Shown here: one piece after another, positions 1 to 64,000 of the stretch
Layout: every line of letters begins with the position of its first letter
How positions within the stretch are numbered: the first letter of the stretch is position 1
Source of the DNA: Escherichia coli
Lineage (GTDB): Bacteria; Pseudomonadota; Gammaproteobacteria; Enterobacterales; Enterobacteriaceae
Strand: one strand, 5' to 3'
Length of the DNA stretch: 64,000 bases
Assembly: GCF_002854065.1 (NCBI RefSeq)
Contig: NZ_CP024147.1
Made by a program: the position numbers and the translations under genes
The notes under the pieces: generated by a model
What the model saw: only the letters and a program-made list of their open reading frames with translations
The model's database searches: none
What the model was told of the DNA's origin: nothing

Positions 1-290
1 CCCTGCACACGTACGCGCTCGGTATAACGCACCAGATGAGGCGAACTGTAGACGCCCACTTTGTACCCTGCCGCCATCAGAATCGACTCCAGCGTACGGC
101 ATGTGGTGCCTTTGCCATTCGTACCCGCAACGGTAAACACAAATGGCGCTGGTTTCAGAACGCCAAGACGCGCCGCGACCTGGCTCACGCGCTCAAGGCC
201 GAGATCGATAGTTTTACTGTGCAGGTTTTCCAGATAAGAAAGCCACGAAGCCAGAGGCGACGCGGCTTGAGGAGTGCGTTTGATAATCAT
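1..290 (-). CDS. folC: Folylpolyglutamate synthase / dihydrofolate synthase FolC, 5' portion (gene runs off the window start)
   Basis: Reverse complement of 288-290 is ATG followed by MIIKRTPQAASPLASW; sits immediately downstream of accD on the same strand as in the accD-folC operon. Confidence 0.85.
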   Translation of the reverse strand, partial: MIIKRTPQAASPLASWLSYLENLHSKTIDLGLERVSQVAARLGVLKPAPFVFTVAGTNGKGTTCRTLESILMAAGYKVGVYSSPHLVRYTERVRVQ

Positions 291-359
291 GGTATCCGCT
301 GATTCGTTACGGTGAGAATAGCAAAAGGGCAGAGCCAGTGGCCCTGCCCTTATCAGTTA

Positions 360-1274
360 TCAGGCCTCAGGTTCCTGATCCGGTACCGGGGGTACCACTA
401 CGCCTTCACGCGGCGCTTCAGGATTCGGCGCTGGCAGATTCATCAACTTCGCCAGAATGCTCGCCAGTTTCAGGCGCATTTCCGGACGACGGACGATCAT
501 GTCGATCGCGCCTTTCTCGATCAGGAATTCACTGCGCTGGAATCCTGGCGGCAGTTTTTCGCGAACGGTCTGTTCGATAACACGCGGACCGGCAAAGCCG
601 ATTAACGCTTTCGGTTCAGCGATGTTGAGATCGCCCAGCATGGCGAAACTTGCAGAAACACCGCCCATCGTCGGGTCGGTCAGCACGGAGATGTACGGCA
701 AGCCGCGCTCCTGCATTTTTGCCAGTGCCGCAGAAGTTTTCGCCATCTGCATCAGCGACATCAGTGCTTCCTGCATACGTGCGCCACCAGAGGCGGAGAA
801 GCAGATCAGCGGGCAGTTATCTTCCAGCGCCTGCTCAACGGCACGCACGAAACGTGCACCCACAACAGACCCCATTGAACCGCCCATAAAGGCGAACTCG
901 AATGCCGCAGCGACAACCGGCATTCCATACAGAGTGCCTTTCATCACCACCAGCGCATCTTTTTCGCCGGTTTCTTTCTGCGCAGATGCCAGACGGTCTT
1001 TATACTTCTTGGAGTCACGAAACTTCAGCACATCTTTCGGCTCAAGCTCGCTACCCAGCTCCACAAGGCTTCCTTCATCTAACAGGCTATGCAGGCGATT
1101 ACGCGCTGTCATACGCATGTGATGGTCACACTTCGGACAGACCTCAAGATTACGTTCCAGCTCAGCGCGGTATAAAACCTGACCGCAGCTATCACACTTA
1201 GTCCACACCCCTTCAGGAATGCTCGCCTTGCGGGTGGGAGTAATGTTGCTTTTAATTCGTTCAATCCAGCTCAT
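360..1274 (-). CDS. accD: Acetyl-CoA carboxylase carboxyltransferase beta subunit
   Basis: Translation MSWIERIK...[10 protein letters not shown]... (zinc-ribbon) ...DQEPEA, 304 aa; track ORF 360..1358 trimmed to the internal Met that matches AccD. Confidence 0.95.
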
Positions 1275-1429
1275 TAGGGACCTTTCTGTCTGAACCTGGT
1301 TCGATGCCAGTTTTATCTTTGGGGACGCATAATGCCATTTTTGCCCCCAACAGACCATGAATGTTGCACATTAAAACATAACAGCCCGAAACTTTGGATA
1401 AAAAAGTGGTCGAACCGCGGAGTTACTTT

Positions 1430-2089
1430 TTATTTTGCGGCGCGTGCCGCAGCGCGTTTGTGACGGATTATTTCGATGACGCCCGGCAAAATAGAAACCA
1501 CAATAATCCCGACGATCAGCAGCTTAAGGTTATCCTGAACCATCGGGATTGTACCGAAGAAATAGCCTGCGTAGGTAAAAAGCAGTACCCACAACAGTGC
1601 GCCGATCACGTTATAAGCGGCGAAATGACGGTACGACATGTGGCCCATTCCCGCAACAAACGGGGCGAACGTTCTGACGATCGGCACAAAACGGGCGAGA
1701 ATAATCGTTTTGCCGCCATGTTTCTCATAAAACTGATGGGTTTTGTCGAGATAACTGCGACGGAAAATTTTCGAATTGGGATTACTGAATAACTTTTCAC
1801 CGAACAACCGCCCGATAGTGTAATTGACCGCGTCACCCACAATCGCGGCGATCAGCATCAGCACCACCATCATATGGACGTTGAGATCGTTGGTTTCCAG
1901 TGATGCCAACGCTCCGGCAACAAACAGCAATGAATCACCCGGTAAAAACGGCGTTACCACCAGACCGGTTTCACAGAACAAAATTAAGAACAAAATGGCA
2001 TAAACCCAGACGCCGTACTCCGCGACCAGCTCTGCCAGATGCACGTCAATGTGCAGGATAAAATCGATGAGGAAATAAATCAGGTCCAT
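1430..2089 (-). CDS. dedA: DedA family inner membrane protein
   Basis: 219-aa hydrophobic [16 protein letters not shown]...; synteny accD-dedA-truA. Confidence 0.9.
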
Positions 2090-2171
2090 ATTTGCCTATG
2101 CCTTGTACTCGTCATCTTTCAGGCTGTAACTACGTTGGCTACAGCCTGAAATGTTCCGAGCATTATTCTCG

Positions 2172-2984
2172 TTAGTCCGCCAGAAATAGCGGGCCCATTG
2201 GCGGTTTTGGAAGATCATACCGGTCAGGGTAATCCACCGCGACCAGATACAGCCCTTCCGCTTTTGCCGTTGCTGCCGCCAGCGTTCTGTCCTTTGCCGC
2301 CAGCAACTCTGCTATCCAGCTCTCCGGCTGGTTGTGGGCACCGACTTCCATCAGGCTGCCGACAATATTCCTGACCATATGATGTACAAAGGCATTCGCT
2401 TTGATATCAACCACCACATAAGGACCGTGACGCGTGACATTAATATGCATAACGTTGCGCCACGGGGTTCGGGACTGGCACTGCACCGCACGGAACGAGG
2501 TGAAATCATTCTCGCCCAGCAAGCACTGCGCAGCCCGATGCATCCGTTCAGCGTCCAGCGGTTCGTAAAAATGGGTTACCCCTTTACTCAGTACCGCCGG
2601 GCGCAGCCGATGATTGTAGATGATGTAGCGATAACGGCGAGCCGTGGCGCTAAATCGGGCATGAAAATCATCAGGTACAGCTTTAACCCAACGCACGGCG
2701 ATGTCACCAGGTAAATTCGCATTTACGCCCAACGTCCACGCAGCGTCTTTGCGCTGCGCGGTAGTTTCGAAATGCACAACCTGCCCGGTACCGTGTACCC
2801 CTGCGTCAGTACGCCCGGCGCAGAAGACGGTGATGGGTTCGTTCGCCACCTGGGAGAGCGCCTTTTCCAGCTTCTCCTGCACACTGCGGACTTCATTCTG
2901 CCGTTGCCAGCCGTAATACTTACTGCCGTCGTACTCAATGCCCAGCGCAATTTTATAAACTGGCGGTTGTTGCTGGTCGGACAT
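2172..2984 (-). CDS. truA: tRNA pseudouridine(38-40) synthase
   Basis: 270-aa [32 protein letters not shown]... with the RTDAGVH catalytic-Asp motif. Confidence 0.95.
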
Positions 2985-3997
2985 TAGTACAGATACTCCT
3001 GCACCAGTTTCTCGGCGATTTTTACTGCCATCAGCGCGCCGCCAAAGCGAACGTTATCGGCCACCGACCAGAACTGGACTTGCTCCGGCATACCGTAGTC
3101 ATTACGCACGCAGCCAACAGAAAGATGCGGCGTACCCGAAGCATCACCTACCTGAGTTGGGAATTCGTTCTCTTCAGAGAGCACAATATCTTCCCCTTGA
3201 ACAAACGCATCACGCGCTTCTTCTGCTGCCAGTGGACGCAGAGCTTCAAAGTTGACCATCTGGGCATGACCGTAGAATACCGGTGCCTGGACGACGCTTG
3301 CCGAAATCATCAGTCCTTCGTCCTGCAGGATTTTGCGTACTTCGTCAACGATACGACGTTCTTCACGCACGCTACCTTCGCTATCCGGCAGTAACGGCAG
3401 CATGTTGAACGCCAGCTGACGCCCGAAGAAATCTTCTTCGTCAATCGGAATGCCGTTGAGCAATTTCGCACTCTGCCCCGCTAACGCATCGACCGCTTTT
3501 TTGCCCTGGGCGGAGGCTGAAATCAGGCTGGTAACACTGATACGCGACAAACCGCCCTGATCGATTAACGGTTTCAGTGCCGCCAGCAGCTGGCTGGTCA
3601 GACTGTCTGGTACGGCGATGACATTCCGGTTGCGGTAATCGGTCAGTACAAACGGGTTTACTTCCGGCACCACCAGCGGTACGTCGGGTTCGAGAGCAAA
3701 CAATCCGCTGCTGTCGATCACCAGGCAACCTGAGTTGGTCGCTTCTTCAACCCAGGCAGCGGTAGCTTCTTTGCCTGCGACAAAAAATGCCAGCTGCGCC
3801 TGCGTCCAGTCGAATTCAGCAGCATCCTGCACGGTGATTGTCTTACCACCAAAGCGCAGTTGTTCGCCTGCGCTTTCGTTACGTGCCAGTGCATAAATTT
3901 CCCCAACCGGGAACTGACGTTCAGCCAGCGTTTCAAGCAGGGCTTCGCCCACAGCGCCAGTTGCGCCCAGGACGGCAATGTTCCAGCCTTCAGACAT
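2984..3997 (-). CDS. usg: USG-1 protein, aspartate-semialdehyde dehydrogenase paralogue
   Basis: 337-aa ORF with N-terminal Rossmann GATGAVG motif; stop overlaps truA start; conserved position. Confidence 0.9.
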
Positions 3998-4062
3998 GGT
4001 GGTTTACTCCAGAAATAGCAAAGCTCCCTGCCAATGTTACAGCAGAGAGCATGAAGAAGAGA

Positions 4063-5199
4063 TTAACGTGCCGGATGATGAACGGCGTTAAAACCCAGTT
4101 TACACAGCAATGATGCCGCACTGGCGTCATCACAAATTACATACAGAGATGACCATTCACGGCGCTCAAGATAGTTTTTGCGCAGTTTATCGAACTCACC
4201 CGGTATCCCGGCGACTTTACGCAGCGGTGCGTCATCGCGGCGCACATCATACACCAAATGCACCAGCCTTTTCAGCGTCGGTTGATCGAGCGGGCCATGC
4301 AGCGTAATGCGACCAAACTCTGGCGCGGGTAGTAATGTATCCAGCGCAACGTGCTGTTCATGCCCAATAAACTTGCTATAGGCTTCAAACACTTGCGTAG
4401 TACCGCGTGCTTTACCTTCCAGGGTATAGCCTGCAATATGCGGCGTGCCGATATCCACTTTTGTCAGCAATTCCACATTAAGTTCCGGTTCGCCTTCCCA
4501 GACATCCAGCACTACGCTTAACTTCTGGCCTTCATTCAGGCAGGTCAGCAACGCAGTATTATCGACGACTGCGCCACGGCAGGCGTTAATCAGAATCGCT
4601 CCCGGCTTCAGGCTACGGATCAGTTTTTCATCCGCCAGATGCAGCGTTTTGTACGGCCCGTCTTTGAAGAGTGGCGTATGGAAAGTCAGAATATCCGCGC
4701 GCTGAACTAACTCATCCAGCGAGCGGAAATCACCCTCATCCCCACGGTCGGCGCGAGGCGGATCGCAAAGTAAGGTTTTAATCCCTAACGCATCCAGTCG
4801 TGCCTGTAAACGCCGACCAACGTTACCAACGCCCACGATCCCCACGGTACGCTCGTGCAGTGAAAATCCATCGCGTTCGGCAAGCATCAGCAGGGAGGAG
4901 AAAACATATTCCACCACCGCAATCGCATTACAGCCAGGTGCAGCGGAAAAACCAATTCCCGCCTGCTTTAACCATGCTTCATCGACATGGTCGGTCCCCG
5001 CAGTGGCAGTGCCAACAAATTTAATGGGTTTTCCTGCCAGCAAAGATTCATTCACTTTCGTGACCGAACGCACCATCAGCGCATCCGCGTCTGCCAGTTG
5101 AGCGACGGGGATTGGACGCCCGGGAACCGCGATCACCTCACCCAAACGGCTAAATAAGTCGCGGGCATAAGGCATATTTTCATCAACAAGGATTTTCAC
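4063..5199 (-). CDS. pdxB: Erythronate-4-phosphate dehydrogenase
   Basis: 378-aa [19 protein letters not shown]..., D-2-hydroxyacid dehydrogenase family, conserved position. Confidence 0.95.
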
Positions 5200-5297
5200 G
5201 TTTGTGTTACCTGTATGAGACGAGAGTTAACCGGACAAGTGTGCCATAATCTCGCGGCCAGGCATACTTGCGAAGATTTCAGGTATAAGGATACGTA

Positions 5298-7471
<2,174 letters not shown>

Positions 7472-7630
7472 TTACTCCAGAATGCAGCGCAAGGCGAGGA
7501 GTATCCCCGTCTCATCTCTCTGGTTTCAGGGTTACGGTGCGTTGGCAGGAATTAACGCGTACGTCTTTTCAGAAGGAAATCGACAAAGCGGGAAGTTTGC
7601 CTGGTACAGGCGGCGATTGTCAATGATGTG

Positions 7631-7656
7631 AAAAAGGGAACCATCAGGTTCCCTTT
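7631..7656 (-). terminator. Intrinsic terminator downstream of fabB
   Basis: Hairpin AAGGGAACC/GGTTCCCTT followed on the minus strand by a T-run. Confidence 0.6.
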
Positions 7657-7664
7657 GGCGTTAG

Positions 7665-7740
7665 TGCCGGAGGCCGCATTGGCGCGTAACGTCGGATGCG
7701 ACGCTGGCGCGTCTTATCCGACCTACTCCGGCCTACTGCG
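7665..7740. repeat. REP (repetitive extragenic palindrome) element(s)
   Basis: GCCGGAGGCCGCATTGGCGCG...GTCGGATGCGACGCTGGCGCGTCTTATCCGACCTAC... typical REP consensus in the yfcJ-fabB intergenic region. Confidence 0.8.
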
Positions 7741-7742
7741 AA

Positions 7743-8963
7743 TTAATCTTTCAGCTTGCGCATTACCAGCGTGGCGTTGGTGCCGCCGAAGCCGAAGCTG
7801 TTAGACATAACAGTGGTCAGTTCGCGATCGGTCGTTTCGGTCACGATGTTCAGACCCGCAGCCTGCTCGTCCAGCTCTTCAATGTTGATGCTCGGGGCGA
7901 TAAAGCCGTGTTCCAGCATCAGCAGAGAGTAGATAGCTTCCTGTACGCCAGCAGCGCCCAGAGAGTGACCGGTCATGGCTTTGGTTGCAGAAATCGCCGG
8001 GCTCTTATCGCCGAACACTTCACGGATAGCTGCCAGCTCTTTCACGTCGCCAACCGGAGTCGAAGTACCGTGGGAGTTCAGGTAATCGATTGGGGTATCA
8101 ACGCCATGCATCGCCATCTTCATGCAGCGTACTGCGCCTTCGCCAGACGGAGCAACCATGTCTGCGCCATCAGACGTTGCGCCGTAGCCAACGATTTCAG
8201 CATAGATATGAGCACCACGCGCCAGCGCGTGTTCCAGCTCTTCAACCACCACCATACCGCCGCCGCCAGCGATAACGAAACCGTCACGGTGAGCATCGTA
8301 AGTACGGGAGGCTTTTTCCGGGGTGTCGTTGTATTTAGTAGACAGCGCACCCATTGCGTCGAATTCGCAAGCCATTTCCCAGCACAGCTCTTCGCCGCCG
8401 CCAGCAAACACGATGTCCTGTTTGCCCAGTTGGATCTGCTCTACTGCGTTACCGATACAGTGTGCGGAAGTCGCACACGCGGAGCTGATGGAGTAGTTAA
8501 CGCCATGAATTTTAAACGGGGTGGCGAGGCAGGCAGAAACGCCGGATGCCATCGCTTTGGTGACCACATATGGGCCAACCGCTTTCAGGCCGCGCGGACC
8601 GCGCATTGCGTCAGCGCCGAACACCTGGAAACGCGGGGAGCCGCCGCCGGAACCTGCAATCAGGCCAACGCGCGGATTATTCTGGTAAGCTTCCGGGGAG
8701 AGGCCCGCATCAGCGATTGCCTGCTCCATAGAAAGGAATGCATAAATGGATGCGTCGCTCATAAAGCGCACAACTTTGCGGTCAATGAGGCCAGTGGTAT
8801 CCAGTTTTACGTTGCCCCAGACGTGGCTACGCATGCCGGAATCCTTCAGCTCCTGAGAGAAAGTGATCCCTGAACGTCCTTCACGCAGAGATGCCAGGAC
8901 TTCCTGCTGGTTATTACCGATGCTGGAAACAATGCCCAGGCCAGTAATCACTGCACGTTTCAT
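7743..8963 (-). CDS. fabB: 3-oxoacyl-ACP synthase I (KAS I)
   Basis: 406-aa [21 protein letters not shown]... with active-site Cys region SSACATS and HGTSTPVGD. Confidence 0.97.
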
Positions 8964-9055
8964 TCAATACCTCTGTAAGTCGCACATAGAGTAAGTTTCG
9001 AATGCACAATAGCGTACACTTGTACGCCGAACAAGTCCGATCAGCCAATTAATAG

Positions 9056-11128
<2,073 letters not shown>

Positions 11129-11141
11129 CCAGCTTTGGCAT

Positions 11142-11242
<101 letters not shown>

Positions 11243-11248
11243 CGCAAC

Positions 11249-11527
11249 TTACTGCTGTGACGCCTGCTGAAACAGGTTTTCCCACATATCGGTCACCAGC
11301 GCCTGGTCACGCGGCGACAATTCACCAGCACCAATGGCTTTTTCCAGACTCTGGCTAACGGTCGTATGCACCGCCTGAGCGGAGTGGTCATCACCACTTT
11401 CCAGTTCTGCGATGGCTAATGTCAGGTGGCCACGCAAATACCCACTGGCAAACAACTCATCATCACTGGCATGGTCAACCATACCGTCGATTAATGCCAG
11501 AATGCGTGATTCAAACTCCGCGATCAT
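11249..11527 (-). CDS. yfcL: Uncharacterised protein YfcL
   Basis: 92-aa ORF, conserved position. Confidence 0.8.
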
Positions 11528-11560
11528 CTTCTTTCCTCATTGTAAAACGTGGCGCTGGCT

Positions 11561-12109
11561 TCAGTTGAGCGCTTCCGGCCACGGGAACTGTTCCGCCGTA
11601 AGTTCCGGCGTGTGATAATAATTTTGTAGTGCTTTAATGAAACGTGCCGGGCGTTCCGGAATGCCATTTGTTAGATAATCCATCACCTGCGCATGTACTC
11701 GCCGTTGAAACACCACGCGGTCCGGTTCGAAGTCGCCTTCCAGATTGTCGCAACTGACGTTAAACGGATATCCAGCCGCCACGCAGAACAACCAGTCGAG
11801 CGCCTGCGGCTTCACTTCAACATCTTCAAACTGGCTTTGCGTTTGGGCATCGCGTCCGTCCGGGCAATACCAGTAGCCGAAATCAACCAGCTCACGGCGC
11901 GCTTTTCCGGCAATACACCAGTGCGAAATCTCATGAATTGCGCTGGCATAAAAGCCATGAGCAAAGACGATTCGGTTATACGGTACTTCCGCATCAGCAG
12001 GAAGATAGATCGGTTCGTCGTCGCCTTTAATCAGACGGGTATTAAAATCATCGGCAAAGCAGCTATTAAAAATTTCAATCAACTGCTCATAGTGGTGTGT
12101 ACTGTTCAT
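11561..12109 (-). CDS. epmC: Elongation factor P hydroxylase EpmC (YfcM)
   Basis: 182-aa ORF MNSTHHYEQLIEIFNSCF..., conserved position. Confidence 0.9.
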   Translation of the reverse strand: MNSTHHYEQLIEIFNSCFADDFNTRLIKGDDEPIYLPADAEVPYNRIVFAHGFYASAIHEISHWCIAGKARRELVDFGYWYCPDGRDAQTQSQFEDVEVKPQALDWLFCVAAGYPFNVSCDNLEGDFEPDRVVFQRRVHAQVMDYLTNGIPERPARFIKALQNYYHTPELTAEQFPWPEALN

Positions 12110-12918
12110 TAGTTCATCCCCAACCAGTGGAGGATCTCCTGTCCGTGGCTATCATAAAGTAATTTGGCACTCATCACCGCCGAGACGATAACGATCATCG
12201 GGCGGATCAGTTTTTGTCCTTTGCTCAACACCAGTCTTGAACCCATGCGCGCGCCGAGGAACTGCCCCACCAGCATCACAAAGCCCGTCGCCCAAATCAC
12301 TTTGCCGCCGAGAATAAACAGCAGTAAGCCGCCGATGTTTGACGTTGCGTTGAGCAATTTGGCGTGAGCCGTGGCTTTGGCGAGGTTAAATCCGCACAGC
12401 GTAACAAAGGCCAGCGCGTAAAACGATCCGGCTGCCGGACCAAAGAATCCGTCGTAAAAACCGACGCAGCCACCGGCAATTAACGCGAAGGGTAAACCGT
12501 ACATCCGGCGCTGGCGGTCTTCTTCACCCAGCTTTGGCATCAGCAAGAAATAGAGGCCGATACAAATCACCAGAATAGGCAAAATCTGCCTCAAGACATC
12601 AGCCTGAACGTATTGCACCAGCAGCGCGCCGCTCATTGAGCCGACAAAGGTCATGGCGATATTGAGTTTCTGATCGCTTAAACTAACCACTTTGCGGCGA
12701 ATAAAGTAGATAGTGGCGGAAATAGAGCCGCCGCAGGCTTGCAGTTTATTGGTTGCCAGCGCATTAGCGGGAGACATCCCCGCCGCCATCAATGCCGGAA
12801 TGGTGAGTAACCCACCGCCACCGGCAATCGAGTCGATAAATCCCGCCAGCATGGCGACAAAAAAGAGAACTCCCAGCAACAGCGGGGAAACCATAAACAG
12901 GCTATTAAACGTTTCCAT
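12109..12918 (-). CDS. yfcA: TauE/SafE-family membrane protein YfcA
   Basis: 269-aa polytopic membrane ORF; start/stop overlaps with neighbours. Confidence 0.9.
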   Translation of the reverse strand: METFNSLFMVSPLLLGVLFFVAMLAGFIDSIAGGGGLLTIPALMAAGMSPANALATNKLQACGGSISATIYFIRRKVVSLSDQKLNIAMTFVGSMSGALLVQYVQADVLRQILPILVICIGLYFLLMPKLGEEDRQRRMYGLPFALIAGGCVGFYDGFFGPAAGSFYALAFVTLCGFNLAKATAHAKLLNATSNIGGLLLFILGGKVIWATGFVMLVGQFLGARMGSRLVLSKGQKLIRPMIVIVSAVMSAKLLYDSHGQEILHWLGMN

Positions 12919-13742
12919 TAGATCACGTGCTCATCCAGTAGCGCCTGGCAGGAAGGCGGCAACGGAGGCGGTGTCTTCTTCTCAGGCTTTGTTGTTCCCG
13001 GTTTTGGAGGTTCAAACCAGCTTTGCAGTTCTGCCCCGCAACCATCGCCTGATGGCGGTAAAGGTTGATCTTCACACTCCAGACTATCGGCAGGGCAACG
13101 TAATCGTACATGCATATGCGCGCGATGCTGGAACCAGGGTCGCACTTTGCGCAACCAGTCGCGATCGGTGCCCGCATCAAGGCAAAGTTGTTGTTTAATC
13201 GCCGGATTAACAAAAATGCGCGTGACGTCTTTGTCCTGGGCGGCGAGTTTGATCAAGCTGAAAATTTCCGGCTTCCACAGCGTGGGGACAACGCGTTTAC
13301 CGTCGCGGGATACTAAGTCCAGTGCTTGCGGGCGCAAGAGCTGCGCGGAGGTCCAGCGAGTTTTCGGCAGTTGCAGAAAGATATCGACATCCAGTCCGGT
13401 CTGGTGGCTGGCATGACCGCCGTTGAAACGCCCACCAGCGGGCATCCCCATATCGCCAATCAGCACCGTACCCATGCCCAGATTGCTCACCTGGCTACTC
13501 AGACGCTGGATAAACATCACCAGGTCCGGGTGACCGAAATAGCGACGCTGATCGGTACGCATGACCTGATAATGTTCGGACTGTATCGGCAGCGTGTCAG
13601 CGCCGACGATACAGCCATTAGAAAAACTGCCTATCGATTGTGCGCTACCCAGCACAGGTTGGGTTATTTTTTGCCACGGCGTCGCTGCCAGGCTGGCGCT
13701 ACTGGCAAGCAGGGCCAGCAGCGCAATCGCGGTTTTGTTCAT
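12918..13742 (-). CDS. mepA: Penicillin-insensitive murein DD-endopeptidase MepA
   Basis: 274-aa ORF with signal peptide [19 protein letters not shown]. Confidence 0.9.
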
Positions 13743-13745
13743 TTT

Positions 13746-14831
13746 TTACCAGCGTGGAATATCAGTCTTCACATCGGCATTTTGCGCCCGCTGCCGTAGC
13801 AGGTGATCCATTAAAACGATCGCCAGCATCGCTTCAGCGATCGGCACCGCGCGGATCCCGACACAGGGATCGTGACGGCCTTTGGTGATCATCTCAACTT
13901 CTTCGCCAAAGCGGTTAATGGTGCGCCCCGGCACGGTAATGCTGGAAGTCGGTTTCAGCGCCATATGGGCAATGATTTGCTGGCCGCTGCTGATACCGCC
14001 AAGAATACCGCCCGCATGGTTGCTCTGGAAACCGTCTTTGGTGATTTCGTCGCGGTTCTGGCTGCCACGCAGCGCTACGACGTCAAAACCATCACCAATT
14101 TCCACACCTTTCACCGCGTTAATGCTCATTAGCGCATGGGCGATGTCGGCATCCAGGCGATCAAAAACTGGCTCACCAAGCCCGGCAGGAACGCCACTGA
14201 CAACAACGGTGACTTTCGCACCAATAGAGTCGCCCTCTTTTTTCAGCGCGCGCATCAGTTCATCTAACGCGTCGATTTTGTCCGGGTCCGGGCAGAAGAA
14301 CGGATTTTGCTCGACCTGCGACCAGTCTTTGATTTCCAGCGGAATGTCGCCCATCTGGGTCAGGCAGCCGCGAATTTCGATGCCAAATTTCTTGGCGAGA
14401 TATTTTTTGGCAATCGCTCCTGCCGCAACACGCATGGCAGTTTCACGAGCGGAAGAGCGCCCGCCGCCGCGATAATCACGCAGACCGTATTTTTGTTCGT
14501 AGGTGTAATCAGCATGGCCTGGGCGGAAAACATCTTTAATTGCGCTGTAATCCTGAGAACGCTGATCAGTGTTTTCGATCAACAAACCGATGCTGGTGCC
14601 GGTAGTAACACCTTCAAAAACACCGGAGAGAATTTTGACCTGATCCGGTTCGCGGCGCTGGGTGGTATAGCGCGATGTCCCAGGGCGACGACGGTCGAGG
14701 TCATGTTGCAGGTCCGCTTCTGTTAGCGGAATGCCTGGCGGAACACCATCGACGATGCAGCCGAGCGCCAGCCCGTGCGATTCGCCGAAGGTGGTTACGC
14801 GAAAGAGTTGTCCAATTGTGTTTCCAGCCAT
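13746..14831 (-). CDS. aroC: Chorismate synthase
   Basis: [23 protein letters not shown]... (track has one extra upstream Met). Confidence 0.95.
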
Positions 14832-14865
14832 CACGGCTCCGTTATTGTTGTGTTTGCGTGTTTAC

Positions 14866-15798
14866 TTAATCTTTATAAATCGCGAAATGTTCACGGGCCG
14901 CCAGCAGCTGCTCTTTGGTGAGCATAAACACACCATCGCCGCCGTTATCAAACTCCAGCCAGGTGAACGGAACATCCGGATATTGTTCCATAAGATGTAC
15001 CATGCTGTTGCCGACTTCACAAATCAGCACACCATCATCAGCAAGGTAATCTGCCGCGTTACCGAGAATGCGACGCGTCAGTTTCAGGCCGTCGGTGCCA
15101 GATGCCAGGCCCAGTTCCGGCTCGTGGCGGTATTCATTTGGCAGGTCGGACATATCTTCCGCATCGACATACGGCGGGTTAGTGACGATCAGGTCGTACT
15201 GCACTTTCGGCAAATCACGGAACAGATCGGAACGAATCGGGATGACATTGTGGATCAGACCGTGTTCTTCGATGTTCTGTTCGGCAACCGCCAGCGCGTC
15301 GGGAGAGATATCTACCGCATCGACTTCTGCTTCCGGGAAGGCATAAGCACAGGCAATGGCAATGCAGCCGCTACCGGTACACATATCTAAAATATGCTGC
15401 GGTTGCTTGCTGATTAGCCCGGCAAATTTATTGTTGATCAGTTCACCAATCGGCGAGCGCGGCACCAGCACGCGTTCATCGACGTAAAATTCATGACCGC
15501 AGAACCAGGCTTTATTGGTCAGGTAAGCCACCGGAATGCGTTCGTTGACGCGGCGGATCACGCGCTCAACAATACGGTGTTTTTCGCTGGAGGTCAGACG
15601 CGCGGTGCGCATATCTTCCGGAATATCCAGCGGCAGGTAGAGCGACGGCAACACCAATTGTACCGCTTCATCCCACGGGTTATCGGTGCCGTGACCGTAC
15701 CAGATATTTGCCGCGCTGAAGCGGCTAACCGACCAGCGCAACATGTCCTGAATGGTTTGCAGCTCATTAACTGCTTCATCAACGAAAATTTTATCCAC
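14866..15798 (-). CDS. prmB: Ribosomal protein uL3 glutamine methyltransferase PrmB
   Basis: Track ORF is over-extended; conserved protein begins at a GTG (15796-15798) ...DKIFVDEAV...; methyltransferase motif IVTNPPY present. Confidence 0.88.
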
Positions 15799-15963
15799 GT
15801 ATTCCTCCAGGGCATGATCGCAATAATTTCGGCGGCTAGTTTGCCATGAAGATGACGATAAATCAGCATTCACGCGCGGTGAGTGAGGAAAAATACGTTT
15901 AAAACGATCGATTGCGCTACGAGTCGGGTAAACTGTAGGAAAATTAGAAATAGAGACGCATAA

Positions 15964-16515
15964 ATGAAAAAGAAAACAACACTTAGCGAGGAGGACCAGG
16001 CTCTGTTTCGCCAGTTGATGGCGGGGACTCGCAAGATTAAGCAGGACACCATTGTCCATCGGCCGCAGCGTAAAAAAGTCAGCGAAGTGCCCGTCAAACG
16101 GTTGATTCAGGAGCAGGTTGACGCCAGTCACTATTTCTCTGACGAATTTCAACCGTTATTAAATGCTGATGGCCCGGTGAAGTATGTACGCCCTGGTGTA
16201 GACCATTTTGAGGCGAAAAAGCTGCGCCGCGGCGATTATTCACCTGAGCTTTTCCTCGATTTACATGGTTTGACGCAAATGCAGGCCAAGCAGGAGCTGG
16301 GCGCGTTGATTGCCGCCTGCCGCCGTGAACATGTGTTTTGCGCTTGCGTAATGCACGGGCACGGGAAGCATATTTTAAAACAGCAAACGCCGCTGTGGCT
16401 GGCGCAACATCCGCATGTAATGGCATTTCACCAGGCGCCGAAAGAGTACGGCGGAGATGCAGCGTTGTTAGTGTTGATTGAAGTGGAAGAGTGGCTACCG
16501 CCGGAGTTGCCGTGA
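15964..16515 (+). CDS. smrB: Smr-domain ribosome rescue endonuclease SmrB
   Basis: 183-aa ORF with Smr domain ([12 protein letters not shown]...). Confidence 0.9.
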
Positions 16516-16584
16516 ATTGTTGAGCGCATTGCGCCAGGAGCGGGGAATGGCAGGGTCGAAGACCCTGCCTGGTGGTTCTAAGGG

Positions 16585-38767: not shown

Positions 38768-39247
38768 TCACGAAGATAATGATCGTATGGCTTCCTTAAG
38801 GGCTGGTGAGACACGTTGATTAAGTGCTTCATTAGCCCAGTCGGATTGCACGGGTATTCTACGCAATATCACTGTGTTTAAAGCAGCAAACAAACGATGC
38901 AGTAAATGTATAGAACCGGTCGCGATAGCTGTATCCACCCACTGGTCCGCATAGAGCCATGGGGCTGAAAATAAATCAGCCATCGCCTGAGTAGCAACTT
39001 CAATAGACGCTTTTTCTAGGCAAAGAACATCACCCTGATCGCCAAAATTATGCTCAAAGTAAGGCAATCCTTCTATATTCGTGCGAATTAGAGGAAATGG
39101 GCAGCGCCCAATGCTCAGTAAAATATAGGCGTCTATACGCTGATCATCGTCACCCACCTCTGCTGACGGCAGTTTCGCTAGTTGCCCGAGTATCATCCAA
39201 CTGGTTGATTTAGAAATGACCTTTGGGATTTGATCCTCTAAATTCAC
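38768..39247 (-). CDS. Hypothetical protein (159 aa), downstream partner of the nuclease-NTPase gene
   Basis: ORF begins at a GTG with upstream AAGAG; 70 bp after the stop of the NTPase ORF on the same strand; no recognisable motif. Confidence 0.5.
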   Translation of the reverse strand: MNLEDQIPKVISKSTSWMILGQLAKLPSAEVGDDDQRIDAYILLSIGRCPFPLIRTNIEGLPYFEHNFGDQGDVLCLEKASIEVATQAMADLFSAPWLYADQWVDTAIATGSIHLLHRLFAALNTVILRRIPVQSDWANEALNQRVSPALKEAIRSLSS

Positions 39248-39316
39248 CAGAATACTCTTTGCATCATCCCCGTGTTTAGAAATCCACGCTAATCCATCCT
39301 CAATCTTTAGATTGAC

Positions 39317-41128
39317 TTATTGGTTGTCTGGCATAGCTAAAGTAAACAATCCGTTTTTTATAGGTTCTTTATATGGCTCAATGCTGAGAAGGCCCTGAAT
39401 AATTCCAAAGCTGAAATATCTCTCTTTAGCTGCCATACGGCGTATGGCTTGAGCACCGATCATATCTCCAAGATAAGTGGCGTCTAGCCGTTCGCCAAGC
39501 CAAGCCCCGGCGTCTTGAGGGTCTTGTTCTGCCCGTAAAACCAGTTCATCACAAACAGCATCCGACAGTTCCAGAAGGTAAGCTGCGGGAACTGTCGGCA
39601 CCACAACATCTTCCCATCCTGAAAGGCGAAAAATACGAACTGCCCCCATATGTTTTAACTCATTCACTACACCACGAGCTTCGTCAGAAAGTGCGTCATA
39701 CCGCACGACAAATCCATTCGCTTTAGCAAACATTAATTCTACTGAGTGGGAGTTTGTGTCAGCTAGTGCGCAGCGTGCAAGAACCCGATAATAACGAAGA
39801 AGATCATACTGACTCTCATAGCTCTTTTGCGCAGCATCTATAAGTTCCATACCGGGTGATGGAGGAAGATAGGCGATAAGATCCGTTTTCTGGTATTGAT
39901 GATTGCGCACAATGTCATCATAAATAGTGCGAAGAACCCAAGGCGAGCGGTAGTCATCGGCGTATTCTGCTCCCTGTTGAAAAACTATCCGCTGGTCCGA
40001 GAGAATCTGTTGCGCCAGCTTAAATTCATCTAGGGACATAGGCGATGTTTTAAATACCTTCGACCGGCTACCAATTGCAGACGGAGTTCGTCCGTTTGGA
40101 TTTTTCAGTAACGCGTTGGCATGATAGGTCGTCAGAACAACCACCAGCCTGTTGCCAAAACGTATACCCGCAAGTTCCTCAAGATCAGTAGCCATTTGGG
40201 AGCCTGGTTCAACGTCGTCGATAGCAAGCATAAGCGATGGACCTTCAGTGCAGTTAGACATTCGTCTTAACCAGTTACGTGCATCATTTGAGGTTAAATT
40301 CCATTCAAATTCAGCTGCAAAAAGATTGGCCAGAGCCTGAAATAGTCCTGGTCCGGAACCTCGTAACATCAGGACAGCCAAAAGATCGCTACTTTCCGTT
40401 TTTAGCGAAATTTCACGGAGGCAACTGCTTTTTCCGCTTTGTGCATCACCCTCAATGATAGTGAAAGCTGTACCCATCACAGCAGATTCAATTACAAGAG
40501 ACGTGATTTTGCGAGGAAAAAGTAGGTTGTTGGCAAATGGATGTTCTGAATGCCCAGGCTGATCAGTTATATCAATCAGCAGCCGGGCTGTTTCTTCTCG
40601 CACAGCTGGCACCCAAGCATTAGTTTCTCGCCCCATCAAGGCTTCAATAGCCCAGCGCATGTCAGCCGCCGCCAACTTTGCAGAATTGGCGAGCATCTTG
40701 TTTACCGCTGCCGAGGCATCCTGTCCACCCGACCACTGTTGTCCATTACTTGAGTCATAAACGCGCGTATCTTTACCGTTCGTAACTACAACGAGAGGCG
40801 GACGTGGTGTTAACTGGTTAGCGTAGCTTTAAGCCTGTTCATAATCATCATGGGTCAGTGTCAGGTCTTCACGTTTCAGTTCAATAACCGCAAGTGGTCT
40901 CTCCCGATGAAAGATCAAAACATCCGCTCGCCCGTATTTTTTCCAGTGTGCGGCGCTATCTATTTTGTAAGTTCCATGGCCTAGCCGAACGGTAAAATGG
41001 CGCTGTTCGATAAGATCTTCGCGAGGAATGTTAGGAAATGCTATGTTTAGTGCTGAAGTAAGCCGGCTTTCTAGCTCGGCTTCAGTTCGAACGAGTGGAG
41101 AGCCCGTTTTTGATTGCATACTTTTCAT
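39317..41128 (-). pseudogene. PD-(D/E)xK nuclease-like N-domain fused to P-loop NTPase, interrupted by one in-frame TAA (40829-40831)
   Basis: ORF 40829..41128 (RBS GAGGA; motif D-x-ELK in ADVLIF...AVIELKRED) and ORF 39317..40696 (Walker A GDAQSGKSS, Walker B LMLAIDDVE) share one frame; the 44 codons between them are open and read SYANQLTPRPPLVVVTNGKDTRVYD, continuing the nuclease-domain pattern; no RBS before the internal ATG. Confidence 0.6.
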
Positions 41129-41771
41129 GACAAAGTATCCTCAGATATTAGTCATTGGCTAAGTTTTTATTTCACTTACTACCTTTCCAGATTAATGCGA
41201 AGACGCATAGCATTGGATTAACGGATGTGAAATGGATTATTGACAAGCAAAGTAACTTTTTCCGCATAACTATCAATTGATTAGCTGAAGAAAGGGAATA
41301 TGATTTAGTTCACTCAGGTTTCTCCAGCACGATGTGCAGATGCTAAAGCCACGATTAATTCTAAAGCAGATTAATATAACCCTGAAACAGGCAGAGCAGG
41401 AAACGCCTGTATCGGAAGTATGCCGCATGACCGCCCCCGATAACTCACACCGAATGCCAATAGGAATGTCAGCCCCTCGCTCATAGCAGACCTTCGGGCC
41501 TGGCAGCTTAGTGCCAAGAACACTCCCCAGTGGCCTATCGGCAAGTGTAAGCGTACGAATATCGCCTCCGTGCTACACAGTAGACGACTACATTTTCGAC
41601 GCATGAGCAAATCGTGGCTTTAGTTGTCTAAAACCAGTGCTTCAACACTTTTTTTTCACCAAACAACGCATCGTAGAAGCACTAGTTGGATTCCACAGGC
41701 TTACGTAAACAAATAGCGCTAACGGCTAAGCTGGTCCATTAGACGCTCAATCATCCTCGCAAGAGGTATAG

Positions 41772-42788
41772 TTACTCGATGCCCAGAACAAATGACATTA
41801 ACAAATCTAGCTTTATTTTCATGTCTGCAGTTGCCGAAGCCGCATTAACCTGCGGCAAGGCAAGCCATCTGTTTACGGCATCGGAGTTGAATCTCTGCTG
41901 CCTTAGGAACGAAGATACCGACGTTTCCCAGGAAAAGATTTCACCCCCACAAAGTTCGACGGGCTGCTGAGAGCAGGCTCGCTGAATAGTCATTCCCAAA
42001 CCGACGTAGCGGAGAAGCTCACGTCGCACATTCTCATCTTTTTGCATGACTGGTGCATCCAGTTTCGGTTTCGGTCCAAAGTACACTCCGGTAGTACCTG
42101 GTTGTAATGTCGGGTCACTGGAAAAATAAACCGGAACTCCCATCAATTTAAATGCCGCTGTCAAAATTTCATAACTAATGTCTGATCGACTCCAACGGCC
42201 CATGTGGGGTGGTACTTTTGGCAAACCGACCAGATCATCGCCACGGCTTACAATCGATACCCCCTCAACTGGCACGGATGGTTGCATTCTGAATACAGCG
42301 TCAGAATCGATTTCCCAGCCAGCTTCGCTTAACAATCGCAAAAAATTACCAGCAGCCACGCACGATGATTCACTCCACTCAACACAACCGATGCGCAGCT
42401 TGTCCCGCTGACCGAACTGTCCTGTTCGAAATAATTCGAGGTATCTGTCGCGATTGGAACTATTAACGGCATATGCATCAATCACAGTAGGCGGTACAGG
42501 TTTACTTGCAGATTCAGGATTTTGTTGAAGCAAATCTGGGCTTATGAAAAACACTATAGCGAAGATCGCCACTGCGCCAGATGCTCTTAACCACCCATTA
42601 AATTTTACTTCAAGGAAACCAGGCAGAACTGCACCAATACATCCGGCAGCCAGAGCCAGAACTATTCGGTAAACTATATATTGATAAGGTGTGGGATTGG
42701 GGGTTGTGATAGTAGTAATGAGTATGGCAACTATCGCCACAACCGCAAAACCATACCTAATGAACTTGTCTGTCCTTACACTGCTCAT
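41772..42788 (-). CDS. Hypothetical membrane protein (338 aa, N-terminal transmembrane segments plus soluble domain)
   Basis: Hydrophobic helices FAVVAIVAILITTITT, IVYRIVLALAAGCIGAVLPGF, AVAIFAIVFFISP; no recognisable catalytic motif. Confidence 0.55.
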   Translation of the reverse strand: MSSVRTDKFIRYGFAVVAIVAILITTITTPNPTPYQYIVYRIVLALAAGCIGAVLPGFLEVKFNGWLRASGAVAIFAIVFFISPDLLQQNPESASKPVPPTVIDAYAVNSSNRDRYLELFRTGQFGQRDKLRIGCVEWSESSCVAAGNFLRLLSEAGWEIDSDAVFRMQPSVPVEGVSIVSRGDDLVGLPKVPPHMGRWSRSDISYEILTAAFKLMGVPVYFSSDPTLQPGTTGVYFGPKPKLDAPVMQKDENVRRELLRYVGLGMTIQRACSQQPVELCGGEIFSWETSVSSFLRQQRFNSDAVNRWLALPQVNAASATADMKIKLDLLMSFVLGIE

Positions 42789-43218
42789 TTTAATTTTGAC
42801 ACCTGAATCAAGTCCATAAGTCGAAAATCCCGCATTAAACTGTTCCCCAATGATTAATACAGCTTTATACGCGTAATGAGGCTATTGGCGTTGGTGATGA
42901 GTGTAACTGTCCATTCCTCGCTCAGAGCAACCTTCTGCTCCAAGAGTCAGTCTACAGTGTGCAAAAAACAGACGTTGATCACAATATCGAGTTAATCATT
43001 CGGCCGTTTATCACTCCCATTGAAAAATTTCTCAGTATCCAATATACCAATGTTGAGGGCTTCCCTCTTACATCTCAAAAGGATAACTATCATGGGTCTT
43101 AAACCTGGTCCAAAACCAATTGCTAAATCGACAGGAAAACCAGATCAACGCCGACGAGATAATAAAGATACTCCTGGCAACACTCCGGGACTAAAGCCAA
43201 GTAAGTCCACCGGGAAGT

Positions 43219-43254
43219 AAAAAAATCAGGGTATAAATAAGTTATTTATACCCT
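43219..43254 (-). terminator. Intrinsic terminator of the three-gene helicase cassette
   Basis: Perfect 12-bp stem AGGGTATAAATA / TATTTATACCCT with 3-nt loop, followed on the minus strand by a 7-T run; 16 bp after the helicase stop. Confidence 0.75.
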
Positions 43255-43269
43255 GACTACATATCCAGT

Positions 43270-45468
43270 CTACTGAAGGTGTTTCTGCAGCCAGGTGCAC
43301 GTTCCTTCTATATCATACGCCTGTGCCCCATACCCTTTAGCAAGCAAAGTCTCTGGTAAATACTCGTCATATTTATCCAGATACTTGTCAGGAACAACTG
43401 CAGCAAGCTCAAACTCTGAAGGTAACCCCGACAATAGCATTTTCTTAAGTACACGCTGGACAGAGGCAACGCCTGAGTCCTCTACCTCTATCACACCTGC
43501 AAATGAACTGGCTTTAAAGCCACAACGTATAAGCAGGGACGTAATTGTATTGACAATTTTATCCCCCATCCACGGGATCACGTAGCAGTTCTGACCACTG
43601 GCAATAAAACAGTCATTGTGTAGATTGTAGCGTTGGAAGTTGTCACTTCCTTCCGCAAAGAGGCTTCTGGCTGCGGCATCAGCATAATCGACTCTCTTGT
43701 TGCCTACCGCGATACGGTAATCATTTTCCCTGTAGATAGCGAGCATCTCCTGGCGAACAACATCATGAACAGACATCCCGCTACCACTGAATAGTGGTGG
43801 CTGACCGCCTTTAGTCGCCTCAACATAGATAACCTTTTTTTCAACCTCGATCTCTGTCACTTTCCAGCGCCGTCCGCCGAAGATGATGTGCTGCTCCGGC
43901 AAAAGTGGGGAGTCTACAGGCACTGTGCCAAGAGTTCGGTTTCCCGTTACAATGCGAAACTCCTCAGGTGTATTGAATACGGCATAAAACGTGTAGTGAT
44001 TAGTCAGCTTCTCCCCCTCAGCCCCGACAACTATTTCACCGCTGGCTAGTTGACTGAGCAGGCCACATGTCCCCATATGTTTAAGCAGACTTTTAAAGTC
44101 ATTTATATCCACATTCCGGAACGGACCTGTCTGGCAAAGTTGTGACCAGAGTTGATCGGCACGAACACCTCCCCATTGCGCAGTAATAGCCAGGATCTGG
44201 TGTAGTAGTGTGGAGTAATGTTTCTGCCGGATATCTGCAGGCTCGAACCAGCGCTTAGAGATCATCAACCTGATCATTGCCATCGCCTGAACCAACTGCA
44301 GCCGTAAATGATCCACAATGCTGCTGGTTGCGGTAAGTTCAGGTTCAGTAATTAACATTCTCAGCACCGATGGGGAATCGCGCCGCCCTGAACGTCCCAT
44401 GCGTTGACGCAGACTGGAAACAGAATGCGGAGGTGTCACTTGTATGACAGACTGCACCTTACCAATATCAATACCCAGCTCCAGCGTCATTGTACAAACA
44501 GCGGTTGTGGGCAAATTCCCTTTCTGCAGTCGGGCTTCAAGCGCCTCACGTAACTCCCTGGCAAGGGAGCCATGATGAGGAAAGAATTCATTAGGAACGA
44601 CATTTGCTTCACACATGTCGCTCAGTATTGCCGCTATGCTTTCAGTACGCTTTCGACTGTTAGCAAAGACCAGGTGGGAATCGCCACGACAGAGCCTGAA
44701 AATATCCGCGCAGACGAGCTGTTCAGCAGAGCTCTGGAGCTCTTCCCCTTTTTCGAGCACCCGCTCAAGATAACCTTTAACCTGAACTTGTAGTGTAGCG
44801 GTGCTATTACTGTCTGTTACCGTTTCACAAGGTAATCTCTTATCCGGACGCAATAATTCTGGCACTTTTTCCAGCTCTCCCAGAGTGGCACTCAACGCGA
44901 CACGGGGAACTGGATTTAACTGGCGTCCCAGCACATGGTCAATTCTATTAAGCAGCGAAAGCAGTTGTATACCACGCTCTGAGCCAATAAAAGCGTGGAA
45001 CTCATCAATAACAATGTATGCCACTGAAGAAAACGCCTGTTTGAGCCAACCCAATGAGTTTATGAGCAAAGACTCAAGTGATTCAGGTGTGATAAGTAAG
45101 ATACCTGACGGGCTTGTCCGTGCTTTATTCTTTTTGCTTTGTGGTACATCCCCGTGCCAGGGCGTCACTTGCATTTCCAGGGCTTCCCCCAGGCTCTCAA
45201 GACGACGGTGCTGATCGTTAATCAATGCCTTCAACGGACTGATATAGATAATGCCAAATCCACCAGTGAGATCTGCAATCGCTGAACAGGCAGGAAGAAA
45301 GAAAGCCTCTGTTTTACCCGCAGCTGTACCTGCACTAATTAGTACATCACGATCACGGGCTAAAATTGCCGGAATAGAGCTCTCCTGCAAGGGCCTTAAT
45401 GATGACCAGCCCTGCTTATAAATCCACTTACGGACACGGGGATCGAGACTATTGTAGGCACTGCTCAT
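43270..45468 (-). CDS. Superfamily-2 DExH-box helicase with C-terminal extension; third gene of Shango-like cassette (SngC-like)
   Basis: 732 aa; Q-motif LRPLQ, motif I SAGTAAGKTEAF, motif Ia SPLKAL, motif II VIDEFHAF, motif III SAT, motif VI QRMGRSGRR; start overlaps the upstream stop by 4 bp. Confidence 0.85.
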   Translation of the reverse strand: MSSAYNSLDPRVRKWIYKQGWSSLRPLQESSIPAILARDRDVLISAGTAAGKTEAFFLPACSAIADLTGGFGIIYISPLKALINDQHRRLESLGEALEMQVTPWHGDVPQSKKNKARTSPSGILLITPESLESLLINSLGWLKQAFSSVAYIVIDEFHAFIGSERGIQLLSLLNRIDHVLGRQLNPVPRVALSATLGELEKVPELLRPDKRLPCETVTDSNSTATLQVQVKGYLERVLEKGEELQSSAEQLVCADIFRLCRGDSHLVFANSRKRTESIAAILSDMCEANVVPNEFFPHHGSLARELREALEARLQKGNLPTTAVCTMTLELGIDIGKVQSVIQVTPPHSVSSLRQRMGRSGRRDSPSVLRMLITEPELTATSSIVDHLRLQLVQAMAMIRLMISKRWFEPADIRQKHYSTLLHQILAITAQWGGVRADQLWSQLCQTGPFRNVDINDFKSLLKHMGTCGLLSQLASGEIVVGAEGEKLTNHYTFYAVFNTPEEFRIVTGNRTLGTVPVDSPLLPEQHIIFGGRRWKVTEIEVEKKVIYVEATKGGQPPLFSGSGMSVHDVVRQEMLAIYRENDYRIAVGNKRVDYADAAARSLFAEGSDNFQRYNLHNDCFIASGQNCYVIPWMGDKIVNTITSLLIRCGFKASSFAGVIEVEDSGVASVQRVLKKMLLSGLPSEFELAAVVPDKYLDKYDEYLPETLLAKGYGAQAYDIEGTCTWLQKHLQ

Positions 45469-46781
45469 AGTCTGAAATTCGCCAGGCCATCATCGTCATC
45501 ACTTTCCTCCACAATGGCATCCCCCATATCGCTGGGCTTGTCTTCTTCAATCGCCACCCCCTCAATGAGAGCTTGCCAGTTCATCGTACTGTTTTGTTCC
45601 AGCACAGCCAGCATATCCAGAAAACCTTTTATGGTATTGCGGGGAGTTCGAAAGTAAGCATCTCCGATGGTTTTGCTGCAGTGATGCAGAAACCCGGTCA
45701 GAGCCTCATCTGGCACCAGATAATTTGCGGGATCTCCACCAGCATAAACATGACGAAGATTTTTCAGTAAAATATACAGTTCCTCAGGAGTGAGGCTGGC
45801 AAGATGTAGCGTGGGAGACGAGTAGTCAATCACGCCAGCTTTCTGTGCGAATCGATTTTCTGCCAGACGCGACTGGAGCGCTTCATAGCTGTAGAGCCCC
45901 TTACGTGGATCGAAAAGAAACTCTGGCGTCCCCCCGAGGATAAAACCAATATTTTCGGCGGAGCCTTGCAGGCAGTCATTCAGGATCCGCAAAATTTGTT
46001 CGTAGTTGGCCGTTCTCGCTTGCGTATTATTCAACTTGAAGAGGTTCACCATCTCGTCGAGGCTAACTAAAAGTCCGGCATAGCCTGCCTGACGGACAAA
46101 AAGGCTCATCAACTTCAAAGAGTCATAGAACGAGGCGTCTGAGATAATCGTTCGGACGTCAAGATCATTACGGGCATCAGTTTTTGTGGTGTACTCGCCC
46201 CGCAACCAGCGAATAGCATTGGATTTTAAGGTTTCGTTATCCTGCTCATGCCCGCGCCAGAATGCGTCAATGACCTTCGCAAAGTCATATCCACCCACCA
46301 TATCTGACAAAGCAGCAAGGCGTTTATGAATAACGGATGAGACCTGGGAGCCGTTCGCATCAGCTTCCTTCCTTGCCTCAGTAACAAACCTTTCCACAAC
46401 GCTAAGTAATGCATTGCCATCTGGTTTGTTTCTGGTGGACATATTTTTCATAAGCTCTGAGTAGAGATTACGAGCCTGACCTCCCGATGAGTGAATACGT
46501 CTGTCGGGAGAAAGGTCTGCACTGACCGTGACCAGCTTTTTCTCTAACGCAATAGACCGTACAACACTTAAAAAGAACGTTTTGCCGGAACCATACTCAC
46601 CAATGATAAGTCTGAAGCTTGCCCCGCCATCAGCAATCCGTTCAATATCCTGATGGAGGGCGGTTATCTCATTCACGCGGCCAACCTGGATATGCTGAAT
46701 ACCTATCCTTGGCGTTACTCCCGACTTAAGTGACTGAATAATAGCGTCGCGCTCTTTCACTCTTATACGTGTTACAGACAT
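45465..46781 (-). CDS. P-loop ATPase; second gene of Shango-like cassette (SngB-like)
   Basis: 438 aa; Walker A GEYGSGKTFFL, Walker B LLVSLDEM; start 3 bp after the upstream stop. Confidence 0.85.
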   Translation of the reverse strand: MSVTRIRVKERDAIIQSLKSGVTPRIGIQHIQVGRVNEITALHQDIERIADGGASFRLIIGEYGSGKTFFLSVVRSIALEKKLVTVSADLSPDRRIHSSGGQARNLYSELMKNMSTRNKPDGNALLSVVERFVTEARKEADANGSQVSSVIHKRLAALSDMVGGYDFAKVIDAFWRGHEQDNETLKSNAIRWLRGEYTTKTDARNDLDVRTIISDASFYDSLKLMSLFVRQAGYAGLLVSLDEMVNLFKLNNTQARTANYEQILRILNDCLQGSAENIGFILGGTPEFLFDPRKGLYSYEALQSRLAENRFAQKAGVIDYSSPTLHLASLTPEELYILLKNLRHVYAGGDPANYLVPDEALTGFLHHCSKTIGDAYFRTPRNTIKGFLDMLAVLEQNSTMNWQALIEGVAIEEDKPSDMGDAIVEESDDDDGLANFRL

Positions 46782-46784
46782 TCA

Positions 46785-49094
46785 CTAACCCTCTAATTCT
46801 TTGGCTATTTCCAGGTCAACCCAAATGTGATCATCAGCATCTTCCAGCACTGGTGCATCAACCACCGCATAGGACCAATCGTTAATCACCTCAAGCGCAC
46901 CGCCGAGCATCAGGTTCCAGTTACTACACAACTCTGTCGCCTCTTTTCTGGACCATTGTTCTTTCTCCAGCAACCTGCGATAAAGTTGGCTATGAGCGGA
47001 GTCAAGCCCCCCTTCCCCGGTTAATGAGGCTGGAGCGCTTTCTGGTTGTTCTGGTTCTTCTTCAGTGAAAATCGAGTTCAGTAATTTACGAACATCATCA
47101 GTGGCAGATTCGTGGCGGGCAAGTACATTGGCATCCAGCGTAAACCCTGCCGTCGACTGATTAGCTGGTACAGATGAAACGAGAGCAGTTTCAGTTACGG
47201 AATGCTGATGGATATTGCTTGATACGGATGAGGGATCCAACCCCAGGCTTGTATAAATCTTCTCAAGCTGTTTGATTTCGGCAGGCGTAATTCTGCCGTC
47301 AGAGCAAGCGACACTAACGATAACCTTACCCACAGCTGATTTTTCCGCTGCACCGAGTAACTCAATCCGGCTTTTCATTCCCGTCATATTCGCCGGGGTA
47401 TGAAGCTGCCACGTTAAATATGCGTGCAGAGAGCGCTTTTCATCATCGCTGAAGCTGACATTGTTGTTGATGGCATTCTCAAGCACTTTCTGTTCGGCTT
47501 GATCGAAAGAATTGTCAATCAAGGCGACTACCGAACCTAATCGGAGCGTCAATACAGCTGTGATAAATTCAGGAGAAGGAGAGAAGCGGCCACTTTCACC
47601 AGCAGGGAATAAAACAAGAACACCATCGACATCTGCTTTTACGTGGTGGTAATAGGGGTCAGGAGCCAGGCAGTACCCCATTTTCTGTGCAAAGGCCTGC
47701 ATCAAGTCGGCCTCTTTTTTGTTGATCTTTGCCGGACAGGTAGCATTCATGTGTGACCAGAAGTCAGCAACTGAAACTACTCCCCCCTTACTGAGGATCG
47801 CGTCATCAGCCCAGCGTTTGAATGCACTTAATATTTTATCTGCGCTTTCGTTAACGATTTCTGAAGGCAGCAACAAAATTGCAACGGTATCATTTGCTGA
47901 AGTGCCTTTTCTACCAAGGTAACGACTGTAAGCATCCAGTTCATCTGTGCATATATCAGCAAGAGTCATAAGCTTCTGAACAGGGCCTTTCAATGCACTT
48001 GGATCAGGCAAGTCAGGAACAGGAAGCCGAATACCTCTCAAACTGGGACTTGCAGGCGTGTAATCTAAACGCAGACGCGCTTTATTCGGCTTCACTACCA
48101 TCCCTTCACCGTATTTAAGGGTGTAACGCCGTTTAAATAGTGCAGCAAATTCTTTCGCACAGCGGCGGGCGGGGGTTCGTAATGAGTATTCAGTATGGTT
48201 TGTCACCCACGTCAGAGCCAGATCCGCTGGAACCGGGGCTCCTGCATCAACTGTCTTTGCCAGGATTAACCTGAACTGCATGCTATTGCTGAACTCTGAA
48301 TCATCGCTGAGAGCTGCTGCAAGATTTTCGTTCGGACGAAGAATGGACATCGCTTCAAGTAACTGGGACGAGTAGTTCCGGAATGATCTGTTTTCATTGA
48401 AAACAGATCTGAGACGGCAGATCTCTTTGAAAAGAGAATAGAACTCATCGTCAGATATATTGCTGTCCCTGCTGTCAACAAGCGCCCGTCTTTCCAGACC
48501 ATACAGATAAATAAAAACGTAACCAATTGGGCAAGAAGTGTCACATCTGTCGCTGGTAAGCCAACTCAGGTACGCGCCACGTGCTTCAGGTGAAAGTGAG
48601 GAATAACTGGGCCAATACCCTAATGAACTATCTTCGTAGATGTAAGATGTGGGGTATATCTTGAGCGTGTCGTCAATTAGCGATGCCTCGCTACTATCAT
48701 CATAATAACCGCCTGAGTTATGCCCGACAGGGTTCATTCGCTGTCCAAGATAGAAGTAGCCGCCGGTAATCTCTACCCCACCGACTGTGATCACCTCCCC
48801 CGGTAAAATCCAGCGAGCCAAAGCACCGGTAGTTTTTGAGAAATTCTGGCGTTGAGTGGCTGTTATACTGTATTCGGCATTCCGCCCGCCACTTAGTGTA
48901 AACGTAGCCAGATTGTCATCTTCGCTGTCCTCGTTGTGCATTACAGACTGATTTTTTTTGTTATTAGCAAGCCATTCTTTAGGTGGTGCTTTCACAGGAG
49001 CGGAAGTATAAGAGCCCGCGGACTTAGTTTTCTTCTTTTTGAAAAAAAGAATATAAATCAAATAAATCGCTACTATAAATATCCATAACTCCAT
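46785..49094 (-). CDS. Membrane-anchored TerB-N/TerB-C-type protein; first gene of Shango-like cassette (SngA-like)
   Basis: 769 aa; N-terminal TM helix MELWIFIVAIYLIYILFF then basic linker KKKKTK; size, position and architecture match the TerB-domain component of the TerB-ATPase-helicase triad (assignment by recognition, not by HMM). Confidence 0.7.
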   Translation of the reverse strand: MELWIFIVAIYLIYILFFKKKKTKSAGSYTSAPVKAPPKEWLANNKKNQSVMHNEDSEDDNLATFTLSGGRNAEYSITATQRQNFSKTTGALARWILPGEVITVGGVEITGGYFYLGQRMNPVGHNSGGYYDDSSEASLIDDTLKIYPTSYIYEDSSLGYWPSYSSLSPEARGAYLSWLTSDRCDTSCPIGYVFIYLYGLERRALVDSRDSNISDDEFYSLFKEICRLRSVFNENRSFRNYSSQLLEAMSILRPNENLAAALSDDSEFSNSMQFRLILAKTVDAGAPVPADLALTWVTNHTEYSLRTPARRCAKEFAALFKRRYTLKYGEGMVVKPNKARLRLDYTPASPSLRGIRLPVPDLPDPSALKGPVQKLMTLADICTDELDAYSRYLGRKGTSANDTVAILLLPSEIVNESADKILSAFKRWADDAILSKGGVVSVADFWSHMNATCPAKINKKEADLMQAFAQKMGYCLAPDPYYHHVKADVDGVLVLFPAGESGRFSPSPEFITAVLTLRLGSVVALIDNSFDQAEQKVLENAINNNVSFSDDEKRSLHAYLTWQLHTPANMTGMKSRIELLGAAEKSAVGKVIVSVACSDGRITPAEIKQLEKIYTSLGLDPSSVSSNIHQHSVTETALVSSVPANQSTAGFTLDANVLARHESATDDVRKLLNSIFTEEEPEQPESAPASLTGEGGLDSAHSQLYRRLLEKEQWSRKEATELCSNWNLMLGGALEVINDWSYAVVDAPVLEDADDHIWVDLEIAKELEG

Positions 49095-49166
49095 GAGGCA
49101 ATAACCTTAAAAATAGCTTTTCACGAACACCGAAAGGATGACGATGGGAAGTGGATTAATCTTAAA

Positions 49167-49194
49167 ATAATACTTCTAAATTACAAAGGTTAAA
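49167..49194 (-). promoter_or_regulatory. Putative sigma70 promoter for the three-gene cassette
   Basis: Minus-strand TTTAAC (-35) - 16 nt - TATTAT (-10), about 75 bp upstream of the first start codon. Confidence 0.25.
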
Positions 49195-49561
49195 AGCAAA
49201 TCACAACCTTCCCGAACCTCCGCTTTTCGCTTGCTACGGTCCCTGCCGAGCATGAATCTCGTCTATGCCCAAAAGCGGACATTGATAATTCAGAAACCAT
49301 GGCAGAAGTGTGGTATCAGCCCCTCACCTGATGCCTGCCAGCATCGCACCTCGCTTCATGTCTAACCTCTCTGTTAGCCCGGCAGGGTCAATGGCTCTGT
49401 TGACAATGGTGCTACTTTCCAATACGTTAAGCACAAGGTTAGCGCGACCCGGCAGCTCACGGCCAAAGCGGAATGCAGCGCAGACTTATCAAATCTTTTT
49501 TGGTTAAGTGTCTTTGATTCTTATGATTCGTGAGCACATAGGACAGATAAGAGACTTAAAC

Positions 49562-50135
49562 CATGAAACAAATCCCCACATGCGCTGAAGCAAAAGCCCA
49601 CGCCAAATACCTTTCACGGTCGCTCAATATCAATCTAAGCTACGCCCGGGATGCAGTGGCATTACGTTATAACTACCATAACTGGTCGGAACTCAGCACA
49701 GTATTTGGTCAGCTTAGCTGATAAGTACATGTCGTGCTATGGCCTTGCCAGTCATGAAGAGAAGCGTGTTTTTAGCCAGCTTCTGGCACCATATATCGCA
49801 GAATTGCAAAATGTCATTCATCCTGACCGCCATGTACGGAAAGCTTGATACGTAAGATTGCTGAAGGCCATATTTCCCGGGTATCTGGTAAAGTGATGTC
49901 GGCTGTAATACGTGAATGCGAGGATTTTCCTCCCACGACAGTTAAAGACATCATTGAACTGCTTGAATTTTATGATGAAACGGCCAGCCGGATATTAGCA
50001 GGACACCACCGGCAGATCCCGACCAATAATCCCTTGCTGAAACCCTGGGTATTTGGTGTGCGCTTTTATGCCTATAACCACTTTAATGCCAAGCTGGTCA
50101 CCATCTGTGATCTTCCGCCAACATGCCTCTTCTGA
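49562..50135 (+). pseudogene. Gene of unknown function broken into three consecutive frames (53+65+96 aa)
   Basis: ORFs 49562..49723, 49651..49848, 49845..50135 succeed each other in frames 2, 1, 0 with short overlaps, suggesting two frameshifts in a ~190-codon gene. Confidence 0.3.
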
Positions 50136-50248
50136 ACTCTCCCGACGTCAACAAAACCCCCTCTAATCCCTTATATATCAGGATTTCTTTGTATCCAGAG
50201 GCCAACCGCCTTCACCCCGTATCAAGTTACTTTTGGGGGTATAATTTA

Positions 50249-50689
<441 letters not shown>

Positions 50690-50785
50690 CATGCATCACA
50701 ACAGCTCCTCATAGGCACTCAGTGGTCGATGTTCCACCTGACTGATCTGCTGCCAGAGCGGGGCGTGAGGTTCCGGTACTATCTG

Positions 50786-51082
50786 CTAGCCAGACGACAC
50801 TGAGCAGAGGCGATGTGAGGCCACCAGTTTCTCATTACTGTAGATCCGCAACTCATCGTTCAGCGATATTCGTATCGAGACTGGCTGACCACACAGCATT
50901 TCGGGAACGCTGTACTGATTACCTCCAACTTCGTTATAGCGGGTCCCAGGACACATGGCGGATGTCGAAGTAACTGGTATCGAAGTCTGTATCCGGTAAC
51001 GGCTGCAGATGTTCCTGCTCCAGCGCGAAGCGCTGTTCCGGCGTTTCTTTGAACTGACGAAGCTCCCATTTGTCAGCCACAT
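50786..51082 (-). pseudogene. Transposase C-terminal remnant (possibly IS21 IstA-like; family uncertain)
   Basis: 98-aa ORF ...YSVPEMLCGQPVSIRISLNDELRIYSNEKLVASHRL resembles transposase C-terminal domains; no N-terminal catalytic region. Confidence 0.35.
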
Positions 51083-51234
51083 CGGCTAGCGCCAGCTAAC
51101 CTATGCGGTACTGGCCTTGGTGCTAACCCGCGTTAAAGCTACCACGTTGATCAGAGCCTCTCTCCCGGAAAGTCATACTGTCTTACATATTAATCACTCA
51201 AAATAGAGTAAATAAAATCGGTAATGACTCCAAC

Positions 51235-51738
51235 TTATTGATAGTGTTTTATGTTCAGATAATGCCCGATGACTTTGTCATGCAGCTCCACCGATTTTGA
51301 GAACGACAGCGACTTCCGTCCCAGCCGTGCCAGGTGCTGCCTCAGATTCAGGTTATGCCGCTCAATTCGCTGCGTATATCGCTTGCTGATTACGTGCAGC
51401 TTTCCCTTCAGGCGGGATTCATACAGCGGCCAGCCATCCGTCATCCATATCACCACGTCAAAGGGTGACAGCAGGCTCATAAGACGCCCCAGCGTCGCCA
51501 TAGTGCGTTCACCGAATACGTGCGCAACAACCGTCTTCCGGAGACTGTCATACGCGTAAAACAGCCAGCGCTGGCGCGATTTAGCCCCGACATAGCCCCA
51601 CTGTTCGTCCATTTCCGCGCAGACGATGACGTCACTGCCCGGCTGTATGCGCGAGGTTACCGACTGCGGCCTGAGTTTTTTAAGTGACGTAAAATCGTGT
51701 TGAGGCCAACGCCCATAATGCGGGCAGTTGCCCGGCAT
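51235..51738 (-). CDS. insB: IS1 InsB transposase reading frame
   Basis: 167-aa [19 protein letters not shown]... (a few substitutions relative to copy 1). Confidence 0.9.
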
Positions 51739-51932
51739 CCAACGCCATTCATGGCCATATCAATGATTTTCTGGTGCGTACCGGGTTGAGAAGCGGTGTA
51801 AGTGAACTGCAGTTGCCATGTTTTACGGCAGTGAGAGCAGAGATAGCGCTGATGTCCGGCGGTGCTTTTGCCGTTACGCACCACCCCGTCAGTAGCTGAA
51901 CAGGAGGGACAGCTGATAGAAACAGAAGCCAC
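51657..51932 (-). CDS. insA: IS1 InsA
   Basis: 91-aa ORF; canonical TTAAAAAACTC frameshift window. Confidence 0.9.
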
Positions 51933-52145
51933 TGGAGCACCTCAAAAACACCATCATACACTAAATCAGTAAGTTGGCAGCATCACCAATAAAATCATAC
52001 AACTAGAGAGTGATTATAATTGTTATTGAACACTGGTTATCCCATTTTTGTTATATTGATCACAAAACCCTTCTTTTTATGATGATCTAAAAATAAATAT
52101 TAAATATTGTGGTCAGGCCGCTAGACCGCAATAAGAGGAAATATC

Positions 52146-53435
52146 ATGAAAAGAAAAACCATGGGGTGGATTATCGTTTTTCTTCTGTTTATAGTTTACA
52201 TGCTGAACTATATGGATCGTTCTGCATTATCGATTACGGCCCCACTTATCGAAAAAGAGTTAGGCTTTAATGCTGCTGAAATGGGGATAATTTTCAGCGC
52301 ATTTTTCGTTGGTTATGCTTTATTTAACTTCATTGGCGGTTGGGCCAGTGACAAAGTTGGACCCAAAACAGTATTTTTGGTTGCTGCACTGTTGTGGTCT
52401 GTTTTTTGTGGTATGACCGGTCTGGTCACCGGATTATGGACAATGCTTGCCGTACGTGTTTTATTTGGTATGGCAGAGGGCCCGGTTAGTGCAGCAGGAA
52501 ATAAAATTATTAATAACTGGATCTCGCGTAAAGAGTCGGCAACAGCTATCGGTATTTTTAGTGCTGGTTCACCACTTGGTGGCGCTATTTCTGGTCCGGT
52601 CGTTGGCTTGCTGGCAATATCACTTGGCTGGCGTCCGGCGTTTGGGATCATATTTATATTTGGCCTAGTTTGGGTATTACTGTGGTACTTCTTTGTCAGT
52701 GATAAACCGTCAAAAAGTAAACGTCTGGCAGCGGAAGAACGTGTCGATTTCGAAAACCATGACGATATTATTCTAGCCGAAGATGGTAAAGGTACACCTT
52801 CGCTTGGTTATTACATGAAGCAGCCGATGGTATGGGCGACCACGCTGGCATTTTTTAGCTATAACTATATTCTATTTTTCTTTCTTACTTGGTTTCCAAG
52901 CTATTTGAATCATTCATTACACATTGATATTAAAGAAATTAGTATTGCAACTGTTATCCCGTGGTTTATTGGGGCAATTGGCATGGTGTTAGGTGGCGTC
53001 TGCTCTGACTTTATTTATCGTATTACGGGAAATGCCTTACTTTCTCGCCGTTTAATTCTCGGCAGTTGCCTTGCGGGGGCCGCGGTTTGTGTCGCTGTTT
53101 CCGGAACTGTTACCTCTATTGGTAGTGCGATTACGCTGATGTCTGTTTCCTTATTCCTGCTTTATCTAACTGGACCTATTTATTGGGCTGTTATTCAGGA
53201 TGTAGTGCATAAAGATAAAGTAGGTAGCGTAGGCGGTGCGATGCACGGTCTGGCAAATATTTCCGGCATTATTGGTCCATTGGTAACCGGTTTTATTGTC
53301 CAGTTCAGTGGTAAATATGATTACGCATTCTATCTTGCAGGTGCCATAGCAATCATTTCAAGTCTGCTGGTATTCATTTTTGTTAAAAATAAAGGATTGA
53401 AAGTCAATGAAAGTCAAAGCTGTGTACATCAATAA
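52146..53435 (+). CDS. MFS transporter (anion:cation symporter-like; sugar-acid/hexuronate-type)
   Basis: 429-aa polytopic ORF with N-terminal motif LNYMDRSALSITAPLI and 12 predicted helices. Confidence 0.85.
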   Translation: MKRKTMGWIIVFLLFIVYMLNYMDRSALSITAPLIEKELGFNAAEMGIIFSAFFVGYALFNFIGGWASDKVGPKTVFLVAALLWSVFCGMTGLVTGLWTMLAVRVLFGMAEGPVSAAGNKIINNWISRKESATAIGIFSAGSPLGGAISGPVVGLLAISLGWRPAFGIIFIFGLVWVLLWYFFVSDKPSKSKRLAAEERVDFENHDDIILAEDGKGTPSLGYYMKQPMVWATTLAFFSYNYILFFFLTWFPSYLNHSLHIDIKEISIATVIPWFIGAIGMVLGGVCSDFIYRITGNALLSRRLILGSCLAGAAVCVAVSGTVTSIGSAITLMSVSLFLLYLTGPIYWAVIQDVVHKDKVGSVGGAMHGLANISGIIGPLVTGFIVQFSGKYDYAFYLAGAIAIISSLLVFIFVKNKGLKVNESQSCVHQ

Positions 53436-54432
53436 ACCTGGTGAAATTGCTACCCGTCTGGTCGATTATCCAGTAAGAAAAGATAATGAAGTTTTAATTA
53501 AAGTGGATGCAGCGGGAATTTGTGGTTCTGACATCGGTGCATTTCGTGGTACTAACCCACTGGTAACTTATCCGAGAATTATTGGACATGAAGTCACCGG
53601 GATTGTTCTGGAAACCGGTGAGGGGGTACCACAAAATATCAAACAGGGCGACCGGGTTATTGTAGATCCCTATGTTTATTGCGGTCACTGTTATCCATGT
53701 TCTGTAGGTAGAACTAATTGCTGCGAGAACTTAAAAGTCATCGGCGTACATATTGATGGCGCTATGCAAGAAGTGGTTTCGCATCCGGCTCACTTAATTC
53801 ACAAAATTCCTGACAATGTACCGTCAGAGATGGCGCCACTGGCTGAACCCTTAACTATTGCCCTACACGCATTACATCGAGCGCAATTGAAAGCAGGTGA
53901 ACATGTCGTCATTATTGGTGCAGGCGCTATTGGACTTATGGCGGCCCTGAGTTCGTTGAACTATAAAGCAACTCCCATTCTGGTTGATATTGTCGATGAA
54001 CGGTTGCAATACGCGAAATCGCTCGGCGTACCTTATGTAGTAAACTCCGCAAAAGCTAATGTTATTGAGGCAGTGAAAGATATTACACAAGGGACGATGG
54101 CTCAGGTTGTGGTGGAAGCCTCTGGTGCAAATAGCGCAATCAGAAGTACCCTGGATCTGGCCTCATTTGCAGGGCGTATAGCCTATACTGGTTGGCCAAA
54201 GCAGGAAACATCGTTACCAACTAATCTAATTACCTTTAAAGAACTAGATTTACGTGGTTCCCGTACCAGTGCCGGTGAATTTGAAGAAGCCCTGCAAATG
54301 TTATCAACGCTGAATATTAATCCGGCTGATATCGTGAGCAAAGTCGTGACAATAGATGAAGTTCCTGAGGCTGTAAAAGAGTTAGATCAATTTCCGGAAC
54401 GCTATCTGAAAATTAACGTGAAATTCATTTAA
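53407..54432 (+). CDS. Zinc-dependent medium-chain dehydrogenase (sorbitol/idonate dehydrogenase-like)
   Basis: 341-aa ORF with catalytic-zinc motif GHEVTG, structural-zinc Cys cluster CGHCYPCSVGRTNCC and NAD-binding GAGAIG; start overlaps the MFS stop by 29 nt. Confidence 0.85.
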   Translation: MKVKAVYINKPGEIATRLVDYPVRKDNEVLIKVDAAGICGSDIGAFRGTNPLVTYPRIIGHEVTGIVLETGEGVPQNIKQGDRVIVDPYVYCGHCYPCSVGRTNCCENLKVIGVHIDGAMQEVVSHPAHLIHKIPDNVPSEMAPLAEPLTIALHALHRAQLKAGEHVVIIGAGAIGLMAALSSLNYKATPILVDIVDERLQYAKSLGVPYVVNSAKANVIEAVKDITQGTMAQVVVEASGANSAIRSTLDLASFAGRIAYTGWPKQETSLPTNLITFKELDLRGSRTSAGEFEEALQMLSTLNINPADIVSKVVTIDEVPEAVKELDQFPERYLKINVKFI

Positions 54433-54458
54433 TTATAATTAACAAAAATAAAAAGTCT

Positions 54459-54488
54459 GACGCGTAGTGTATTCACTACGCGTTTTTT
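54459..54488 (+). terminator. Intrinsic terminator of the transporter-dehydrogenase operon
   Basis: ACGCGTAGTG-TATTC-ACTACGCG followed by TTTTTT, 27 bp after the dehydrogenase stop. Confidence 0.75.
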
Positions 54489-54975
54489 ATGTGCGCCGTG
54501 ACTGGCGCTGTTCTTCAACTGTGGTGGCTGAAGAACGACTAAGAGGTGAAAGTTCTCCAAACACCCGGTGAGGGGAAATGTTAGCGGAAGGCAAGGATGT
54601 TCATCGCGAGGTGAAATCTGAAGGAAGCCGGATGCAAAATGCTGGCCTGACGAACAGGAAGCGGCTAAGGCGGCACAAATCACCAAAGCCCAATACTCAC
54701 ACGGAACGCGGTGACGTACAGCCGACAGGCATAAGCAGGAAAGTCGTGCGAATTACCCCGGGAGATCTGCCGCTCTGCCAGTGTGCTACCGACGCCGTAG
54801 TAGCGCTGCAAAACCGGCAGCATGAAGGGCCGAACATAATTAACCGTGATTAGGACATCCGAACCCGATGATGATTAATGAAGCATAAACGCAGGCAACT
54901 GCGGCCAGCGGCAGAAGAGACGGACGGCATCCTGAGGTGTACTGGCAATAGCGGACACTACCATTTGTTCTTTTT

Positions 54976-55794
54976 TTAAGCAGCCATCTGATGATATTTT
55001 TCCCTGAAGGCTGCCGGGGAGATATTCCCCAGACGAGAGTGACGACGCTGACGATTGTAGAAAATCTCAATGTATTCCCGTATTACTGAGATGGCCTCAT
55101 CCCGGCTATTAAAACGATAGTGGCTCAGGCTCTCATTTTTCAGCGTTCCCCAGAAGCTTTCCATCGGAGCGTTGTCGTAACAGTTACCTTTACGCGACAT
55201 TGATGTTTTCAGACCAAACTGCTCCTGGATGACCCGGTAATCGTATGCGCAGTACTGTGAACCTCGATCGGAGTGGTGGATTAGCCCGGCAGGTGGGCGC
55301 TGGCTCCTGAGCGCCATAAACATTGCTTTACCTGTCAGCTCTTTTGTCATGCGCTCTCCCATGGCGTAGCCGACAATTTCGCACGTATAAACATCTTTGA
55401 TGCCAGCGAGGTACAACCATCCCTCCTGTGTGGCAACATACGTCAGGTCCGCCACCCAGACCTGATTTGGTACTGTAGGAGCGAACGTCTGGTTCAGCAG
55501 ATTTGGCGCAACTGGCAGATTGTGGCTCGAGTTCGTAGTCGCTCTGAACTTGCGTTTCTGCTTACAGCGTAGCCTTAGCTCCTTACGAAGACGTGCCAGT
55601 CGGTCACGACCAACGATGATGCCATTCTCTGCCAGCTCCGTCTGGAGCCGCCGGGTTCCATATGTTTCGCGAGTGCTGATATGTGCCACCTTAATCTCCA
55701 GTTTTAGCCGCTCATCACTTTGTTTTCTGTCTGAGGGGTCATGCTGTACCCAGTTGTAATAACCGCTCCTGGATACACCAAATACCTGACACAT
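54976..55794 (-). CDS. IS3-family OrfB DDE transposase (IS600-like)
   Basis: 272-aa ORF with DDE region ...WVADLTYV...HSDRGSQY...[12 protein letters not shown]... Confidence 0.85.
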
Positions 55795-55829
55795 CGCTTC
55801 AATGGGAAATTGTTGTCGCCATTGTTCGA

Positions 55830-56132
55830 TTAACGCGTATTTTTCAGCGACTCCTGTGCAAAATACGCTGTTGCTTTTTTTAATATATCTCGCTCAAGGC
55901 GAGCTTCATTTAACGCCTTACGCAGTTGCAGAATTTCAGATTCCAGTTCAGCCACCATGCGGGAACCAAGAGTACCGAGCCCTTTTCTGGCGGCGGTAAC
56001 CCATTGTCCTAAAGTGCCTTCAGGAAGAGATAATCGGGAAGCGCCTTCACTGATCGAAAGTTGATTTTCAAGAACCGTTCTGACAGCTTCGGCTTTGAAC
56101 TCTTTAGAGTAACGTTGGGTTTTTCTGCTCAT
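55830..56132 (-). CDS. IS3-family OrfA (IS600-like)
   Basis: 100-aa ORF MSRKTQRYSKEFKAEAVRTVLENQLSISEGASRL... Confidence 0.85.
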   Translation of the reverse strand: MSRKTQRYSKEFKAEAVRTVLENQLSISEGASRLSLPEGTLGQWVTAARKGLGTLGSRMVAELESEILQLRKALNEARLERDILKKATAYFAQESLKNTR

Positions 56133-56196
56133 TATTAGCTCCTTCTGATGCCATTCTATTTCAGGAAGGAGTGTCCGTTAAACTCAGGCTACCTCA

Positions 56197-56849
56197 TCCG
56201 TCAGAGCTGCATGATGGCGGCGTGAGAACCTTAGGCATCCCGACAGTGGTGGATAGGCCTATCCAGCAGGCTATAGCTATAGCGCAACATTTAAGCGCCA
56301 TCGTGGACAAAAGCTTCTCAGACTCTAGGCACGGTTTCCGGCTGGGACGCAACGTATGGCAGGCAGTGCAATAGGCACAGCATTATATACGGGGCAGCAA
56401 ACGGTGGGTGGTGGATATAAATCTGGAGAAGTTCTTCGACCGTGTGGATCACAGACTCCTGATGACGCGTCTGGCCAGTACGATAAAGGACAGGCGGGTG
56501 CTGAGGCTGATACGCCGCTACTTGAAAGAGGAAATAGTCCGGGACGGGCAAAGAGAGAAATGGCAGGAAGGCATGCCGCAGGGCGGCCATTGCTGCATGG
56601 TATCAGGACGTCGTAGAGAACAAACTGAAGCAGAAAGTGAATGAGAAGAAGAGCGCGGTGGCGCGCCCGTGGGAGCAGAAGTTCCTCGGGTACAGTATGA
56701 CATGGCACAAACAGTTGAAGCTGAAAATAGCCCTGACGAGTGTGAACAGGCTGAAGGAGAAAGTGCGCAGTCTGACCACGGGAAACCGGAGCAAATCAGT
56801 GAAAGCGACAATCAATGCCCTGACGCCAGTGCTGCGTGAACCTGTTTAA
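56197..56849 (+). pseudogene. Group II intron reverse transcriptase/maturase, frameshifted and internally deleted
   Basis: RT motifs spread over three frames (56171..56374, 56408..56644, 56637..56849); the YADD-containing segment between MPQGG and domain X is absent. Confidence 0.7.
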
Positions 56850-56991
56850 GATTCTGTGTAAATGCCTTTTCTCAGAAGTGACCGTCCTGGCGGTCACCGA
56901 ACTCGATAATAAAGCGGCTGAACCTGTACATAGATTTGTGTAATCGCCTGATTTTGATATGTTCAATCCAGCATCATATGAAGGTTAATTT

Positions 56992-57659
56992 ATGGATGAA
57001 AAACAGTTACAGGCTCTGGCTAACGAACTGGCCAAAAACCTCAAAACCTCTGAAGACCTCAGTCAGTTTGATCGGCTGCTGAAAAAGCTCAGCGTTGAAG
57101 CCGCTCTCAATGCTGAGATGACACACCATCTTGGGTATGAGAAAAATCAGCCCAGACTAGGAGCTAACTCCCGCAACGGTTATTCCACAAAGACCGTTAT
57201 CACAGGCGACGGTCCACTGGAACTGCGTACTCCGCGCGATCGTGACGGTACCTTCGAACCACAACTGGTAAAGAAAAATCAGACCCGTATTACCGGGATG
57301 GATAACCAGATCCTCTCGTTGTATGCCAAAGGGATGACCACTCGTGAGATAGCTGCTGCGTTCAAAGAACTGTATGACGCAGATGTTTCACCGGCGCTGA
57401 CAGCCGAAGCTGGCAGGCTAACTGGCCGAATCTTGCCACGTTCTTCGCTTATCCAACGGACATCCGCAAAGTGATCTATACGACGAATGCCATCGAGTCG
57501 CTAAACAGCGTGATCCGCCATGCGATCAAAAAGCGTAAAGTGTTCCCGACAGACGACTCGGTGAAAAAAGTGGTGTGGCTGGCAATCCAGTCTGCGTCCC
57601 AGAAATGGACGATTCCGTTGAAGGACTGGCGAATGGCAACGAGCCGCTTGGAACTGTAA
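56992..57659 (+). pseudogene. IS256-family transposase remnant (N- and C-terminal parts, catalytic core deleted)
   Basis: N-part ...HHLGYEKNQPRLGANSRNGYSTKTVITGDGPLELRTPRDRDGTFEPQLV...QILSLYAKGMTTREI and C-part IYTTNAIESLNSVIR...WTIPLKDW match the ends of IS256-type transposases; together only ~220 aa. Confidence 0.7.
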
Positions 57660-57958
57660 ATATCACATAGTTTTTGCGCCAAAATACCGAAGACAGGTGT
57701 TCTACAGAGAGAAGCGTAGAGCAATAGGCTGTATTTTGAGGAAGCTGTGTGAGTGGAAAAGTGTACAGATTCTGGAAGCTGAATACTGTGCAAATCCCGC
57801 CCCAAATGAGCGCATACGGAAGTGTTCTGCGCTGGTTTTGCCGTACTCCTTCATGGGCCGGTTATTCATATCCGTCAGTAAATCCCAAAAACGTACATTC
57901 AACGTAAGCATCCGGTGAACTCGCATGGCGCGATCACCGGCGTTATGGCAGGGCGTAT

Positions 57959-59635
57959 TCAGTCCGCCGGATGGCGGTAAGGCAGCAGTTCATCCAGCCG
58001 GGACGCCGTCCATGACGGCAGCTTCTCCAGCACATCTCGCAGCCAGACTACTGGCTCCAGACCGTTCAGCCTCGCCGTGTGCAGCAGCGTCAGCAGCTCC
58101 GCCAGCCGCTCTCCTCCCCGCAGCGAACCCGCGAACAGCCATGACTTCCGCCCCTGCGCCACCGGACGCATCATCTACTCACTCCGGTTGTTGTCCAGCG
58201 GTACCCGTCCGTCATTCAGGTATGTTTCCAGCGCCGGCCAACGCTTCAGGGCATACGTCACCGCACCGTGCAGCCTGCCACCCGGCGCGCTCGTCTTTTC
58301 CGTCGCCCTCAGCCAGCTGTGGAACGCCTCCATCTGCGGCTTCGCGTACCGCCGTCGCCATCGCCATTTCTGCTCTGCCGGACGCTGCCGGATGGTCTGC
58401 TCCAGGATATACAGCGCCCGTATCTGTTTCAGCGCCTCCTTCGCCCCCGGACTGCCGTTCATTCTGTACAGCTCCATGAACTTTCTGCGCACGTGCGCCA
58501 TGCACCCCGCCTCACAGATACCCGGTGCCGCCGGAGGGGCCCCTTCCTGCCCGTCACGGAACAGCGCCCGGTAACCGGCATAACCGTCAGCCACCAGAGT
58601 CCCCGACCACCCGCTCAGCATCTCACACGCATACTGCCCCGCACGCCCCGGACGGCAGTCGTACACCACGATGTCCCGGGCACTGCCCGCCGCACTCACG
58701 TATGCTCACAGGTACCCTTTCCGGACTTTCCCTTTCCGCGTATCCAGTATCTGCAGCGGCGTCTCGTCCGCCTGCAGCACCGGTTGCCTGAGCAGGTCAC
58801 GTTTCAGGGCTGCCGCCAGCGGCGACAGCACCGCCGCCGTCGGCCCGAACCAGTCCGTCAGCGTGCTTTCCGGCAACTGTACCCCTTCACGGGCGTATAT
58901 CTTCTGCTGCCGCTGCAGTGACAGGTGATCCAGCACCTTCGCGGTCACCACCTGCGCCAGCAGACCCGGACCCGGCTGCCCTTTGTCGATGACTGCCGGC
59001 GGCAGCACGGCACTGTGCACCGTGTCGCAGCACGGGCAACTGTACTGCGGTCTCACGGTCCGTTTCACCACGAAGTGTGCCGGTACATACTCCAGCACCT
59101 CATTCACCTCGTCGCGGATATGTCGCATTTCACTTCCGCAGTCCGGACAGGTGCTACCGGTCTCAGGCATGAGTACGGTTTCCTGTCGCGGCAGGTGTGC
59201 CGGCAGGGGGTGACGGGCCGGCTTCTTCCCGGTTTTCTCCTTCACCGGCAGCAGGTCGCTCAGTTGCCGGGTGATATCAGCCTCATCGCTGGCCGCGTCC
59301 TCATCTGCCAGTGGTTTCTGGCTGGCCGGGAGGCGCTCGCTTTTACGCCCGAAGCGCCACTGGTGGGCCAGCTTCAGGGCCTCCTCCAGCTCCCGGATGC
59401 GCTGTTCATATGCGGTTTTTTCTGCCTGCATGGCGGCATTAAGGTCATGGATACGCTGTTCCAGCGTGGTGGTGACGGTATTCAGGTTATGGAGGCGCTG
59501 TTCCAGCGTGGTGTTGACGGTATTCAGGTTATGAAGGCGCTGCTCATATTCGCATGCCTGTGCCGTCAGCAGCGCTGTTGCCAGACGGCGCAGTTCATCG
59601 GGGTTTTGTGTGGTGTTCAGGATGTCATCTGTCAT
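57959..59635 (-). pseudogene. IS66-family TnpC transposase split into three ORFs by frameshifts
   Basis: ORFs 58706..59635 (N-terminal coiled-coil and zinc-finger CPDCG...CPCC), 58175..58699 and 57959..58174 together cover a TnpC-like protein in different frames. Confidence 0.75.
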
Positions 59636-59709
59636 GCAGCCATGATGACAGAGGCGGGCGGGAACATCCTGATAAGAAGCTGCCCGTATTATGATTCTGG
59701 CACAGGAGG

Positions 59710-60048
59710 TTATTCAGTCCACCTCTGCAGGGGGCTGGCAGAGAGACGCAGCCAGTCAACGCCGGCGGTAAGCCAGGCGAACTGTTCCGCCGTGAGCGAC
59801 CAGGTGGTGTCGCCGTCGCGGGGCCAGCGGAAGGCGCCCTGGTGCAGGCGGCGGGTGCAGAGCCAGACGCCGTGGCGGTCCCACATCAGGAGTTTCATGC
59901 GGGTGCGTTTTTTCCCGGTGAAGAGGAAGGCTTCGCCTTCCCGGGGCGGATGCCCGGCGGCCTGAGTGGCGAGTCGCGTCAGGGAGTCGATGCCGGCGCG
60001 TATGTCAGCAGGCTCGCGGACGAGCCAGAGGGAATGAGGGCTCAGCAC
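59710..60048 (-). CDS. IS66-family Orf2 (TnpB)
   Basis: 112-aa ORF MLSPHSLWLVREPADIRAGIDSL...RMKLLMWDRHGVWLCTRRL... typical IS66 Orf2. Confidence 0.8.
   Translation of the reverse strand: MLSPHSLWLVREPADIRAGIDSLTRLATQAAGHPPREGEAFLFTGKKRTRMKLLMWDRHGVWLCTRRLHQGAFRWPRDGDTTWSLTAEQFAWLTAGVDWLRLSASPLQRWTE

Positions 60049-64000: not shown

What the first reader, a model, noticed from the sequence alone, without database searches (positions are those of the whole stretch)
38768..41128. Nuclease-NTPase gene split by a single in-frame TAA inside its PD-(D/E)xK domain, with a 159-aa partner
ORF 40829..41128 (99 aa, good RBS, motif ADVLIF...AVIELKRED reminiscent of HsdR-N/Mrr-type PD-(D/E)xK folds) and ORF 39317..40696 (459 aa, Walker A GDAQSGKSS, Walker B LMLAIDDVE) are in the same frame. 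The 44 codons between them contain no stop and read SYANQLTPRPPLVVVTNGKDTRVYD, which continues the nuclease-domain pattern. The internal ATG at 40696 has no Shine-Dalgarno sequence. This looks like one ~600-codon nuclease-NTPase gene carrying a single nonsense codon at 40829-40831, followed 70 bp later by a 159-aa gene of unknown function. An N-terminal nuclease fused to a P-loop (possibly STAND-like, hhhhDD Walker B) NTPase is a typical defence or abortive-infection layout. The nonsense codon may be an inactivating mutation, which would suggest the system is costly, or a sequencing error. I cannot assign it to a named system from sequence alone.
Basis: seen in the sequence. Interest (0 to 1): 0.75.

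Follow-up and report, generated by a model that had tools for sequence, protein, structure and literature searches.

The report
Decayed nuclease-ATPase gene in defence island
The three open reading frames are the wreck of one 786-codon E. coli island gene, killed by two inherited stop mutations; the intact gene encodes an uncharacterised nuclease fused to a switch-type ATPase that sits among anti-phage genes and is repeatedly broken in E. coli.

Summary
Two points in the description are wrong. There are two in-frame TAA codons, not one (the second is at 39317-39319). The "159-aa partner" is in the same frame and is the C-terminus of the same gene. In 233 complete E. coli genomes the locus is a 786-aa CDS (WP_000839828.1) with CAA at both positions. 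Independent public assemblies carry nested alleles (Q100* alone; Q100*+Q604*+V626I; the window adds one silent change). The lesion is therefore inherited stepwise decay, not a sequencing error.

The protein has an HsdR-N type PD-(D/E)xK nuclease domain, with invariant D69/E83/K85 and Q98-x-Q100-x-Y102. The first stop removes the invariant Q100. Next comes an AAA+ module whose predicted fold best matches CED-4/Apaf-1/Cdc6, MuB, Avs4 and Avs5, followed by a helical and beta-strand C-terminal region with no specific match.

The family is large (324 clusters at E<=1e-30), about 790 aa throughout, has no conserved partner, and lies on integrative islands beside known defence genes. No PADLOC system model or paper covers it. 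E. coli shows several other independent disruptions (5-bp deletion in 35/233 genomes, 1-bp deletion, IS3 insertion).

Verdict: an ordinary pseudogene of an uncharacterised, probably Avs-like, defence candidate.

The parts
38768..41128 (-). Whole pseudogene: 786 codons in one frame plus the normal terminal TGA. It is orthologous to the intact E. coli CDS WP_000839828.1 ('type I restriction enzyme HsdR N-terminal domain-containing protein').
   Evidence: Translation. 99.8% identical to the intact CDS in 233 complete genomes. Four transitions separate the two.
40829..40831 (-). First ochre codon: TAA in place of CAA (Gln100). Gln100 is invariant and lies in the Q98-x-Q100-x-Y102 helix of the nuclease domain. 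This was the founding lesion.
   Evidence: C>T at 40831. (Q100 invariant in 29 homologues). (0 of 234 complete genomes carry it). (L018 and L021 have this stop only).
39317..39319 (-). Second ochre codon: TAA in place of CAA (Gln604), at a variable position in the C-terminal beta-rich region. It was acquired after the first stop.
   Evidence: (0 of 233 complete genomes carry it). (nested alleles: absent in L018/L021, present in L017/L019/L020/L022 and the window).
39253..39253 (-). G>A on the coding strand, giving V626I. It is shared with the double-stop alleles.
39335..39335 (-). Silent C>T at codon 598 (GCC>GCT), seen only in the window allele.
40724..41083 (-). N-terminal PD-(D/E)xK nuclease domain of the HsdR-N type (residues about 16-135). 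Catalytic D69, E83 and K85 and the Q98/Q100/Y102 motif are invariant.
40049..40510 (-). P-loop AAA+ nucleotide-binding domain (residues about 207-360). Walker A G227-K233-S lies at 40427..40450 and Walker B L299-D304-D-V-E at 40208..40234. R347 is invariant.
39389..40045 (-). Helical lid and winged-helix-like region following the ATPase (residues about 362-580).
   Evidence: AF2 model with pLDDT 83.6. About 400-column Foldseek alignments to CED-4, Apaf-1, Cdc6 and NLRC4.
38771..39373 (-). C-terminal small beta-rich module plus helical domain (residues about 586-786). It is the putative sensor or regulatory region and has many invariant residues.
41138..41142 (-). GAGGA Shine-Dalgarno sequence 9 nt upstream of the ATG at 41128.
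   Evidence: Read directly from the sequence.

Best explanation
Window 38768..41128(-) is a dead copy of one 786-codon gene.

Shown:
- A C>T change turned the invariant Gln100 codon (CAA) into TAA. This truncates the protein inside its HsdR-N type PD-(D/E)xK nuclease domain.
- That lineage then accumulated a second CAA>TAA (Gln604), a V626I change and a silent change.
- The three ORFs are therefore fragments of one gene, not a gene plus a partner.

Inferred:
- The intact protein is a stand-alone anti-phage or anti-mobile-element effector carried by mobile elements, built like a compact Avs/NLR-type protein.
- Its C-terminal helical/beta region would sense an invader-derived cue.
- The central STAND/Cdc6-like AAA+ module would bind NTP and drive oligomerisation.
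- Oligomerisation would bring the N-terminal nuclease domains together to cut DNA.

In this strain nothing past residue 99 is made from the native start, so the function is lost, while the neighbouring Shango system stays intact.

My confidence in the pseudogene part is about 0.97. My confidence in the defence and Avs-like mechanism is about 0.45.
For: Pseudogene:
- The region is one frame with two TAA codons.
- An intact 2361-nt CDS is present in 233 complete genomes, with CAA at both sites.
- Independent assemblies carry nested alleles that fix the order of events. The 99-aa product is seen on 53 contigs.

Single-gene architecture:
- 194 homologues of 770-840 aa were found by word search.
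- 324 clusters at 50% identity reach E<=1e-30, and nearly all are full length.
- Mean column identity is 66% along the whole length.

Domains:
- Pfam HSDR_N matches, and D69/E83/K85/Q98/Q100/Y102 are invariant.
- The Walker A and B residues are invariant.
- Fold matches include CED-4, Apaf-1, Cdc6, NOD2, NLRC4, Avs4 (up to 814 columns), Avs5 and Avs3.

Defence context:
- E. coli: Shango SngABC lies adjacent.
- P. aeruginosa: retron-type RT and a DpdB-like gene.
- Burkholderia: PDC-S21. Vibrio: PDC-S46. Viadribacter: an AriA-like ATPase.
- All of these loci sit on integrase, ICE or Tn7-like islands.
- No partner gene is conserved across lineages.
Against: - There is no experimental evidence of defence.
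- No PADLOC system model, including the Avs models, matches beyond the nuclease domain.
- Pfam nSTAND hits are only marginal (best E=1.5e-3).
- The residue after Walker B D304 is D or G, and the next acidic position varies.
- The C-terminal region has no TPR or other recognisable sensor fold.
- One ICE-borne lineage (Dickeya, Pseudomonas, Burkholderia) has a tightly coupled upstream DUF5623 gene, so the system may not always be a single gene.
Confidence: 0.6

Rival explanations
1. The intact protein is a restriction-like enzyme that recognises foreign DNA directly. The AAA+ module would load or polymerise on DNA, in the manner of MuB, TnsC or McrB, and deliver the HsdR-type nuclease. It would not be a sensor-triggered, Avs-like suicide nuclease. 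The window copy is still a pseudogene.
Confidence: 0.25
2. One reading: a gene of about 600 codons with one nonsense codon, plus a separate 159-aa partner gene, forming a two-gene system.
For: The ORF list does show a 159-aa ORF with a GTG start 70 nt after the 459-aa ORF.
Against: The ORF is in the same frame, and the spacer has no stop other than the TAA. The intact E. coli allele reads straight through with CAA. All homologues carry the segment fused. The single-stop allele L018 has one 642-aa ORF that spans it.
Confidence: 0.02
3. The stop codons are sequencing or assembly errors and the gene is intact in the organism.
For: Neither TAA occurs in any of 233-234 complete RefSeq E. coli genomes that carry the locus.
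Against: The exact 99-aa product is recorded on 53 contigs from NCBI, ENA and Logan assemblies. Six sampled loci show a nested series of alleles. Both changes are base substitutions, not homopolymer indels.
Confidence: 0.02
4. The fragments still work, either as a split three-subunit system or through ochre read-through or re-initiation.
For: Long ORFs remain: 459 aa with the intact ATPase and 159 aa.
Against: - There is no SD before the internal ATG at 40696.
- The first stop removes an invariant residue and the last two strands of the nuclease fold.
- The second stop cuts inside a folded module.
- Mutations continue to accumulate, including a second nonsense codon.
- No homologue is split at these positions.
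Confidence: 0.03
5. The family serves the mobile element itself (maintenance, addiction, exclusion of rival elements, or target choice) rather than phage defence.
For: The gene is always on integrative islands, ICEs or Tn7-like elements. The ATPase resembles the transposition ATPases MuB and TnsC.
Against: No transposase or recombinase is consistently adjacent, and the gene occurs on unrelated element types. The neighbours are defence genes rather than transfer genes.
Confidence: 0.08

Closest known systems
Avs4 / Avs3 (antiviral STAND NTPases with N-terminal nuclease effectors; PDB 8dgf, 8dgc)
   Same: The layout is an N-terminal PD-(D/E)xK-class nuclease, then a P-loop switch ATPase, then a C-terminal region. 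Foldseek aligns 685-814 columns to Avs4 (E=1.9e-6) and 719 columns to Avs3 (E=9.9e-5). Both occur in defence islands.
   Different: This protein is about half the size (786 aa against 1500-2000). No TPR sensor was detected. No PADLOC Avs model matches. The nuclease is HsdR-N type. TM-scores are low (0.23-0.27). The Walker B +1 residue is D or G.
Avs5 (SIR2-STAND, about 770-830 aa; PDB 9nc9, 9jap)
   Different: The effector is SIR2 rather than a nuclease. There is no sequence-level relationship.
Type I restriction enzyme HsdR subunit
   Same: The N-terminal nuclease domain carries D...ExK and QxxxY motifs (Pfam HSDR_N/HSDR_N_2). This is the source of the RefSeq product name.
   Different: There is no SF2 helicase motor. 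The NCBIfam EcoAI HsdR model scores 22 bits against a cut-off of 550. No hsdM or hsdS lies nearby.
MuB / TnsC / Cdc6-ORC AAA+ ATPases
   Different: No transposase or replication partner is present. This protein has a fused nuclease and a large C-terminal region.

Membership tests
PD-(D/E)xK nuclease, HsdR-N type (Pfam PF04313/PF13588) | Profile match to the HSDR_N families | tested here: met
   HSDR_N_2 E=7.6e-9 and HSDR_N E=1.4e-8 over residues 63-131. 29/29 and 27/29 homologues match.
PD-(D/E)xK nuclease, HsdR-N type (Pfam PF04313/PF13588) | Catalytic D ... (D/E)xK triad and QxxxY helix conserved | tested here: met
   D69, E83, K85, Q98, Q100 and Y102 are invariant in 29 homologues of 45-88% identity. 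In the window copy, Q100 is replaced by TAA.
PD-(D/E)xK nuclease, HsdR-N type (Pfam PF04313/PF13588) | Nuclease activity | not testable with these tools
   Needs biochemistry.
Type I restriction enzyme (HsdR) | SF2 helicase/translocase motor after the nuclease domain | tested here: not met
   No ResIII, DEAD or Helicase_C hit in Pfam. NCBIfam EcoAI HsdR scores 22.4 bits against a cut-off of 550, and only over the nuclease domain.
Type I restriction enzyme (HsdR) | Adjacent hsdM and hsdS genes | tested here: not met
   None in the E. coli islands or in other genera.
STAND / NLR-like NTPase (including Avs) | P-loop with conserved Walker A and Walker B | tested here: met
   G227, G232, K233 and D304 are invariant.
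STAND / NLR-like NTPase (including Avs) | Nucleotide-binding domain followed by a helical domain and a winged-helix domain | tested here: inconclusive
STAND / NLR-like NTPase (including Avs) | Sequence-profile membership (Avs, NACHT, NB-ARC, nSTAND) | tested here: not met
   There is no PADLOC Avs hit at E<=0.01. In Pfam, AAA_22 and AAA_16 match, nSTAND_NTPase5 and nSTAND3 match only at E>=1.5e-3, and NACHT and NB-ARC do not match.
STAND / NLR-like NTPase (including Avs) | C-terminal repeat sensor (TPR, LRR or WD40) | tested here: inconclusive
STAND / NLR-like NTPase (including Avs) | Trigger-dependent oligomerisation and phage defence | not testable with these tools
   Needs experiments.
Shango (SngABC) | The gene matches an Sng component or is needed to complete the system | tested here: not met
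   SngA, SngB and SngC are all present and intact at 43270..49094. The target protein hits no Sng model. The target also occurs without Shango (L001).

The most novel reading that the evidence does not exclude
The intact family (about 790 aa: HsdR-N nuclease, STAND/Cdc6-like ATPase, and a unique C-terminal domain) is an unrecognised single-gene anti-phage system, in effect a compact 'mini-Avs'. Its many independent disruptions in E. coli (two ochre codons here, a 5-bp slippage deletion in 15% of carriers, a 1-bp deletion and an IS3 insertion) would then reflect selection against an autotoxic nuclease rather than neutral decay.
Probability: 0.35. Interest if true: 0.55.

Novelty: new variant of a known kind. 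Interest (0 to 1): 0.33.

Why it matters
For this window, the result corrects the annotation: there is one pseudogene, not a gene plus a partner, and the order of its decay is known.

More broadly, it flags a large and strongly conserved protein family with a fixed architecture. The family is currently named only after its nuclease domain, is missed by PADLOC, and sits among defence genes in many Proteobacteria. If it defends against phages, it would be a small and tractable nuclease-NTPase sensor. Natural E. coli null alleles already exist for comparison, and the recurrent losses give a way to ask whether such effectors are costly.

Tried and rejected
- **DUF5623 as a conserved partner.** A 438-aa DUF5623 gene lies 13 bp upstream in Dickeya, Pseudomonas and Burkholderia. 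It is absent from E. coli, Vibrio, Sphingomonas, Viadribacter and the metagenomic relatives, so it is specific to one lineage.
- **The E. coli 338-aa upstream gene as a DUF5623 relative.** There is no similarity.
- **Local hypermutation.** The island differs from its best reference by about 1.3 changes per kb, and the gene by 4 in 2361 nt, so there is no excess.
- **Chance of two nonsense codons among four changes.** The probability is 0.005-0.023 under neutrality. Once the first stop exists, however, a second among the remaining three changes is not unusual (about 0.1-0.2). This is not evidence for selection.
- **Sequence search of the PDB.** Only a Cdc6 hit at E=0.54.
- **PHROGs.** Only a self-like family of unknown function.
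- **Literature.** Searches for DUF5623, WP_000839828, PF13588 with defence, HSDR_N with phage and STAND, and 'HsdR N-terminal' with anti-phage found nothing on this family. The E. coli defence-island paper PMC10121019 does not mention argW, yfdC or HsdR.
- **Stop-codon recoding.** Rejected. The host is E. coli and all relatives have Gln codons at these positions.

Full report
**1. The observation**

On the minus strand the window holds three ORFs: 40829..41128 (99 aa), 39317..40696 (459 aa) and 38768..39247 (159 aa). The 44 codons after the TAA at 40829-40831 are open. The start at 41128 has a GAGGA 9 nt upstream, and the internal ATG at 40696 has no Shine-Dalgarno sequence.

Translating 38768..41128(-) gives 786 sense codons with exactly two internal TAA codons, at codons 100 and 604, before the normal stop. 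The 23 codons between the 459-aa and 159-aa ORFs are open.

**2. The intact gene in other E. coli**

A megablast of the region against 5426 complete E. coli genomes finds the locus in 235, and in 233 at more than 80% coverage, all on chromosomes. In these genomes it is annotated as one 2361-nt CDS, WP_000839828.1, 'type I restriction enzyme HsdR N-terminal domain-containing protein'.

The window differs from that CDS by four transitions:
- CAA>TAA at codon 100 (position 40831);
- a silent GCC>GCT at codon 598 (39335);
- CAA>TAA at codon 604 (39319);
- GTT>ATT, giving V626I (39253).

Seventy-base probes centred on each TAA match none of the 233-234 complete genomes perfectly.

**3. The lesions are real and ordered**

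The exact 99-aa product is recorded in many independent public assemblies. The index lists it in 91 blocks, and it is seen on 53 contigs, the longest being a 4.64-Mb chromosome. Six of these loci form a nested series:

| Locus | Changes relative to the intact CDS |
|---|---|
| L018 | Q100* only |
| L021 | Q100* plus one further C>T |
| L017, L019, L020 | Q100*, Q604*, V626I |
| L022 | Q100*, Q604*, V626I plus two more substitutions |
| Window | Q100*, Q604*, V626I plus the silent change at codon 598 |

Q100* therefore came first, and the gene has been drifting since. This excludes sequencing error and a functional split.

Divergence across the island from its closest reference is about 1.3 changes per kb, so the gene is not locally hypermutated. 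Two nonsense codons among four changes is unlikely under neutrality (p = 0.005-0.023). Once the first stop had relaxed selection, a second among the remaining three changes is unremarkable.

**4. Other independent disruptions in E. coli**

- A 5-bp deletion removes one copy of a tandem GCTTG at nt 1623-1627. It is present in 35 of 233 complete genomes, and its 565-aa product is recorded on 723 contigs.
- A 1-bp deletion in an A6 run at nt 187 is present in 6 complete genomes. Some of these could be long-read homopolymer errors.
- A 1313-bp IS3-family insertion with a 3-bp target duplication lies after nt 654 in O26:H11 strain 11368.
- Several further truncated products are listed (113, 176, 321 and 495 aa).

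At least 18% of complete genomes that carry the locus therefore hold a broken copy. Whether this reflects a cost of the gene or ordinary island decay cannot be decided here.

**5. Setting**

The gene lies in an integrative island at the tRNA-Arg/yfdC site. The order in the window is:
- integrase, 34816..36033;
- a PapB/FocB fragment;
- a frameshifted IS3 remnant, 37452..38591;
- the pseudogene;
- a 338-aa predicted membrane protein, 41772..42788;
- a complete Shango system: SngC 43270..45468 (E=7e-277), SngB 45465..46781 and SngA 46785..49094.

**6. What the intact protein is**

*Nuclease domain.* Pfam finds only the HsdR-N nuclease domain, at residues 63-131, plus a weak AAA_22 hit. Across 29 homologues, HSDR_N_2 matches 29/29, AAA_22 matches 15/29 at E<=0.001, and AAA_16 and nSTAND match only marginally. 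In an alignment of 29 homologues (45-88% identity, mean column identity 66%), D69, E83, K85 and Q98/Q100/Y102 are invariant. So are the Walker A residues G227, G232 and K233, the Walker B residue D304, R347 and many C-terminal residues. The first stop replaces the invariant Q100. The second stop falls at a variable position.

*Predicted structure.* The AlphaFold2 model (pLDDT 83.6, pTM 0.73) shows an alpha/beta nuclease domain (residues 16-135), a helical linker, a P-loop domain (207-360), helical and winged-helix-like modules (362-580), a small beta module (586-640) and a helical C-terminus.

*Fold comparison, whole model.*

| Method | Match | Score |
|---|---|---|
| Foldseek | CED-4 (426 columns) | E=6.8e-7 |
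| Foldseek | Avs4 (up to 814 columns, TM 0.27) | E=1.9e-6 |

Foldseek also lists Cdc6, Apaf-1, NLRC4, Avs5, Avs3 and MalT among its significant hits.

*Other libraries.* A profile search of PDB sequences gives only Cdc6 at E=0.54. PADLOC has no system model for the protein, only weak nuclease-domain hits. NCBIfam's HsdR model scores 22 bits against a cut-off of 550. Despite its name, the protein is therefore not a type I restriction subunit.

**7. Family and neighbours**

The family is large and uniform. There are 1169 clusters at 50% identity with E<=1e-3 and 324 with E<=1e-30, and nearly all are 770-810 aa matched end to end. Named members include Dickeya, Pseudomonas, Burkholderia, Shewanella, Aeromonas, Vibrio, Ralstonia, Sphingomonas, Mesorhizobium and Acidobacteria.

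No partner is conserved. A DUF5623 gene sits 13 bp upstream in one ICE-borne lineage (Dickeya, P. aeruginosa, Burkholderia) but nowhere else. The E. coli 338-aa neighbour is confined to E. coli and is unrelated to DUF5623.

The neighbours are defence genes on mobile islands:
- P. aeruginosa: a retron-type RT and a DpdB-like gene;
- Burkholderia: PDC-S21;
- Vibrio: PDC-S46;
- Viadribacter: an AriA-like ATPase;
- a metagenomic contig: an Mrr-type nuclease and AddAB-like genes;
- E. coli: Shango.

**8. Most likely mechanism**

That the window copy is a pseudogene of one 786-codon gene is shown. The rest is inferred. The intact protein is probably a stand-alone effector directed against phages or other mobile DNA. 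Its C-terminal region would respond to an invader cue, the STAND/Cdc6-like ATPase would switch or oligomerise on NTP binding, and the clustered HsdR-N nuclease domains would cut DNA, as in Avs3/Avs4 or, by size, Avs5.

The main rival is a restriction-like enzyme in which a MuB/TnsC-like ATPase assembles on DNA directly. The fold scores do not separate the two models.

I found no paper on this family.

**9. Verdict**

The finding is a real and correctly located lesion, but an ordinary one: an inherited, progressively decaying pseudogene in a mobile island.

The moderately interesting part is the intact family. It is an uncharacterised, widespread nuclease-ATPase found in defence islands, it is absent from PADLOC-DB v2.0.0, the one defence-system catalogue I could search, and E. 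coli keeps breaking it.

Noticed in passing
window 43270..49094 (-): A complete and apparently intact Shango system lies next to the pseudogene: SngC 732 aa, SngB 438 aa and SngA 769 aa, with PADLOC E-values from 7e-277 to 6.5e-103. Only the nuclease-ATPase gene in this island has decayed.
   Followed up: partly
window 41772..42788 (-): A 338-aa protein with about three N-terminal hydrophobic segments. It has no Pfam-type or PADLOC assignment; only PHROGs of unknown function (phrog_23803, phrog_5814) match. It lies 644 bp upstream of the pseudogene and stays linked to it in E. coli islands that lack Shango (L001, L003). It is absent next to homologues in other genera.
   Followed up: partly
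L006 6672..7988; L007/L008 6672..7988; L011-L013 6672..7988: A 438-aa DUF5623 (PF18536) gene ends 13 bp before the homologue in Dickeya, P. aeruginosa and Burkholderia, and is about 81% identical among them. It may be a lineage-specific partner or regulator. It has no PADLOC hit and no literature.
   Followed up: partly
window 51219..51988: A segment of about 770 bp that is absent from the closest reference island (L005). It encodes an IS1 InsB-like ORF (51235..51738), so it is an IS1 insertion private to this lineage relative to that reference.
   Followed up: partly
window 27824..34500 versus 34600..64000: The chromosomal flank (fadL-yfdF-mlaA-yfdC side) is only 96.7-99.1% identical to strain AMSCJX02, while the island is about 99.9% identical. 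The island is therefore shared between different chromosomal backgrounds, or the flank is a recombination hot region.
   Followed up: no
window 34600..64000: Of the differences from L005 that change a G or C to an A or T or the reverse, the window carries the A/T allele about 20 times and the G/C allele about 6 times (my own count from the list). This fits recent, unpurged GC>AT-biased mutations in the window lineage. All four changes in the pseudogene are of this type.
   Followed up: no
window 37452..38591 (-) and 34816..36033 (+): A frameshifted IS3-family transposase remnant lies immediately downstream of the pseudogene. A P4-type tyrosine integrase lies at the tRNA-Arg end of the island. 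That integrase carries an internal stop in some other strains (L001, L003).
   Followed up: no
L002 10744 (nt 1623-1627 of the gene): The commonest E. coli null allele is loss of one copy of a tandem GCTTG repeat (GGCTTGGCTTGGC becomes GGCTTGGC). This is a slippage-prone site and could recur independently. It is present in 35 of 233 complete genomes.
   Followed up: partly

What the first reader, a model, noticed from the sequence alone, without database searches (positions are those of the whole stretch)
41772..42788. Orphan 338-aa membrane protein between the two defence-like loci
A standalone minus-strand gene encodes two or three N-terminal transmembrane helices followed by a ~250-aa soluble domain with no motif I can recognise. 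It lies between the nuclease-NTPase locus and the Shango-like cassette inside the island. Single membrane proteins in defence islands are frequently abortive-infection effectors or sensors, so this is a candidate uncharacterised component or standalone system.
Basis: inference. Interest (0 to 1): 0.45.

Follow-up and report, generated by a model that had tools for sequence, protein, structure and literature searches.

The report
Mobile periplasmic membrane-anchored orphan gene
The 338-aa gene is real and is a self-contained, horizontally mobile cassette for an inner-membrane-anchored protein whose conserved part most likely faces the periplasm; it recurs in defence islands and once in a prophage but belongs to no described family, so it is a reasonable but unproven candidate for an envelope-level anti-phage factor.

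Summary
The ORF (window 41772-42788, minus strand) is real, intact and under purifying selection. The window is E. coli; the gene lies in the tRNA-Arg(CCT) island between a PADLOC-confirmed Shango operon (SngABC) and an HsdR-N-domain gene that is a pseudogene in this strain.

It is not a Shango component. About 300 E. coli genomes carry Shango without it, and about 87 carry it without Shango. The same ~1.4-kb cassette also occurs in a Salmonella island and in a lambdoid prophage.

The protein is a chimera of three parts:
- A 3-TM anchor, homologous to the C-terminal TM module of a phage accessory protein family (phrog_5814). That family sits in the Z hotspot of a P2-like phage but is unrelated to Fun(Z).
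- A ~148-aa α/β core with an invariant Cys pair, found in 286 protein clusters.
- A helical C-terminal extension.

Topology rules, the conserved cysteines and signal-peptide variants place the core in the periplasm. Its fold resembles LytR_C (VirR/Cei), but sequence membership fails. There is no Pfam, NCBIfam or PADLOC hit.

Of 14 contexts examined, 7 hold recognised defence genes and 2 more hold probable ones. Function is inferred only: most likely envelope-level phage exclusion rather than a cytoplasmic Abi effector. Interest is moderate.

The parts
41772..42788 (-). CDS of the 338-aa protein (stop codon included)
   Evidence: ORF list. Annotated hypothetical protein in RefSeq. dN/dS 0.17-0.47.
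42534..42788 (-). aa 1-85: 3-TM membrane module (TM 9-27, 37-55, 65-83), homologous to the C-terminal TM module of phrog_5814 proteins
   Evidence: Hydropathy. PHROG hit E 2.7e-16. BLASTP to the P2-like phage protein E 2e-11. hhalign probability 98.2%. At least 449 clusters carry the module.
42054..42494 (-). aa 99-245: conserved alpha/beta core domain (beta-alpha-beta-beta-alpha-beta-beta). It has the invariant Cys135/Cys143 pair flanking a 'WSE' loop, and the 'PPHxGxW' and 'GxYFGPxP' motifs. The fold is LytR_C-like.
41775..42053 (-). aa 246-338: helical C-terminal extension with a second near-invariant Cys pair (C272/C280). It is present in about half of the family.
   Evidence: AF2 secondary structure. 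A1 conservation. Architecture table.
42789..42908 (-). Non-coding relic of the 5' part of a phrog_5814-type gene (matches aa 104-145 of P0023, interrupted by a stop). It records the recombination that made the chimera.
   Evidence: tblastn. In-frame translation. Upstream alignment conserved across four contexts.
41489..42929 (-). Mobile cassette unit (~1.4 kb) that recurs, at ~91% identity, in otherwise unrelated flanks
   Evidence: blastn of L032 and L003 against the window gives window 41506-42922. The break of Shango-shared sequence is at ~42958.
42916..42928 (-). Upstream copy of the motif GCTNTGAGCGAGG (degenerate hairpin) at the cassette border
   Evidence: The fold is weak.
41475..41487 (-). 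Downstream copy of the motif GCTNTGAGCGAGG (degenerate hairpin) at the cassette border
   Evidence: The canonical Salmonella copy folds at -19 kcal/mol, z -4.85.
43224..43258 (-). Terminator-like hairpin plus T run directly after the sngC stop. It separates the Shango operon from the cassette.
   Evidence: 16-pair stem, T run. (15-nt perfect inverted repeat).

Best explanation
The gene is an autonomous, horizontally mobile single-gene cassette.

Its product is anchored in the inner membrane by three TM helices with the N-terminus in the cytoplasm. It displays two domains in the periplasm: a disulfide-clamped alpha/beta domain with a LytR_C-like fold, and a disulfide-stapled helical bundle.

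The TM anchor was acquired by recombination from a phage accessory membrane protein (phrog_5814 type). It replaced the single-TM anchor seen in the 288-aa relatives, so the functional determinant is the periplasmic domain.

The domain has no conserved catalytic residues across the family. It is therefore most likely a binding module.

My best-supported reading is that it acts at the cell envelope as a phage-exclusion or protection factor of the kind carried by prophage morons. It would bind an envelope component, such as peptidoglycan, or an incoming phage entry component, such as a tail-associated peptidoglycan hydrolase or ejection protein, and block infection at or before genome entry.

Shown:
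- gene reality and anatomy
- independence from Shango
- mobility
- the fold

Inferred:
- periplasmic topology (strong inference)
- a role in defence (context only)
- the binding target and the step blocked (speculative)
For: Independence from neighbours:
- Full-length SngC is in 452 E. coli genomes, but the SngC-target junction is in only 155.
- The target is in 242 genomes, about 87 of them with Shango replaced by IS66 elements.
- Shango in AR_0055 has other downstream genes.
- A terminator-like hairpin follows sngC.

Mobility:
- The same 1.4-kb unit is found in a Salmonella island next to AbiGi.
- It is also found in a lambdoid prophage, downstream of the O-like and P-like replication genes and upstream of NinB.
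- Only 2 of 100,044 species-representative genomes carry a close relative.

Topology:
- K+R bias is 6 versus 1 for the query.
- 100 of 135 family members place the core outside the cytoplasm.
- The Cys135/Cys143 pair is invariant in 85 diverse sequences, and C272/C280 is conserved in at least 90%.
- Two family members (P0030, P0055) start with what I read by eye as signal peptides instead of TM anchors.

The anchor is interchangeable:
- Family members have 1, 2 or 3 unrelated TM helices.
- TM-module dN/dS is 0.65-0.9 against 0.05-0.35 for the core.

Fold:
- AF2 core model pLDDT is 90.3.
- 2m5y's homologues all carry PF13399. Both chains were the top two hits of a LytR_C-like consensus query.
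- PMC11832169 describes VirR (Rv0431) and Cei (Rv2700) as LytR_C solo-domain proteins for cell-envelope integrity.
- Foldseek finds several 'LytR/CpsA/Psr regulator C-terminal domain' proteins at E ~1e-7.

Context:
- Seven of 14 contexts hold recognised defence genes within about 10 kb: Shango, AbiGi, Hachiman, SIR2, AbiJ/Abi_C, NACHT and Mrr.
- Two more hold probable ones: an AAA_15/AAA_21 ATPase pair, and a ThiF/E1 operon.
Against: - No experiment or literature links any family member to phage resistance.
- There is no match in PADLOC, and the PHROG matches are to families of unknown function.
- There is no hit in 50,697 phage genomes. Only one genuine prophage context was found, so it is not a typical phage superinfection-exclusion gene.
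- Three contexts (L013, Caballeronia, Kosakonia) show no defence genes nearby. One context (P0028) is T6SS/muramidase-related.
- Topology was inferred with a crude hydropathy and positive-inside script, not a trained predictor. 28 of 135 members scored the other way.
Confidence: 0.4

Rival explanations
1. Abortive-infection sensor-effector. The periplasmic domain senses envelope damage or a phage component. The 3-TM module then oligomerises and depolarises the membrane, killing the infected cell.
For: - The 3-TM module is a conserved, widespread family of its own: at least 449 clusters, 38-62% identity across phyla.
- It is attached to various soluble domains on either side of the membrane.
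- In a P2-like phage it occupies the Z hotspot, where P2 itself carries the anti-phage gene fun(Z).
- Other copies sit next to Hachiman, CHAT or DUF4238 genes.
Against: - Most relatives of the periplasmic domain use unrelated 1- to 3-TM anchors, so the family's conserved function cannot reside in this TM module.
- TM-module dN/dS is 0.65-0.9 in the 338-aa lineage.
- The cytoplasmic N-terminal domain and the small partner gene of phrog_5814 cassettes are missing here.
Confidence: 0.15
2. Orphan immunity or protection protein against periplasm-acting toxins, such as T6SS or bacteriocin peptidoglycan hydrolases. It would be carried on mobile islands like other orphan immunity genes.
For: - The domain is periplasmic, disulfide-bonded and non-catalytic.
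- One homologue (P0028) lies beside a DUF2345 (VgrG-type) fragment, two Muramidase ORFs and an Imm33 gene.
Against: - Only 1 of 14 contexts shows this.
- No toxin gene is adjacent in E. coli, Salmonella, Pectobacterium, Paraburkholderia or the prophage.
- The gene in P0028 is separated from the T6SS fragment by ~700 bp and follows a different operon.
Confidence: 0.12
3. [quoted passage not shown] It would merely hitch-hike on mobile DNA.
For: - The fold is closest to VirR/Cei-type LytR_C domains, and the architecture is the same: TM anchor, linker, extracytoplasmic domain.
- Some contexts lack defence genes.
Against: - The distribution is extremely sporadic: 242 of 5426 E. coli genomes and 2 of 100,044 species representatives.
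- Identity between Enterobacterales and Burkholderiales copies is high (73-85%), which indicates recent transfer.
- It recurs in defence islands and prophage cargo positions.
- There is no sequence-level membership in LytR_C.
Confidence: 0.15
4. A fourth, accessory component of the adjacent Shango system, or of the HsdR-N-domain gene.
For: It lies 481 bp downstream of sngC on the same strand, both in E. coli and in a Salmonella island.
Against: - About 297 E. coli genomes have full-length SngC without it, and about 87 have it without SngC.
- A terminator-like hairpin lies after sngC.
- The Salmonella copy has AbiGi, not the HsdR-N gene, downstream.
- More distant homologues never co-occur with Sng genes.
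- The HsdR-N gene is a pseudogene in this window while the target is intact.
Confidence: 0.03

Closest known systems
LytR_C solo-domain proteins (Pfam PF13399), e.g. M. tuberculosis VirR (Rv0431, PDB 2M5Y) and Cei (Rv2700; 6Q10 is the M. marinum counterpart)
   Different: There is no sequence-level relationship: 0 of 85 members hit PF13399, and hhalign probability is 6.8%. This family has an invariant disulfide-closed beta1-alpha1 loop, an N-terminal helix and often a C-terminal helical bundle. It occurs in Gram-negative periplasm on mobile DNA, not as a conserved actinobacterial cell-wall gene, and no LCP partner is evident.
phrog_5814 proteins: two-gene cassette of ~85-97 aa plus ~233-270 aa. 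It is found in the Z (fun) hotspot of the P2-like phage NC_070905, on a Cronobacter plasmid, and in islands next to DUF4238, Hachiman or CHAT genes.
   Same: The target's aa 7-85 are homologous to their C-terminal 3-TM module (PHROG E 2.7e-16, BLASTP 2e-11, hhalign 98.2%). The DNA upstream of the target's ATG is a decayed piece of such a gene. Both occupy accessory-cargo positions.
   Different: The target lacks their ~150-aa cytoplasmic N-terminal domain and the small upstream partner gene. It carries instead a periplasmic C-terminal domain that they lack. The function of phrog_5814 is itself unknown.
Phage and prophage superinfection-exclusion or envelope-protection proteins (T4 Imm/Sp, P22 SieA, HK97 gp15, T5 Llp). 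This comparison is from general knowledge and was not tested here.
   Same: Both are small, single-gene, membrane-anchored or periplasmic accessory proteins on mobile elements that act without a cytoplasmic enzymatic effector. One copy of the target cassette is cargo in a lambdoid prophage downstream of the replication genes and upstream of NinB.
   Different: No sequence or annotated-family similarity to any of them was found (PHROG hits are 'unknown function'). The target is mostly in chromosomal islands, not phages. No exclusion phenotype is known.
Shango (SngA TerB-domain protein, SngB ATPase, SngC helicase)
   Same: Physical neighbour on the same strand in 155 E. coli genomes and in Salmonella.
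   Different: It is not matched by any Sng model. Co-occurrence is facultative in both directions, and it is a separate transcription unit.

Membership tests
Shango defence system | Protein matches one of the SngA, SngB or SngC models | tested here: not met
   PADLOC gives 0 families for the target. The three upstream genes hit SngC, SngB and SngA at E 7e-277, 1e-187 and 6.5e-103.
Shango defence system | Obligate co-occurrence with the other components | tested here: not met
   SngC at >=80% coverage is in 452 genomes, the junction with the target in 155, and the target in 242. Loci L014 and L015 show each without the other.
LytR_C (PF13399) | Significant match to the Pfam model, or profile-profile similarity | tested here: not met
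   Pfam scan of the query and of 85 family members gave no LytR_C hit even at E <= 0.1. hhalign of A2 against a 105-sequence VirR-type LytR_C alignment gave probability 6.8% in the wrong register.
LytR_C (PF13399) | LytR_C three-dimensional fold | tested here: met
LytR_C (PF13399) | Membrane-anchored, extracytoplasmic location | tested here: inconclusive
   The positive-inside count favours the periplasm (query 6 vs 1; 100 of 135 members). There are invariant Cys pairs. Two members appear, read by eye, to start with signal peptides. No trained topology predictor or experiment was available.
LytR_C (PF13399) | Functional or physical link to LCP (LytR-CpsA-Psr) transferases | not testable with these tools
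   None of the examined neighbourhoods contains an LCP gene. Interaction cannot be assessed computationally here.
phrog_5814 (P2-like Z-locus membrane protein) | C-terminal 3-TM module | tested here: met
   Target aa 7-85 match profile positions 150-228 of 230, E 2.7e-16. hhalign of A3 against the phage protein gives probability 98.2%, E 3.4e-14.
phrog_5814 (P2-like Z-locus membrane protein) | ~150-aa N-terminal soluble domain and an upstream small partner gene (phrog_31842 or phrog_6502) | tested here: not met
   Only a stop-interrupted relic of aa 104-145 remains upstream. There is no small partner ORF. The partners in P2-like, Cronobacter, L011 and Pseudoalteromonas cassettes were identified.
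P2 Fun(Z) phage-exclusion protein | Sequence similarity to NP_046777.1 (528 aa, P-loop) | tested here: not met
   BLASTP best E is 1.4 for the target and 0.086 for the 233-aa P2-like protein. The genuine fun(Z) is annotated at NC_001895 15675-17261.
Known anti-phage defence proteins (PADLOC-DB v2.0.0) | Match to any of 5027 models | tested here: not met
   0 families at E <= 0.01 for the target. 0 families at E <= 0.1 for the phrog_5814-type relatives P0023 and the Cronobacter and Sinorhizobium proteins; the P. aeruginosa protein gave only a non-significant RT-Toprim_I-C hit at E 0.044.
Superinfection-exclusion (Sie-type) proteins | Encoded by phages or prophages | tested here: inconclusive
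   There is one genuine lambdoid prophage copy. There is no hit in 50,697 phage records. The other three IMG/VR hits are the E. coli island itself.
Superinfection-exclusion (Sie-type) proteins | Blocks phage adsorption or genome entry without killing the cell | not testable with these tools
   Requires plating, adsorption and DNA-entry assays.

The most novel reading that the evidence does not exclude
The periplasmic LytR_C-like module defines a new class of single-gene, envelope-acting anti-phage or anti-invader proteins in Gram-negative bacteria. The class is absent from current defence catalogues. It would be disseminated as a small cassette between defence islands and prophage cargo hotspots, possibly with the help of the conserved GTCCGCT-NTGAGCGAGG-AGCGGAC hairpin that marks cargo borders in at least 84 viral contigs.
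Probability: 0.2. Interest if true: 0.7.

Novelty: new variant of a known kind. Interest (0 to 1): 0.45.

Why it matters
Almost all catalogued defence systems act in the cytoplasm on nucleic acids, nucleotides or membranes from within. Envelope-level protection is known mainly from phage-encoded exclusion genes and is poorly represented in defence-island surveys.

This family is a concrete, cheaply testable candidate:
- 286 clusters
- no Pfam, NCBIfam or PADLOC model
- a confidently modelled periplasmic domain
- recurrent defence-island and prophage-cargo context

If it protects, it would add a periplasmic binding-module mechanism and show that LytR_C-like folds are used outside cell-wall assembly. 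If it does not, it marks a class of non-defence cargo that inflates 'guilt by association' predictions.

The chimeric origin also gives a natural domain-swap experiment: the anchor comes from a phage accessory protein and the ectodomain from a 1-TM relative.

Tried and rejected
1. Fun(Z) lead. The phrog_5814 homologue sits between the G and FI genes of a record named 'Escherichia virus P2', so I first took it for Fun/Z, which is a validated anti-phage system (PMC8594841). Checking NC_001895 showed the real fun(Z) is an unrelated 528-aa P-loop protein. The claim was dropped. Only 'same hotspot position' is retained.

3. Sequence-level tests for LytR_C membership were negative (Pfam on 85 members, hhalign). 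A profile search of PDB sequences found nothing.

4. A catalytic-site idea (Ser139/His195/Glu140) was rejected. These residues are not conserved in the 85-sequence alignment; only C39, C47 and W62 of the core are invariant.

5. PADLOC, NCBIfam and Pfam on the target and on neighbours of homologues gave nothing for the target.

6. An Rfam scan of 40900-43400 found no RNA family.

7. Literature searches for the protein accessions and for the hairpin sequence found no papers.

8. The search for related loci with the diverse alignment A2 failed because no conserved stretch was available. With A1 it reaches only close relatives.

9. No conserved partner gene was found. The upstream and downstream genes differ in every context.

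10. Promoter scan: only one weak sigma-70-like site overlaps the start codon, and the number of sites is not above the shuffled expectation. The promoter is not identified.
Full report

Yes. The six-frame ORF list shows a 338-aa ORF at 41772-42788 on the minus strand with an ATG start. Translating further upstream in frame shows stops and no alternative start codon.

The window is Escherichia coli. The segment 41500-43270 is 100% identical to E. coli AMSCJX02, where the ORF is annotated as hypothetical protein WP_032318120.1. The gene lies in an island that starts at tRNA-Arg(CCT), at window 34593-34667, next to a tyrosine integrase.

The three genes upstream on the same strand are a textbook Shango operon:
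- SngC, 43270-45468, PADLOC E 7e-277
- SngB, 45465-46781, E 1e-187
- SngA, 46785-49094, E 6.5e-103

The downstream gene is a 786-aa 'type I restriction enzyme HsdR N-terminal domain-containing protein' in intact relatives.

A simple hydropathy scan finds three TM segments (aa 9-27, 37-55, 65-83) and nothing hydrophobic afterwards. Pfam, PADLOC and NCBIfam give no hit.

Pairwise dN/dS against six orthologues is 0.17-0.47. This is a selected protein-coding gene.

**2. It is not part of either neighbouring locus.**

In 5426 complete E. coli genomes:
- the gene occurs in 242
- full-length sngC occurs in 452
- the sngC-target junction is intact in only 155

So about 297 genomes have Shango without the gene. 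An example is AR_0055, where Shango sits in a tRNA-Phe island with unrelated downstream genes. About 87 genomes, mainly O26/O103/O111-type STEC, keep the gene and the HsdR-N gene while IS66 elements replace Shango. In those genomes the match ends at window 43207.

Sequence shared by all Shango loci ends at about window 42958.

A 15-bp perfect inverted repeat followed by a T run lies immediately after the sngC stop (43224-43258).

In Salmonella the gene follows Shango, but its other neighbour is AbiGi.

In this window the HsdR-N gene carries two nonsense substitutions relative to the intact copy (positions 40831 and 39319). The target is unchanged.

**3. It is a small mobile cassette.**

blastn shows that only window ~41506-42922 (the gene, ~134 bp upstream and ~266 bp downstream) is shared at ~91% identity with two other places: the Salmonella island, and an IMG/VR contig (L032).

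L032 is a genuine lambdoid prophage. Its genes in order are:
- a CI-like repressor
- an O-like initiator
- a P-like helicase loader
- a 417-aa MBL-fold ORF
- the target homologue
- a 293-aa ORF
- NinB
- the Q antiterminator
- an endolysin

So the cassette is cargo in the region downstream of the replication genes and upstream of NinB.

The other three IMG/VR hits are the E. coli island itself.

A scan of one genome for each of 100,044 species finds only two close relatives, in Kosakonia pseudosacchari and Caballeronia mineralivorans. There is no hit in 50,697 phage records. On plasmids, apart from one full-length 99.7% match in a 1.4-Mb E. coli record filed as a plasmid, only the TM module matches.

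Copies in Pectobacterium, Paraburkholderia and Caballeronia are 73-85% identical to the E. coli protein over the shared part. This implies recent transfer between orders.

**4. The protein is a chimera of three modules.**

*(a) TM anchor, aa 1-~95.* The 5.8-billion-protein search shows that aa 1-100 are 74-78% identical to the C-terminus of 250-aa proteins (P0023-25). The 288-aa relatives (P0008 and others) share only aa ~99-338 and have a different, single-TM N-terminus.

The 120 nt upstream of the ATG still align with codons 104-145 of the 250-aa type but contain a stop. This upstream stretch is conserved in four different genomic contexts. So the 338-aa form arose by joining the 3' half of a 250-aa-type gene to the ectodomain of a 288-aa-type gene.

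The 250-aa type is PHROG family phrog_5814 (P0023, E 4e-59). The target's aa 7-85 hit the same profile at E 2.7e-16.

A member of phrog_5814 (233 aa), preceded by an 85-aa gene (phrog_31842), lies between the tail-fibre-assembly gene G and the sheath gene FI of the P2-like genome NC_070905. That is the 'Z' cargo region, where P2 itself has fun(Z) (PMC3091744; NC_001895 annotation).

I initially mistook this protein for Fun(Z). The real Fun(Z) is a 528-aa P-loop protein with no similarity to it or to the target.

Direct comparison confirms the TM-module homology: BLASTP 2e-11 and hhalign probability 98.2%.

The module is also a widespread family in its own right. At least 449 clusters were found, often as 90-210-aa proteins, with no Pfam assignment except one cluster carrying DUF4019. 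It is attached to N-terminal cytoplasmic domains or to other C-terminal domains.

*(b) Core domain, aa 99-245.* A profile search of 1.84 billion representatives finds 286 clusters at E <= 1e-3, of which 114 are at E <= 1e-30. The conserved stretch is profile positions ~70-213.

In the 174 retrieved sequences scanned, the core is preceded by 1, 2 or 3 hydrophobic segments (45, 50 and 46 cases), often with a Pro/Thr/Gln-rich linker. It is followed either by nothing or by a ~93-aa extension.

Two members (P0030, P0055) start with what I read by eye as a signal peptide. P0055 adds a lipase-like domain.

In an 85-sequence alignment the only invariant residues are the two cysteines (C135 and C143 of the query) and W158. 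The Ser and His of the 'WSE' and 'PPH' motifs are not universally conserved. I therefore do not propose an enzyme.

*(c) C-terminal extension, aa 246-338.* It is helical and has a second near-invariant Cys pair, C272/C280.

**5. Topology.**

The query has 6 K/R on the N-terminal and loop-2 side against 1 on the other side. This places the N-terminus in the cytoplasm and the C-terminal domain outside.

The same crude positive-inside count places the core outside in 100 of 135 family members, inside in 28, with 7 ties.

Three things together make a periplasmic, disulfide-bonded ectodomain the well-supported reading:
- the invariant i/i+8 Cys pairs
- the apparent signal-peptide variants
- the 1-TM relatives with strongly basic N-termini

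It remains inferred, because no trained predictor or coordinates were available.

**6. Fold.**

A core-only model built on 85 diverse sequences reached pLDDT 90.3 and pTM 0.86. Its topology is helix, then beta-alpha-beta-beta-alpha-beta-beta.

Both top hits are LytR_C domains:
- A LytR_C-like consensus query retrieves exactly these two chains as its best PDB hits.
- Nearly all database homologues of the 2m5y fragment carry PF13399.
- The eLife paper PMC11832169 describes VirR (Rv0431) and Cei (Rv2700) as membrane-associated 'LytR_C solo-domain' proteins. They are needed for cell-envelope integrity, and their LytR_C domain mediates interaction with LCP proteins.

Foldseek against AFDB50 independently returns six 'LytR/CpsA/Psr regulator C-terminal domain-containing' proteins (E 1.7e-7 to 7e-6, TMq 0.62-0.67). 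It also returns DUF881 proteins and many uncharacterised membrane-anchored proteins.

At the sequence level, membership fails. There is no PF13399 hit in any of the 85 members. hhalign against a VirR-type alignment gives 6.8% probability.

So the domain has a LytR_C-like fold, but I do not file it as a LytR_C family member.

**7. Genomic contexts of homologues (14 independent ones).**

Recognised defence genes within about 10 kb (seven):
- E. coli: Shango.
- Salmonella: Shango and AbiGi.
- The P0012 island: integrase, AlpA, DUF3987 and Hachiman HamA plus helicase.
- Paraburkholderia: NOV_C, SIR2_2, AAA_15.
- P0022: a 1306-aa SIR2_2 protein, AbiJ/Abi_C and a UvrD helicase.
- P0027: a resolvase and SIR2_2.
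- P0033: a 2153-aa NACHT protein and Mrr.

Probable defence genes (two):
- Pectobacterium: CcdAB and an AAA_15/AAA_21 ATPase pair.
- P0029: a ThiF/E1 operon and an HTH-M78 pair.

Prophage cargo: L032.

T6SS-type context: P0028, with DUF2345, Muramidase and Imm33.

No defence genes seen:
- L013, between core genes.
- Caballeronia, between a sugar ABC transporter and a two-component system.
- Kosakonia, near an IS3 element.

No neighbouring gene is conserved across contexts. The gene stands alone.

**8. What it most likely does.**

Shown:
- a mobile single-gene cassette
- a chimeric membrane-anchored protein
- a LytR_C-like, cysteine-clamped core conserved in 286 clusters
- enrichment in defence and mobile contexts

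Strongly inferred: periplasmic location.

Inferred: the conserved function is a periplasmic binding activity, for two reasons. The anchors are interchangeable, and the anchor in this lineage evolves almost neutrally (dN/dS 0.65-0.9, against 0.05-0.35 for the core).

I therefore favour an envelope-level protective role (confidence about 0.4 for the whole statement). That would be phage exclusion at or before genome entry, by binding peptidoglycan or an incoming entry component.

The other rivals are:
- an orphan immunity protein against periplasm-acting toxins (about 0.12)
- a conflict-unrelated envelope-homeostasis factor (about 0.15)
- a Shango accessory (about 0.03)

**9. Novelty and score.**

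The family has no Pfam, NCBIfam or PADLOC model. Its two PHROG matches are 'unknown function'. UniProt lists the identical protein as uncharacterised (rank 1). No paper mentions the accessions.

The kind of thing, a small membrane-anchored accessory protein on mobile DNA, is known. The domain and its combination are not described. I rate it 'new variant of a known kind' with interest 0.45. It is a good, cheap experimental candidate, but its function rests on context alone.

**10. Side observation.**

The motif GCTNTGAGCGAGG occurs exactly twice in the 64-kb window, at 41475-41487 and 42916-42928. Both copies are on the gene's strand, at the two borders of the cassette. Chance expectation is 0.32 matches, and 5 of 100 shuffles reach two.

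Its canonical form is a 7-bp hairpin, GTCCGCT-NTGAGCGAGG-AGCGGAC. The Salmonella copy folds at -19 kcal/mol (z -4.85). The window's copies are degenerate.

It also lies upstream of the phrog_5814 cassette in the P2-like Z region, and downstream of the Pectobacterium homologue.

Exact matches to an extended 20-nt version occur in 84 IMG/VR contigs. My rough estimate of the chance expectation for this scan is one or two matches. Flanking sequence diverges immediately on both sides, and 33 unrelated ORF families lie next to it.

It is not in Rfam, and no searched paper contains it. It may mark cargo borders in prophage hotspots and defence islands. I did not resolve what it is.

Noticed in passing
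window 41475-41487 and 42916-42928 (- strand); L003:9861 and 11459; L025:5413; L002:11160; L034-L113: A conserved hairpin element, GTCCGCT-NTGAGCGAGG-AGCGGAC (7-bp stem, 10-nt loop), flanks the cassette on both sides in E. coli and Salmonella. It also lies upstream of the cargo cassette in the Z region of a P2-like phage. Exact matches to the 20-nt version occur in 84 IMG/VR contigs. Flanks diverge immediately on both sides, and 33 unrelated ORF families lie next to it. It is not in Rfam or in any searched paper. It may be a cargo-border or recombination element, or a terminator-like element.
   Followed up: partly
window 38768-41128 (- strand): The 786-aa 'HsdR N-terminal domain' gene next to the target is a pseudogene in this strain. 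Of 5 substitutions relative to the intact copy in AMSCJX02, two create stop codons (window 40831 and 39319; C->T on the coding strand). They split the gene into ORFs of 99, 459 and 159 aa.
   Followed up: yes
L025:5650-6612 (NC_070905); L016:4094-5300; L011:9542-10753; L022:4172-5213: A recurrent two- or three-gene cassette: 56-57 aa (optional), 81-97 aa (phrog_31842 or phrog_6502) and 233-270 aa (phrog_5814, with a cytoplasmic domain and a C-terminal 3-TM module). It replaces fun(Z) in the Z region of a P2-like phage. It also sits on a Cronobacter plasmid and in islands next to DUF4238, Hachiman or CHAT genes. It has no PADLOC model and may itself be an undescribed accessory or defence cassette.
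   Followed up: partly
window 42958-43423: The last ~150 bp of sngC plus ~310 bp downstream are shared at ~90-91% identity with the 3' end region of a differently annotated 'ATP-dependent helicase' in several hundred further E. coli genomes. This suggests a common 3' module or recombination tract among helicase-containing defence loci. A 66-aa ORF on the opposite strand (43020-43220) lies in this tract. Its counterpart in AR_0055 is annotated as a hypothetical protein.
   Followed up: no
L032:6003-7256: In the lambdoid prophage that carries the cassette, the gene just upstream encodes a 417-aa protein with a weak match to the Avs1a MBL-fold hydrolase model (E 2e-8, far below the curated cut-off). 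It is possibly another cargo or defence gene in the same region.
   Followed up: no
window 37452-38591: An IS3-family element (overlapping orfA and orfB ORFs on the - strand) lies immediately downstream of the HsdR-N pseudogene. It is annotated as a frameshifted IS3 transposase in the matching RefSeq genome.
   Followed up: no
window 58001-60000 and 36001-37000: Two strong composition anomalies: 62-66% GC at 58-60 kb and 28.6% GC at 36-37 kb, against ~50% elsewhere. The low-GC kilobase begins just after the island integrase. Neither was examined.
   Followed up: no
L027:4575-12623: The metagenomic homologue P0028 follows a five-gene operon of unknown proteins. It precedes a DUF2345 (VgrG-type) fragment, two Muramidase ORFs and an Imm33 gene. 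This is the only context that hints at a link to periplasm-acting toxins.
   Followed up: no

What the first reader, a model, noticed from the sequence alone, without database searches (positions are those of the whole stretch)
43092..43220. Possible small Lys/Pro/Gly-rich peptide gene convergent with the helicase cassette
A 42-codon plus-strand ORF (MGLKPGPKPIAKSTGKPDQRRRDNKDTPGNTPGLKPSKSTGK) begins 8 nt after an AAGGA Shine-Dalgarno-like sequence and contains an internal GLKP...KSTGK repeat. Its stop lies inside the A-run of the cassette terminator. It could be a real small protein, an antisense regulatory element, or chance.
Basis: seen in the sequence. Interest (0 to 1): 0.3.

Follow-up and report, generated by a model that had tools for sequence, protein, structure and literature searches.

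The report
Widespread conserved 42-residue mobile-element protein
The 42-codon ORF is a real gene for a tiny, very basic, unstructured protein that is kept almost unchanged on plasmids, conjugative elements and genomic islands of many bacterial phyla (here as the end gene of a Shango anti-phage cassette), yet belongs to no described family and has never been studied.

Summary
The ORF exists exactly as described (43092-43220, +; AAGGA 8 nt upstream; TAA in the A-run before the hairpin 43224-43258). By itself it is no more than chance gives, but comparison settles it. The same 41-46-residue peptide (M-x-[LI]-KPGPKPIAKSTGKPDQRRRDNK-x-TPGNTP-x-LKPSKS..) is encoded at 577 or more loci in species-representative genomes and on 1424 plasmids. 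Conservation starts exactly at the Met. Third codon positions are nearly free (1.33 bits against 0.22 and 0.16; pS 0.72, pN 0.07). An ATG and a Shine-Dalgarno-like motif are almost always present. It is therefore a protein-coding gene under strong purifying selection, not an antisense element or a chance ORF. The 107-residue "hypothetical protein" annotated over it in some E. coli is an over-extension. The helicase cassette is Shango (SngABC). In Enterobacterales the peptide gene and Shango travel as one ~6.25-kb module with fixed ends, but elsewhere the peptide sits beside unrelated cargo, and distant Shango systems lack it. No Pfam, NCBIfam, PHROG, PADLOC, PDB, Rfam or literature match was found. 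Function is unknown. My best inference is a disordered polycation that docks on a universally conserved host target.

The parts
42958..43019 (+). Left end of the conserved peptide+Shango module. Homology to other Enterobacterales starts here, about 133 nt upstream of the ATG.
   Evidence: Alignment with ESY001 and S88. BLAST edges fall at 42950-42980 in L002, L003, L010, L012-15, L024/25 and L091, with unrelated sequence to the left in each.
43020..43048 (+). Putative sigma-70-type promoter: -35 TTGAAA (43020-43025), 17-nt spacer, -10 TATACC (43043-43048).
   Evidence: This is my reading. A TTGAAA/TTGATA box at the same distance recurs in most gammaproteobacterial loci and in plasmid pSH12_5. 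The consensus scan did NOT call it, because the -10 lacks the final T. Inferred, not shown.
43055..43067 (+). Small 5'-UTR stem-loop GAGGG-CTT-CCCTC (core GAGG...CCTC), probably at or near the 5' end of the mRNA.
   Evidence: Single-sequence folds place a hairpin here in most gamma-type loci. RNAalifold on 30 loci gives 4 core pairs, kept in 26-30 of 30 sequences; 2 of the pairs show compensatory changes. The covariation is modest.
43079..43083 (+). Shine-Dalgarno sequence AAGGA, 8 nt before the ATG.
   Evidence: An SD-like motif lies 5-10 nt upstream in 77/82 distinct loci, at 7-8 nt in 67. Both Bacteroidota loci are among the SD-less exceptions.
43092..43220 (+). Gene for the 42-residue basic protein MGLKPGPKPIAKSTGKPDQRRRDNKDTPGNTPGLKPSKSTGK.
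   Evidence: The exact sequence is held in UniRef as 'Uncharacterized protein' and was seen on at least 1000 contigs.
43224..43258 (.). Shared 16-bp hairpin between the convergent genes. It is an intrinsic terminator for sngC (T-run on the minus strand). On the plus strand it has no T-run.
   Evidence: Every clade has a hairpin just after the stop. Plasmid pSH12_5 has a full hairpin plus T-run on the peptide's own strand.
43270..45468 (-). sngC (Shango helicase), the convergent neighbour. It belongs to the same mobile module in Enterobacterales.
   Evidence: PADLOC SngC E=7e-277 and Pfam DEAD/Helicase_C.
45465..46781 (-). sngB (BrxC/BrxD-type ATPase).
   Evidence: PADLOC SngB E=1e-187 and Pfam BrxC_BrxD.
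46785..49094 (-). sngA (TerB_N / TerB / TerB_C protein).
   Evidence: PADLOC SngA E=6.5e-103 and Pfam TerB_N, TerB, TerB_C.
49095..49206 (-). Upstream region of sngA and the right end of the conserved module (...GGTTAAAAGCAAATCACAA|).
   Evidence: Homology to nine other loci ends at 49195-49232 (mostly 49203-49206), with different sequence beyond.

Best explanation
Shown: 43092-43220 is a genuine protein-coding gene under strong purifying selection. It has its own ribosome-binding site. By my reading it also has its own promoter and a 5' stem-loop, and it ends at a hairpin. Its product is a 4.4-kDa protein with net charge about +7.5, only four hydrophobic residues and no predicted fold. It is one member of a large, uncharacterised family of 41-46-residue proteins carried by conjugative and mobilizable plasmids, integrative conjugative elements and genomic islands. 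Hosts include Gamma-, Beta- and Alphaproteobacteria, Campylobacterota, Bacteroidota and Leptospira. The family is almost absent from phage genomes. In this window, and in Enterobacterales generally, the gene is the terminal gene of a ~6.25-kb module (about 42958-49206) that also carries the Shango defence genes sngABC in convergent orientation. The module moves as a block between islands and plasmids.

Inferred: no protein-coding neighbour is shared across the family, yet about half of the residues are invariant across phyla. An unstructured peptide with that pattern most likely works in trans, by lying in extended form along one specific and universally conserved host macromolecule. Given its charge, the target is most likely a polyanionic, nucleic-acid-containing machine (ribosome or another RNA, or DNA with its handling proteins). 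This is more likely than non-specific histone-like coating or partnership with a co-encoded protein. The benefit would go to the non-phage element or to the host when infected by phage.

Likelihoods: real translated gene about 0.95; autonomous accessory gene rather than a dedicated Shango subunit about 0.75; extended docking on a conserved host target about 0.4; that target being RNA or ribosome about 0.2, DNA about 0.15.
For: Coding and selection:
- Window and ESY001 differ by 10 synonymous and 0 non-synonymous changes.
- Over 76 distinct sequences, codon-position entropy is 0.22 / 0.16 / 1.33 bits, with pS 0.72 and pN 0.07.
- Conservation starts exactly at the Met, while upstream extensions are unrelated between genera.
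- In-frame stops lie 1-4 codons upstream in many loci.
- ATG is the start in 82/82 loci, an SD-like motif is present in 77/82, and length is 41-46 codons in 77/82.
- GC3 tracks the GC content of the flanks (r = 0.51).

Spread:
- At least 577 loci in species-representative genomes.
- 1424 plasmids, of which 842 are conjugative and 368 mobilizable.
- 1 of 50,697 phage records.
- 881 of 5426 complete E. coli genomes.

Autonomy:
- In beta-type loci homology is confined to about -50..+200 around the ATG, and to about -12..+160 in enteric loci without Shango.
- On the 5.6-kb plasmid pSH12_5 the gene has a promoter-like site, 5' hairpin, SD and terminator of its own, and RefSeq annotates it as a 42-aa protein.
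- Neighbours are highly diverse and no cluster is shared across the family.
- All 241 profile hits are short proteins with no domain fusions.

Module with Shango.

Disorder and charge: AF2 mean pLDDT 68.6, with only a 5-residue helix; pI 10.8.
Against: - No expression data of any kind (no Ribo-seq, proteomics or reporter).
- The promoter is my reading and fails the consensus scan.
- Covariation in the 5' hairpin is weak.
- The mechanism rests only on composition, the pattern of conservation and the lack of a conserved partner. No target has been identified.
- The tight, long-lived linkage with Shango in Enterobacterales (same module ends in at least 6 contexts) could mean a functional tie that I am under-weighting.
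- A peptide useful to any mobile element would be expected in phages too, yet it is nearly absent there. The simple 'host-target' idea does not explain this.
Confidence: 0.6

Rival explanations
1. The peptide is a dedicated fourth component of this Shango lineage, for example a regulator, inhibitor or trigger-mimic that acts on SngA/B/C. The copies found elsewhere would be secondary or have been exapted.
For: - In E. coli every match to the sngC 3' end begins at the peptide ATG.
- The same arrangement occurs in Serratia, Citrobacter, Buttiauxella, Kluyvera, Klebsiella, Pantoea, Dryocola, Ewingella, Pectobacterium and Photorhabdus, and on Klebsiella IncF and Salmonella pESI-like plasmids.
- The module has the same left end (about -133) and right end in different flanking contexts.
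- Yersinia keeps a remnant of the gene.
Against: - Most family members are not near Shango: Pseudomonas, Vibrio, Xanthomonas, Rhizobiales, Burkholderiales, Bacteroidota and the 5.6-kb plasmid.
- The peptide is retained intact where Shango has been deleted, in S88 and CFT073.
- Rahnella Shango lacks it. So do distant Shango systems on Polaromonas, Ruegeria and Pseudosulfitobacter plasmids.
- PADLOC defines Shango by three proteins.
Confidence: 0.15
2. The unit matters mainly as DNA. It would be a short conserved block shared by many mobile elements that serves as a homologous-recombination anchor or junction for swapping cargo cassettes, with the reading frame incidental or only weakly functional.
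For: - Both flanks are variable, and the gene often sits between two different cargo blocks.
- The upstream MkoC-like gene is combined with different downstream cargo in L017, L019, L020 and L022.
- Breakpoints fall inside or beside the ORF: E. coli O26/O157 types are truncated at nt 116, Klebsiella P0089 after residue 33, and Yersinia has a 5' deletion.
- L032 has a second, degenerate copy 3 kb away.
Against: Synonymous sites are saturated while the protein is nearly invariant, so selection acts on the peptide, not on DNA identity. Between clades the nucleotide identity is too low to support homologous exchange. Start codon, SD and length are all maintained. Recombination at the gene is better read as a consequence of its ubiquity.
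Confidence: 0.1
3. It is the dead 3' remnant of a longer gene: the 107-residue 'hypothetical protein' annotated in ST131, CFT073 and S88-type E. coli. In this window that gene would be truncated at 42958 and frameshifted.
For: RefSeq annotates WP_001564033.1 and WP_015953064.1 (107 aa, GTG start with AAGGAG) over the same DNA. The window differs by one base in the run before the SD and loses homology upstream of 42958.
Against: - The 65 upstream residues are not conserved outside Escherichia and its close relatives, and they vary non-synonymously.
- Other genera have in-frame stops 1-4 codons before the Met.
- The window has the same 5'-UTR length as Citrobacter, Buttiauxella and Dryocola. It is the B2-type E. 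coli that carries a 1-nt deletion, which opens the upstream frame.
- 42958 is the common left end of the module in many genera, not a truncation.
- RefSeq itself annotates 42-43-aa versions on plasmids.
Confidence: 0.03
4. It is a small toxin or addiction factor (type I-like, controlled through its 5' hairpin or an unseen antisense RNA), or a stand-alone anti-phage peptide. That would explain why it travels with plasmids and defence islands but not with phages.
For: - It is carried by plasmids, including a 5.6-kb one that also has a RelE/ParE module.
- It frequently lies next to defence genes: Shango, Dsr1, an MkoC-like gene, Gabija-like genes, DarT-HD and a Bil-like operon.
- It is nearly absent from phages.
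- It has a structured 5' UTR.
Against: - There is no hydrophobic segment, unlike classical type I toxins.
- Synonymous variation is not locally suppressed, as an overlapping antisense RNA would cause, apart from the first ~9 codons.
- There is no conserved partner gene and no PADLOC hit.
- Many neighbours are ordinary metabolic or transport genes.
Confidence: 0.12

Closest known systems
Shango anti-phage system (SngA TerB-domain protein, SngB ATPase, SngC helicase)
   Same: It is physically the nearest thing. The peptide gene lies 50 nt from the sngC stop, shares its terminator hairpin, and is co-mobilised with sngABC as one module throughout Enterobacterales.
   Different: Shango is defined by three proteins (PADLOC). 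The peptide matches no PADLOC model, occurs mostly without Shango, and is missing from distant Shango systems. It is a travelling companion, not a demonstrated component.
Defence-island-associated 'floating' regulators such as BrxR/CapW (WYL-domain proteins); comparison from my own knowledge
   Same: Both are single genes found beside many unrelated defence cassettes rather than tied to one system. A BrxR gene is present in the Xanthomonas locus that also holds the peptide.
   Different: Those are ~300-residue folded wHTH-WYL transcription factors. This is a 42-residue peptide without a fold, and it is also found next to non-defence genes.
Small, basic, largely unstructured ribosome-associated proteins (Sra/bS22, bL34, bL36); from my own knowledge
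   Same: Similar size, high positive charge and lack of an independent fold, together with position-by-position conservation across phyla.
   Different: There is no sequence relationship. hhalign against Sra (sequence recalled from memory) gave probability 0.06, and there were no PDB or Pfam hits. The gene is encoded on mobile elements, not in the core genome. Ribosome binding is untested.
Arginine-rich-motif RNA-binding peptides (lambda N and similar), and S/T-P-X-X or H1-tail-like DNA-binding segments; from my own knowledge
   Same: A short basic segment (DQRRRDNK) flanked by Pro/Gly/Lys-rich, turn-forming sequence. A small stem-loop lies in its own 5' UTR.
   Different: There is no detectable similarity to lambda N. 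It is Lys-dominated rather than Arg-dominated. Histone-like tails conserve composition, whereas this peptide conserves exact residues.
'Morons': autonomous promoter-gene-terminator units inserted between operons of prophages; from my own knowledge
   Same: It is a compact, self-contained transcription unit sitting between unrelated gene blocks of mobile DNA.
   Different: Morons are a phage phenomenon and each is usually narrowly distributed. This unit is nearly absent from phages and is one conserved family across phyla.

Membership tests
Shango defence system, as a fourth component | Present next to sngC wherever Shango occurs | tested here: not met
   Present in E. coli, ten other enteric genera and plasmids. 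Absent in Rahnella and in the Polaromonas, Ruegeria and Pseudosulfitobacter Shango loci.
Shango defence system, as a fourth component | Occurs only in association with Shango | tested here: not met
   About 60 of 80 species loci have other neighbours. The 5.6-kb plasmid pSH12_5 has no Shango. S88 and CFT073 keep the peptide after losing Shango.
Shango defence system, as a fourth component | Inherited and moved as one block with sngABC | tested here: met
   True within Enterobacterales only: common module ends at about 42958 and 49206 in different flanking contexts.
Shango defence system, as a fourth component | Required for, or modulates, anti-phage activity | not testable with these tools
   Needs plaque assays with start-codon or deletion mutants.
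RefSeq 107-aa hypothetical protein (WP_001564033.1) | Whole length conserved among homologues, including the N-terminal 65 residues | tested here: not met
   Homologues share only the last 42 residues. The upstream parts are unrelated between genera, and stops lie 1-4 codons upstream in many loci.
Type I toxin-antitoxin small toxins (Hok/Ldr/Ibs-like) | Hydrophobic membrane-spanning segment | tested here: not met
   Four hydrophobic residues in 42, GRAVY -1.64.
Type I toxin-antitoxin small toxins (Hok/Ldr/Ibs-like) | Overlapping or adjacent antisense RNA gene | tested here: inconclusive
   No Rfam hit. No stretch of suppressed synonymous variation beyond the first ~9 codons. No transcript data.
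Leader peptide / attenuator ORF | Followed on the same strand by the regulated gene; peptide sequence itself weakly constrained | tested here: not met
   A hairpin follows, and the next gene is convergent here and in about 60% of loci. The peptide sequence is strongly constrained along its whole length.
Any curated protein or RNA family (Pfam-A, NCBIfam, PHROGs, PADLOC, PDB sequences, Rfam) | Significant profile match | tested here: not met
   0 families in Pfam, PADLOC and NCBIfam. The only PHROG match was phrog_6555 at E=0.05-0.1. 0 PDB chains. 0 Rfam families.
Small ribosome-associated basic proteins (Sra/bS22-like) | Sequence homology; co-sedimentation with ribosomes | tested here: not met
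   Homology was tested and is absent. Ribosome binding cannot be tested with these tools.
Autonomous 'moron-like' transcription unit | Own promoter, own RBS, own terminator | tested here: inconclusive
   The RBS is clear. A hairpin follows the stop in all clades, with a full terminator on pSH12_5. The promoter is only a conserved -35-like box by eye and is not called by the scan in the window.

The most novel reading that the evidence does not exclude
This 42-residue peptide is a functional immune or anti-phage factor in its own right, either the smallest stand-alone defence gene known or a general potentiator or sensor shared by many different defence cassettes. It would act by occupying a universally conserved host machine that phages depend on. 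That would explain three things at once: its near-invariance across phyla, its residence in defence-rich cargo regions of plasmids, ICEs and islands, and its near-absence from 50,697 phage genomes.
Probability: 0.12. Interest if true: 0.9.

Novelty: categorically new. Interest (0 to 1): 0.7.

Why it matters
A protein of only 42 residues is kept at 83-100% identity from E. coli to Rhizobium, Leptospira and Bacteroidota. It is carried by about 2% of sequenced plasmids and 16% of complete E. coli genomes, and most annotation pipelines skip it. That makes it one of the most conserved pieces of the bacterial mobile gene pool without a name. Conservation this strict in an unstructured peptide with no conserved partner implies a precise and important contact with something every bacterium has. 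Finding that target could reveal a new way in which mobile elements manipulate or protect their hosts. The peptide can be made by chemical synthesis, so the question is directly testable. In practice, anyone cloning 'native' enterobacterial Shango loci with their flanks is probably co-cloning this gene. Current annotations of it (absent, or extended to 61-107 residues) are wrong.

Tried and rejected
- **Family libraries.** Pfam, NCBIfam, PHROGs, PADLOC, PDB sequences and Rfam gave nothing usable.
- **Literature.** Full-text searches for peptide substrings, for RefSeq/UniProt accessions and for general small-protein/plasmid terms found no paper on this family.
- **Rosetta-stone fusions.** All 241 profile hits among 1.84 billion representatives are short. 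The longer ones are read-throughs or mis-called starts.
- **Ribosomal protein S1 lead.** Two S1 proteins listed in one 90% cluster do not contain the peptide; this is a clustering artefact.
- **Conserved partner gene.** All-against-all clustering of 3088 ORFs from 80 loci found none beyond Shango in enterics and lineage-specific backbones.
- **Island-end or recombinase marker.** Tyrosine-integrase-like ORFs lie within 10 kb in only 12/80 loci. tRNA or tmRNA genes are nearby in 9 of 60. Serine recombinases occur within 10 kb in 4/80, directly upstream only in Aquimarina, plus the X. oryzae plasmid outside that set.
- **Terminal inverted repeats** at the edges of the Vibrio-type 590-bp block and of the Shango module: none seen by eye.
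- **Structure prediction.** No fold was obtained, so no fold search was run.
- **Pseudogene-remnant reading.** This was my first idea after and was dropped.
Full report
**1. The observation.**
The plus strand reads AAGGA (43079-43083), eight bases, then ATG at 43092. Forty-two sense codons follow, and TAA at 43218-43220 opens a run of seven A. The product is MGLKPGPKPIAKSTGKPDQRRRDNKDTPGNTPGLKPSKSTGK, with the internal repeat GLKP..KSTGK. A 16-bp hairpin at 43224-43258 follows. The scan scores it as the intrinsic terminator of the convergent minus-strand gene 43270-45468.

On its own it means little, because 106 ORFs of 30 or more codons overlap the surrounding 10 kb.

**2. Where the window comes from and what the neighbours are.**
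The region is 100% identical to many E. coli chromosomes. In strain AMSCJX02 it lies in an island next to a tRNA-Arg gene and a tyrosine integrase, and RefSeq annotates nothing between the 338-aa hypothetical gene and the helicase.

The 'helicase cassette' is the Shango anti-phage system:

| Gene | Coordinates | PADLOC E-value | Pfam domains |
|---|---|---|---|
| sngC | 43270-45468 | 7e-277 | DEAD, Helicase_C |
| sngB | 45465-46781 | 1e-187 | BrxC_BrxD |
| sngA | 46785-49094 | 6.5e-103 | TerB_N, TerB, TerB_C |

**3. A false lead.**
In ST131-, CFT073- and S88-type E. coli the same DNA is annotated as the 3' end of a 107-residue hypothetical protein. That protein closes an ibrA-ibrB-perC operon convergent with Shango. 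At first this made the window ORF look like the stump of a truncated, frameshifted gene. Four results overturn that reading.
- A search with the 107-residue protein returned about 100 proteins from E. coli, Raoultella, Klebsiella, Salmonella, Vibrio, Pseudomonas, Xanthomonas and others. They share only the last 42 residues. The similarity begins exactly at the Met, and what gene callers placed upstream is unrelated between genera.
- In many species an in-frame stop lies 1-4 codons before that Met.
- The window's 5' region has the same length as in Citrobacter, Buttiauxella and Dryocola. It is the B2-type E. coli that carries a one-base deletion, which happens to open the upstream frame.
- Position 42958, where homology to the ibrAB island stops, is the common left end of the block in many genera, not a truncation.

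The 107-residue annotation is therefore an over-extension. So are the 66-codon TTG ORF (43020-43220) and the 47-codon GTG ORF (42959-43102) that some pipelines call.

**4. It is a protein-coding gene under strong selection.**
- Window and ESY001 differ at ten nucleotides in the ORF, all synonymous.
The best 80 span Enterobacterales, Vibrionaceae, Aeromonas, Shewanella, Pseudomonadales, Xanthomonadales, Burkholderiales, Rhizobiales, Rhodobacterales, Sphingomonas, Caulobacterales, Leptospira and Bacteroidota, at 83-100% amino-acid identity.
- Over 76 distinct nucleotide versions of the first 36 codons, entropy is 0.22, 0.16 and 1.33 bits at codon positions 1, 2 and 3. Pairwise pS is 0.72 (saturated) against pN 0.07.
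- Twenty of 42 positions are invariant in a diverse 18-sequence alignment.
- The start is ATG in 82/82 distinct loci. A Shine-Dalgarno-like motif lies 5-10 nt upstream in 77/82. Both Bacteroidota copies are among the exceptions, as expected for a phylum that does not use SD pairing (my knowledge).
- Length is 41-46 codons in 77/82 loci. Third-position GC follows the GC content of the flanks (r = 0.51), which points to long residence in different hosts.
- No Rfam family matches, and synonymous variation is not locally suppressed beyond the first ~9 codons. An overlapping RNA or DNA signal therefore does not explain the conservation.

**5. Anatomy of the unit.**
Upstream of most gammaproteobacterial copies I read three features. 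There is a -35-like TTGAAA or TTGATA box (window 43020-43025), then after 17 nt a weak -10 (TATACC, 43043-43048). Next comes a small stem-loop with core GAGG...CCTC (window 43055-43067), and then the SD.

The stem's four core pairs are kept in 26-30 of 30 sequences, and two pairs show compensatory changes. This is modest support. The consensus scan does not call the promoter in the window, so it is an inference.

Every clade has a hairpin right after the stop. On the 5.6-kb mobilizable Klebsiella plasmid pSH12_5 the unit is complete: TTGATA-17-TATATC, GAGGGCTTTCCTC, AAGGA, 42 codons, then GCCCTCCGGGGC followed by a T-run. RefSeq annotates it there as the 42-aa protein WP_000523570.1.

In Burkholderiales the conserved DNA shrinks to about -50..+200 around the ATG. 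In enteric loci without Shango it shrinks to about -12..+160. The gene itself is the unit of conservation.

**6. Where it lives.**
- It is on 1424 of 72,556 plasmid records (Klebsiella 1009, Salmonella 146, also Agrobacterium, Rhizobium, Xanthomonas, Vibrio, Comamonas). Of these, 842 are conjugative and 368 mobilizable, and the gene is almost never annotated.
- It is on just one of 50,697 phage records.
- It is in 881 of 5426 complete E. coli genomes.
- The exact window peptide is in UniRef as an 'Uncharacterized protein' seen on at least 1000 contigs. Relatives occur in Neisseria, Pasteurellaceae and Arcobacteraceae.
- Clustering 3088 flanking ORFs from 80 loci shows no neighbour shared across the family.
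- Neighbours include defence genes: Shango, Dsr1, an MkoC-like helicase, GajB/OLD-like proteins, SIR2, DarT-HD and a BrxR plus E2/E1/JAB operon.
- They also include conjugation and plasmid genes (TrbL, ArdC, pRiA4 ORF3, DUF4400, DUF3871), recombinases and toxin-antitoxin genes.
- Ordinary genes occur too: pyruvate carboxylase, imuAB-dnaE2, TonB receptors and transporters.
- Integrase-like genes lie within 10 kb in 12/80 loci. tRNA or tmRNA genes are close in 9 of the 60 loci scanned.

**7. Relation to Shango.**
Within Enterobacterales the tie is tight.
- Every E. coli match to the sngC 3' end begins at the peptide's ATG.
- The pair recurs in ten other genera and on Klebsiella IncF and Salmonella pESI-like plasmids.
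- The block has the same ends in at least six different surroundings: about 133 nt upstream of the ATG (window ~42958), and about 110 nt upstream of sngA (~49206).

The peptide gene is therefore part of a ~6.25-kb mobile Shango module. But the tie is lineage-specific.
- Rahnella Shango lacks the peptide, and Yersinia keeps only a remnant.
- Shango systems with ~42% SngC identity on Polaromonas, Ruegeria and Pseudosulfitobacter plasmids have no copy within 6 kb.
- S88 and CFT073 have lost Shango but keep the peptide gene intact.
- Most of the family sits elsewhere.

I therefore rate 'dedicated Shango subunit' at about 0.15.

**8. What the product is like and how it may work.**
The product is 4.4 kDa, with pI 10.8 and net charge +7.5. 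It has 8 Lys, 3 Arg, 7 Pro and 6 Gly, no aromatic or Cys residues, and four hydrophobic residues. AlphaFold2 gives mean pLDDT 68.6 and only a five-residue helix over QRRRD. No profile hit is fused to a larger domain.

Three facts constrain the mechanism:
- the peptide has no fold;
- its residues are nevertheless conserved position by position across phyla;
- no partner is co-encoded.

Histone-like or other non-specific polycations conserve composition, not sequence (my knowledge). The most economical inference is therefore that the peptide binds in extended form to one specific macromolecule that all these hosts share. Given the charge, the target is most likely a nucleic-acid-containing machine such as the ribosome or another RNA, or DNA with its enzymes. 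This is inference (about 0.4), not a result, and no similarity to Sra or lambda N was found.

The near-absence from phages, together with the frequent defence-rich neighbourhoods, keeps open a more striking reading: that the peptide itself acts against phage.

**9. Rivals.**
- *Recombination anchor (DNA-level role).* Breakpoints do fall in or beside the gene. However, saturated synonymous sites show that the protein, not the DNA, is what is selected.
- *Toxin or addiction factor.* There is no hydrophobic segment, no partner and no antisense signature, but this is not excluded.
- *Pseudogene remnant.* Rejected (section 3).
- *Antisense element or chance ORF.* Rejected (section 4).

**10. Novelty and verdict.**
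The sequence sits in databases as 'hypothetical' or 'uncharacterized'. It matches no curated family and no paper in the searched library. Large small-ORF catalogues may list it (my knowledge; not checked).

I file it as a new, uncharacterised family. What it does remains to be shown.

Noticed in passing
window 43270-49094 (minus strand): The 'helicase cassette' is a complete Shango anti-phage system: SngC, SngB and SngA by PADLOC, with DEAD/Helicase_C, BrxC_BrxD and TerB_N/TerB/TerB_C domains.
   Followed up: yes
window ~42958 and ~49206: The peptide gene plus sngABC form a ~6.25-kb block whose two ends are the same in at least six different genomic and plasmid contexts across enteric genera. 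I saw no terminal inverted or direct repeats, so how the block moves is unexplained.
   Followed up: partly
L002 8939-9262; L003 8939-9262 (E. coli ESY001, S88): RefSeq's 107-aa 'hypothetical protein' over the peptide gene in B2-type E. coli results from a 1-nt deletion in the 5' UTR (TCTC-GAAGGA) that opens the upstream frame. Other pipelines-153-aa versions. All are over-extensions of the 42-codon gene.
   Followed up: yes
window 38768-41128 (minus strand): The gene annotated in strain AMSCJX02 as an intact 786-aa 'HsdR N-terminal domain-containing protein' differs here by 5 SNPs. Two of them (39319 and 40831) create stop codons, so it is a pseudogene in this window.
   Followed up: partly
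window 41772-42788 (minus strand): A 338-aa ORF directly left of the module has no Pfam or PADLOC match. A promoter-like site (42816-42787) lies just upstream of it.
   Followed up: no
L027, L028, L029, L032-L036, L040, L049, L057, L069 (-401..+185 relative to the ATG): In Vibrio, Photobacterium, Shewanella and Aliidiomarina, and in one Dickeya, the peptide gene lies in a ~590-bp conserved block with sharp edges. The block also holds a divergent ~61-codon ORF (MDRITSGPRRLSVEEIQELRRDM...) with its own SD and no Pfam match. Several of these loci are 3-5 kb from guaA or near TrbL-type transfer genes.
   Followed up: partly
L032 about -2999..-2836 relative to the ATG: There is a second, internally deleted copy of the Vibrio-type block 3 kb upstream of the intact one, together with a duplicated 84-aa ORF. 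It may mark a cassette duplication or exchange.
   Followed up: no
L093 6001-6132 (Klebsiella IncF plasmid pIT-06C07): A divergent paralogue, MGIKPGPKPIAESTGKEDKRRRVTPENKPKHPGLKEHDHKKGE (RefSeq WP_004218042.1), shares only the N-terminal half. It sits beside an ISNCY element and the htpX-psiE-clpK heat-tolerance genes. Many Klebsiella plasmids have two matches to the peptide, which may be this paralogue plus the Shango-linked copy; I did not check this in a single record.
   Followed up: partly
P0014, P0078, P0089, P0053, P0056; E. coli hits H160-H163: Disrupted copies exist. Two E. coli/Klebsiella versions run into sequence reading '...EGANK...', which I recognise from memory as an IS5-type end. 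O26/O157-type E. coli copies stop at nt 116. Several variants read through the stop after a slip in the TAAAAAAA run.
   Followed up: no
P0121 (87 aa, metagenomic): One relative is a head-to-tail tandem duplication of the whole peptide in a single ORF.
   Followed up: no
cluster 4 (P0291, P0303): Two ~600-aa ribosomal protein S1 sequences are listed as members or representative of the 90% cluster of the Pseudomonas peptide, but they contain no trace of it. This is a database clustering artefact, not a fusion.
   Followed up: yes
L089 5931-6608; L099 4219-4854: In Aquimarina and on X. oryzae plasmid pXOO43 a serine recombinase gene ends 150-230 nt upstream of the peptide gene on the same strand. 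This is not general: 4 of 80 loci have one within 10 kb.
   Followed up: yes

What the first reader, a model, noticed from the sequence alone, without database searches (positions are those of the whole stretch)
43219..49194. Shango-like three-gene cassette (TM/TerB-type protein, P-loop ATPase, DExH helicase) in the tRNA-Arg island
Three co-directional minus-strand genes of 769, 438 and 732 aa are packed with a 3-bp gap and a 4-bp start/stop overlap, preceded by a plausible sigma70 promoter and closed by a perfect 12-bp hairpin plus T7 terminator, so they form one discrete transcription unit. Gene 1 has an N-terminal membrane helix and a large soluble region that I recognise as the TerB-N/TerB-C type. 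Gene 2 has Walker A GEYGSGKT and Walker B LLVSLDE. Gene 3 is an SF2 helicase (GTAAGKT, DEFH, SAT, QRMGRSGR) with a ~300-aa C-terminal extension. This architecture corresponds to the TerB-ATPase-helicase module predicted by Anantharaman, Iyer and Aravind and reported as the anti-phage system Shango (SngABC) by Millman et al. 2022. Its trigger, substrate and mechanism are to my knowledge not established. Its location in an integrase-bearing island next to other defence-like genes supports an immunity role.
Basis: partly seen in the sequence, partly recalled or inferred. Interest (0 to 1): 0.85.

Follow-up and report, generated by a model that had tools for sequence, protein, structure and literature searches.

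The report
Known Shango anti-phage operon, E. coli

Summary

- **Genes:** three minus-strand genes of 769, 438 and 732 aa, with a 3-bp gap, a 4-bp overlap and a strong terminator.
- **Family match:** they match the PADLOC Shango models SngA, SngB and SngC at E = 6.5e-103, 1.3e-187 and 7.1e-277. Gene 1 carries the Pfam domains TerB_N, TerB and TerB_C.
- **Already validated:** the cassette is an allele of the E. coli KTE113 Shango validated by Millman et al. 2022. Protein lengths are the same, identity is 93.5/98.7/97.0 %, and the upstream region is 95.5 % identical.
- **Distribution:** it is near-identical in at least 442 of 5,426 complete E. coli genomes and occurs on 617 plasmids.
- **Unsupported:** the claimed promoter is not above chance. 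The "other defence-like genes" come down to one uncharacterised neighbour, which is a pseudogene here.

The mechanism is still unpublished. My model, at roughly 0.3 probability, has three parts. SngA is a membrane-anchored cytoplasmic scaffold or sensor. SngB is a BrxD-like AAA+ ATPase that loads the helicase. SngC is an Lhr-like helicase with DNA-binding C-terminal domains and no nuclease. Together they would act on invading DNA.

One small addition: SngB ends in a conserved acidic L-x-x-F-x-L tail in 11 of 11 systems examined.

The parts
49095..49563 (-). Upstream region that should hold the native promoter. No specific promoter could be pinned down.
   Evidence: It is 95.5 % identical to the first 399 nt of the KTE113 Shango insert, and Millman et al. 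expressed their systems from native promoters. No consensus promoter site upstream of the ATG passes the scan.
46785..49094 (-). sngA: 769-aa membrane-anchored TerB_N / TerB / TerB_C protein.
   Evidence: PADLOC SngA 6.5e-103. Pfam domains found. Protein identical to WP_000424706.1 in strain AMSCJX02. Structure model pLDDT 86.6.
49032..49091 (-). SngA residues 2-21: N-terminal transmembrane anchor, followed by KKKK. By the positive-inside rule the rest of the protein is cytoplasmic.
   Evidence: Top hydropathy segment. Modelled as a helix. Present in 103 of 104 close homologues and 90 of 150 diverse homologues.
48891..48926 (-). SngA residues 57-68 (DSEDDNLATFTL): acidic L-x-x-F-x-L motif in the disordered linker. 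It resembles the SngB C-terminal tail.
   Evidence: Present in the SngA linker of several relatives and absent from others.
48168..48803 (-). SngA TerB_N domain (residues 98-309), with invariant E201 and E224.
   Evidence: Pfam PF13208, 1.6e-49. Invariant columns in the 96- and 148-sequence alignments.
47223..47540 (-). SngA TerB domain (residues 519-624).
46791..47165 (-). SngA TerB_C domain (residues 644-768).
   Evidence: Pfam PF15615, 7.5e-27.
45465..46781 (-). sngB: 438-aa BrxD-like AAA+ ATPase.
   Evidence: PADLOC SngB 1.3e-187, BrxD 1.1e-43. Pfam BrxC_BrxD 2.2e-151. NCBIfam BrxD scores 145.9 bits, below the cut-off of 350.
46578..46601 (-). SngB Walker A, GEYGSGKT (residues 61-68).
46053..46073 (-). 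SngB Walker B, LLVSLDE (residues 237-243).
45468..45500 (-). SngB C-terminal tail, DDDDGLANFRL-COOH (residues 428-438). It lies beyond the Pfam ATPase domain, after an acidic linker.
   Evidence: The acidic phi-x-x-F-x-L C-terminus is present in 11 of 11 systems, one with an extra final Lys, and in 0 of 509 background proteins.
43270..45468 (-). sngC: 732-aa Lhr/BrxHI-like SF2 helicase.
   Evidence: PADLOC SngC 7.1e-277, BrxHI 3.4e-115. Pfam DEAD plus Helicase_C. Nearest solved sequences are Lhr (5v9x, 7lhl) and YprA (6znp).
45310..45330 (-). SngC helicase motif I, GTAAGKT (residues 47-53).
44995..45006 (-). SngC helicase motif II, DEFH (residues 155-158).
44383..44406 (-). SngC helicase motif VI, QRMGRSGR (residues 355-362).
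43273..44346 (-). SngC C-terminal region (residues 375-732): winged helix, small beta-barrel and an Lhr-like alpha+beta C-terminal domain. No nuclease fold.
43219..43255 (-). Intrinsic terminator: 12-bp perfect stem, 5-nt loop, then an A and seven T.
34593..34667 (+). Context: tRNA-Arg(CCT), the integration site of the island.
   Evidence: ARAGORN. RefSeq annotation of the near-identical strain places it after yfdC.
34843..36033 (+). Context: tyrosine integrase of the island.
   Evidence: Annotated as a tyrosine-type recombinase/integrase in strain AMSCJX02. ORF listed.

Best explanation
**What it is.** The locus is an intact Shango (sngABC) anti-phage operon. It is an allele of the E. coli KTE113 system validated by Millman et al. 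2022, and it sits in an integrase-bearing island at tRNA-Arg(CCT). I put identity at about 0.97 and the defence role at about 0.9.

**How it most likely works.** This part is inference, at about 0.3.
1. SngA is held at the inner membrane by one N-terminal helix. Its TerB_N, TerB and TerB_C body, which also contains small winged-helix-like parts, faces the cytoplasm. It acts as scaffold or sensor and places the system where foreign DNA enters.
2. SngB is a BrxD-type ORC/Cdc6-like AAA+ ATPase. It joins the complex through its conserved acidic L-x-x-F-x-L C-terminal tail and uses ATP to load or switch on SngC.
3. SngC is an Lhr-core-like SF2 helicase with a winged helix, a beta-barrel and an Lhr-like C-terminal domain. 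It translocates on or unwinds invading DNA or early replication intermediates.
4. This lowers phage yield modestly without a dedicated nuclease or toxin.

**Shown:** domain content, homology, gene order, membrane anchor, lack of a recognisable nuclease, and the tail motif. **Inferred:** every step of the mechanism.
For: **Identity**
- PADLOC SngA, SngB and SngC are the top hits. Pfam domains agree.
- 93.5, 98.7 and 97.0 % protein identity and 95.5 % upstream identity to the validated KTE113 clone.
- Gene order A-B-C is kept in 10 of 10 distant loci.

**Defence role**
- Millman et al. list the KTE113 system as verified, and their systems were expressed from native promoters.
[quoted passage not shown] They also report about 10-fold inhibition of two phages by the E. 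coli system.

**Mechanism**
- The anchor helix followed by KKKK is conserved.
- In some long SngA variants the N-terminal module is a DNA-binding HHH_5 (3 of 19) or HARE-HTH (1 of 19) domain. This suggests the module sets location.
- SngB and SngC are homologues of the tightly linked BrxD-BrxHI pair of type-2 BREX. A 2026 paper proposes BrxD as the loader of BrxHI.
- The SngC C-terminal model matches winged-helix domains and Lhr, with no nuclease fold.
- SngA has no enzyme fold, only TerB and winged-helix similarities.
- The SngB tail is conserved in 11 of 11 systems.
- SngA is the fastest-evolving component, as expected for a sensor.
Against: - No experiment on this exact allele. SngC has two private substitutions here, K114N and P238L, outside the helicase motifs.
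- No published mechanism exists to compare with.
- About 40 % of diverse SngA relatives show no N-terminal TM-like segment in my hydropathy screen, so membrane tethering cannot be essential to the family as a whole.
- No protein-protein contact was tested, because no multimer prediction was available.
- The lack of a nuclease rests on fold and profile searches, which could miss a divergent or composite active site. The invariant E201 and E224 of TerB_N could be catalytic or metal-binding.
- The helicase substrate and polarity are inferred only from the Lhr similarity.
Confidence: 0.85

Rival explanations
1. Shango works by abortive infection. SngA senses a membrane or ion disturbance caused by phage and releases SngB and SngC to act on the host chromosome, or to drain ATP. 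The infected cell then dies or stalls before phage are made.
For: - Other TerB-containing defence systems, Bunzi and Dionysus, pair TerB with membrane proteins or pore-forming effectors. Authors have proposed membrane surveillance for the TerB domain.
- No self/non-self marker such as a methyltransferase is present in the operon.
Against: - No toxin, pore or nuclease domain was found in any of the three proteins.
[quoted passage not shown] That is not the usual abortive-infection pattern.
Confidence: 0.15
2. The main natural role is conflict between mobile elements, for example limiting incoming plasmid or conjugative DNA. Phage defence would be a side effect.
For: - The same cassette (SngB at least 95 % identical) is on 617 plasmids, mostly large conjugative Klebsiella and Salmonella plasmids, and in tRNA-linked islands.
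- It co-occurs in islands with the ApsAB anti-plasmid system.
- A membrane-tethered, Lhr-like helicase that works on single-stranded DNA would be well placed to meet conjugative DNA. This last point is inference.
Against: - No anti-plasmid activity of Shango appears in the papers read here.
- Anti-phage activity is shown in two species.
- Carriage on conjugative plasmids argues against a general block to conjugation.
Confidence: 0.1
3. The genes are a remnant of a type-2 BREX system, a BrxD plus BrxHI pair that lost its partners, and not an independent system.
For: SngB matches BrxD (1.1e-43) and SngC matches BrxHI (3.4e-115) over their full lengths. BrxD and BrxHI form a tightly linked pair in type-2 BREX.
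Against: - The Shango models score far higher: 622 vs 148 bits for gene 2 and 919 vs 384 bits for gene 3.
- NCBIfam BrxD scores 145.9 bits, below its cut-off of 350.
- No PglX, PglZ, BrxC or PglW is annotated within 16 kb either side in the near-identical strain.
- The TerB gene is always the first gene in 10 of 10 distant loci.
- The three genes alone were listed as verified for defence.
Confidence: 0.01
4. It is a housekeeping stress or repair module, either tellurite resistance via TerB or an Lhr-type DNA-repair helicase, and not an immune system.
For: RefSeq names gene 1 a "tellurite resistance TerB family protein" in some genomes. SngC's nearest solved relatives are the repair helicases Lhr and YprA.
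Against: - No ter operon genes lie nearby.
- The TerB domain match is weak (26.5 bits) and sits inside a TerB_N/TerB_C protein.
- The NCBIfam Lhr-type models are far below cut-off: 230.6 vs 850 and 193.6 vs 849.
- Distribution is patchy, at 442-821 of 5,426 E. coli genomes.
- The locus is in a mobile island and on plasmids.
- Anti-phage activity has been shown directly.
Confidence: 0.02

Closest known systems
Shango (SngABC): E. coli KTE113 system of Millman et al. 2022, and the P. aeruginosa PA14 system of Johnson et al. 2022/2023
   Same: Same three genes, order and protein lengths (769, 438, 732 aa). Identity to KTE113 is 93.5, 98.7 and 97.0 %, and the upstream region is the same. All three PADLOC models match.
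   Different: Only allelic differences. SngA is the most diverged component. SngC has private K114N and P238L changes. This allele itself has not been tested.
BrxD-BrxHI pair of type-2 BREX (Pgl)
   Same: SngB and SngC are full-length homologues of BrxD and BrxHI. My SngC C-terminal model shows a winged helix, a beta-barrel and an Lhr-like C-terminal domain, which is the layout described for BrxHI. The ATPase and helicase genes are adjacent in both.
   Different: No methyltransferase, PglZ, BrxC or PglW is present. A TerB_N/TerB/TerB_C protein takes their place. The scores lie well below the Shango models and below the NCBIfam BrxD cut-off.
Lhr-core and MrfA/YprA DNA-repair helicases
   Different: The NCBIfam Lhr-type models are far below cut-off. 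SngC is encoded with a TerB protein and an AAA+ ATPase in a mobile defence operon.
Other TerB-containing defence systems (Bunzi BnzA, Dionysus DinB)
   Same: They contain a TerB domain and have a proposed link to the membrane.
   Different: Their partners are membrane or pore-forming proteins, not an ATPase and a helicase. [quoted passage not shown]

Membership tests
Shango (SngABC) | SngA: a protein matching the SngA model, with TerB-type domains | tested here: met
   PADLOC SngA 6.5e-103. Pfam TerB_N 1.6e-49, TerB 8.4e-06, TerB_C 7.5e-27.
Shango (SngABC) | SngB: an ATPase matching the SngB model | tested here: met
   PADLOC SngB 1.3e-187 over residues 1-438. Walker A and B present.
Shango (SngABC) | SngC: a helicase matching the SngC model | tested here: met
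   PADLOC SngC 7.1e-277 over residues 2-729. Helicase motifs I, II, III and VI present.
Shango (SngABC) | All three genes adjacent, on the same strand, in the order A-B-C | tested here: met
   3-bp gap and 4-bp overlap. Same order in 10 of 10 distant loci.
Shango (SngABC) | Confers resistance to phage when expressed | not testable with these tools
   Marked as verified for the 93.5-98.7 % identical KTE113 allele and shown for the PA14 system in the literature. Not tested for this allele.
Type-2 BREX | Core genes PglX (methyltransferase), PglZ and BrxC, plus PglW, next to BrxD and BrxHI | tested here: not met
   None is annotated within 16 kb either side in the near-identical strain AMSCJX02.
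Type-2 BREX | ATPase reaches the curated BrxD equivalog score | tested here: not met
   NF033438 scores 145.9 bits against a cut-off of 350.
Tellurite resistance (ter) operon | TerB encoded alongside other ter genes (terZ, A, C, D, E) | tested here: not met
   No ter genes in the annotated neighbourhood. The TerB domain is a weak internal match at 26.5 bits.
Lhr / ligase-associated DEXH helicases | Reaches the curated family score | tested here: not met
   TIGR04121 scores 230.6 against 850. PRK13767 scores 193.6 against 849.

The most novel reading that the evidence does not exclude
SngB ends in a conserved acidic L-x-x-F-x-L-COOH tail, and some SngA proteins carry a look-alike copy in the linker next to the membrane anchor. 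These could be docking peptides that control the assembly and hand-off of a membrane-tethered helicase-loader complex. That would give the first concrete handle on how Shango is switched on.
Probability: 0.25. Interest if true: 0.45.

Novelty: already known. Interest (0 to 1): 0.15.

Why it matters
**As a finding, very little.** Standard defence-system annotation tools would flag this locus. It is an allele of the published type example and is common in E. coli and on enterobacterial plasmids.

**Its residual value is as material for an open question.** Shango has no established trigger, substrate or mechanism. The anatomy worked out here gives specific, cheap mutants to test in the already cloned KTE113 system:
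- a conserved membrane anchor;
- DNA-binding modules that replace the anchor in some SngA variants;
- a BrxD/BrxHI-type loader and helicase pair with no nuclease;
- a conserved C-terminal tail on SngB.

Tried and rejected
- **Sigma-70 promoter.** The scan gave no site upstream of the ATG, and the totals were below chance. The specific promoter claim is rejected.
- **BREX remnant, ter operon and Lhr housekeeping readings.** Rejected on model scores and neighbourhood.
- **Known RNA families at 41000-51500, both strands.** None found.
- **Second copy of the tRNA-Arg 3' end, to mark the far edge of the island.** None in the window, so the island boundary is outside the window or degraded.
- **Does BrxD carry the same C-terminal tail as SngB?** This would tell whether the tail binds the helicase or SngA. 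Left open.
- **Neighbouring genes.** The 338-aa membrane ORF has no family match and lies outside the validated clone. The HsdR_N-domain gene has no defence-family match and is a pseudogene here. Neither is counted as part of the system.
- **Anantharaman et al. 2012.** Not held in the library. Only secondary citations were available.
Full report
**Observation.**
The window holds three minus-strand ORFs at 46785-49094 (769 aa), 45465-46781 (438 aa) and 43270-45468 (732 aa). They are separated by a 3-bp gap and a 4-bp ATGA overlap. In gene 2 these are GEYGSGKT at 61-68 and LLVSLDE at 237-243. In gene 3 they are GTAAGKT at 47-53, DEFH at 155-158, SAT at 193-195 and QRMGRSGR at 355-362.

The terminator is real. 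A perfect 12-bp stem lies at 43255-43227 with a 5-nt loop, followed by an A and seven T ending at 43219. It is the strongest such site in the region. The N-terminal helix of gene 1 (residues 2-21, then KKKK) is the most hydrophobic stretch of the protein.

The promoter is the one unsupported detail. Promoter-like sites are not above chance (8 found, 10 expected), and the two nearest overlap the start codon. No known RNA family lies in 41000-51500 on either strand.

**Identity.**
The three proteins match the PADLOC models SngA (6.5e-103), SngB (1.3e-187) and SngC (7.1e-277). Each match is far better than any other model. Pfam finds TerB_N (98-309), TerB (519-624) and TerB_C (644-768) on gene 1. 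It finds BrxC_BrxD (6-407) on gene 2, and DEAD plus Helicase_C on gene 3.

**Link to the validated system.**
The supplement of Millman et al. (bioRxiv 10.1101/2022.05.11.491447) lists the verified Shango clone SG206 from E. coli KTE113. It is a 6,700-bp insert encoding proteins of 769, 438 and 732 aa. The supplement holds the first 399 residues of each protein. Over those, the window proteins are 93.5, 98.7 and 97.0 % identical. The first 399 nt of the insert align to window 49563-49166 at 95.5 %. The locus is therefore an allele of the published type example.

Johnson et al. (bioRxiv 10.1101/2022.11.11.516204) found Shango independently in P. aeruginosa PA14. [quoted passage not shown] They note that the E. 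coli system inhibited two phages by about 10-fold.

**Distribution and context.**
The 5,976-bp region has matches in 821 of 5,426 complete E. coli genomes. In 442 of them one match covers at least 80 % of the region, and 179 records match at 99 % identity or better. SngB at 95 % identity or more is also found on 617 PLSDB plasmids, mostly large conjugative Klebsiella and Salmonella plasmids.

In the window the operon sits in an island that starts at tRNA-Arg(CCT) (34593-34667) next to yfdC, with a tyrosine integrase. The island is full of IS remnants. No second copy of the tRNA 3' end lies in the window.

Compared with strain AMSCJX02, SngA and SngB are identical in protein. SngC has K114N and P238L.

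**Anatomy of SngA.**
The family is large, with 1,796 clusters at E <= 1e-30. The conserved core is residues 90-768 and the N-terminus varies.

- **Model.** A model built from 96 sequences is confident (pLDDT 86.6, pTM 0.72). It shows a helix at 2-21, a disordered linker to about residue 90, and then an ordered body.
- **Topology.** The KKKK cluster after the helix implies, by the positive-inside rule, that the body is cytoplasmic. This is inference.
- **Anchor conservation.** The anchor is present in 103 of 104 close homologues and 90 of 150 diverse homologues.
- **Alternative N-termini.** Some long variants carry HHH_5 (3 of 19) or HARE-HTH (1 of 19) DNA-binding domains at the N-terminus.
- **Conserved residues.** E201 and E224 in TerB_N are invariant.

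**Anatomy of SngB and SngC.**
SngB matches BrxD (1.1e-43), but below the NCBIfam cut-off (145.9 bits against 350). SngC matches BrxHI over its full length (3.4e-115). Its closest solved sequences are Lhr (5v9x, 7lhl) and YprA (6znp).

This matches the description of BrxHI in a 2026 NAR paper (PMC12839542). That paper also classes BrxD as an ORC/Cdc6-type AAA+ ATPase, tightly linked to BrxHI, and proposes it as the helicase loader.

**A feature not mentioned in the papers read here.**
Beyond the Pfam ATPase domain and an acidic linker, SngB ends in DDDDGLANFRL-COOH. The same acidic phi-x-x-F-x-L C-terminus is present in all ten distant Shango loci examined, one with an extra final Lys.

A look-alike motif, DDNLATFTL, sits in the SngA linker at residues 60-68. 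It is shared by several relatives but not all. I read the SngB tail as a docking peptide. That is untested.

All ten distant loci keep the gene order A-B-C. Across genera, SngA diverges faster than SngC: 76-81 % against 85-89 % identity.

**Mechanism.**
No mechanism is published in the library up to mid-2026. My best model, at about 0.3, is a membrane-tethered scaffold or sensor (SngA) that positions a loader ATPase (SngB) and an Lhr-like helicase (SngC) to act on invading DNA or early replication intermediates. There would be no dedicated nuclease.

- **Abortive infection** is the main rival, at 0.15. [quoted passage not shown]
- **A primary anti-plasmid role** (0.1) is suggested by carriage on plasmids and islands but has no direct support.
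- **BREX-remnant and housekeeping readings** are rejected.

**Verdict.**
The novelty class is "already known". Interest is low because the locus is a common allele of a published, validated system. The only added value is the set of anatomical leads for the still-open mechanism.

Noticed in passing
window 38768-41128 (-): This is the orthologue of a 786-aa [quoted passage not shown]. Here it carries two premature stops, at codons 100 and 604, caused by point changes at 40831 and 39319. The best of 235 complete E. coli genomes is 99.8 % identical, so no exact match to this allele is in that set. The intact protein has only an HSDR_N match at residues 63-131 and no defence-family hit.
   Followed up: partly
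window 45468-45500 (-), and loci L002-L007 and L009-L012: SngB ends in a conserved acidic phi-x-x-F-x-L-COOH tail in 11 of 11 Shango systems, one with an extra final Lys. None of 509 background protein C-termini match. It is possibly a docking peptide.
   Followed up: partly
window 48891-48926 (-): The SngA linker carries a look-alike of the SngB tail, DSEDDNLATFTL. It is shared by several SngA relatives but not all. In the model, residues 59-65 rise slightly above the pLDDT of the surrounding disordered linker.
   Followed up: partly
window 41772-42788 (-): A 338-aa ORF with N-terminal hydrophobic segments lies just downstream of the Shango terminator. It has no Pfam, PADLOC or NCBIfam match. 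It lies outside the 6.7-kb KTE113 clone, so it is not needed for defence.
   Followed up: partly
window 51220-51987: A 768-bp insertion relative to strain AMSCJX02, with an IS1 InsB-like ORF at 51235-51738.
   Followed up: partly
window 43270-45468 (-): SngC has two amino-acid changes, K114N and P238L, that are absent from both AMSCJX02 and KTE113. They lie outside the helicase motifs.
   Followed up: partly
plasmid collection, e.g. L008 (NZ_CP129856.1): The same Shango (SngB at least 95 % identical) is on 617 PLSDB plasmids, chiefly Klebsiella (452) and Salmonella (144). Of the 700 plasmid records with any SngB match, 545 are predicted conjugative. In the one plasmid inspected, no sngA gene is listed next to an ISVsa5 element, though the PLSDB gene table is incomplete.
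   Followed up: partly
SngA relatives P0244-P0385 (alignment A1): Long SngA variants carry extra N-terminal modules: a second partial TerB_N in P0244, HHH_5 in 3 of 19, and HARE-HTH in 1 of 19. About 60 % of diverse relatives have a TM-like N-terminal segment.
   Followed up: partly
window 58001-60000: A local GC peak of 0.64 corresponds to an IS66-family element (tnpA/B/C) in the reference annotation.
   Followed up: no
locus L009, 415-867: In one distant Shango locus an SSB-family gene lies directly upstream of sngA, and a YoeB/Phd toxin-antitoxin pair lies downstream.
   Followed up: no

What the first reader, a model, noticed from the sequence alone, without database searches (positions are those of the whole stretch)
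49562..50135. Frameshifted ~190-codon gene divergent from the Shango-like cassette
Three ORFs follow one another in three different frames with short overlaps (starting MKQIPTCAEAKAHAKYLS..., ...LADKYMSCYGLASHEEKRVF..., ...IRKIAEGHISRVSGKVMSAVIREC...). Two single-base indels would restore one gene. It sits between the cassette promoter region and the IS21 remnant and may be decayed cargo or a decayed regulator or partner of the neighbouring system.
Basis: seen in the sequence. Interest (0 to 1): 0.3.

Follow-up and report, generated by a model that had tools for sequence, protein, structure and literature searches.

The report
Dead remnant of an uncharacterised two-gene module
This is a broken, cut-off copy of a 302-codon gene that, when intact, is paired with a GIY-YIG nuclease gene on mobile defence islands; the copy here is an ordinary pseudogene, but it points to a small two-gene module nobody seems to have characterised.

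Summary
The frameshifted gene is real, but it was described incompletely. Intact homologues are 302 codons, not about 190. An example is E. coli 47-1826, WP_096002204.1. They are always followed by a translationally coupled GIY-YIG/T5orf172 nuclease gene.

The window copy carries three lesions:
- an inserted T at 49719, which creates TGA-TAA in frame;
- a one-base deletion after 49836, which returns to the original frame, so ORF1 and ORF3 share a frame (two frames are used, not three);
- a break at 50105/50106 (codon 181), which removes the conserved C-terminal third and the whole nuclease gene.

The sequence joined at the break is the last 16 nt of tRNA-Sec (selC) plus about 190 nt of a selC-island end. 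An IS21 fragment follows.

All three lesions are shared by 159 of the 169 complete E. coli genomes that carry the gene, so they are not sequencing errors. Ten genomes keep the intact pair.

The gene is not a Shango partner. About 290 genomes carry Shango without it, and intact pairs also sit beside TIR/DUF3659 cargo.

The family is small: 58 representatives among 1.84 billion. It matches nothing in Pfam, NCBIfam, PADLOC or PHROGs, and shows only a weak GNAT-like fold.

Verdict: an ordinary pseudogene, and a modest lead to an untested nuclease-linked module carried on mobile elements.

The parts
49172..49562 (+). Upstream (promoter/leader) region that travels with the gene, whatever the neighbouring cargo
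   Evidence: Homology to strain 47-1826, where the neighbour is DUF3659/TIR rather than Shango, starts at window 49172 and runs to 50106 at 95% identity. Shango-only genomes lose homology at about 49232.
49563..49718 (+).
   Evidence: Translation MKQIPTCAEAKAHAKYLS...GQLS matches the intact 302-aa homologue.
49719..49719 (+). Lesion 1: inserted T (AGC-T-GAT), giving TGA TAA in the original frame
   Evidence: Alignment with the intact gene. Not in a homopolymer run. Identical in 159 complete E. coli genomes.
49720..49836 (+).
49836..49837 (+). Lesion 2: one C missing between these bases (GTA-CGG against GTGCCGG), which returns reading to the original frame
   Evidence: Conceptual repair gives a continuous 181-codon match. 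Shared by the same 159 genomes.
49837..50105 (+).
   Evidence: Lineage-specific changes Y172N, G176A and Q178L lie just before the break.
50105..50120 (+). Lesion 3, the breakpoint: CTGTGATCTTCCGCCA, identical to the last 16 nt of tRNA-Sec (selC). C50105 and T50106 are shared with geneA (2-nt microhomology)
   Evidence: Homology to all intact genes ends at 50106.
50121..50312 (+). Remnant of the end of a selC-associated island (the stretch that lies between selC and the island integrase or LEE in other strains). It supplies the false C-terminal tail and the stop codon (50133-50135) of ORF3
50313..50689 (+). 3' fragment of an IS21-family (IS100-like) istB gene and element end. It bounds the remnant on the right
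   Evidence: 97% identity to IS100kyp istB of strain A33. Annotated 'ATP-binding protein, missing N-terminus' in RefSeq.
43270..49094 (-). Neighbouring intact Shango-type cassette (TerB-N 769 aa, ATPase 438 aa, DEAD/DEAH helicase 732 aa), divergent from the remnant. This is context, not a functional partner
   Evidence: (Pfam TerB_N/TerB_C, BrxC_BrxD, DEAD/Helicase_C on the Salmonella orthologues).

Best explanation
Window 49563-50135 is a non-functional remnant of the first gene ('geneA', 302 codons when intact) of a two-gene operon. The second gene of that operon ('geneB', 268 codons) encodes a protein with a C-terminal GIY-YIG/T5orf172 nuclease domain.

Shown:
- In the window's lineage a recombination joined geneA at codon 181 to the core of a selC-type attachment site (the 3' end of tRNA-Sec plus the island flank). 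This removed the conserved C-terminal domain of geneA and all of geneB. An IS21 element later truncated the incoming sequence.
- Two single-base indels (+T at 49719, -C after 49836) also disrupt the remaining 5' part.
- The allele with all three lesions is fixed in a lineage or spread block found in 159 of 5426 complete E. coli genomes.

Inferred:
- The order of the three lesions.
- Whether the break was made by an integrase at a secondary site or by illegitimate recombination at a 2-nt microhomology.

Inferred, with lower confidence, for the intact module: it is an autonomous conflict module carried by mobile elements, most likely anti-phage or anti-MGE defence. GeneB's nuclease would be the effector, and geneA (a helical N-terminal domain plus an alpha/beta C-terminal domain with a weak GNAT-like fold) its co-translated regulator or sensor. 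A distant geneA homologue pairs with an HD-domain protein instead, which fits a conserved adaptor with exchangeable effectors.
For: - Intact homologue and exact lesions.
- Truncation point is the same in all 159 decayed copies, and 10 intact two-gene copies exist.
- Both indels are identical in 159 of 169 genomes, with no intermediates.
- The remainder of geneA and geneB is absent from the window.
- Ancestral Shango + intact pair at 95% identity over window 42960-50106.
- selC core and flank at the break.
- GeneA is a genuine family of about 300 aa with conserved C-terminal motifs that the window copy lacks.
- High-confidence fold (pLDDT 92).
- GeneB passes the Pfam cut-offs for MUG113 (35.2 against 22.3 bits) and T5orf172 (28.6 against 20).
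- A-B pairing is kept down to 35-37% identity, with 4-nt overlaps. The homologue lists for A and B are parallel.
- Defence-island or MGE neighbourhoods (TIR, type I RM, CBASS, T4SS).
- HD_4 partner swap.
Against: For the pseudogene reading there is essentially none. RefSeq annotates ORF1 and ORF3 as 'hypothetical proteins' rather than as a pseudogene, but that only reflects the lack of a named family.

For the functional guess about the intact module:
- No match to any PADLOC model at E<=1, and no experimental record was found.
- Some homologues stand alone without a nuclease partner.
- The family shows repeated independent decay (P0005, P0008, P0016), which could mean weak selection.
- The N-terminal half of geneB could not be modelled.
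Confidence: 0.93

Rival explanations
1. It is a decayed regulator or accessory partner of the adjacent Shango-type system, so its loss would alter Shango function.
Against: About 290 complete E. coli genomes carry the Shango cassette without geneA (homology ends about 49232). Intact geneA+geneB sits beside TIR/DUF3659 in 47-1826, Combat13F7 and 19A14, and beside CBASS or T4SS in other genera. The geneA module has its own upstream region starting at 49172. From established knowledge (Millman et al. 2022; preprint listed but not read here), Shango is described as a three-gene system.
Confidence: 0.03
2. The frameshifts are sequencing or assembly errors and the gene is intact in the organism.
For: Single-base indels are the commonest assembly error.
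Against: Both indels are identical in 159 independently assembled complete genomes. The inserted T is not in a homopolymer. The copy is also 3'-truncated at a rearrangement junction shared by all 159.
Confidence: 0.01
3. The split gene is still functional, through programmed frameshifting or as separate short polypeptides. One possibility is that ORF3, the 96-aa product annotated in RefSeq, has a role.
For: The +1/-1 pair restores the frame. ORF1 and ORF3 are called as proteins by PGAP. A weak promoter-like match overlaps the start of ORF3.
Against: The insertion creates two consecutive stops (TGA TAA) in frame. Intact homologues are single ORFs with no frameshift site. The most conserved motifs lie beyond the break. 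The ORF3 tail is accidental foreign sequence and is itself variable or frameshifted in relatives (P0014, P0021). Promoter-like matches are barely above the shuffled expectation (5 against 2.6).
Confidence: 0.02
4. The intact module is a type II toxin-antitoxin or addiction pair (geneB nuclease as toxin, geneA as antitoxin) that stabilises the island, rather than a defence system. The window remnant is what is left after both were lost together.
For: It is a tightly coupled two-gene operon with a nuclease. It sits on islands, ICE-like elements and T4SS regions. In the window, geneB and the geneA C-terminus were removed by a single event, as expected if the toxin cannot be left unguarded. One relative sits next to an Xre_MbcA_ParS_C antitoxin-like gene.
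Against: In Salmonella, geneA is frameshifted (211 + 91 aa) while geneB is intact, in several samples. That is hard to reconcile with geneA being an essential antitoxin. GeneA, at 302 aa, is larger than its supposed toxin domain and has no DNA-binding antitoxin signature in Pfam.
Confidence: 0.2

Closest known systems
GIY-YIG/T5orf172-containing anti-phage proteins (PD-Lambda-1, PD-T4-3, Uzume UzuA)
   Same: The partner gene of the intact module carries a C-terminal T5orf172/MUG113 GIY-YIG domain, the same domain class listed for PD-Lambda-1, PD-T4-3 and UzuA in the DefensePredictor supplement. The module also lies in defence islands.
   Different: Neither gene matches any PADLOC-DB v2 model at E<=1. 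The module has two genes, with an unrelated 302-aa first gene. Nothing of the nuclease gene remains in the window.
Shango (SngABC: TerB-N protein, ATPase, DEAD/DEAH helicase)
   Same: Immediate divergent neighbour, co-inherited as a block in some E. coli and in Salmonella.
   Different: Not part of the system. Shango occurs about 290 times without it, and the gene occurs without Shango.
GNAT (GCN5-related N-acetyltransferase) fold, including GNAT toxins such as TacT
   Different: The matches are weak. No Acetyltransf Pfam hit appears at E<=1. The Q-x-x-G-x-G string (residues 222-227) lies after the long helix, not in the beta4-alpha3 loop where GNAT motif A sits. No evidence of acetyl-CoA binding.
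tRNA-gene att sites of P4-type integrase islands at selC (LEE and related islands)
   Same: The breakpoint carries the last 16 nt of selC plus the island-side flank, at 82-88% identity to selC-island junctions.
   Different: Here it lies inside an argW (tRNA-Arg CCT) island, with no tRNA-Sec body and no adjacent integrase. It is a relic, not an active att site.

Membership tests
Pseudogene derived from the 302-aa 'geneA' family | Significant homology to intact full-length members | tested here: met
   tblastn E 2.9e-77 over aa 1-181. 96% identity to P0001 after conceptual repair.
Pseudogene derived from the 302-aa 'geneA' family | Disabling lesions relative to intact members (frameshifts, truncation) | tested here: met
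   +T at 49719, -C after 49836, break at codon 181 of 302. The missing part is not found elsewhere in the window.
Pseudogene derived from the 302-aa 'geneA' family | Lesions are real rather than assembly artefacts | tested here: met
   Identical in 159 complete genomes. Read-level data for the source strain are not available.
Shango system component or partner | Consistent co-occurrence with SngABC | tested here: not met
GIY-YIG / T5orf172 nuclease (partner gene of the intact module) | Pfam domain above the gathering threshold | tested here: met
   MUG113 35.2 bits (cut-off 22.3) and T5orf172 28.6 bits (cut-off 20) on the 47-1826 partner. The C-terminal domain is modelled with pLDDT 82-91. The gene is absent from the window.
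GIY-YIG / T5orf172 nuclease (partner gene of the intact module) | Nuclease activity | not testable with these tools
   Needs biochemistry.
Known anti-phage defence systems (PADLOC-DB v2.0.0) | Match of either protein to a system model | tested here: not met
   0 families at E<=1 for both proteins.
GNAT acetyltransferase superfamily (geneA C-terminal domain) | Sequence-profile match to an Acetyltransf family | tested here: not met
   No such Pfam hit at E<=1 for the query, and none at E<=0.01 among 37 members.
GNAT acetyltransferase superfamily (geneA C-terminal domain) | GNAT fold and an acetyl-CoA pyrophosphate-binding loop (Q/R-x-x-G-x-G/A between beta4 and alpha3) | tested here: inconclusive
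Type II toxin-antitoxin pair (intact module) | The antitoxin gene cannot be lost while the toxin gene stays intact | tested here: not met
   The Salmonella locus has a frameshifted geneA with an intact geneB in several samples. This is indirect evidence, and toxicity was not measured.
Programmed ribosomal frameshift gene | Frameshift conserved among homologues, with no in-frame stop barrier | tested here: not met
   Homologues are single ORFs. TGA TAA lies at the shift site.
selC-type att/island-end relic | Identity to the 3' end of tRNA-Sec plus the adjoining island flank | tested here: met
   16/16 nt, then 82-88% identity over 135-200 nt to selC junctions. The 15-mer occurs once in the window, and 14 of 100 shuffles give a match at <=2 mismatches, so the flank carries the weight of the evidence.

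The most novel reading that the evidence does not exclude
The intact parent of this remnant may be a previously undescribed two-gene anti-phage or anti-MGE system carried by integrative islands and conjugative elements of Enterobacterales and beyond. It consists of a 302-aa protein of a rare, unannotated family, co-translated with a protein carrying a GIY-YIG/T5orf172 nuclease domain. The first protein (helical N-domain plus a degenerate GNAT-like C-domain) would act as a sensor or adaptor that can be wired to different effectors: a GIY-YIG nuclease in most cases, an HD phosphohydrolase in one distant relative. The repeated independent inactivation of geneA (this window's lineage, the Salmonella copy, and the P0008 and P0016 alleles) would then reflect a fitness cost or autoimmunity.
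Probability: 0.3. Interest if true: 0.45.

Novelty: new member of a known kind. Interest (0 to 1): 0.2.

Why it matters
For the window itself the point is mainly annotation hygiene. Two RefSeq 'hypothetical proteins' (WP_001361538.1, 52 aa; WP_123863910.1, 96 aa), present in about 3% of complete E. coli genomes, are fragments of one dead gene. The Shango cassette next to them stands alone.

The break at a selC-type att core inside an argW island is a small, concrete record of how defence islands are rebuilt from pieces of other tRNA-linked elements.

The wider value is the lead. The intact two-gene module is rare (10 of 5426 complete E. coli genomes; 58 family representatives in 1.84 billion proteins). 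It is consistently embedded among defence or conjugation genes, is absent from the defence-system model library searched (PADLOC-DB v2.0.0) and was not found in the papers searched, and has a confidently predicted fold with no close structural relative. It is a cheap candidate to clone and test.

Tried and rejected
- Chance ORFs: rejected by homology.
- Three-frame description: rejected by frame arithmetic and translations.
- Search for the missing 3' third of geneA and for geneB elsewhere in the window: nothing found.
- Family assignment of geneA: Pfam, NCBIfam, PHROGs, PADLOC and a PDB sequence profile gave no meaningful hit.
- GeneB structure: only the GIY-YIG domain was modelled confidently. 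The N-terminal 165 residues have pLDDT<60, so no fold search was attempted on it.
- Scan of genome contigs with the family alignment: the first alignment was too divergent. The second scan returned 23 pattern matches but no true relative, so partner statistics rest on 11 look-ups of individual homologues plus E. coli genomes.
- Plasmid and phage collections: no tblastn match.
- Literature: no paper holds the WP accessions. Searches on T5orf172/GIY-YIG defence and the DefensePredictor supplements show other GIY-YIG systems but not this pair.
- Integrase-mediated secondary-site recombination as the cause of the break: considered. Only 2 nt of certain microhomology and a loose GCAGGT resemblance exist left of the core, so this cannot be told apart from illegitimate recombination.

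Full report
**1. What is in the sequence**

ORF listing and frame translations confirm three consecutive ORFs:
- 49563-49721 (52 aa);
- 49651-49848 (65 aa, of which only the part from DKYMS onward matters);
- 49845-50135 (96 aa).

Contrary to the finding, they occupy two frames. ORF1 and ORF3 share a frame, and ORF2 is shifted by +1.

**2. Intact homologue and exact lesions**

A megablast of 49400-50300 against complete E. coli genomes gave 158 full-length matches at 99% identity or better. One 95.8% match stops at query position 707.

That match, in strain 47-1826, is an annotated 909-nt gene for a 302-aa hypothetical protein (WP_096002204.1). A GIY-YIG nuclease family gene follows it two bases downstream.

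Pairwise alignment shows three differences in the window:
- an extra T at 49719 (AGC-T-GAT), which produces TGA TAA in frame;
- a missing C after 49836 (GTA-CGG against GTGCCGG), 117 nt later, which restores the original frame;
- complete loss of similarity after 50106, which is codon 181 of 302.

Conceptual repair of the two indels gives an uninterrupted 181-codon match. It is 96% identical to the intact cluster representative P0001, and is followed by nine foreign codons and a stop. tblastn finds neither the remaining 121 codons nor the nuclease gene anywhere in the 64-kb window.

**3. The lesions are real and clonal**

A 181-nt query spanning both indels matches 169 complete genomes. Of these, 159 match at 99% or better (nearly all at 100%), and 10 match at 90-99%.

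With the intact two-gene query, the same split appears: 10 genomes have the full pair and 159 stop at position 707. No intermediate allele was seen.

The inserted T is not in a homopolymer run. Sequencing error is therefore excluded for practical purposes.

RefSeq annotates the fragments as separate hypothetical proteins, WP_001361538.1 and WP_123863910.1.

**4. What was joined at the break**

Window 50105-50120 is CTGTGATCTTCCGCCA, the last 16 nt of tRNA-Sec. The next 190 nt or so are 82-88% identical to the stretch that follows selC in strain B7A, where it lies before a tyrosine integrase gene, and in a LEE-positive strain. A 52-nt version of the same sequence lies between a P4-like element and ISEc8/LEE in O157 strains.

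From 50313 an IS100-like istB 3' fragment follows.

The only tRNA gene in the window is tRNA-Arg(CCT) at 34593-34667, with an integrase gene beside it. The selC-type core is therefore a relic inside an argW island.

The crossover shares only CT with geneA. Integrase action at a secondary site and illegitimate recombination cannot be told apart.

**5. Ancestral arrangement and relation to Shango**

In 47-1826, Combat13F7 and 19A14 the intact pair lies next to DUF3659 and TIR-domain genes instead. There, homology to the window begins only at 49172.

Conversely, about 290 complete genomes carry the Shango cassette with homology ending near 49232, that is, without geneA. GeneA is therefore a separate module, not a Shango component. 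Shango itself is intact in the window.

**6. The family**

An exhaustive HMMER search of 1.84 billion representatives gave 58 hits. Most are full-length proteins of about 300 aa, down to about 20% identity. The word-indexed search gave 8 close clusters in Providencia, Pectobacterium, Salmonella and others.

The alignment shows the strongest conservation in the C-terminal half (YAYY.F.G..V.I..REWD; R.WF..YMIGYL; Q....GY.G), which the window copy lacks entirely or in part.

There is no Pfam, NCBIfam, PHROG, PADLOC or PDB-sequence match, and no homologue in 72,556 plasmids or 50,697 phage records.

**7. The partner**

GeneB has a C-terminal MUG113/T5orf172 (GIY-YIG clan) domain above Pfam thresholds. 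Its homologue list parallels that of geneA, on the same contigs.

The A-B pairing, with a gap of one or two bases in the E. coli copies and a 4-nt overlap in the two distant pairs (P0009, P0011), is kept in:
- Pectobacterium, at 75% identity, beside a CBASS operon and a PLD-like gene;
- a metagenomic relative at 37% identity;
- one at 35% identity beside VirB/Trb T4SS genes.

Other relatives stand alone beside F-type tra genes, a restriction-modification system on a RepC plasmid, or AlpA/YfjJ island genes. One relative is followed by an HD_4 protein and an Xre_MbcA_ParS_C-like gene.

The N-terminal 165 residues of geneB could not be modelled.

**8. Mechanism**

For the window, there is none. 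It is a dead remnant, and its loss removed the nuclease effector in one step.

For the intact module, my best guess (about 0.3-0.5) is a mobile-element-borne conflict module, either defence or addiction, with geneB's nuclease as effector and geneA as co-translated regulator or sensor. The Salmonella allele (geneA broken, geneB intact) argues against geneA being an indispensable antitoxin.

No publication of this pair was found. Known GIY-YIG/T5orf172 defence proteins (PD-Lambda-1, PD-T4-3, UzuA) are not matched.

**9. Verdict**

The 'decayed cargo' reading is right and the 'Shango partner' reading is wrong. The feature itself is ordinary, so interest is low. The lead to an uncharacterised nuclease-linked two-gene module is modest but concrete.

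Noticed in passing
window 50105-50312: The last 16 nt of tRNA-Sec (selC) plus about 190 nt of the flank that normally lies between selC and an island integrase or LEE. It sits in the middle of an island integrated at tRNA-Arg(CCT). It is a relic att or island end, showing that this island is assembled from pieces of elements with different tRNA targets.
   Followed up: partly
window 43270-49094 (- strand): The Shango-type cassette (769-, 438- and 732-aa ORFs) is intact. About 450 complete E. coli genomes carry it, and only 163 have the geneA junction beside it. Homology of the Shango-only genomes ends near 49232, and that of the geneA-only genomes starts at 49172, leaving about 60 nt common to both (a possible recombination joint).
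   Followed up: partly
L026 6001-7716 (Salmonella enterica GCA_050504715.1): The same Shango/geneA/geneB block occurs in Salmonella, with an independent frameshift splitting geneA into 211 + 91 aa while the GIY-YIG gene stays intact. Other independently broken alleles exist (P0008, P0016), so geneA decays repeatedly.
   Followed up: partly
L009 136-2166 (metagenome ERZ23498527): A 30%-identical geneA homologue is followed, 17 nt downstream, by an HD_4 (RelA/SpoT-type HD) protein and then an Xre_MbcA_ParS_C-like gene, instead of a GIY-YIG nuclease. This is an apparent effector swap.
   Followed up: no
window 50313-51089 and 51235-51738: Scrambled IS debris to the right of the remnant: an IS100-like istB 3' fragment (+), an inverted IS21-family istA fragment annotated 'Mu transposase domain' in relatives (-), then an IS1 insB ORF (-). 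The closest genome examined (AMSCJX02) lacks the IS1 copy, so it is a recent insertion in the window's strain.
   Followed up: no
L002 8335-9132, L006 14330-15127, L026 8171-8968: A conserved 265-aa gene on the opposite strand (Pfam UCP007319 in the Salmonella copy) always follows geneB in the intact loci of the E. coli strains examined (except Eco_23-2667) and of Salmonella. It is missing from the window. Whether it belongs to the module was not examined.
   Followed up: no
window 49563-49721 and 49845-50135: RefSeq/PGAP annotates the two fragments as independent hypothetical proteins (WP_001361538.1, WP_123863910.1) in many genomes rather than as one pseudogene. This is an annotation error propagated across about 159 complete genomes.
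   Followed up: yes

Follow-up and report, generated by a model that had tools for sequence, protein, structure and literature searches.

A decayed group II intron fragment downstream of a dehydrogenase terminator in Escherichia coli, in all likelihood a fossil copy of the class C intron E.c.I6

The experimentally studied group II introns of class C (IIC) include GsI-IIC from Geobacillus stearothermophilus and B.h.I1 from Bacillus halodurans. Two RNA features are hallmarks of the class, namely an 11-nt bulge in which AGGAA is conserved, located within the epsilon-prime region of domain I, and a domain V in which a CGC triad replaces AGC and the distal stem is 2 bp shorter (Toor et al. 2006, PMC1702495). 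Further traits are an intron-encoded RT/maturase that lacks an HNH endonuclease domain, an IBS1-EBS1 pairing restricted to 3-4 bp with neither EBS2 nor IBS2, and a sense-oriented position shortly past an intrinsic terminator or a comparable stem-loop. The class is represented in E. coli by E.c.I6, which is located between grpO and grpP in strain CFT073 (NC_004431, 4320108-4321914; Leclercq and Cordaux 2012, PMC3522654, Tables S2/S3). Most group II introns of Enterobacteria have been described as singletons that are inactivated and reside in mobile islands (PMC3522654). The stretch of 64,000 nucleotides of an E. coli contig that was analysed here, hereafter the window, contains a non-functional fragment of a group II intron, which is almost certainly a fossil copy of E.c.I6.

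The fragment follows a gene for a zinc-binding alcohol dehydrogenase (53407-54432, plus strand), identified from its open reading frame and from the RefSeq annotation of an identical locus. This gene represents the 5' exon side, with the intron in sense orientation relative to it, and its terminator is the target of the intron. The bidirectional intrinsic terminator (54459-54490, plus strand), called on both strands by a terminator scan, consists of a hairpin with a perfect 10-bp stem (54460-54469 paired with 54474-54483) and the loop TATT, followed on its 3' side by a T-run (54483-54488) and AT. The initial annotation had noted a GTGCGCC intron start two nucleotides after the T-run, and it is indeed read at position 54491, preceded by AT. 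The intron's 5' terminus is thereby placed 7 nt past the terminator stem, and the last four exon bases, TTAT (54487-54490), are located at the IBS1 position. The 40 nt upstream of the insertion point have a minimum free energy of -17.6 kcal/mol, compared with a background of -5.3 +/- 2.7 kcal/mol. The stretch 54200-54932 is present in 152 of 5,426 complete E. coli genomes (at least 99% identity and at least 80% coverage), and the decayed state is common to about 150 of them.

The decay was mapped by alignment to an intact copy of 1.92 kb (L001) and by tblastn against an intact relative. The 5' segment of the intron (54491-54932, plus strand) contains the GTGCGCC end, damaged domains I-III, the beginning of domain IV and the first 22 codons of the ORF. 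A permissive E-value was used for the Rfam scan, which covered positions 50000-64000. The core of domain I (54600-54751, plus strand) gave a full-length match to RF02001 (group-II-D1D4-3) that scored 89.3 bits, well above the gathering score of 32, at an E-value of 2.9e-17. The covariance search that the initial annotation had proposed for domain I and any residual domains V and VI was thus successful for domain I, but the window lacks domains V and VI; neither they nor any further intron pieces were detected outside 54493-56838 by the Rfam scan of 50000-64000 or by blastn of an intact intron against all 64 kb. The IIC-specific 11-nt bulge with AGGAA, ATCTGAAGGAA, is retained at 54616-54626, where it aligns to 11 unpaired positions of RF02001.

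Compared to the intact copies, the 5' part of the RNA has four deletions of 19, 4, 18 and 40 nt. The 19-nt deletion is located directly past GTGCGCC and is bounded by GCGCCG repeats. Through the 18-nt deletion, which is bounded by GGCACA repeats, the EBS1 hairpin has lost its 5' strand, so that only the loop remnant ACAA (54675-54678) is left and the hairpin can no longer fold. The 40-nt deletion affects the domain II/III region, and the RF01998 match seen in the intact copies is gone in the window. A complete group II ribozyme has six domains, with a GUGYG 5' end, a domain V and a domain VI with a bulged A, and the intact relatives possess all of these. The window copy retains its GUGCG 5' end and, in damaged form, domains I to IV, the last represented by its 5' part.

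The intron ORF starts at 54868 and is interrupted by a TAA stop at codon 7 (54886-54888), and tblastn against the intact relative places residues 1-22 of the reverse transcriptase (RT) at 54868-54933. The second RT fragment (56200-56588, plus strand), recognised by alignment, tblastn and a Pfam RVT_1 match (E 6e-15 on the fragments), covers residues ~113-236 and contains the motifs GIPTV, HGFRLGR, DINLEKFFDRVDH and MPQGG (56200-56587). It begins with a few codons from the 5' part of the ORF, followed by the junction of an in-frame deletion of 261 nt at ~56212/56213, which shows the microhomology GATGGCG and has removed residues ~23-112. In the same fragment, 6 nt are duplicated and the frame is interrupted by a TAG stop at 56372-56374. 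Roughly 130 nt that include RT block 5 (YADD) are missing, and there is a frameshift at ~56588/56589. The third fragment (56589-56838, plus strand; alignment, tblastn and Pfam), which is in another frame, covers residues ~285-363, in which the RT domain ends and domain X/GIIM is represented by its first ~32 residues. Homology to the intron ends at 56838, corresponding to residue 363 of 462, so that the window retains a partial RVT_1 and only the first third of GIIM. The intron copy also carries ~7% substitutions.

All of the RT motifs that were initially read from the sequence, GIPTV, HGFRLGR, DINLEKFFDRVDH, MPQGG and domain X, were recovered in the window fragments by tblastn, and the missing YADD segment was, according to tblastn and the alignment, deleted together with its surroundings. 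The proposal that the RT is frameshifted at least twice held for one frameshift of the intron only. The other frame change is accounted for by an inserted IS600 element and its target duplication; IS600 and one TCC sum to 1267 bp, one more than a multiple of three, and the first apparent change of frame is therefore due to the insertion sequence and is not an intron frameshift. The two in-frame stop codons, the four small deletions in the 5' part of the RNA and the in-frame state of the 261-nt deletion were absent from the initial annotation.

The IS600 element (54933-56196, minus strand) belongs to the IS3 family and is intact at 1264 bp, as indicated by a full-length match to annotated IS600 copies at 99.1% identity and by the NCBIfam model transpos_IS3, with orfA at 55830-56132 and orfB at 54976-55794. 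Its target was codon ~22 of the intron ORF, and the TCC duplication is found at 54930-54932 and 56197-56199. An IS3-family element with this duplication inside the intron had been predicted; the element is IS600 itself, but it starts at 54933 rather than at 54943. Downstream, the suggestion that the 3' domains of the intron were replaced by an IS256-family remnant agrees with a remnant of IS1414 at 56839-57659 (plus strand), supported by IS1414 matches, the NCBIfam model transpos_IS256 and the RefSeq label "transposase, frameshifted", and with the lack of domains V and VI in the window. Homology to IS1414 begins where the intron homology ends, and matches annotated as IS1414 from many unrelated contexts all begin at 56835-56841. 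Of the 338 profile positions of its transposase, only 1-97 and 296-336 remain. The intron is ~7% diverged and deletion-ridden, whereas IS600 is undamaged, shows 99.1% identity to other copies and has kept its duplication, so that the IS600 insertion was probably the later event. Remains of IS elements crowd the region 54491-62186.

To place the fragment among its relatives, we compared the window copy, from which IS600 was removed in silico, with ten copies fetched from independent loci. Related sequence is present in ~1,245 E. coli genomes, and an intact ltrA gene is annotated in several of the copies. The window copy is 91.6-93.8% identical in nucleotide sequence to the other copies, except for the degraded fragment L007 (87.8%), and the other copies are 90.5-99.6% identical among themselves (at least 94.4% when L007 is left out). 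One of the relatives lies between grpO and grpP in strain CFT073, and the boundaries derived here (5' GTGCGCC, 3' ...CTACTCGAT) give exactly the 1807 bp published for E.c.I6. The fragment E.c.I6-tr1 of strain SMS-3-5 (PMC3522654) corresponds to locus L007/L009. The copy at the dehydrogenase locus is not among the E.c.I6 copies of the survey of 90 genomes in that study; judged by its sequence identity, it would be named as another E.c.I6 fragment under the 90% rule used there. The alignment to E. coli group II introns with the insertion sequence removed, which had been suggested as a check, thus matches the window copy to the E.c.I6 family.

The assignment to class C rests on RT similarity scores, on the RNA hallmarks and on the published class of E.c.I6. 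The 462-residue protein of an intact relative contains the Pfam domains RVT_1 (110-316) and GIIM (332-410), reaches 408 bits with TIGR04416, the cut-off of which is 300, and lacks any HNH endonuclease domain in Pfam. Its RT is 51% identical to that of GsI-IIC in a gapless alignment over 410 residues (466 bits), and the IIC maturases of E. rectale and R. intestinalis follow with 359, 288 and 284 bits, compared to 150 bits for LtrA, 114 for T.el4h and ~25 for retron RTs. The ranking is the same for the RT fragments in the window, which give 180 bits to GsI-IIC, 120, 115 and 113 bits to the maturases of E. rectale and R. intestinalis, 73 bits to LtrA and 40 bits to T.el4h, and which matched no retron RT at an E-value of 1e-3 among RTs of solved structure. 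The fragments are thus best matched by IIC RTs and not by retron RTs, in line with their initial reading as intron-encoded. Domain V of the intact copies, CCGCCGUAUGCGGAGCCGCAUGUACGGUGG, is 30 nt long with CGC at positions 2-4, a shortened distal stem and a 2-nt bulge, and the bulged A of domain VI precedes the 3' splice site by seven nucleotides. The exon is recognised in these copies by a 4-nt EBS1 within an 8-nt terminal loop, GCAUACAU or GCACAAAU, which pairs with the last four exon bases.

A hairpin is located directly before the insertion, 4-14 nt away, in all 11 independent copies, and the 40 nt upstream of the insertion exceed at least 93% of nearby windows in stability in each of them, and at least 99% in nine. 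Targeting of terminator hairpins had been put forward as characteristic of class C, and a position behind a stable hairpin is what the eleven copies show. Canonical Rho-independent terminators with T-runs are found at no fewer than six of the sites (the window, L002, L008, L012, L015 and L016). E.c.I6 is inserted after grpO, L012 after a TerD-family gene, the one downstream of terD, L016 after a P2-like prophage gene, L015 after hdaA and L002 downstream of bcsB on a plasmid; L014 is located on plasmid pEC5654, and L001, L006, L007 and L013 make up the remaining hairpin sites. EBS1 and IBS1 co-vary among copies with an intact or near-intact ORF, with AUAC paired to GUAU in L001, L006, L012, L013 and L016, and ACAA paired to UUGU in L002, so that the last three to four exon bases are paired. 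The pairing is imperfect in the fossil copies, i.e. the window copy, L007 and L008. In the window, the EBS1 remnant ACAA forms three of four pairs with UUAU, as expected from decay, and a perfect original pairing can therefore not be shown.

The RT fragments might alternatively derive from a retron, a defence-associated or another non-intron RT, with the GTGCG start being coincidental. The closest RT domains, 5hhj and 5hhl, are labelled "Retron-type reverse transcriptase" by their PDB depositors, and retron and Drt models gave weak sub-threshold matches. However, we take 5hhj and 5hhl to be RT domains of group IIC maturases despite these labels, and the retron models in NCBIfam reach only 46-85 bits against cut-offs of 235-450, with Drt also far below its threshold, while TIGR04416 is above its cut-off. 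The GIIM maturase domain, which is not expected in a retron, is also present, and no retron RNA family, as would be expected from an adjacent msr/msd, was detected by Rfam in 50000-64000. With the 89-bit match to group II domain I, the domains V and VI of the intact relatives and the TIGR04416 score, a retron or other RT identity was rejected, and its probability is negligible. It could also be argued that the intron belongs to class D, E or F, or to an attC-targeting IIC sub-lineage, rather than to the terminator-targeting class C introns, as the En domain is missing from classes D, E and F as well and the comparison to solved structures had no member of these classes. Against this alternative stand the 51% full-length identity to the GsI-IIC RT, the CGC triad and 30-nt domain V of the family, the 11-nt bulge with AGGAA, and the publication of E.c.I6 as class C (PMC3522654). 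The short IBS1 pairing of 3-4 bp and the hairpin at the IBS2 position in 11 of 11 sites also speak against it, and at least six of the hairpins are canonical Rho-independent terminators and not attC sites. This alternative is accordingly extremely improbable.

A terminator-targeting class C intron would be expected to have entered the locus by insertion, but its 5' end could instead have been brought to the terminator by an IS-mediated rearrangement. An intron-free allele of the MFS-transporter/dehydrogenase gene pair, present in ~28 E. coli records at 91.8% identity, has the same hairpin and T-run (L010), followed by AGCGCAG... and a convergent gene for a GntR-type regulator. Since this allele has the same terminator, the terminator is part of the dehydrogenase locus and the intron was inserted into it. 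The allele is 8% diverged from the window locus; an identical but empty target site was not found, only this 91.8%-identical allele. The GntR-type regulator module is located at 62186..60894 in the window, inverted and 7.7 kb from the terminator, and it adjoins an IS4 end and ~30 nt of sequence unrelated to it, but no intron sequence, so that the 3' junction was lost to a later rearrangement. With the 3' exon junction gone, the insertion is defined from one side only. When 5,426 complete E. coli genomes were searched with a query from which the IS had been removed in silico, no intact or IS-free intron was found at the dehydrogenase locus, and the junction was covered contiguously in no record. 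The displaced and inverted module, the missing 3' junction and the IS fragments at 54491-62186 could all be taken to favour a rearrangement. Yet the junction is exact, with the full GTGCGCC following hairpin, T-run and TTAT in the same geometry as in the ten other copies, and neither an exact intron terminus nor an IBS1-like tetranucleotide is expected to be preserved in a rearrangement, which makes this explanation very unlikely. The reading of the locus as the fossil of a class C intron insertion at a terminator hairpin held at each step that was tested.

The history of such an insertion can be outlined from published work on IIC mobility (PMC1702495, PMC4424553). An active ribonucleoprotein of intron RNA and an endonuclease-less RT/maturase would have recognised the DNA hairpin of the dehydrogenase terminator, with the short EBS1 loop pairing with the last 3-4 exon bases (..TTAT) and an EBS3/IBS3 pairing also guiding the insertion. 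The intron may then have reverse-spliced into the DNA 7 nt past the terminator stem, and, since the protein has no endonuclease, cDNA synthesis would have been primed from the host replication fork. Behind a terminator and between convergent genes, the insertion was presumably harmless and therefore tolerated. The copy decayed by substitutions, small deletions between short direct repeats, the deletion in the ORF, stop codons and the loss of YADD. IS600 probably inserted later with its TCC duplication, and everything 3' of residue 363, including the catalytic domains V and VI, was removed by an IS1414 copy or an associated deletion. The window copy is no longer capable of splicing, mobility or protein production, and nothing points to a current function.

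The 5' end shortened by 19 nt, in which a small hairpin between two GCGCCG repeats is missing, is found in the window copy and E.c.I6, and also in the otherwise unrelated near-intact copies L013 and L015 with slightly different junctions. The short variant might be made repeatedly by the mobility process itself rather than by random decay, although we consider this rather unlikely. Candidate routes would be template-switching of the RT across the 5' hairpin, or the use of a cryptic internal 5' site with a stem-loop and an IBS1-like sequence, as used by B.h.I1 in vitro.

The window element belongs to an already catalogued intron family and behaves as is known for this family. The RT pieces, which RefSeq calls "hypothetical protein", can be re-annotated as pseudogene fragments of the group IIC intron E.c.I6, with little import beyond annotation. 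The locus nevertheless provides a clean example of a class C intron that was placed behind a terminator, tolerated, decayed and overrun by IS elements, and this history fits the view of inactivated singletons in PMC3522654. The copies compared here also show that intact members of the E.c.I6 family with matched EBS1 and IBS1 occur on E. coli plasmids and chromosomes.

The closest described system is E.c.I6 itself, in the grp propanediol island of CFT073, which is 92% identical to the window copy over shared columns. The two have the same short 5' end, GTGCGCC-GTGACTGG, and both follow a Rho-independent terminator ending in TTAT. The ORF of E.c.I6 is also disrupted (PMC3522654). However, the window copy is located elsewhere, after a Zn alcohol-dehydrogenase gene, and is more degraded, being split by IS600, deprived of YADD and truncated without domains V and VI. 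The intact introns of the family, such as L012 in strain M19, L014 on pEC5654 and L002 on pF1267-1, are 91.6-93.8% identical to the window copy, which shares with them the RNA domains, where retained, and the targeting of hairpins. In contrast to the window copy, they are 1.88-1.92 kb long, contain an ORF for an RT/maturase of 448-462 amino acids with YADD, and keep the EBS1 hairpin as well as domains V and VI. GsI-IIC and B.h.I1 are found in another host phylum, and the similarity to GsI-IIC is seen at the protein level, where its RT is 51% identical to that of the E.c.I6 family. Unlike these two introns, the window copy is a non-functional fragment.

The EBS1 loop, a four-nucleotide intron loop that pairs with the last three to four exon bases and lies about 200 nucleotides into each intron, was compared with the four nucleotides preceding the intron in six copies of the E.c.I6 family: the chromosomal copy of strain MEI3O-23 (L001), the copy on plasmid pF1267-1 (L002), and four copies from other, independent loci (L006, L012, L013, and L016). 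The loop occurs in two versions, AUAC and ACAA. Where the open reading frame is intact or only slightly disrupted, the AUAC copies are preceded by GUAU; L002, the copy with ACAA, is preceded by UUGU. These matches between the EBS1 versions and the preceding exon bases suggest recent mobility with an altered short target.

The intron on pF1267-1 is located in a disrupted bcs cellulose operon. An IS200 5' hairpin / STnc490 RNA (L002:4136-4259, 121 bits) lies about 9 nucleotides past its 3' end, and the intron is therefore positioned immediately upstream of an IS200 remnant. The reverse transcriptase of the copy in MEI3O-23 contains YADG in place of YADD (L001:4727-4738, residues 264-267) and is otherwise intact, while YADD is present in all four other intact copies checked. 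The seemingly intact ltrA of this copy is probably catalytically dead. The same chromosome contains, about 1.9 kb downstream of the intron, a second and unrelated match to a group II intron domain I model (RF02012, group-II-D1D4-7; L001:7259-7400, 60 bits).

Four copies share a short 5' variant that lacks the 19 nucleotides forming a small hairpin between two GCGCCG repeats: the window copy (54491-54510), E.c.I6 itself (L008:1109), L013 (~1513), and L015 (~1494). Because these copies are scattered in the identity matrix rather than forming a common cluster, and because their junctions differ slightly (GTGCGCC, GTACGCC, and GTGCGCGCC), the deletion seems to recur within the family.

Downstream of the IS1414 remnant that truncates the window copy, the RefSeq annotation of the identical locus reveals more mobile-element debris (57660-60330): part of another transposase (~57667-57792), an IS66-family element that is frameshifted and carries tnpC, tnpB, and tnpA on the minus strand (~57959-60329), and a piece of an IS21 element. 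The model of the Hfq-binding sRNA isrC (RF01387) is matched over its full length farther downstream on the plus strand (62703-62825; 150 bits, E = 3e-37). In the intron-free allele of the dehydrogenase locus (L010), a GntR-type regulator and a fragment of a GGDEF gene come immediately after the terminator of the dehydrogenase (5372-6668), whereas in the window this module is inverted and placed 7.7 kb downstream (60894-62186 and 62187-62640). It adjoins about 30 nucleotides of unrelated sequence, followed by the left end of an IS4 with the transposase N-terminus. Compared with the intron-free allele, the inverted and displaced module beside the IS4 end points to an IS-mediated rearrangement of the island.
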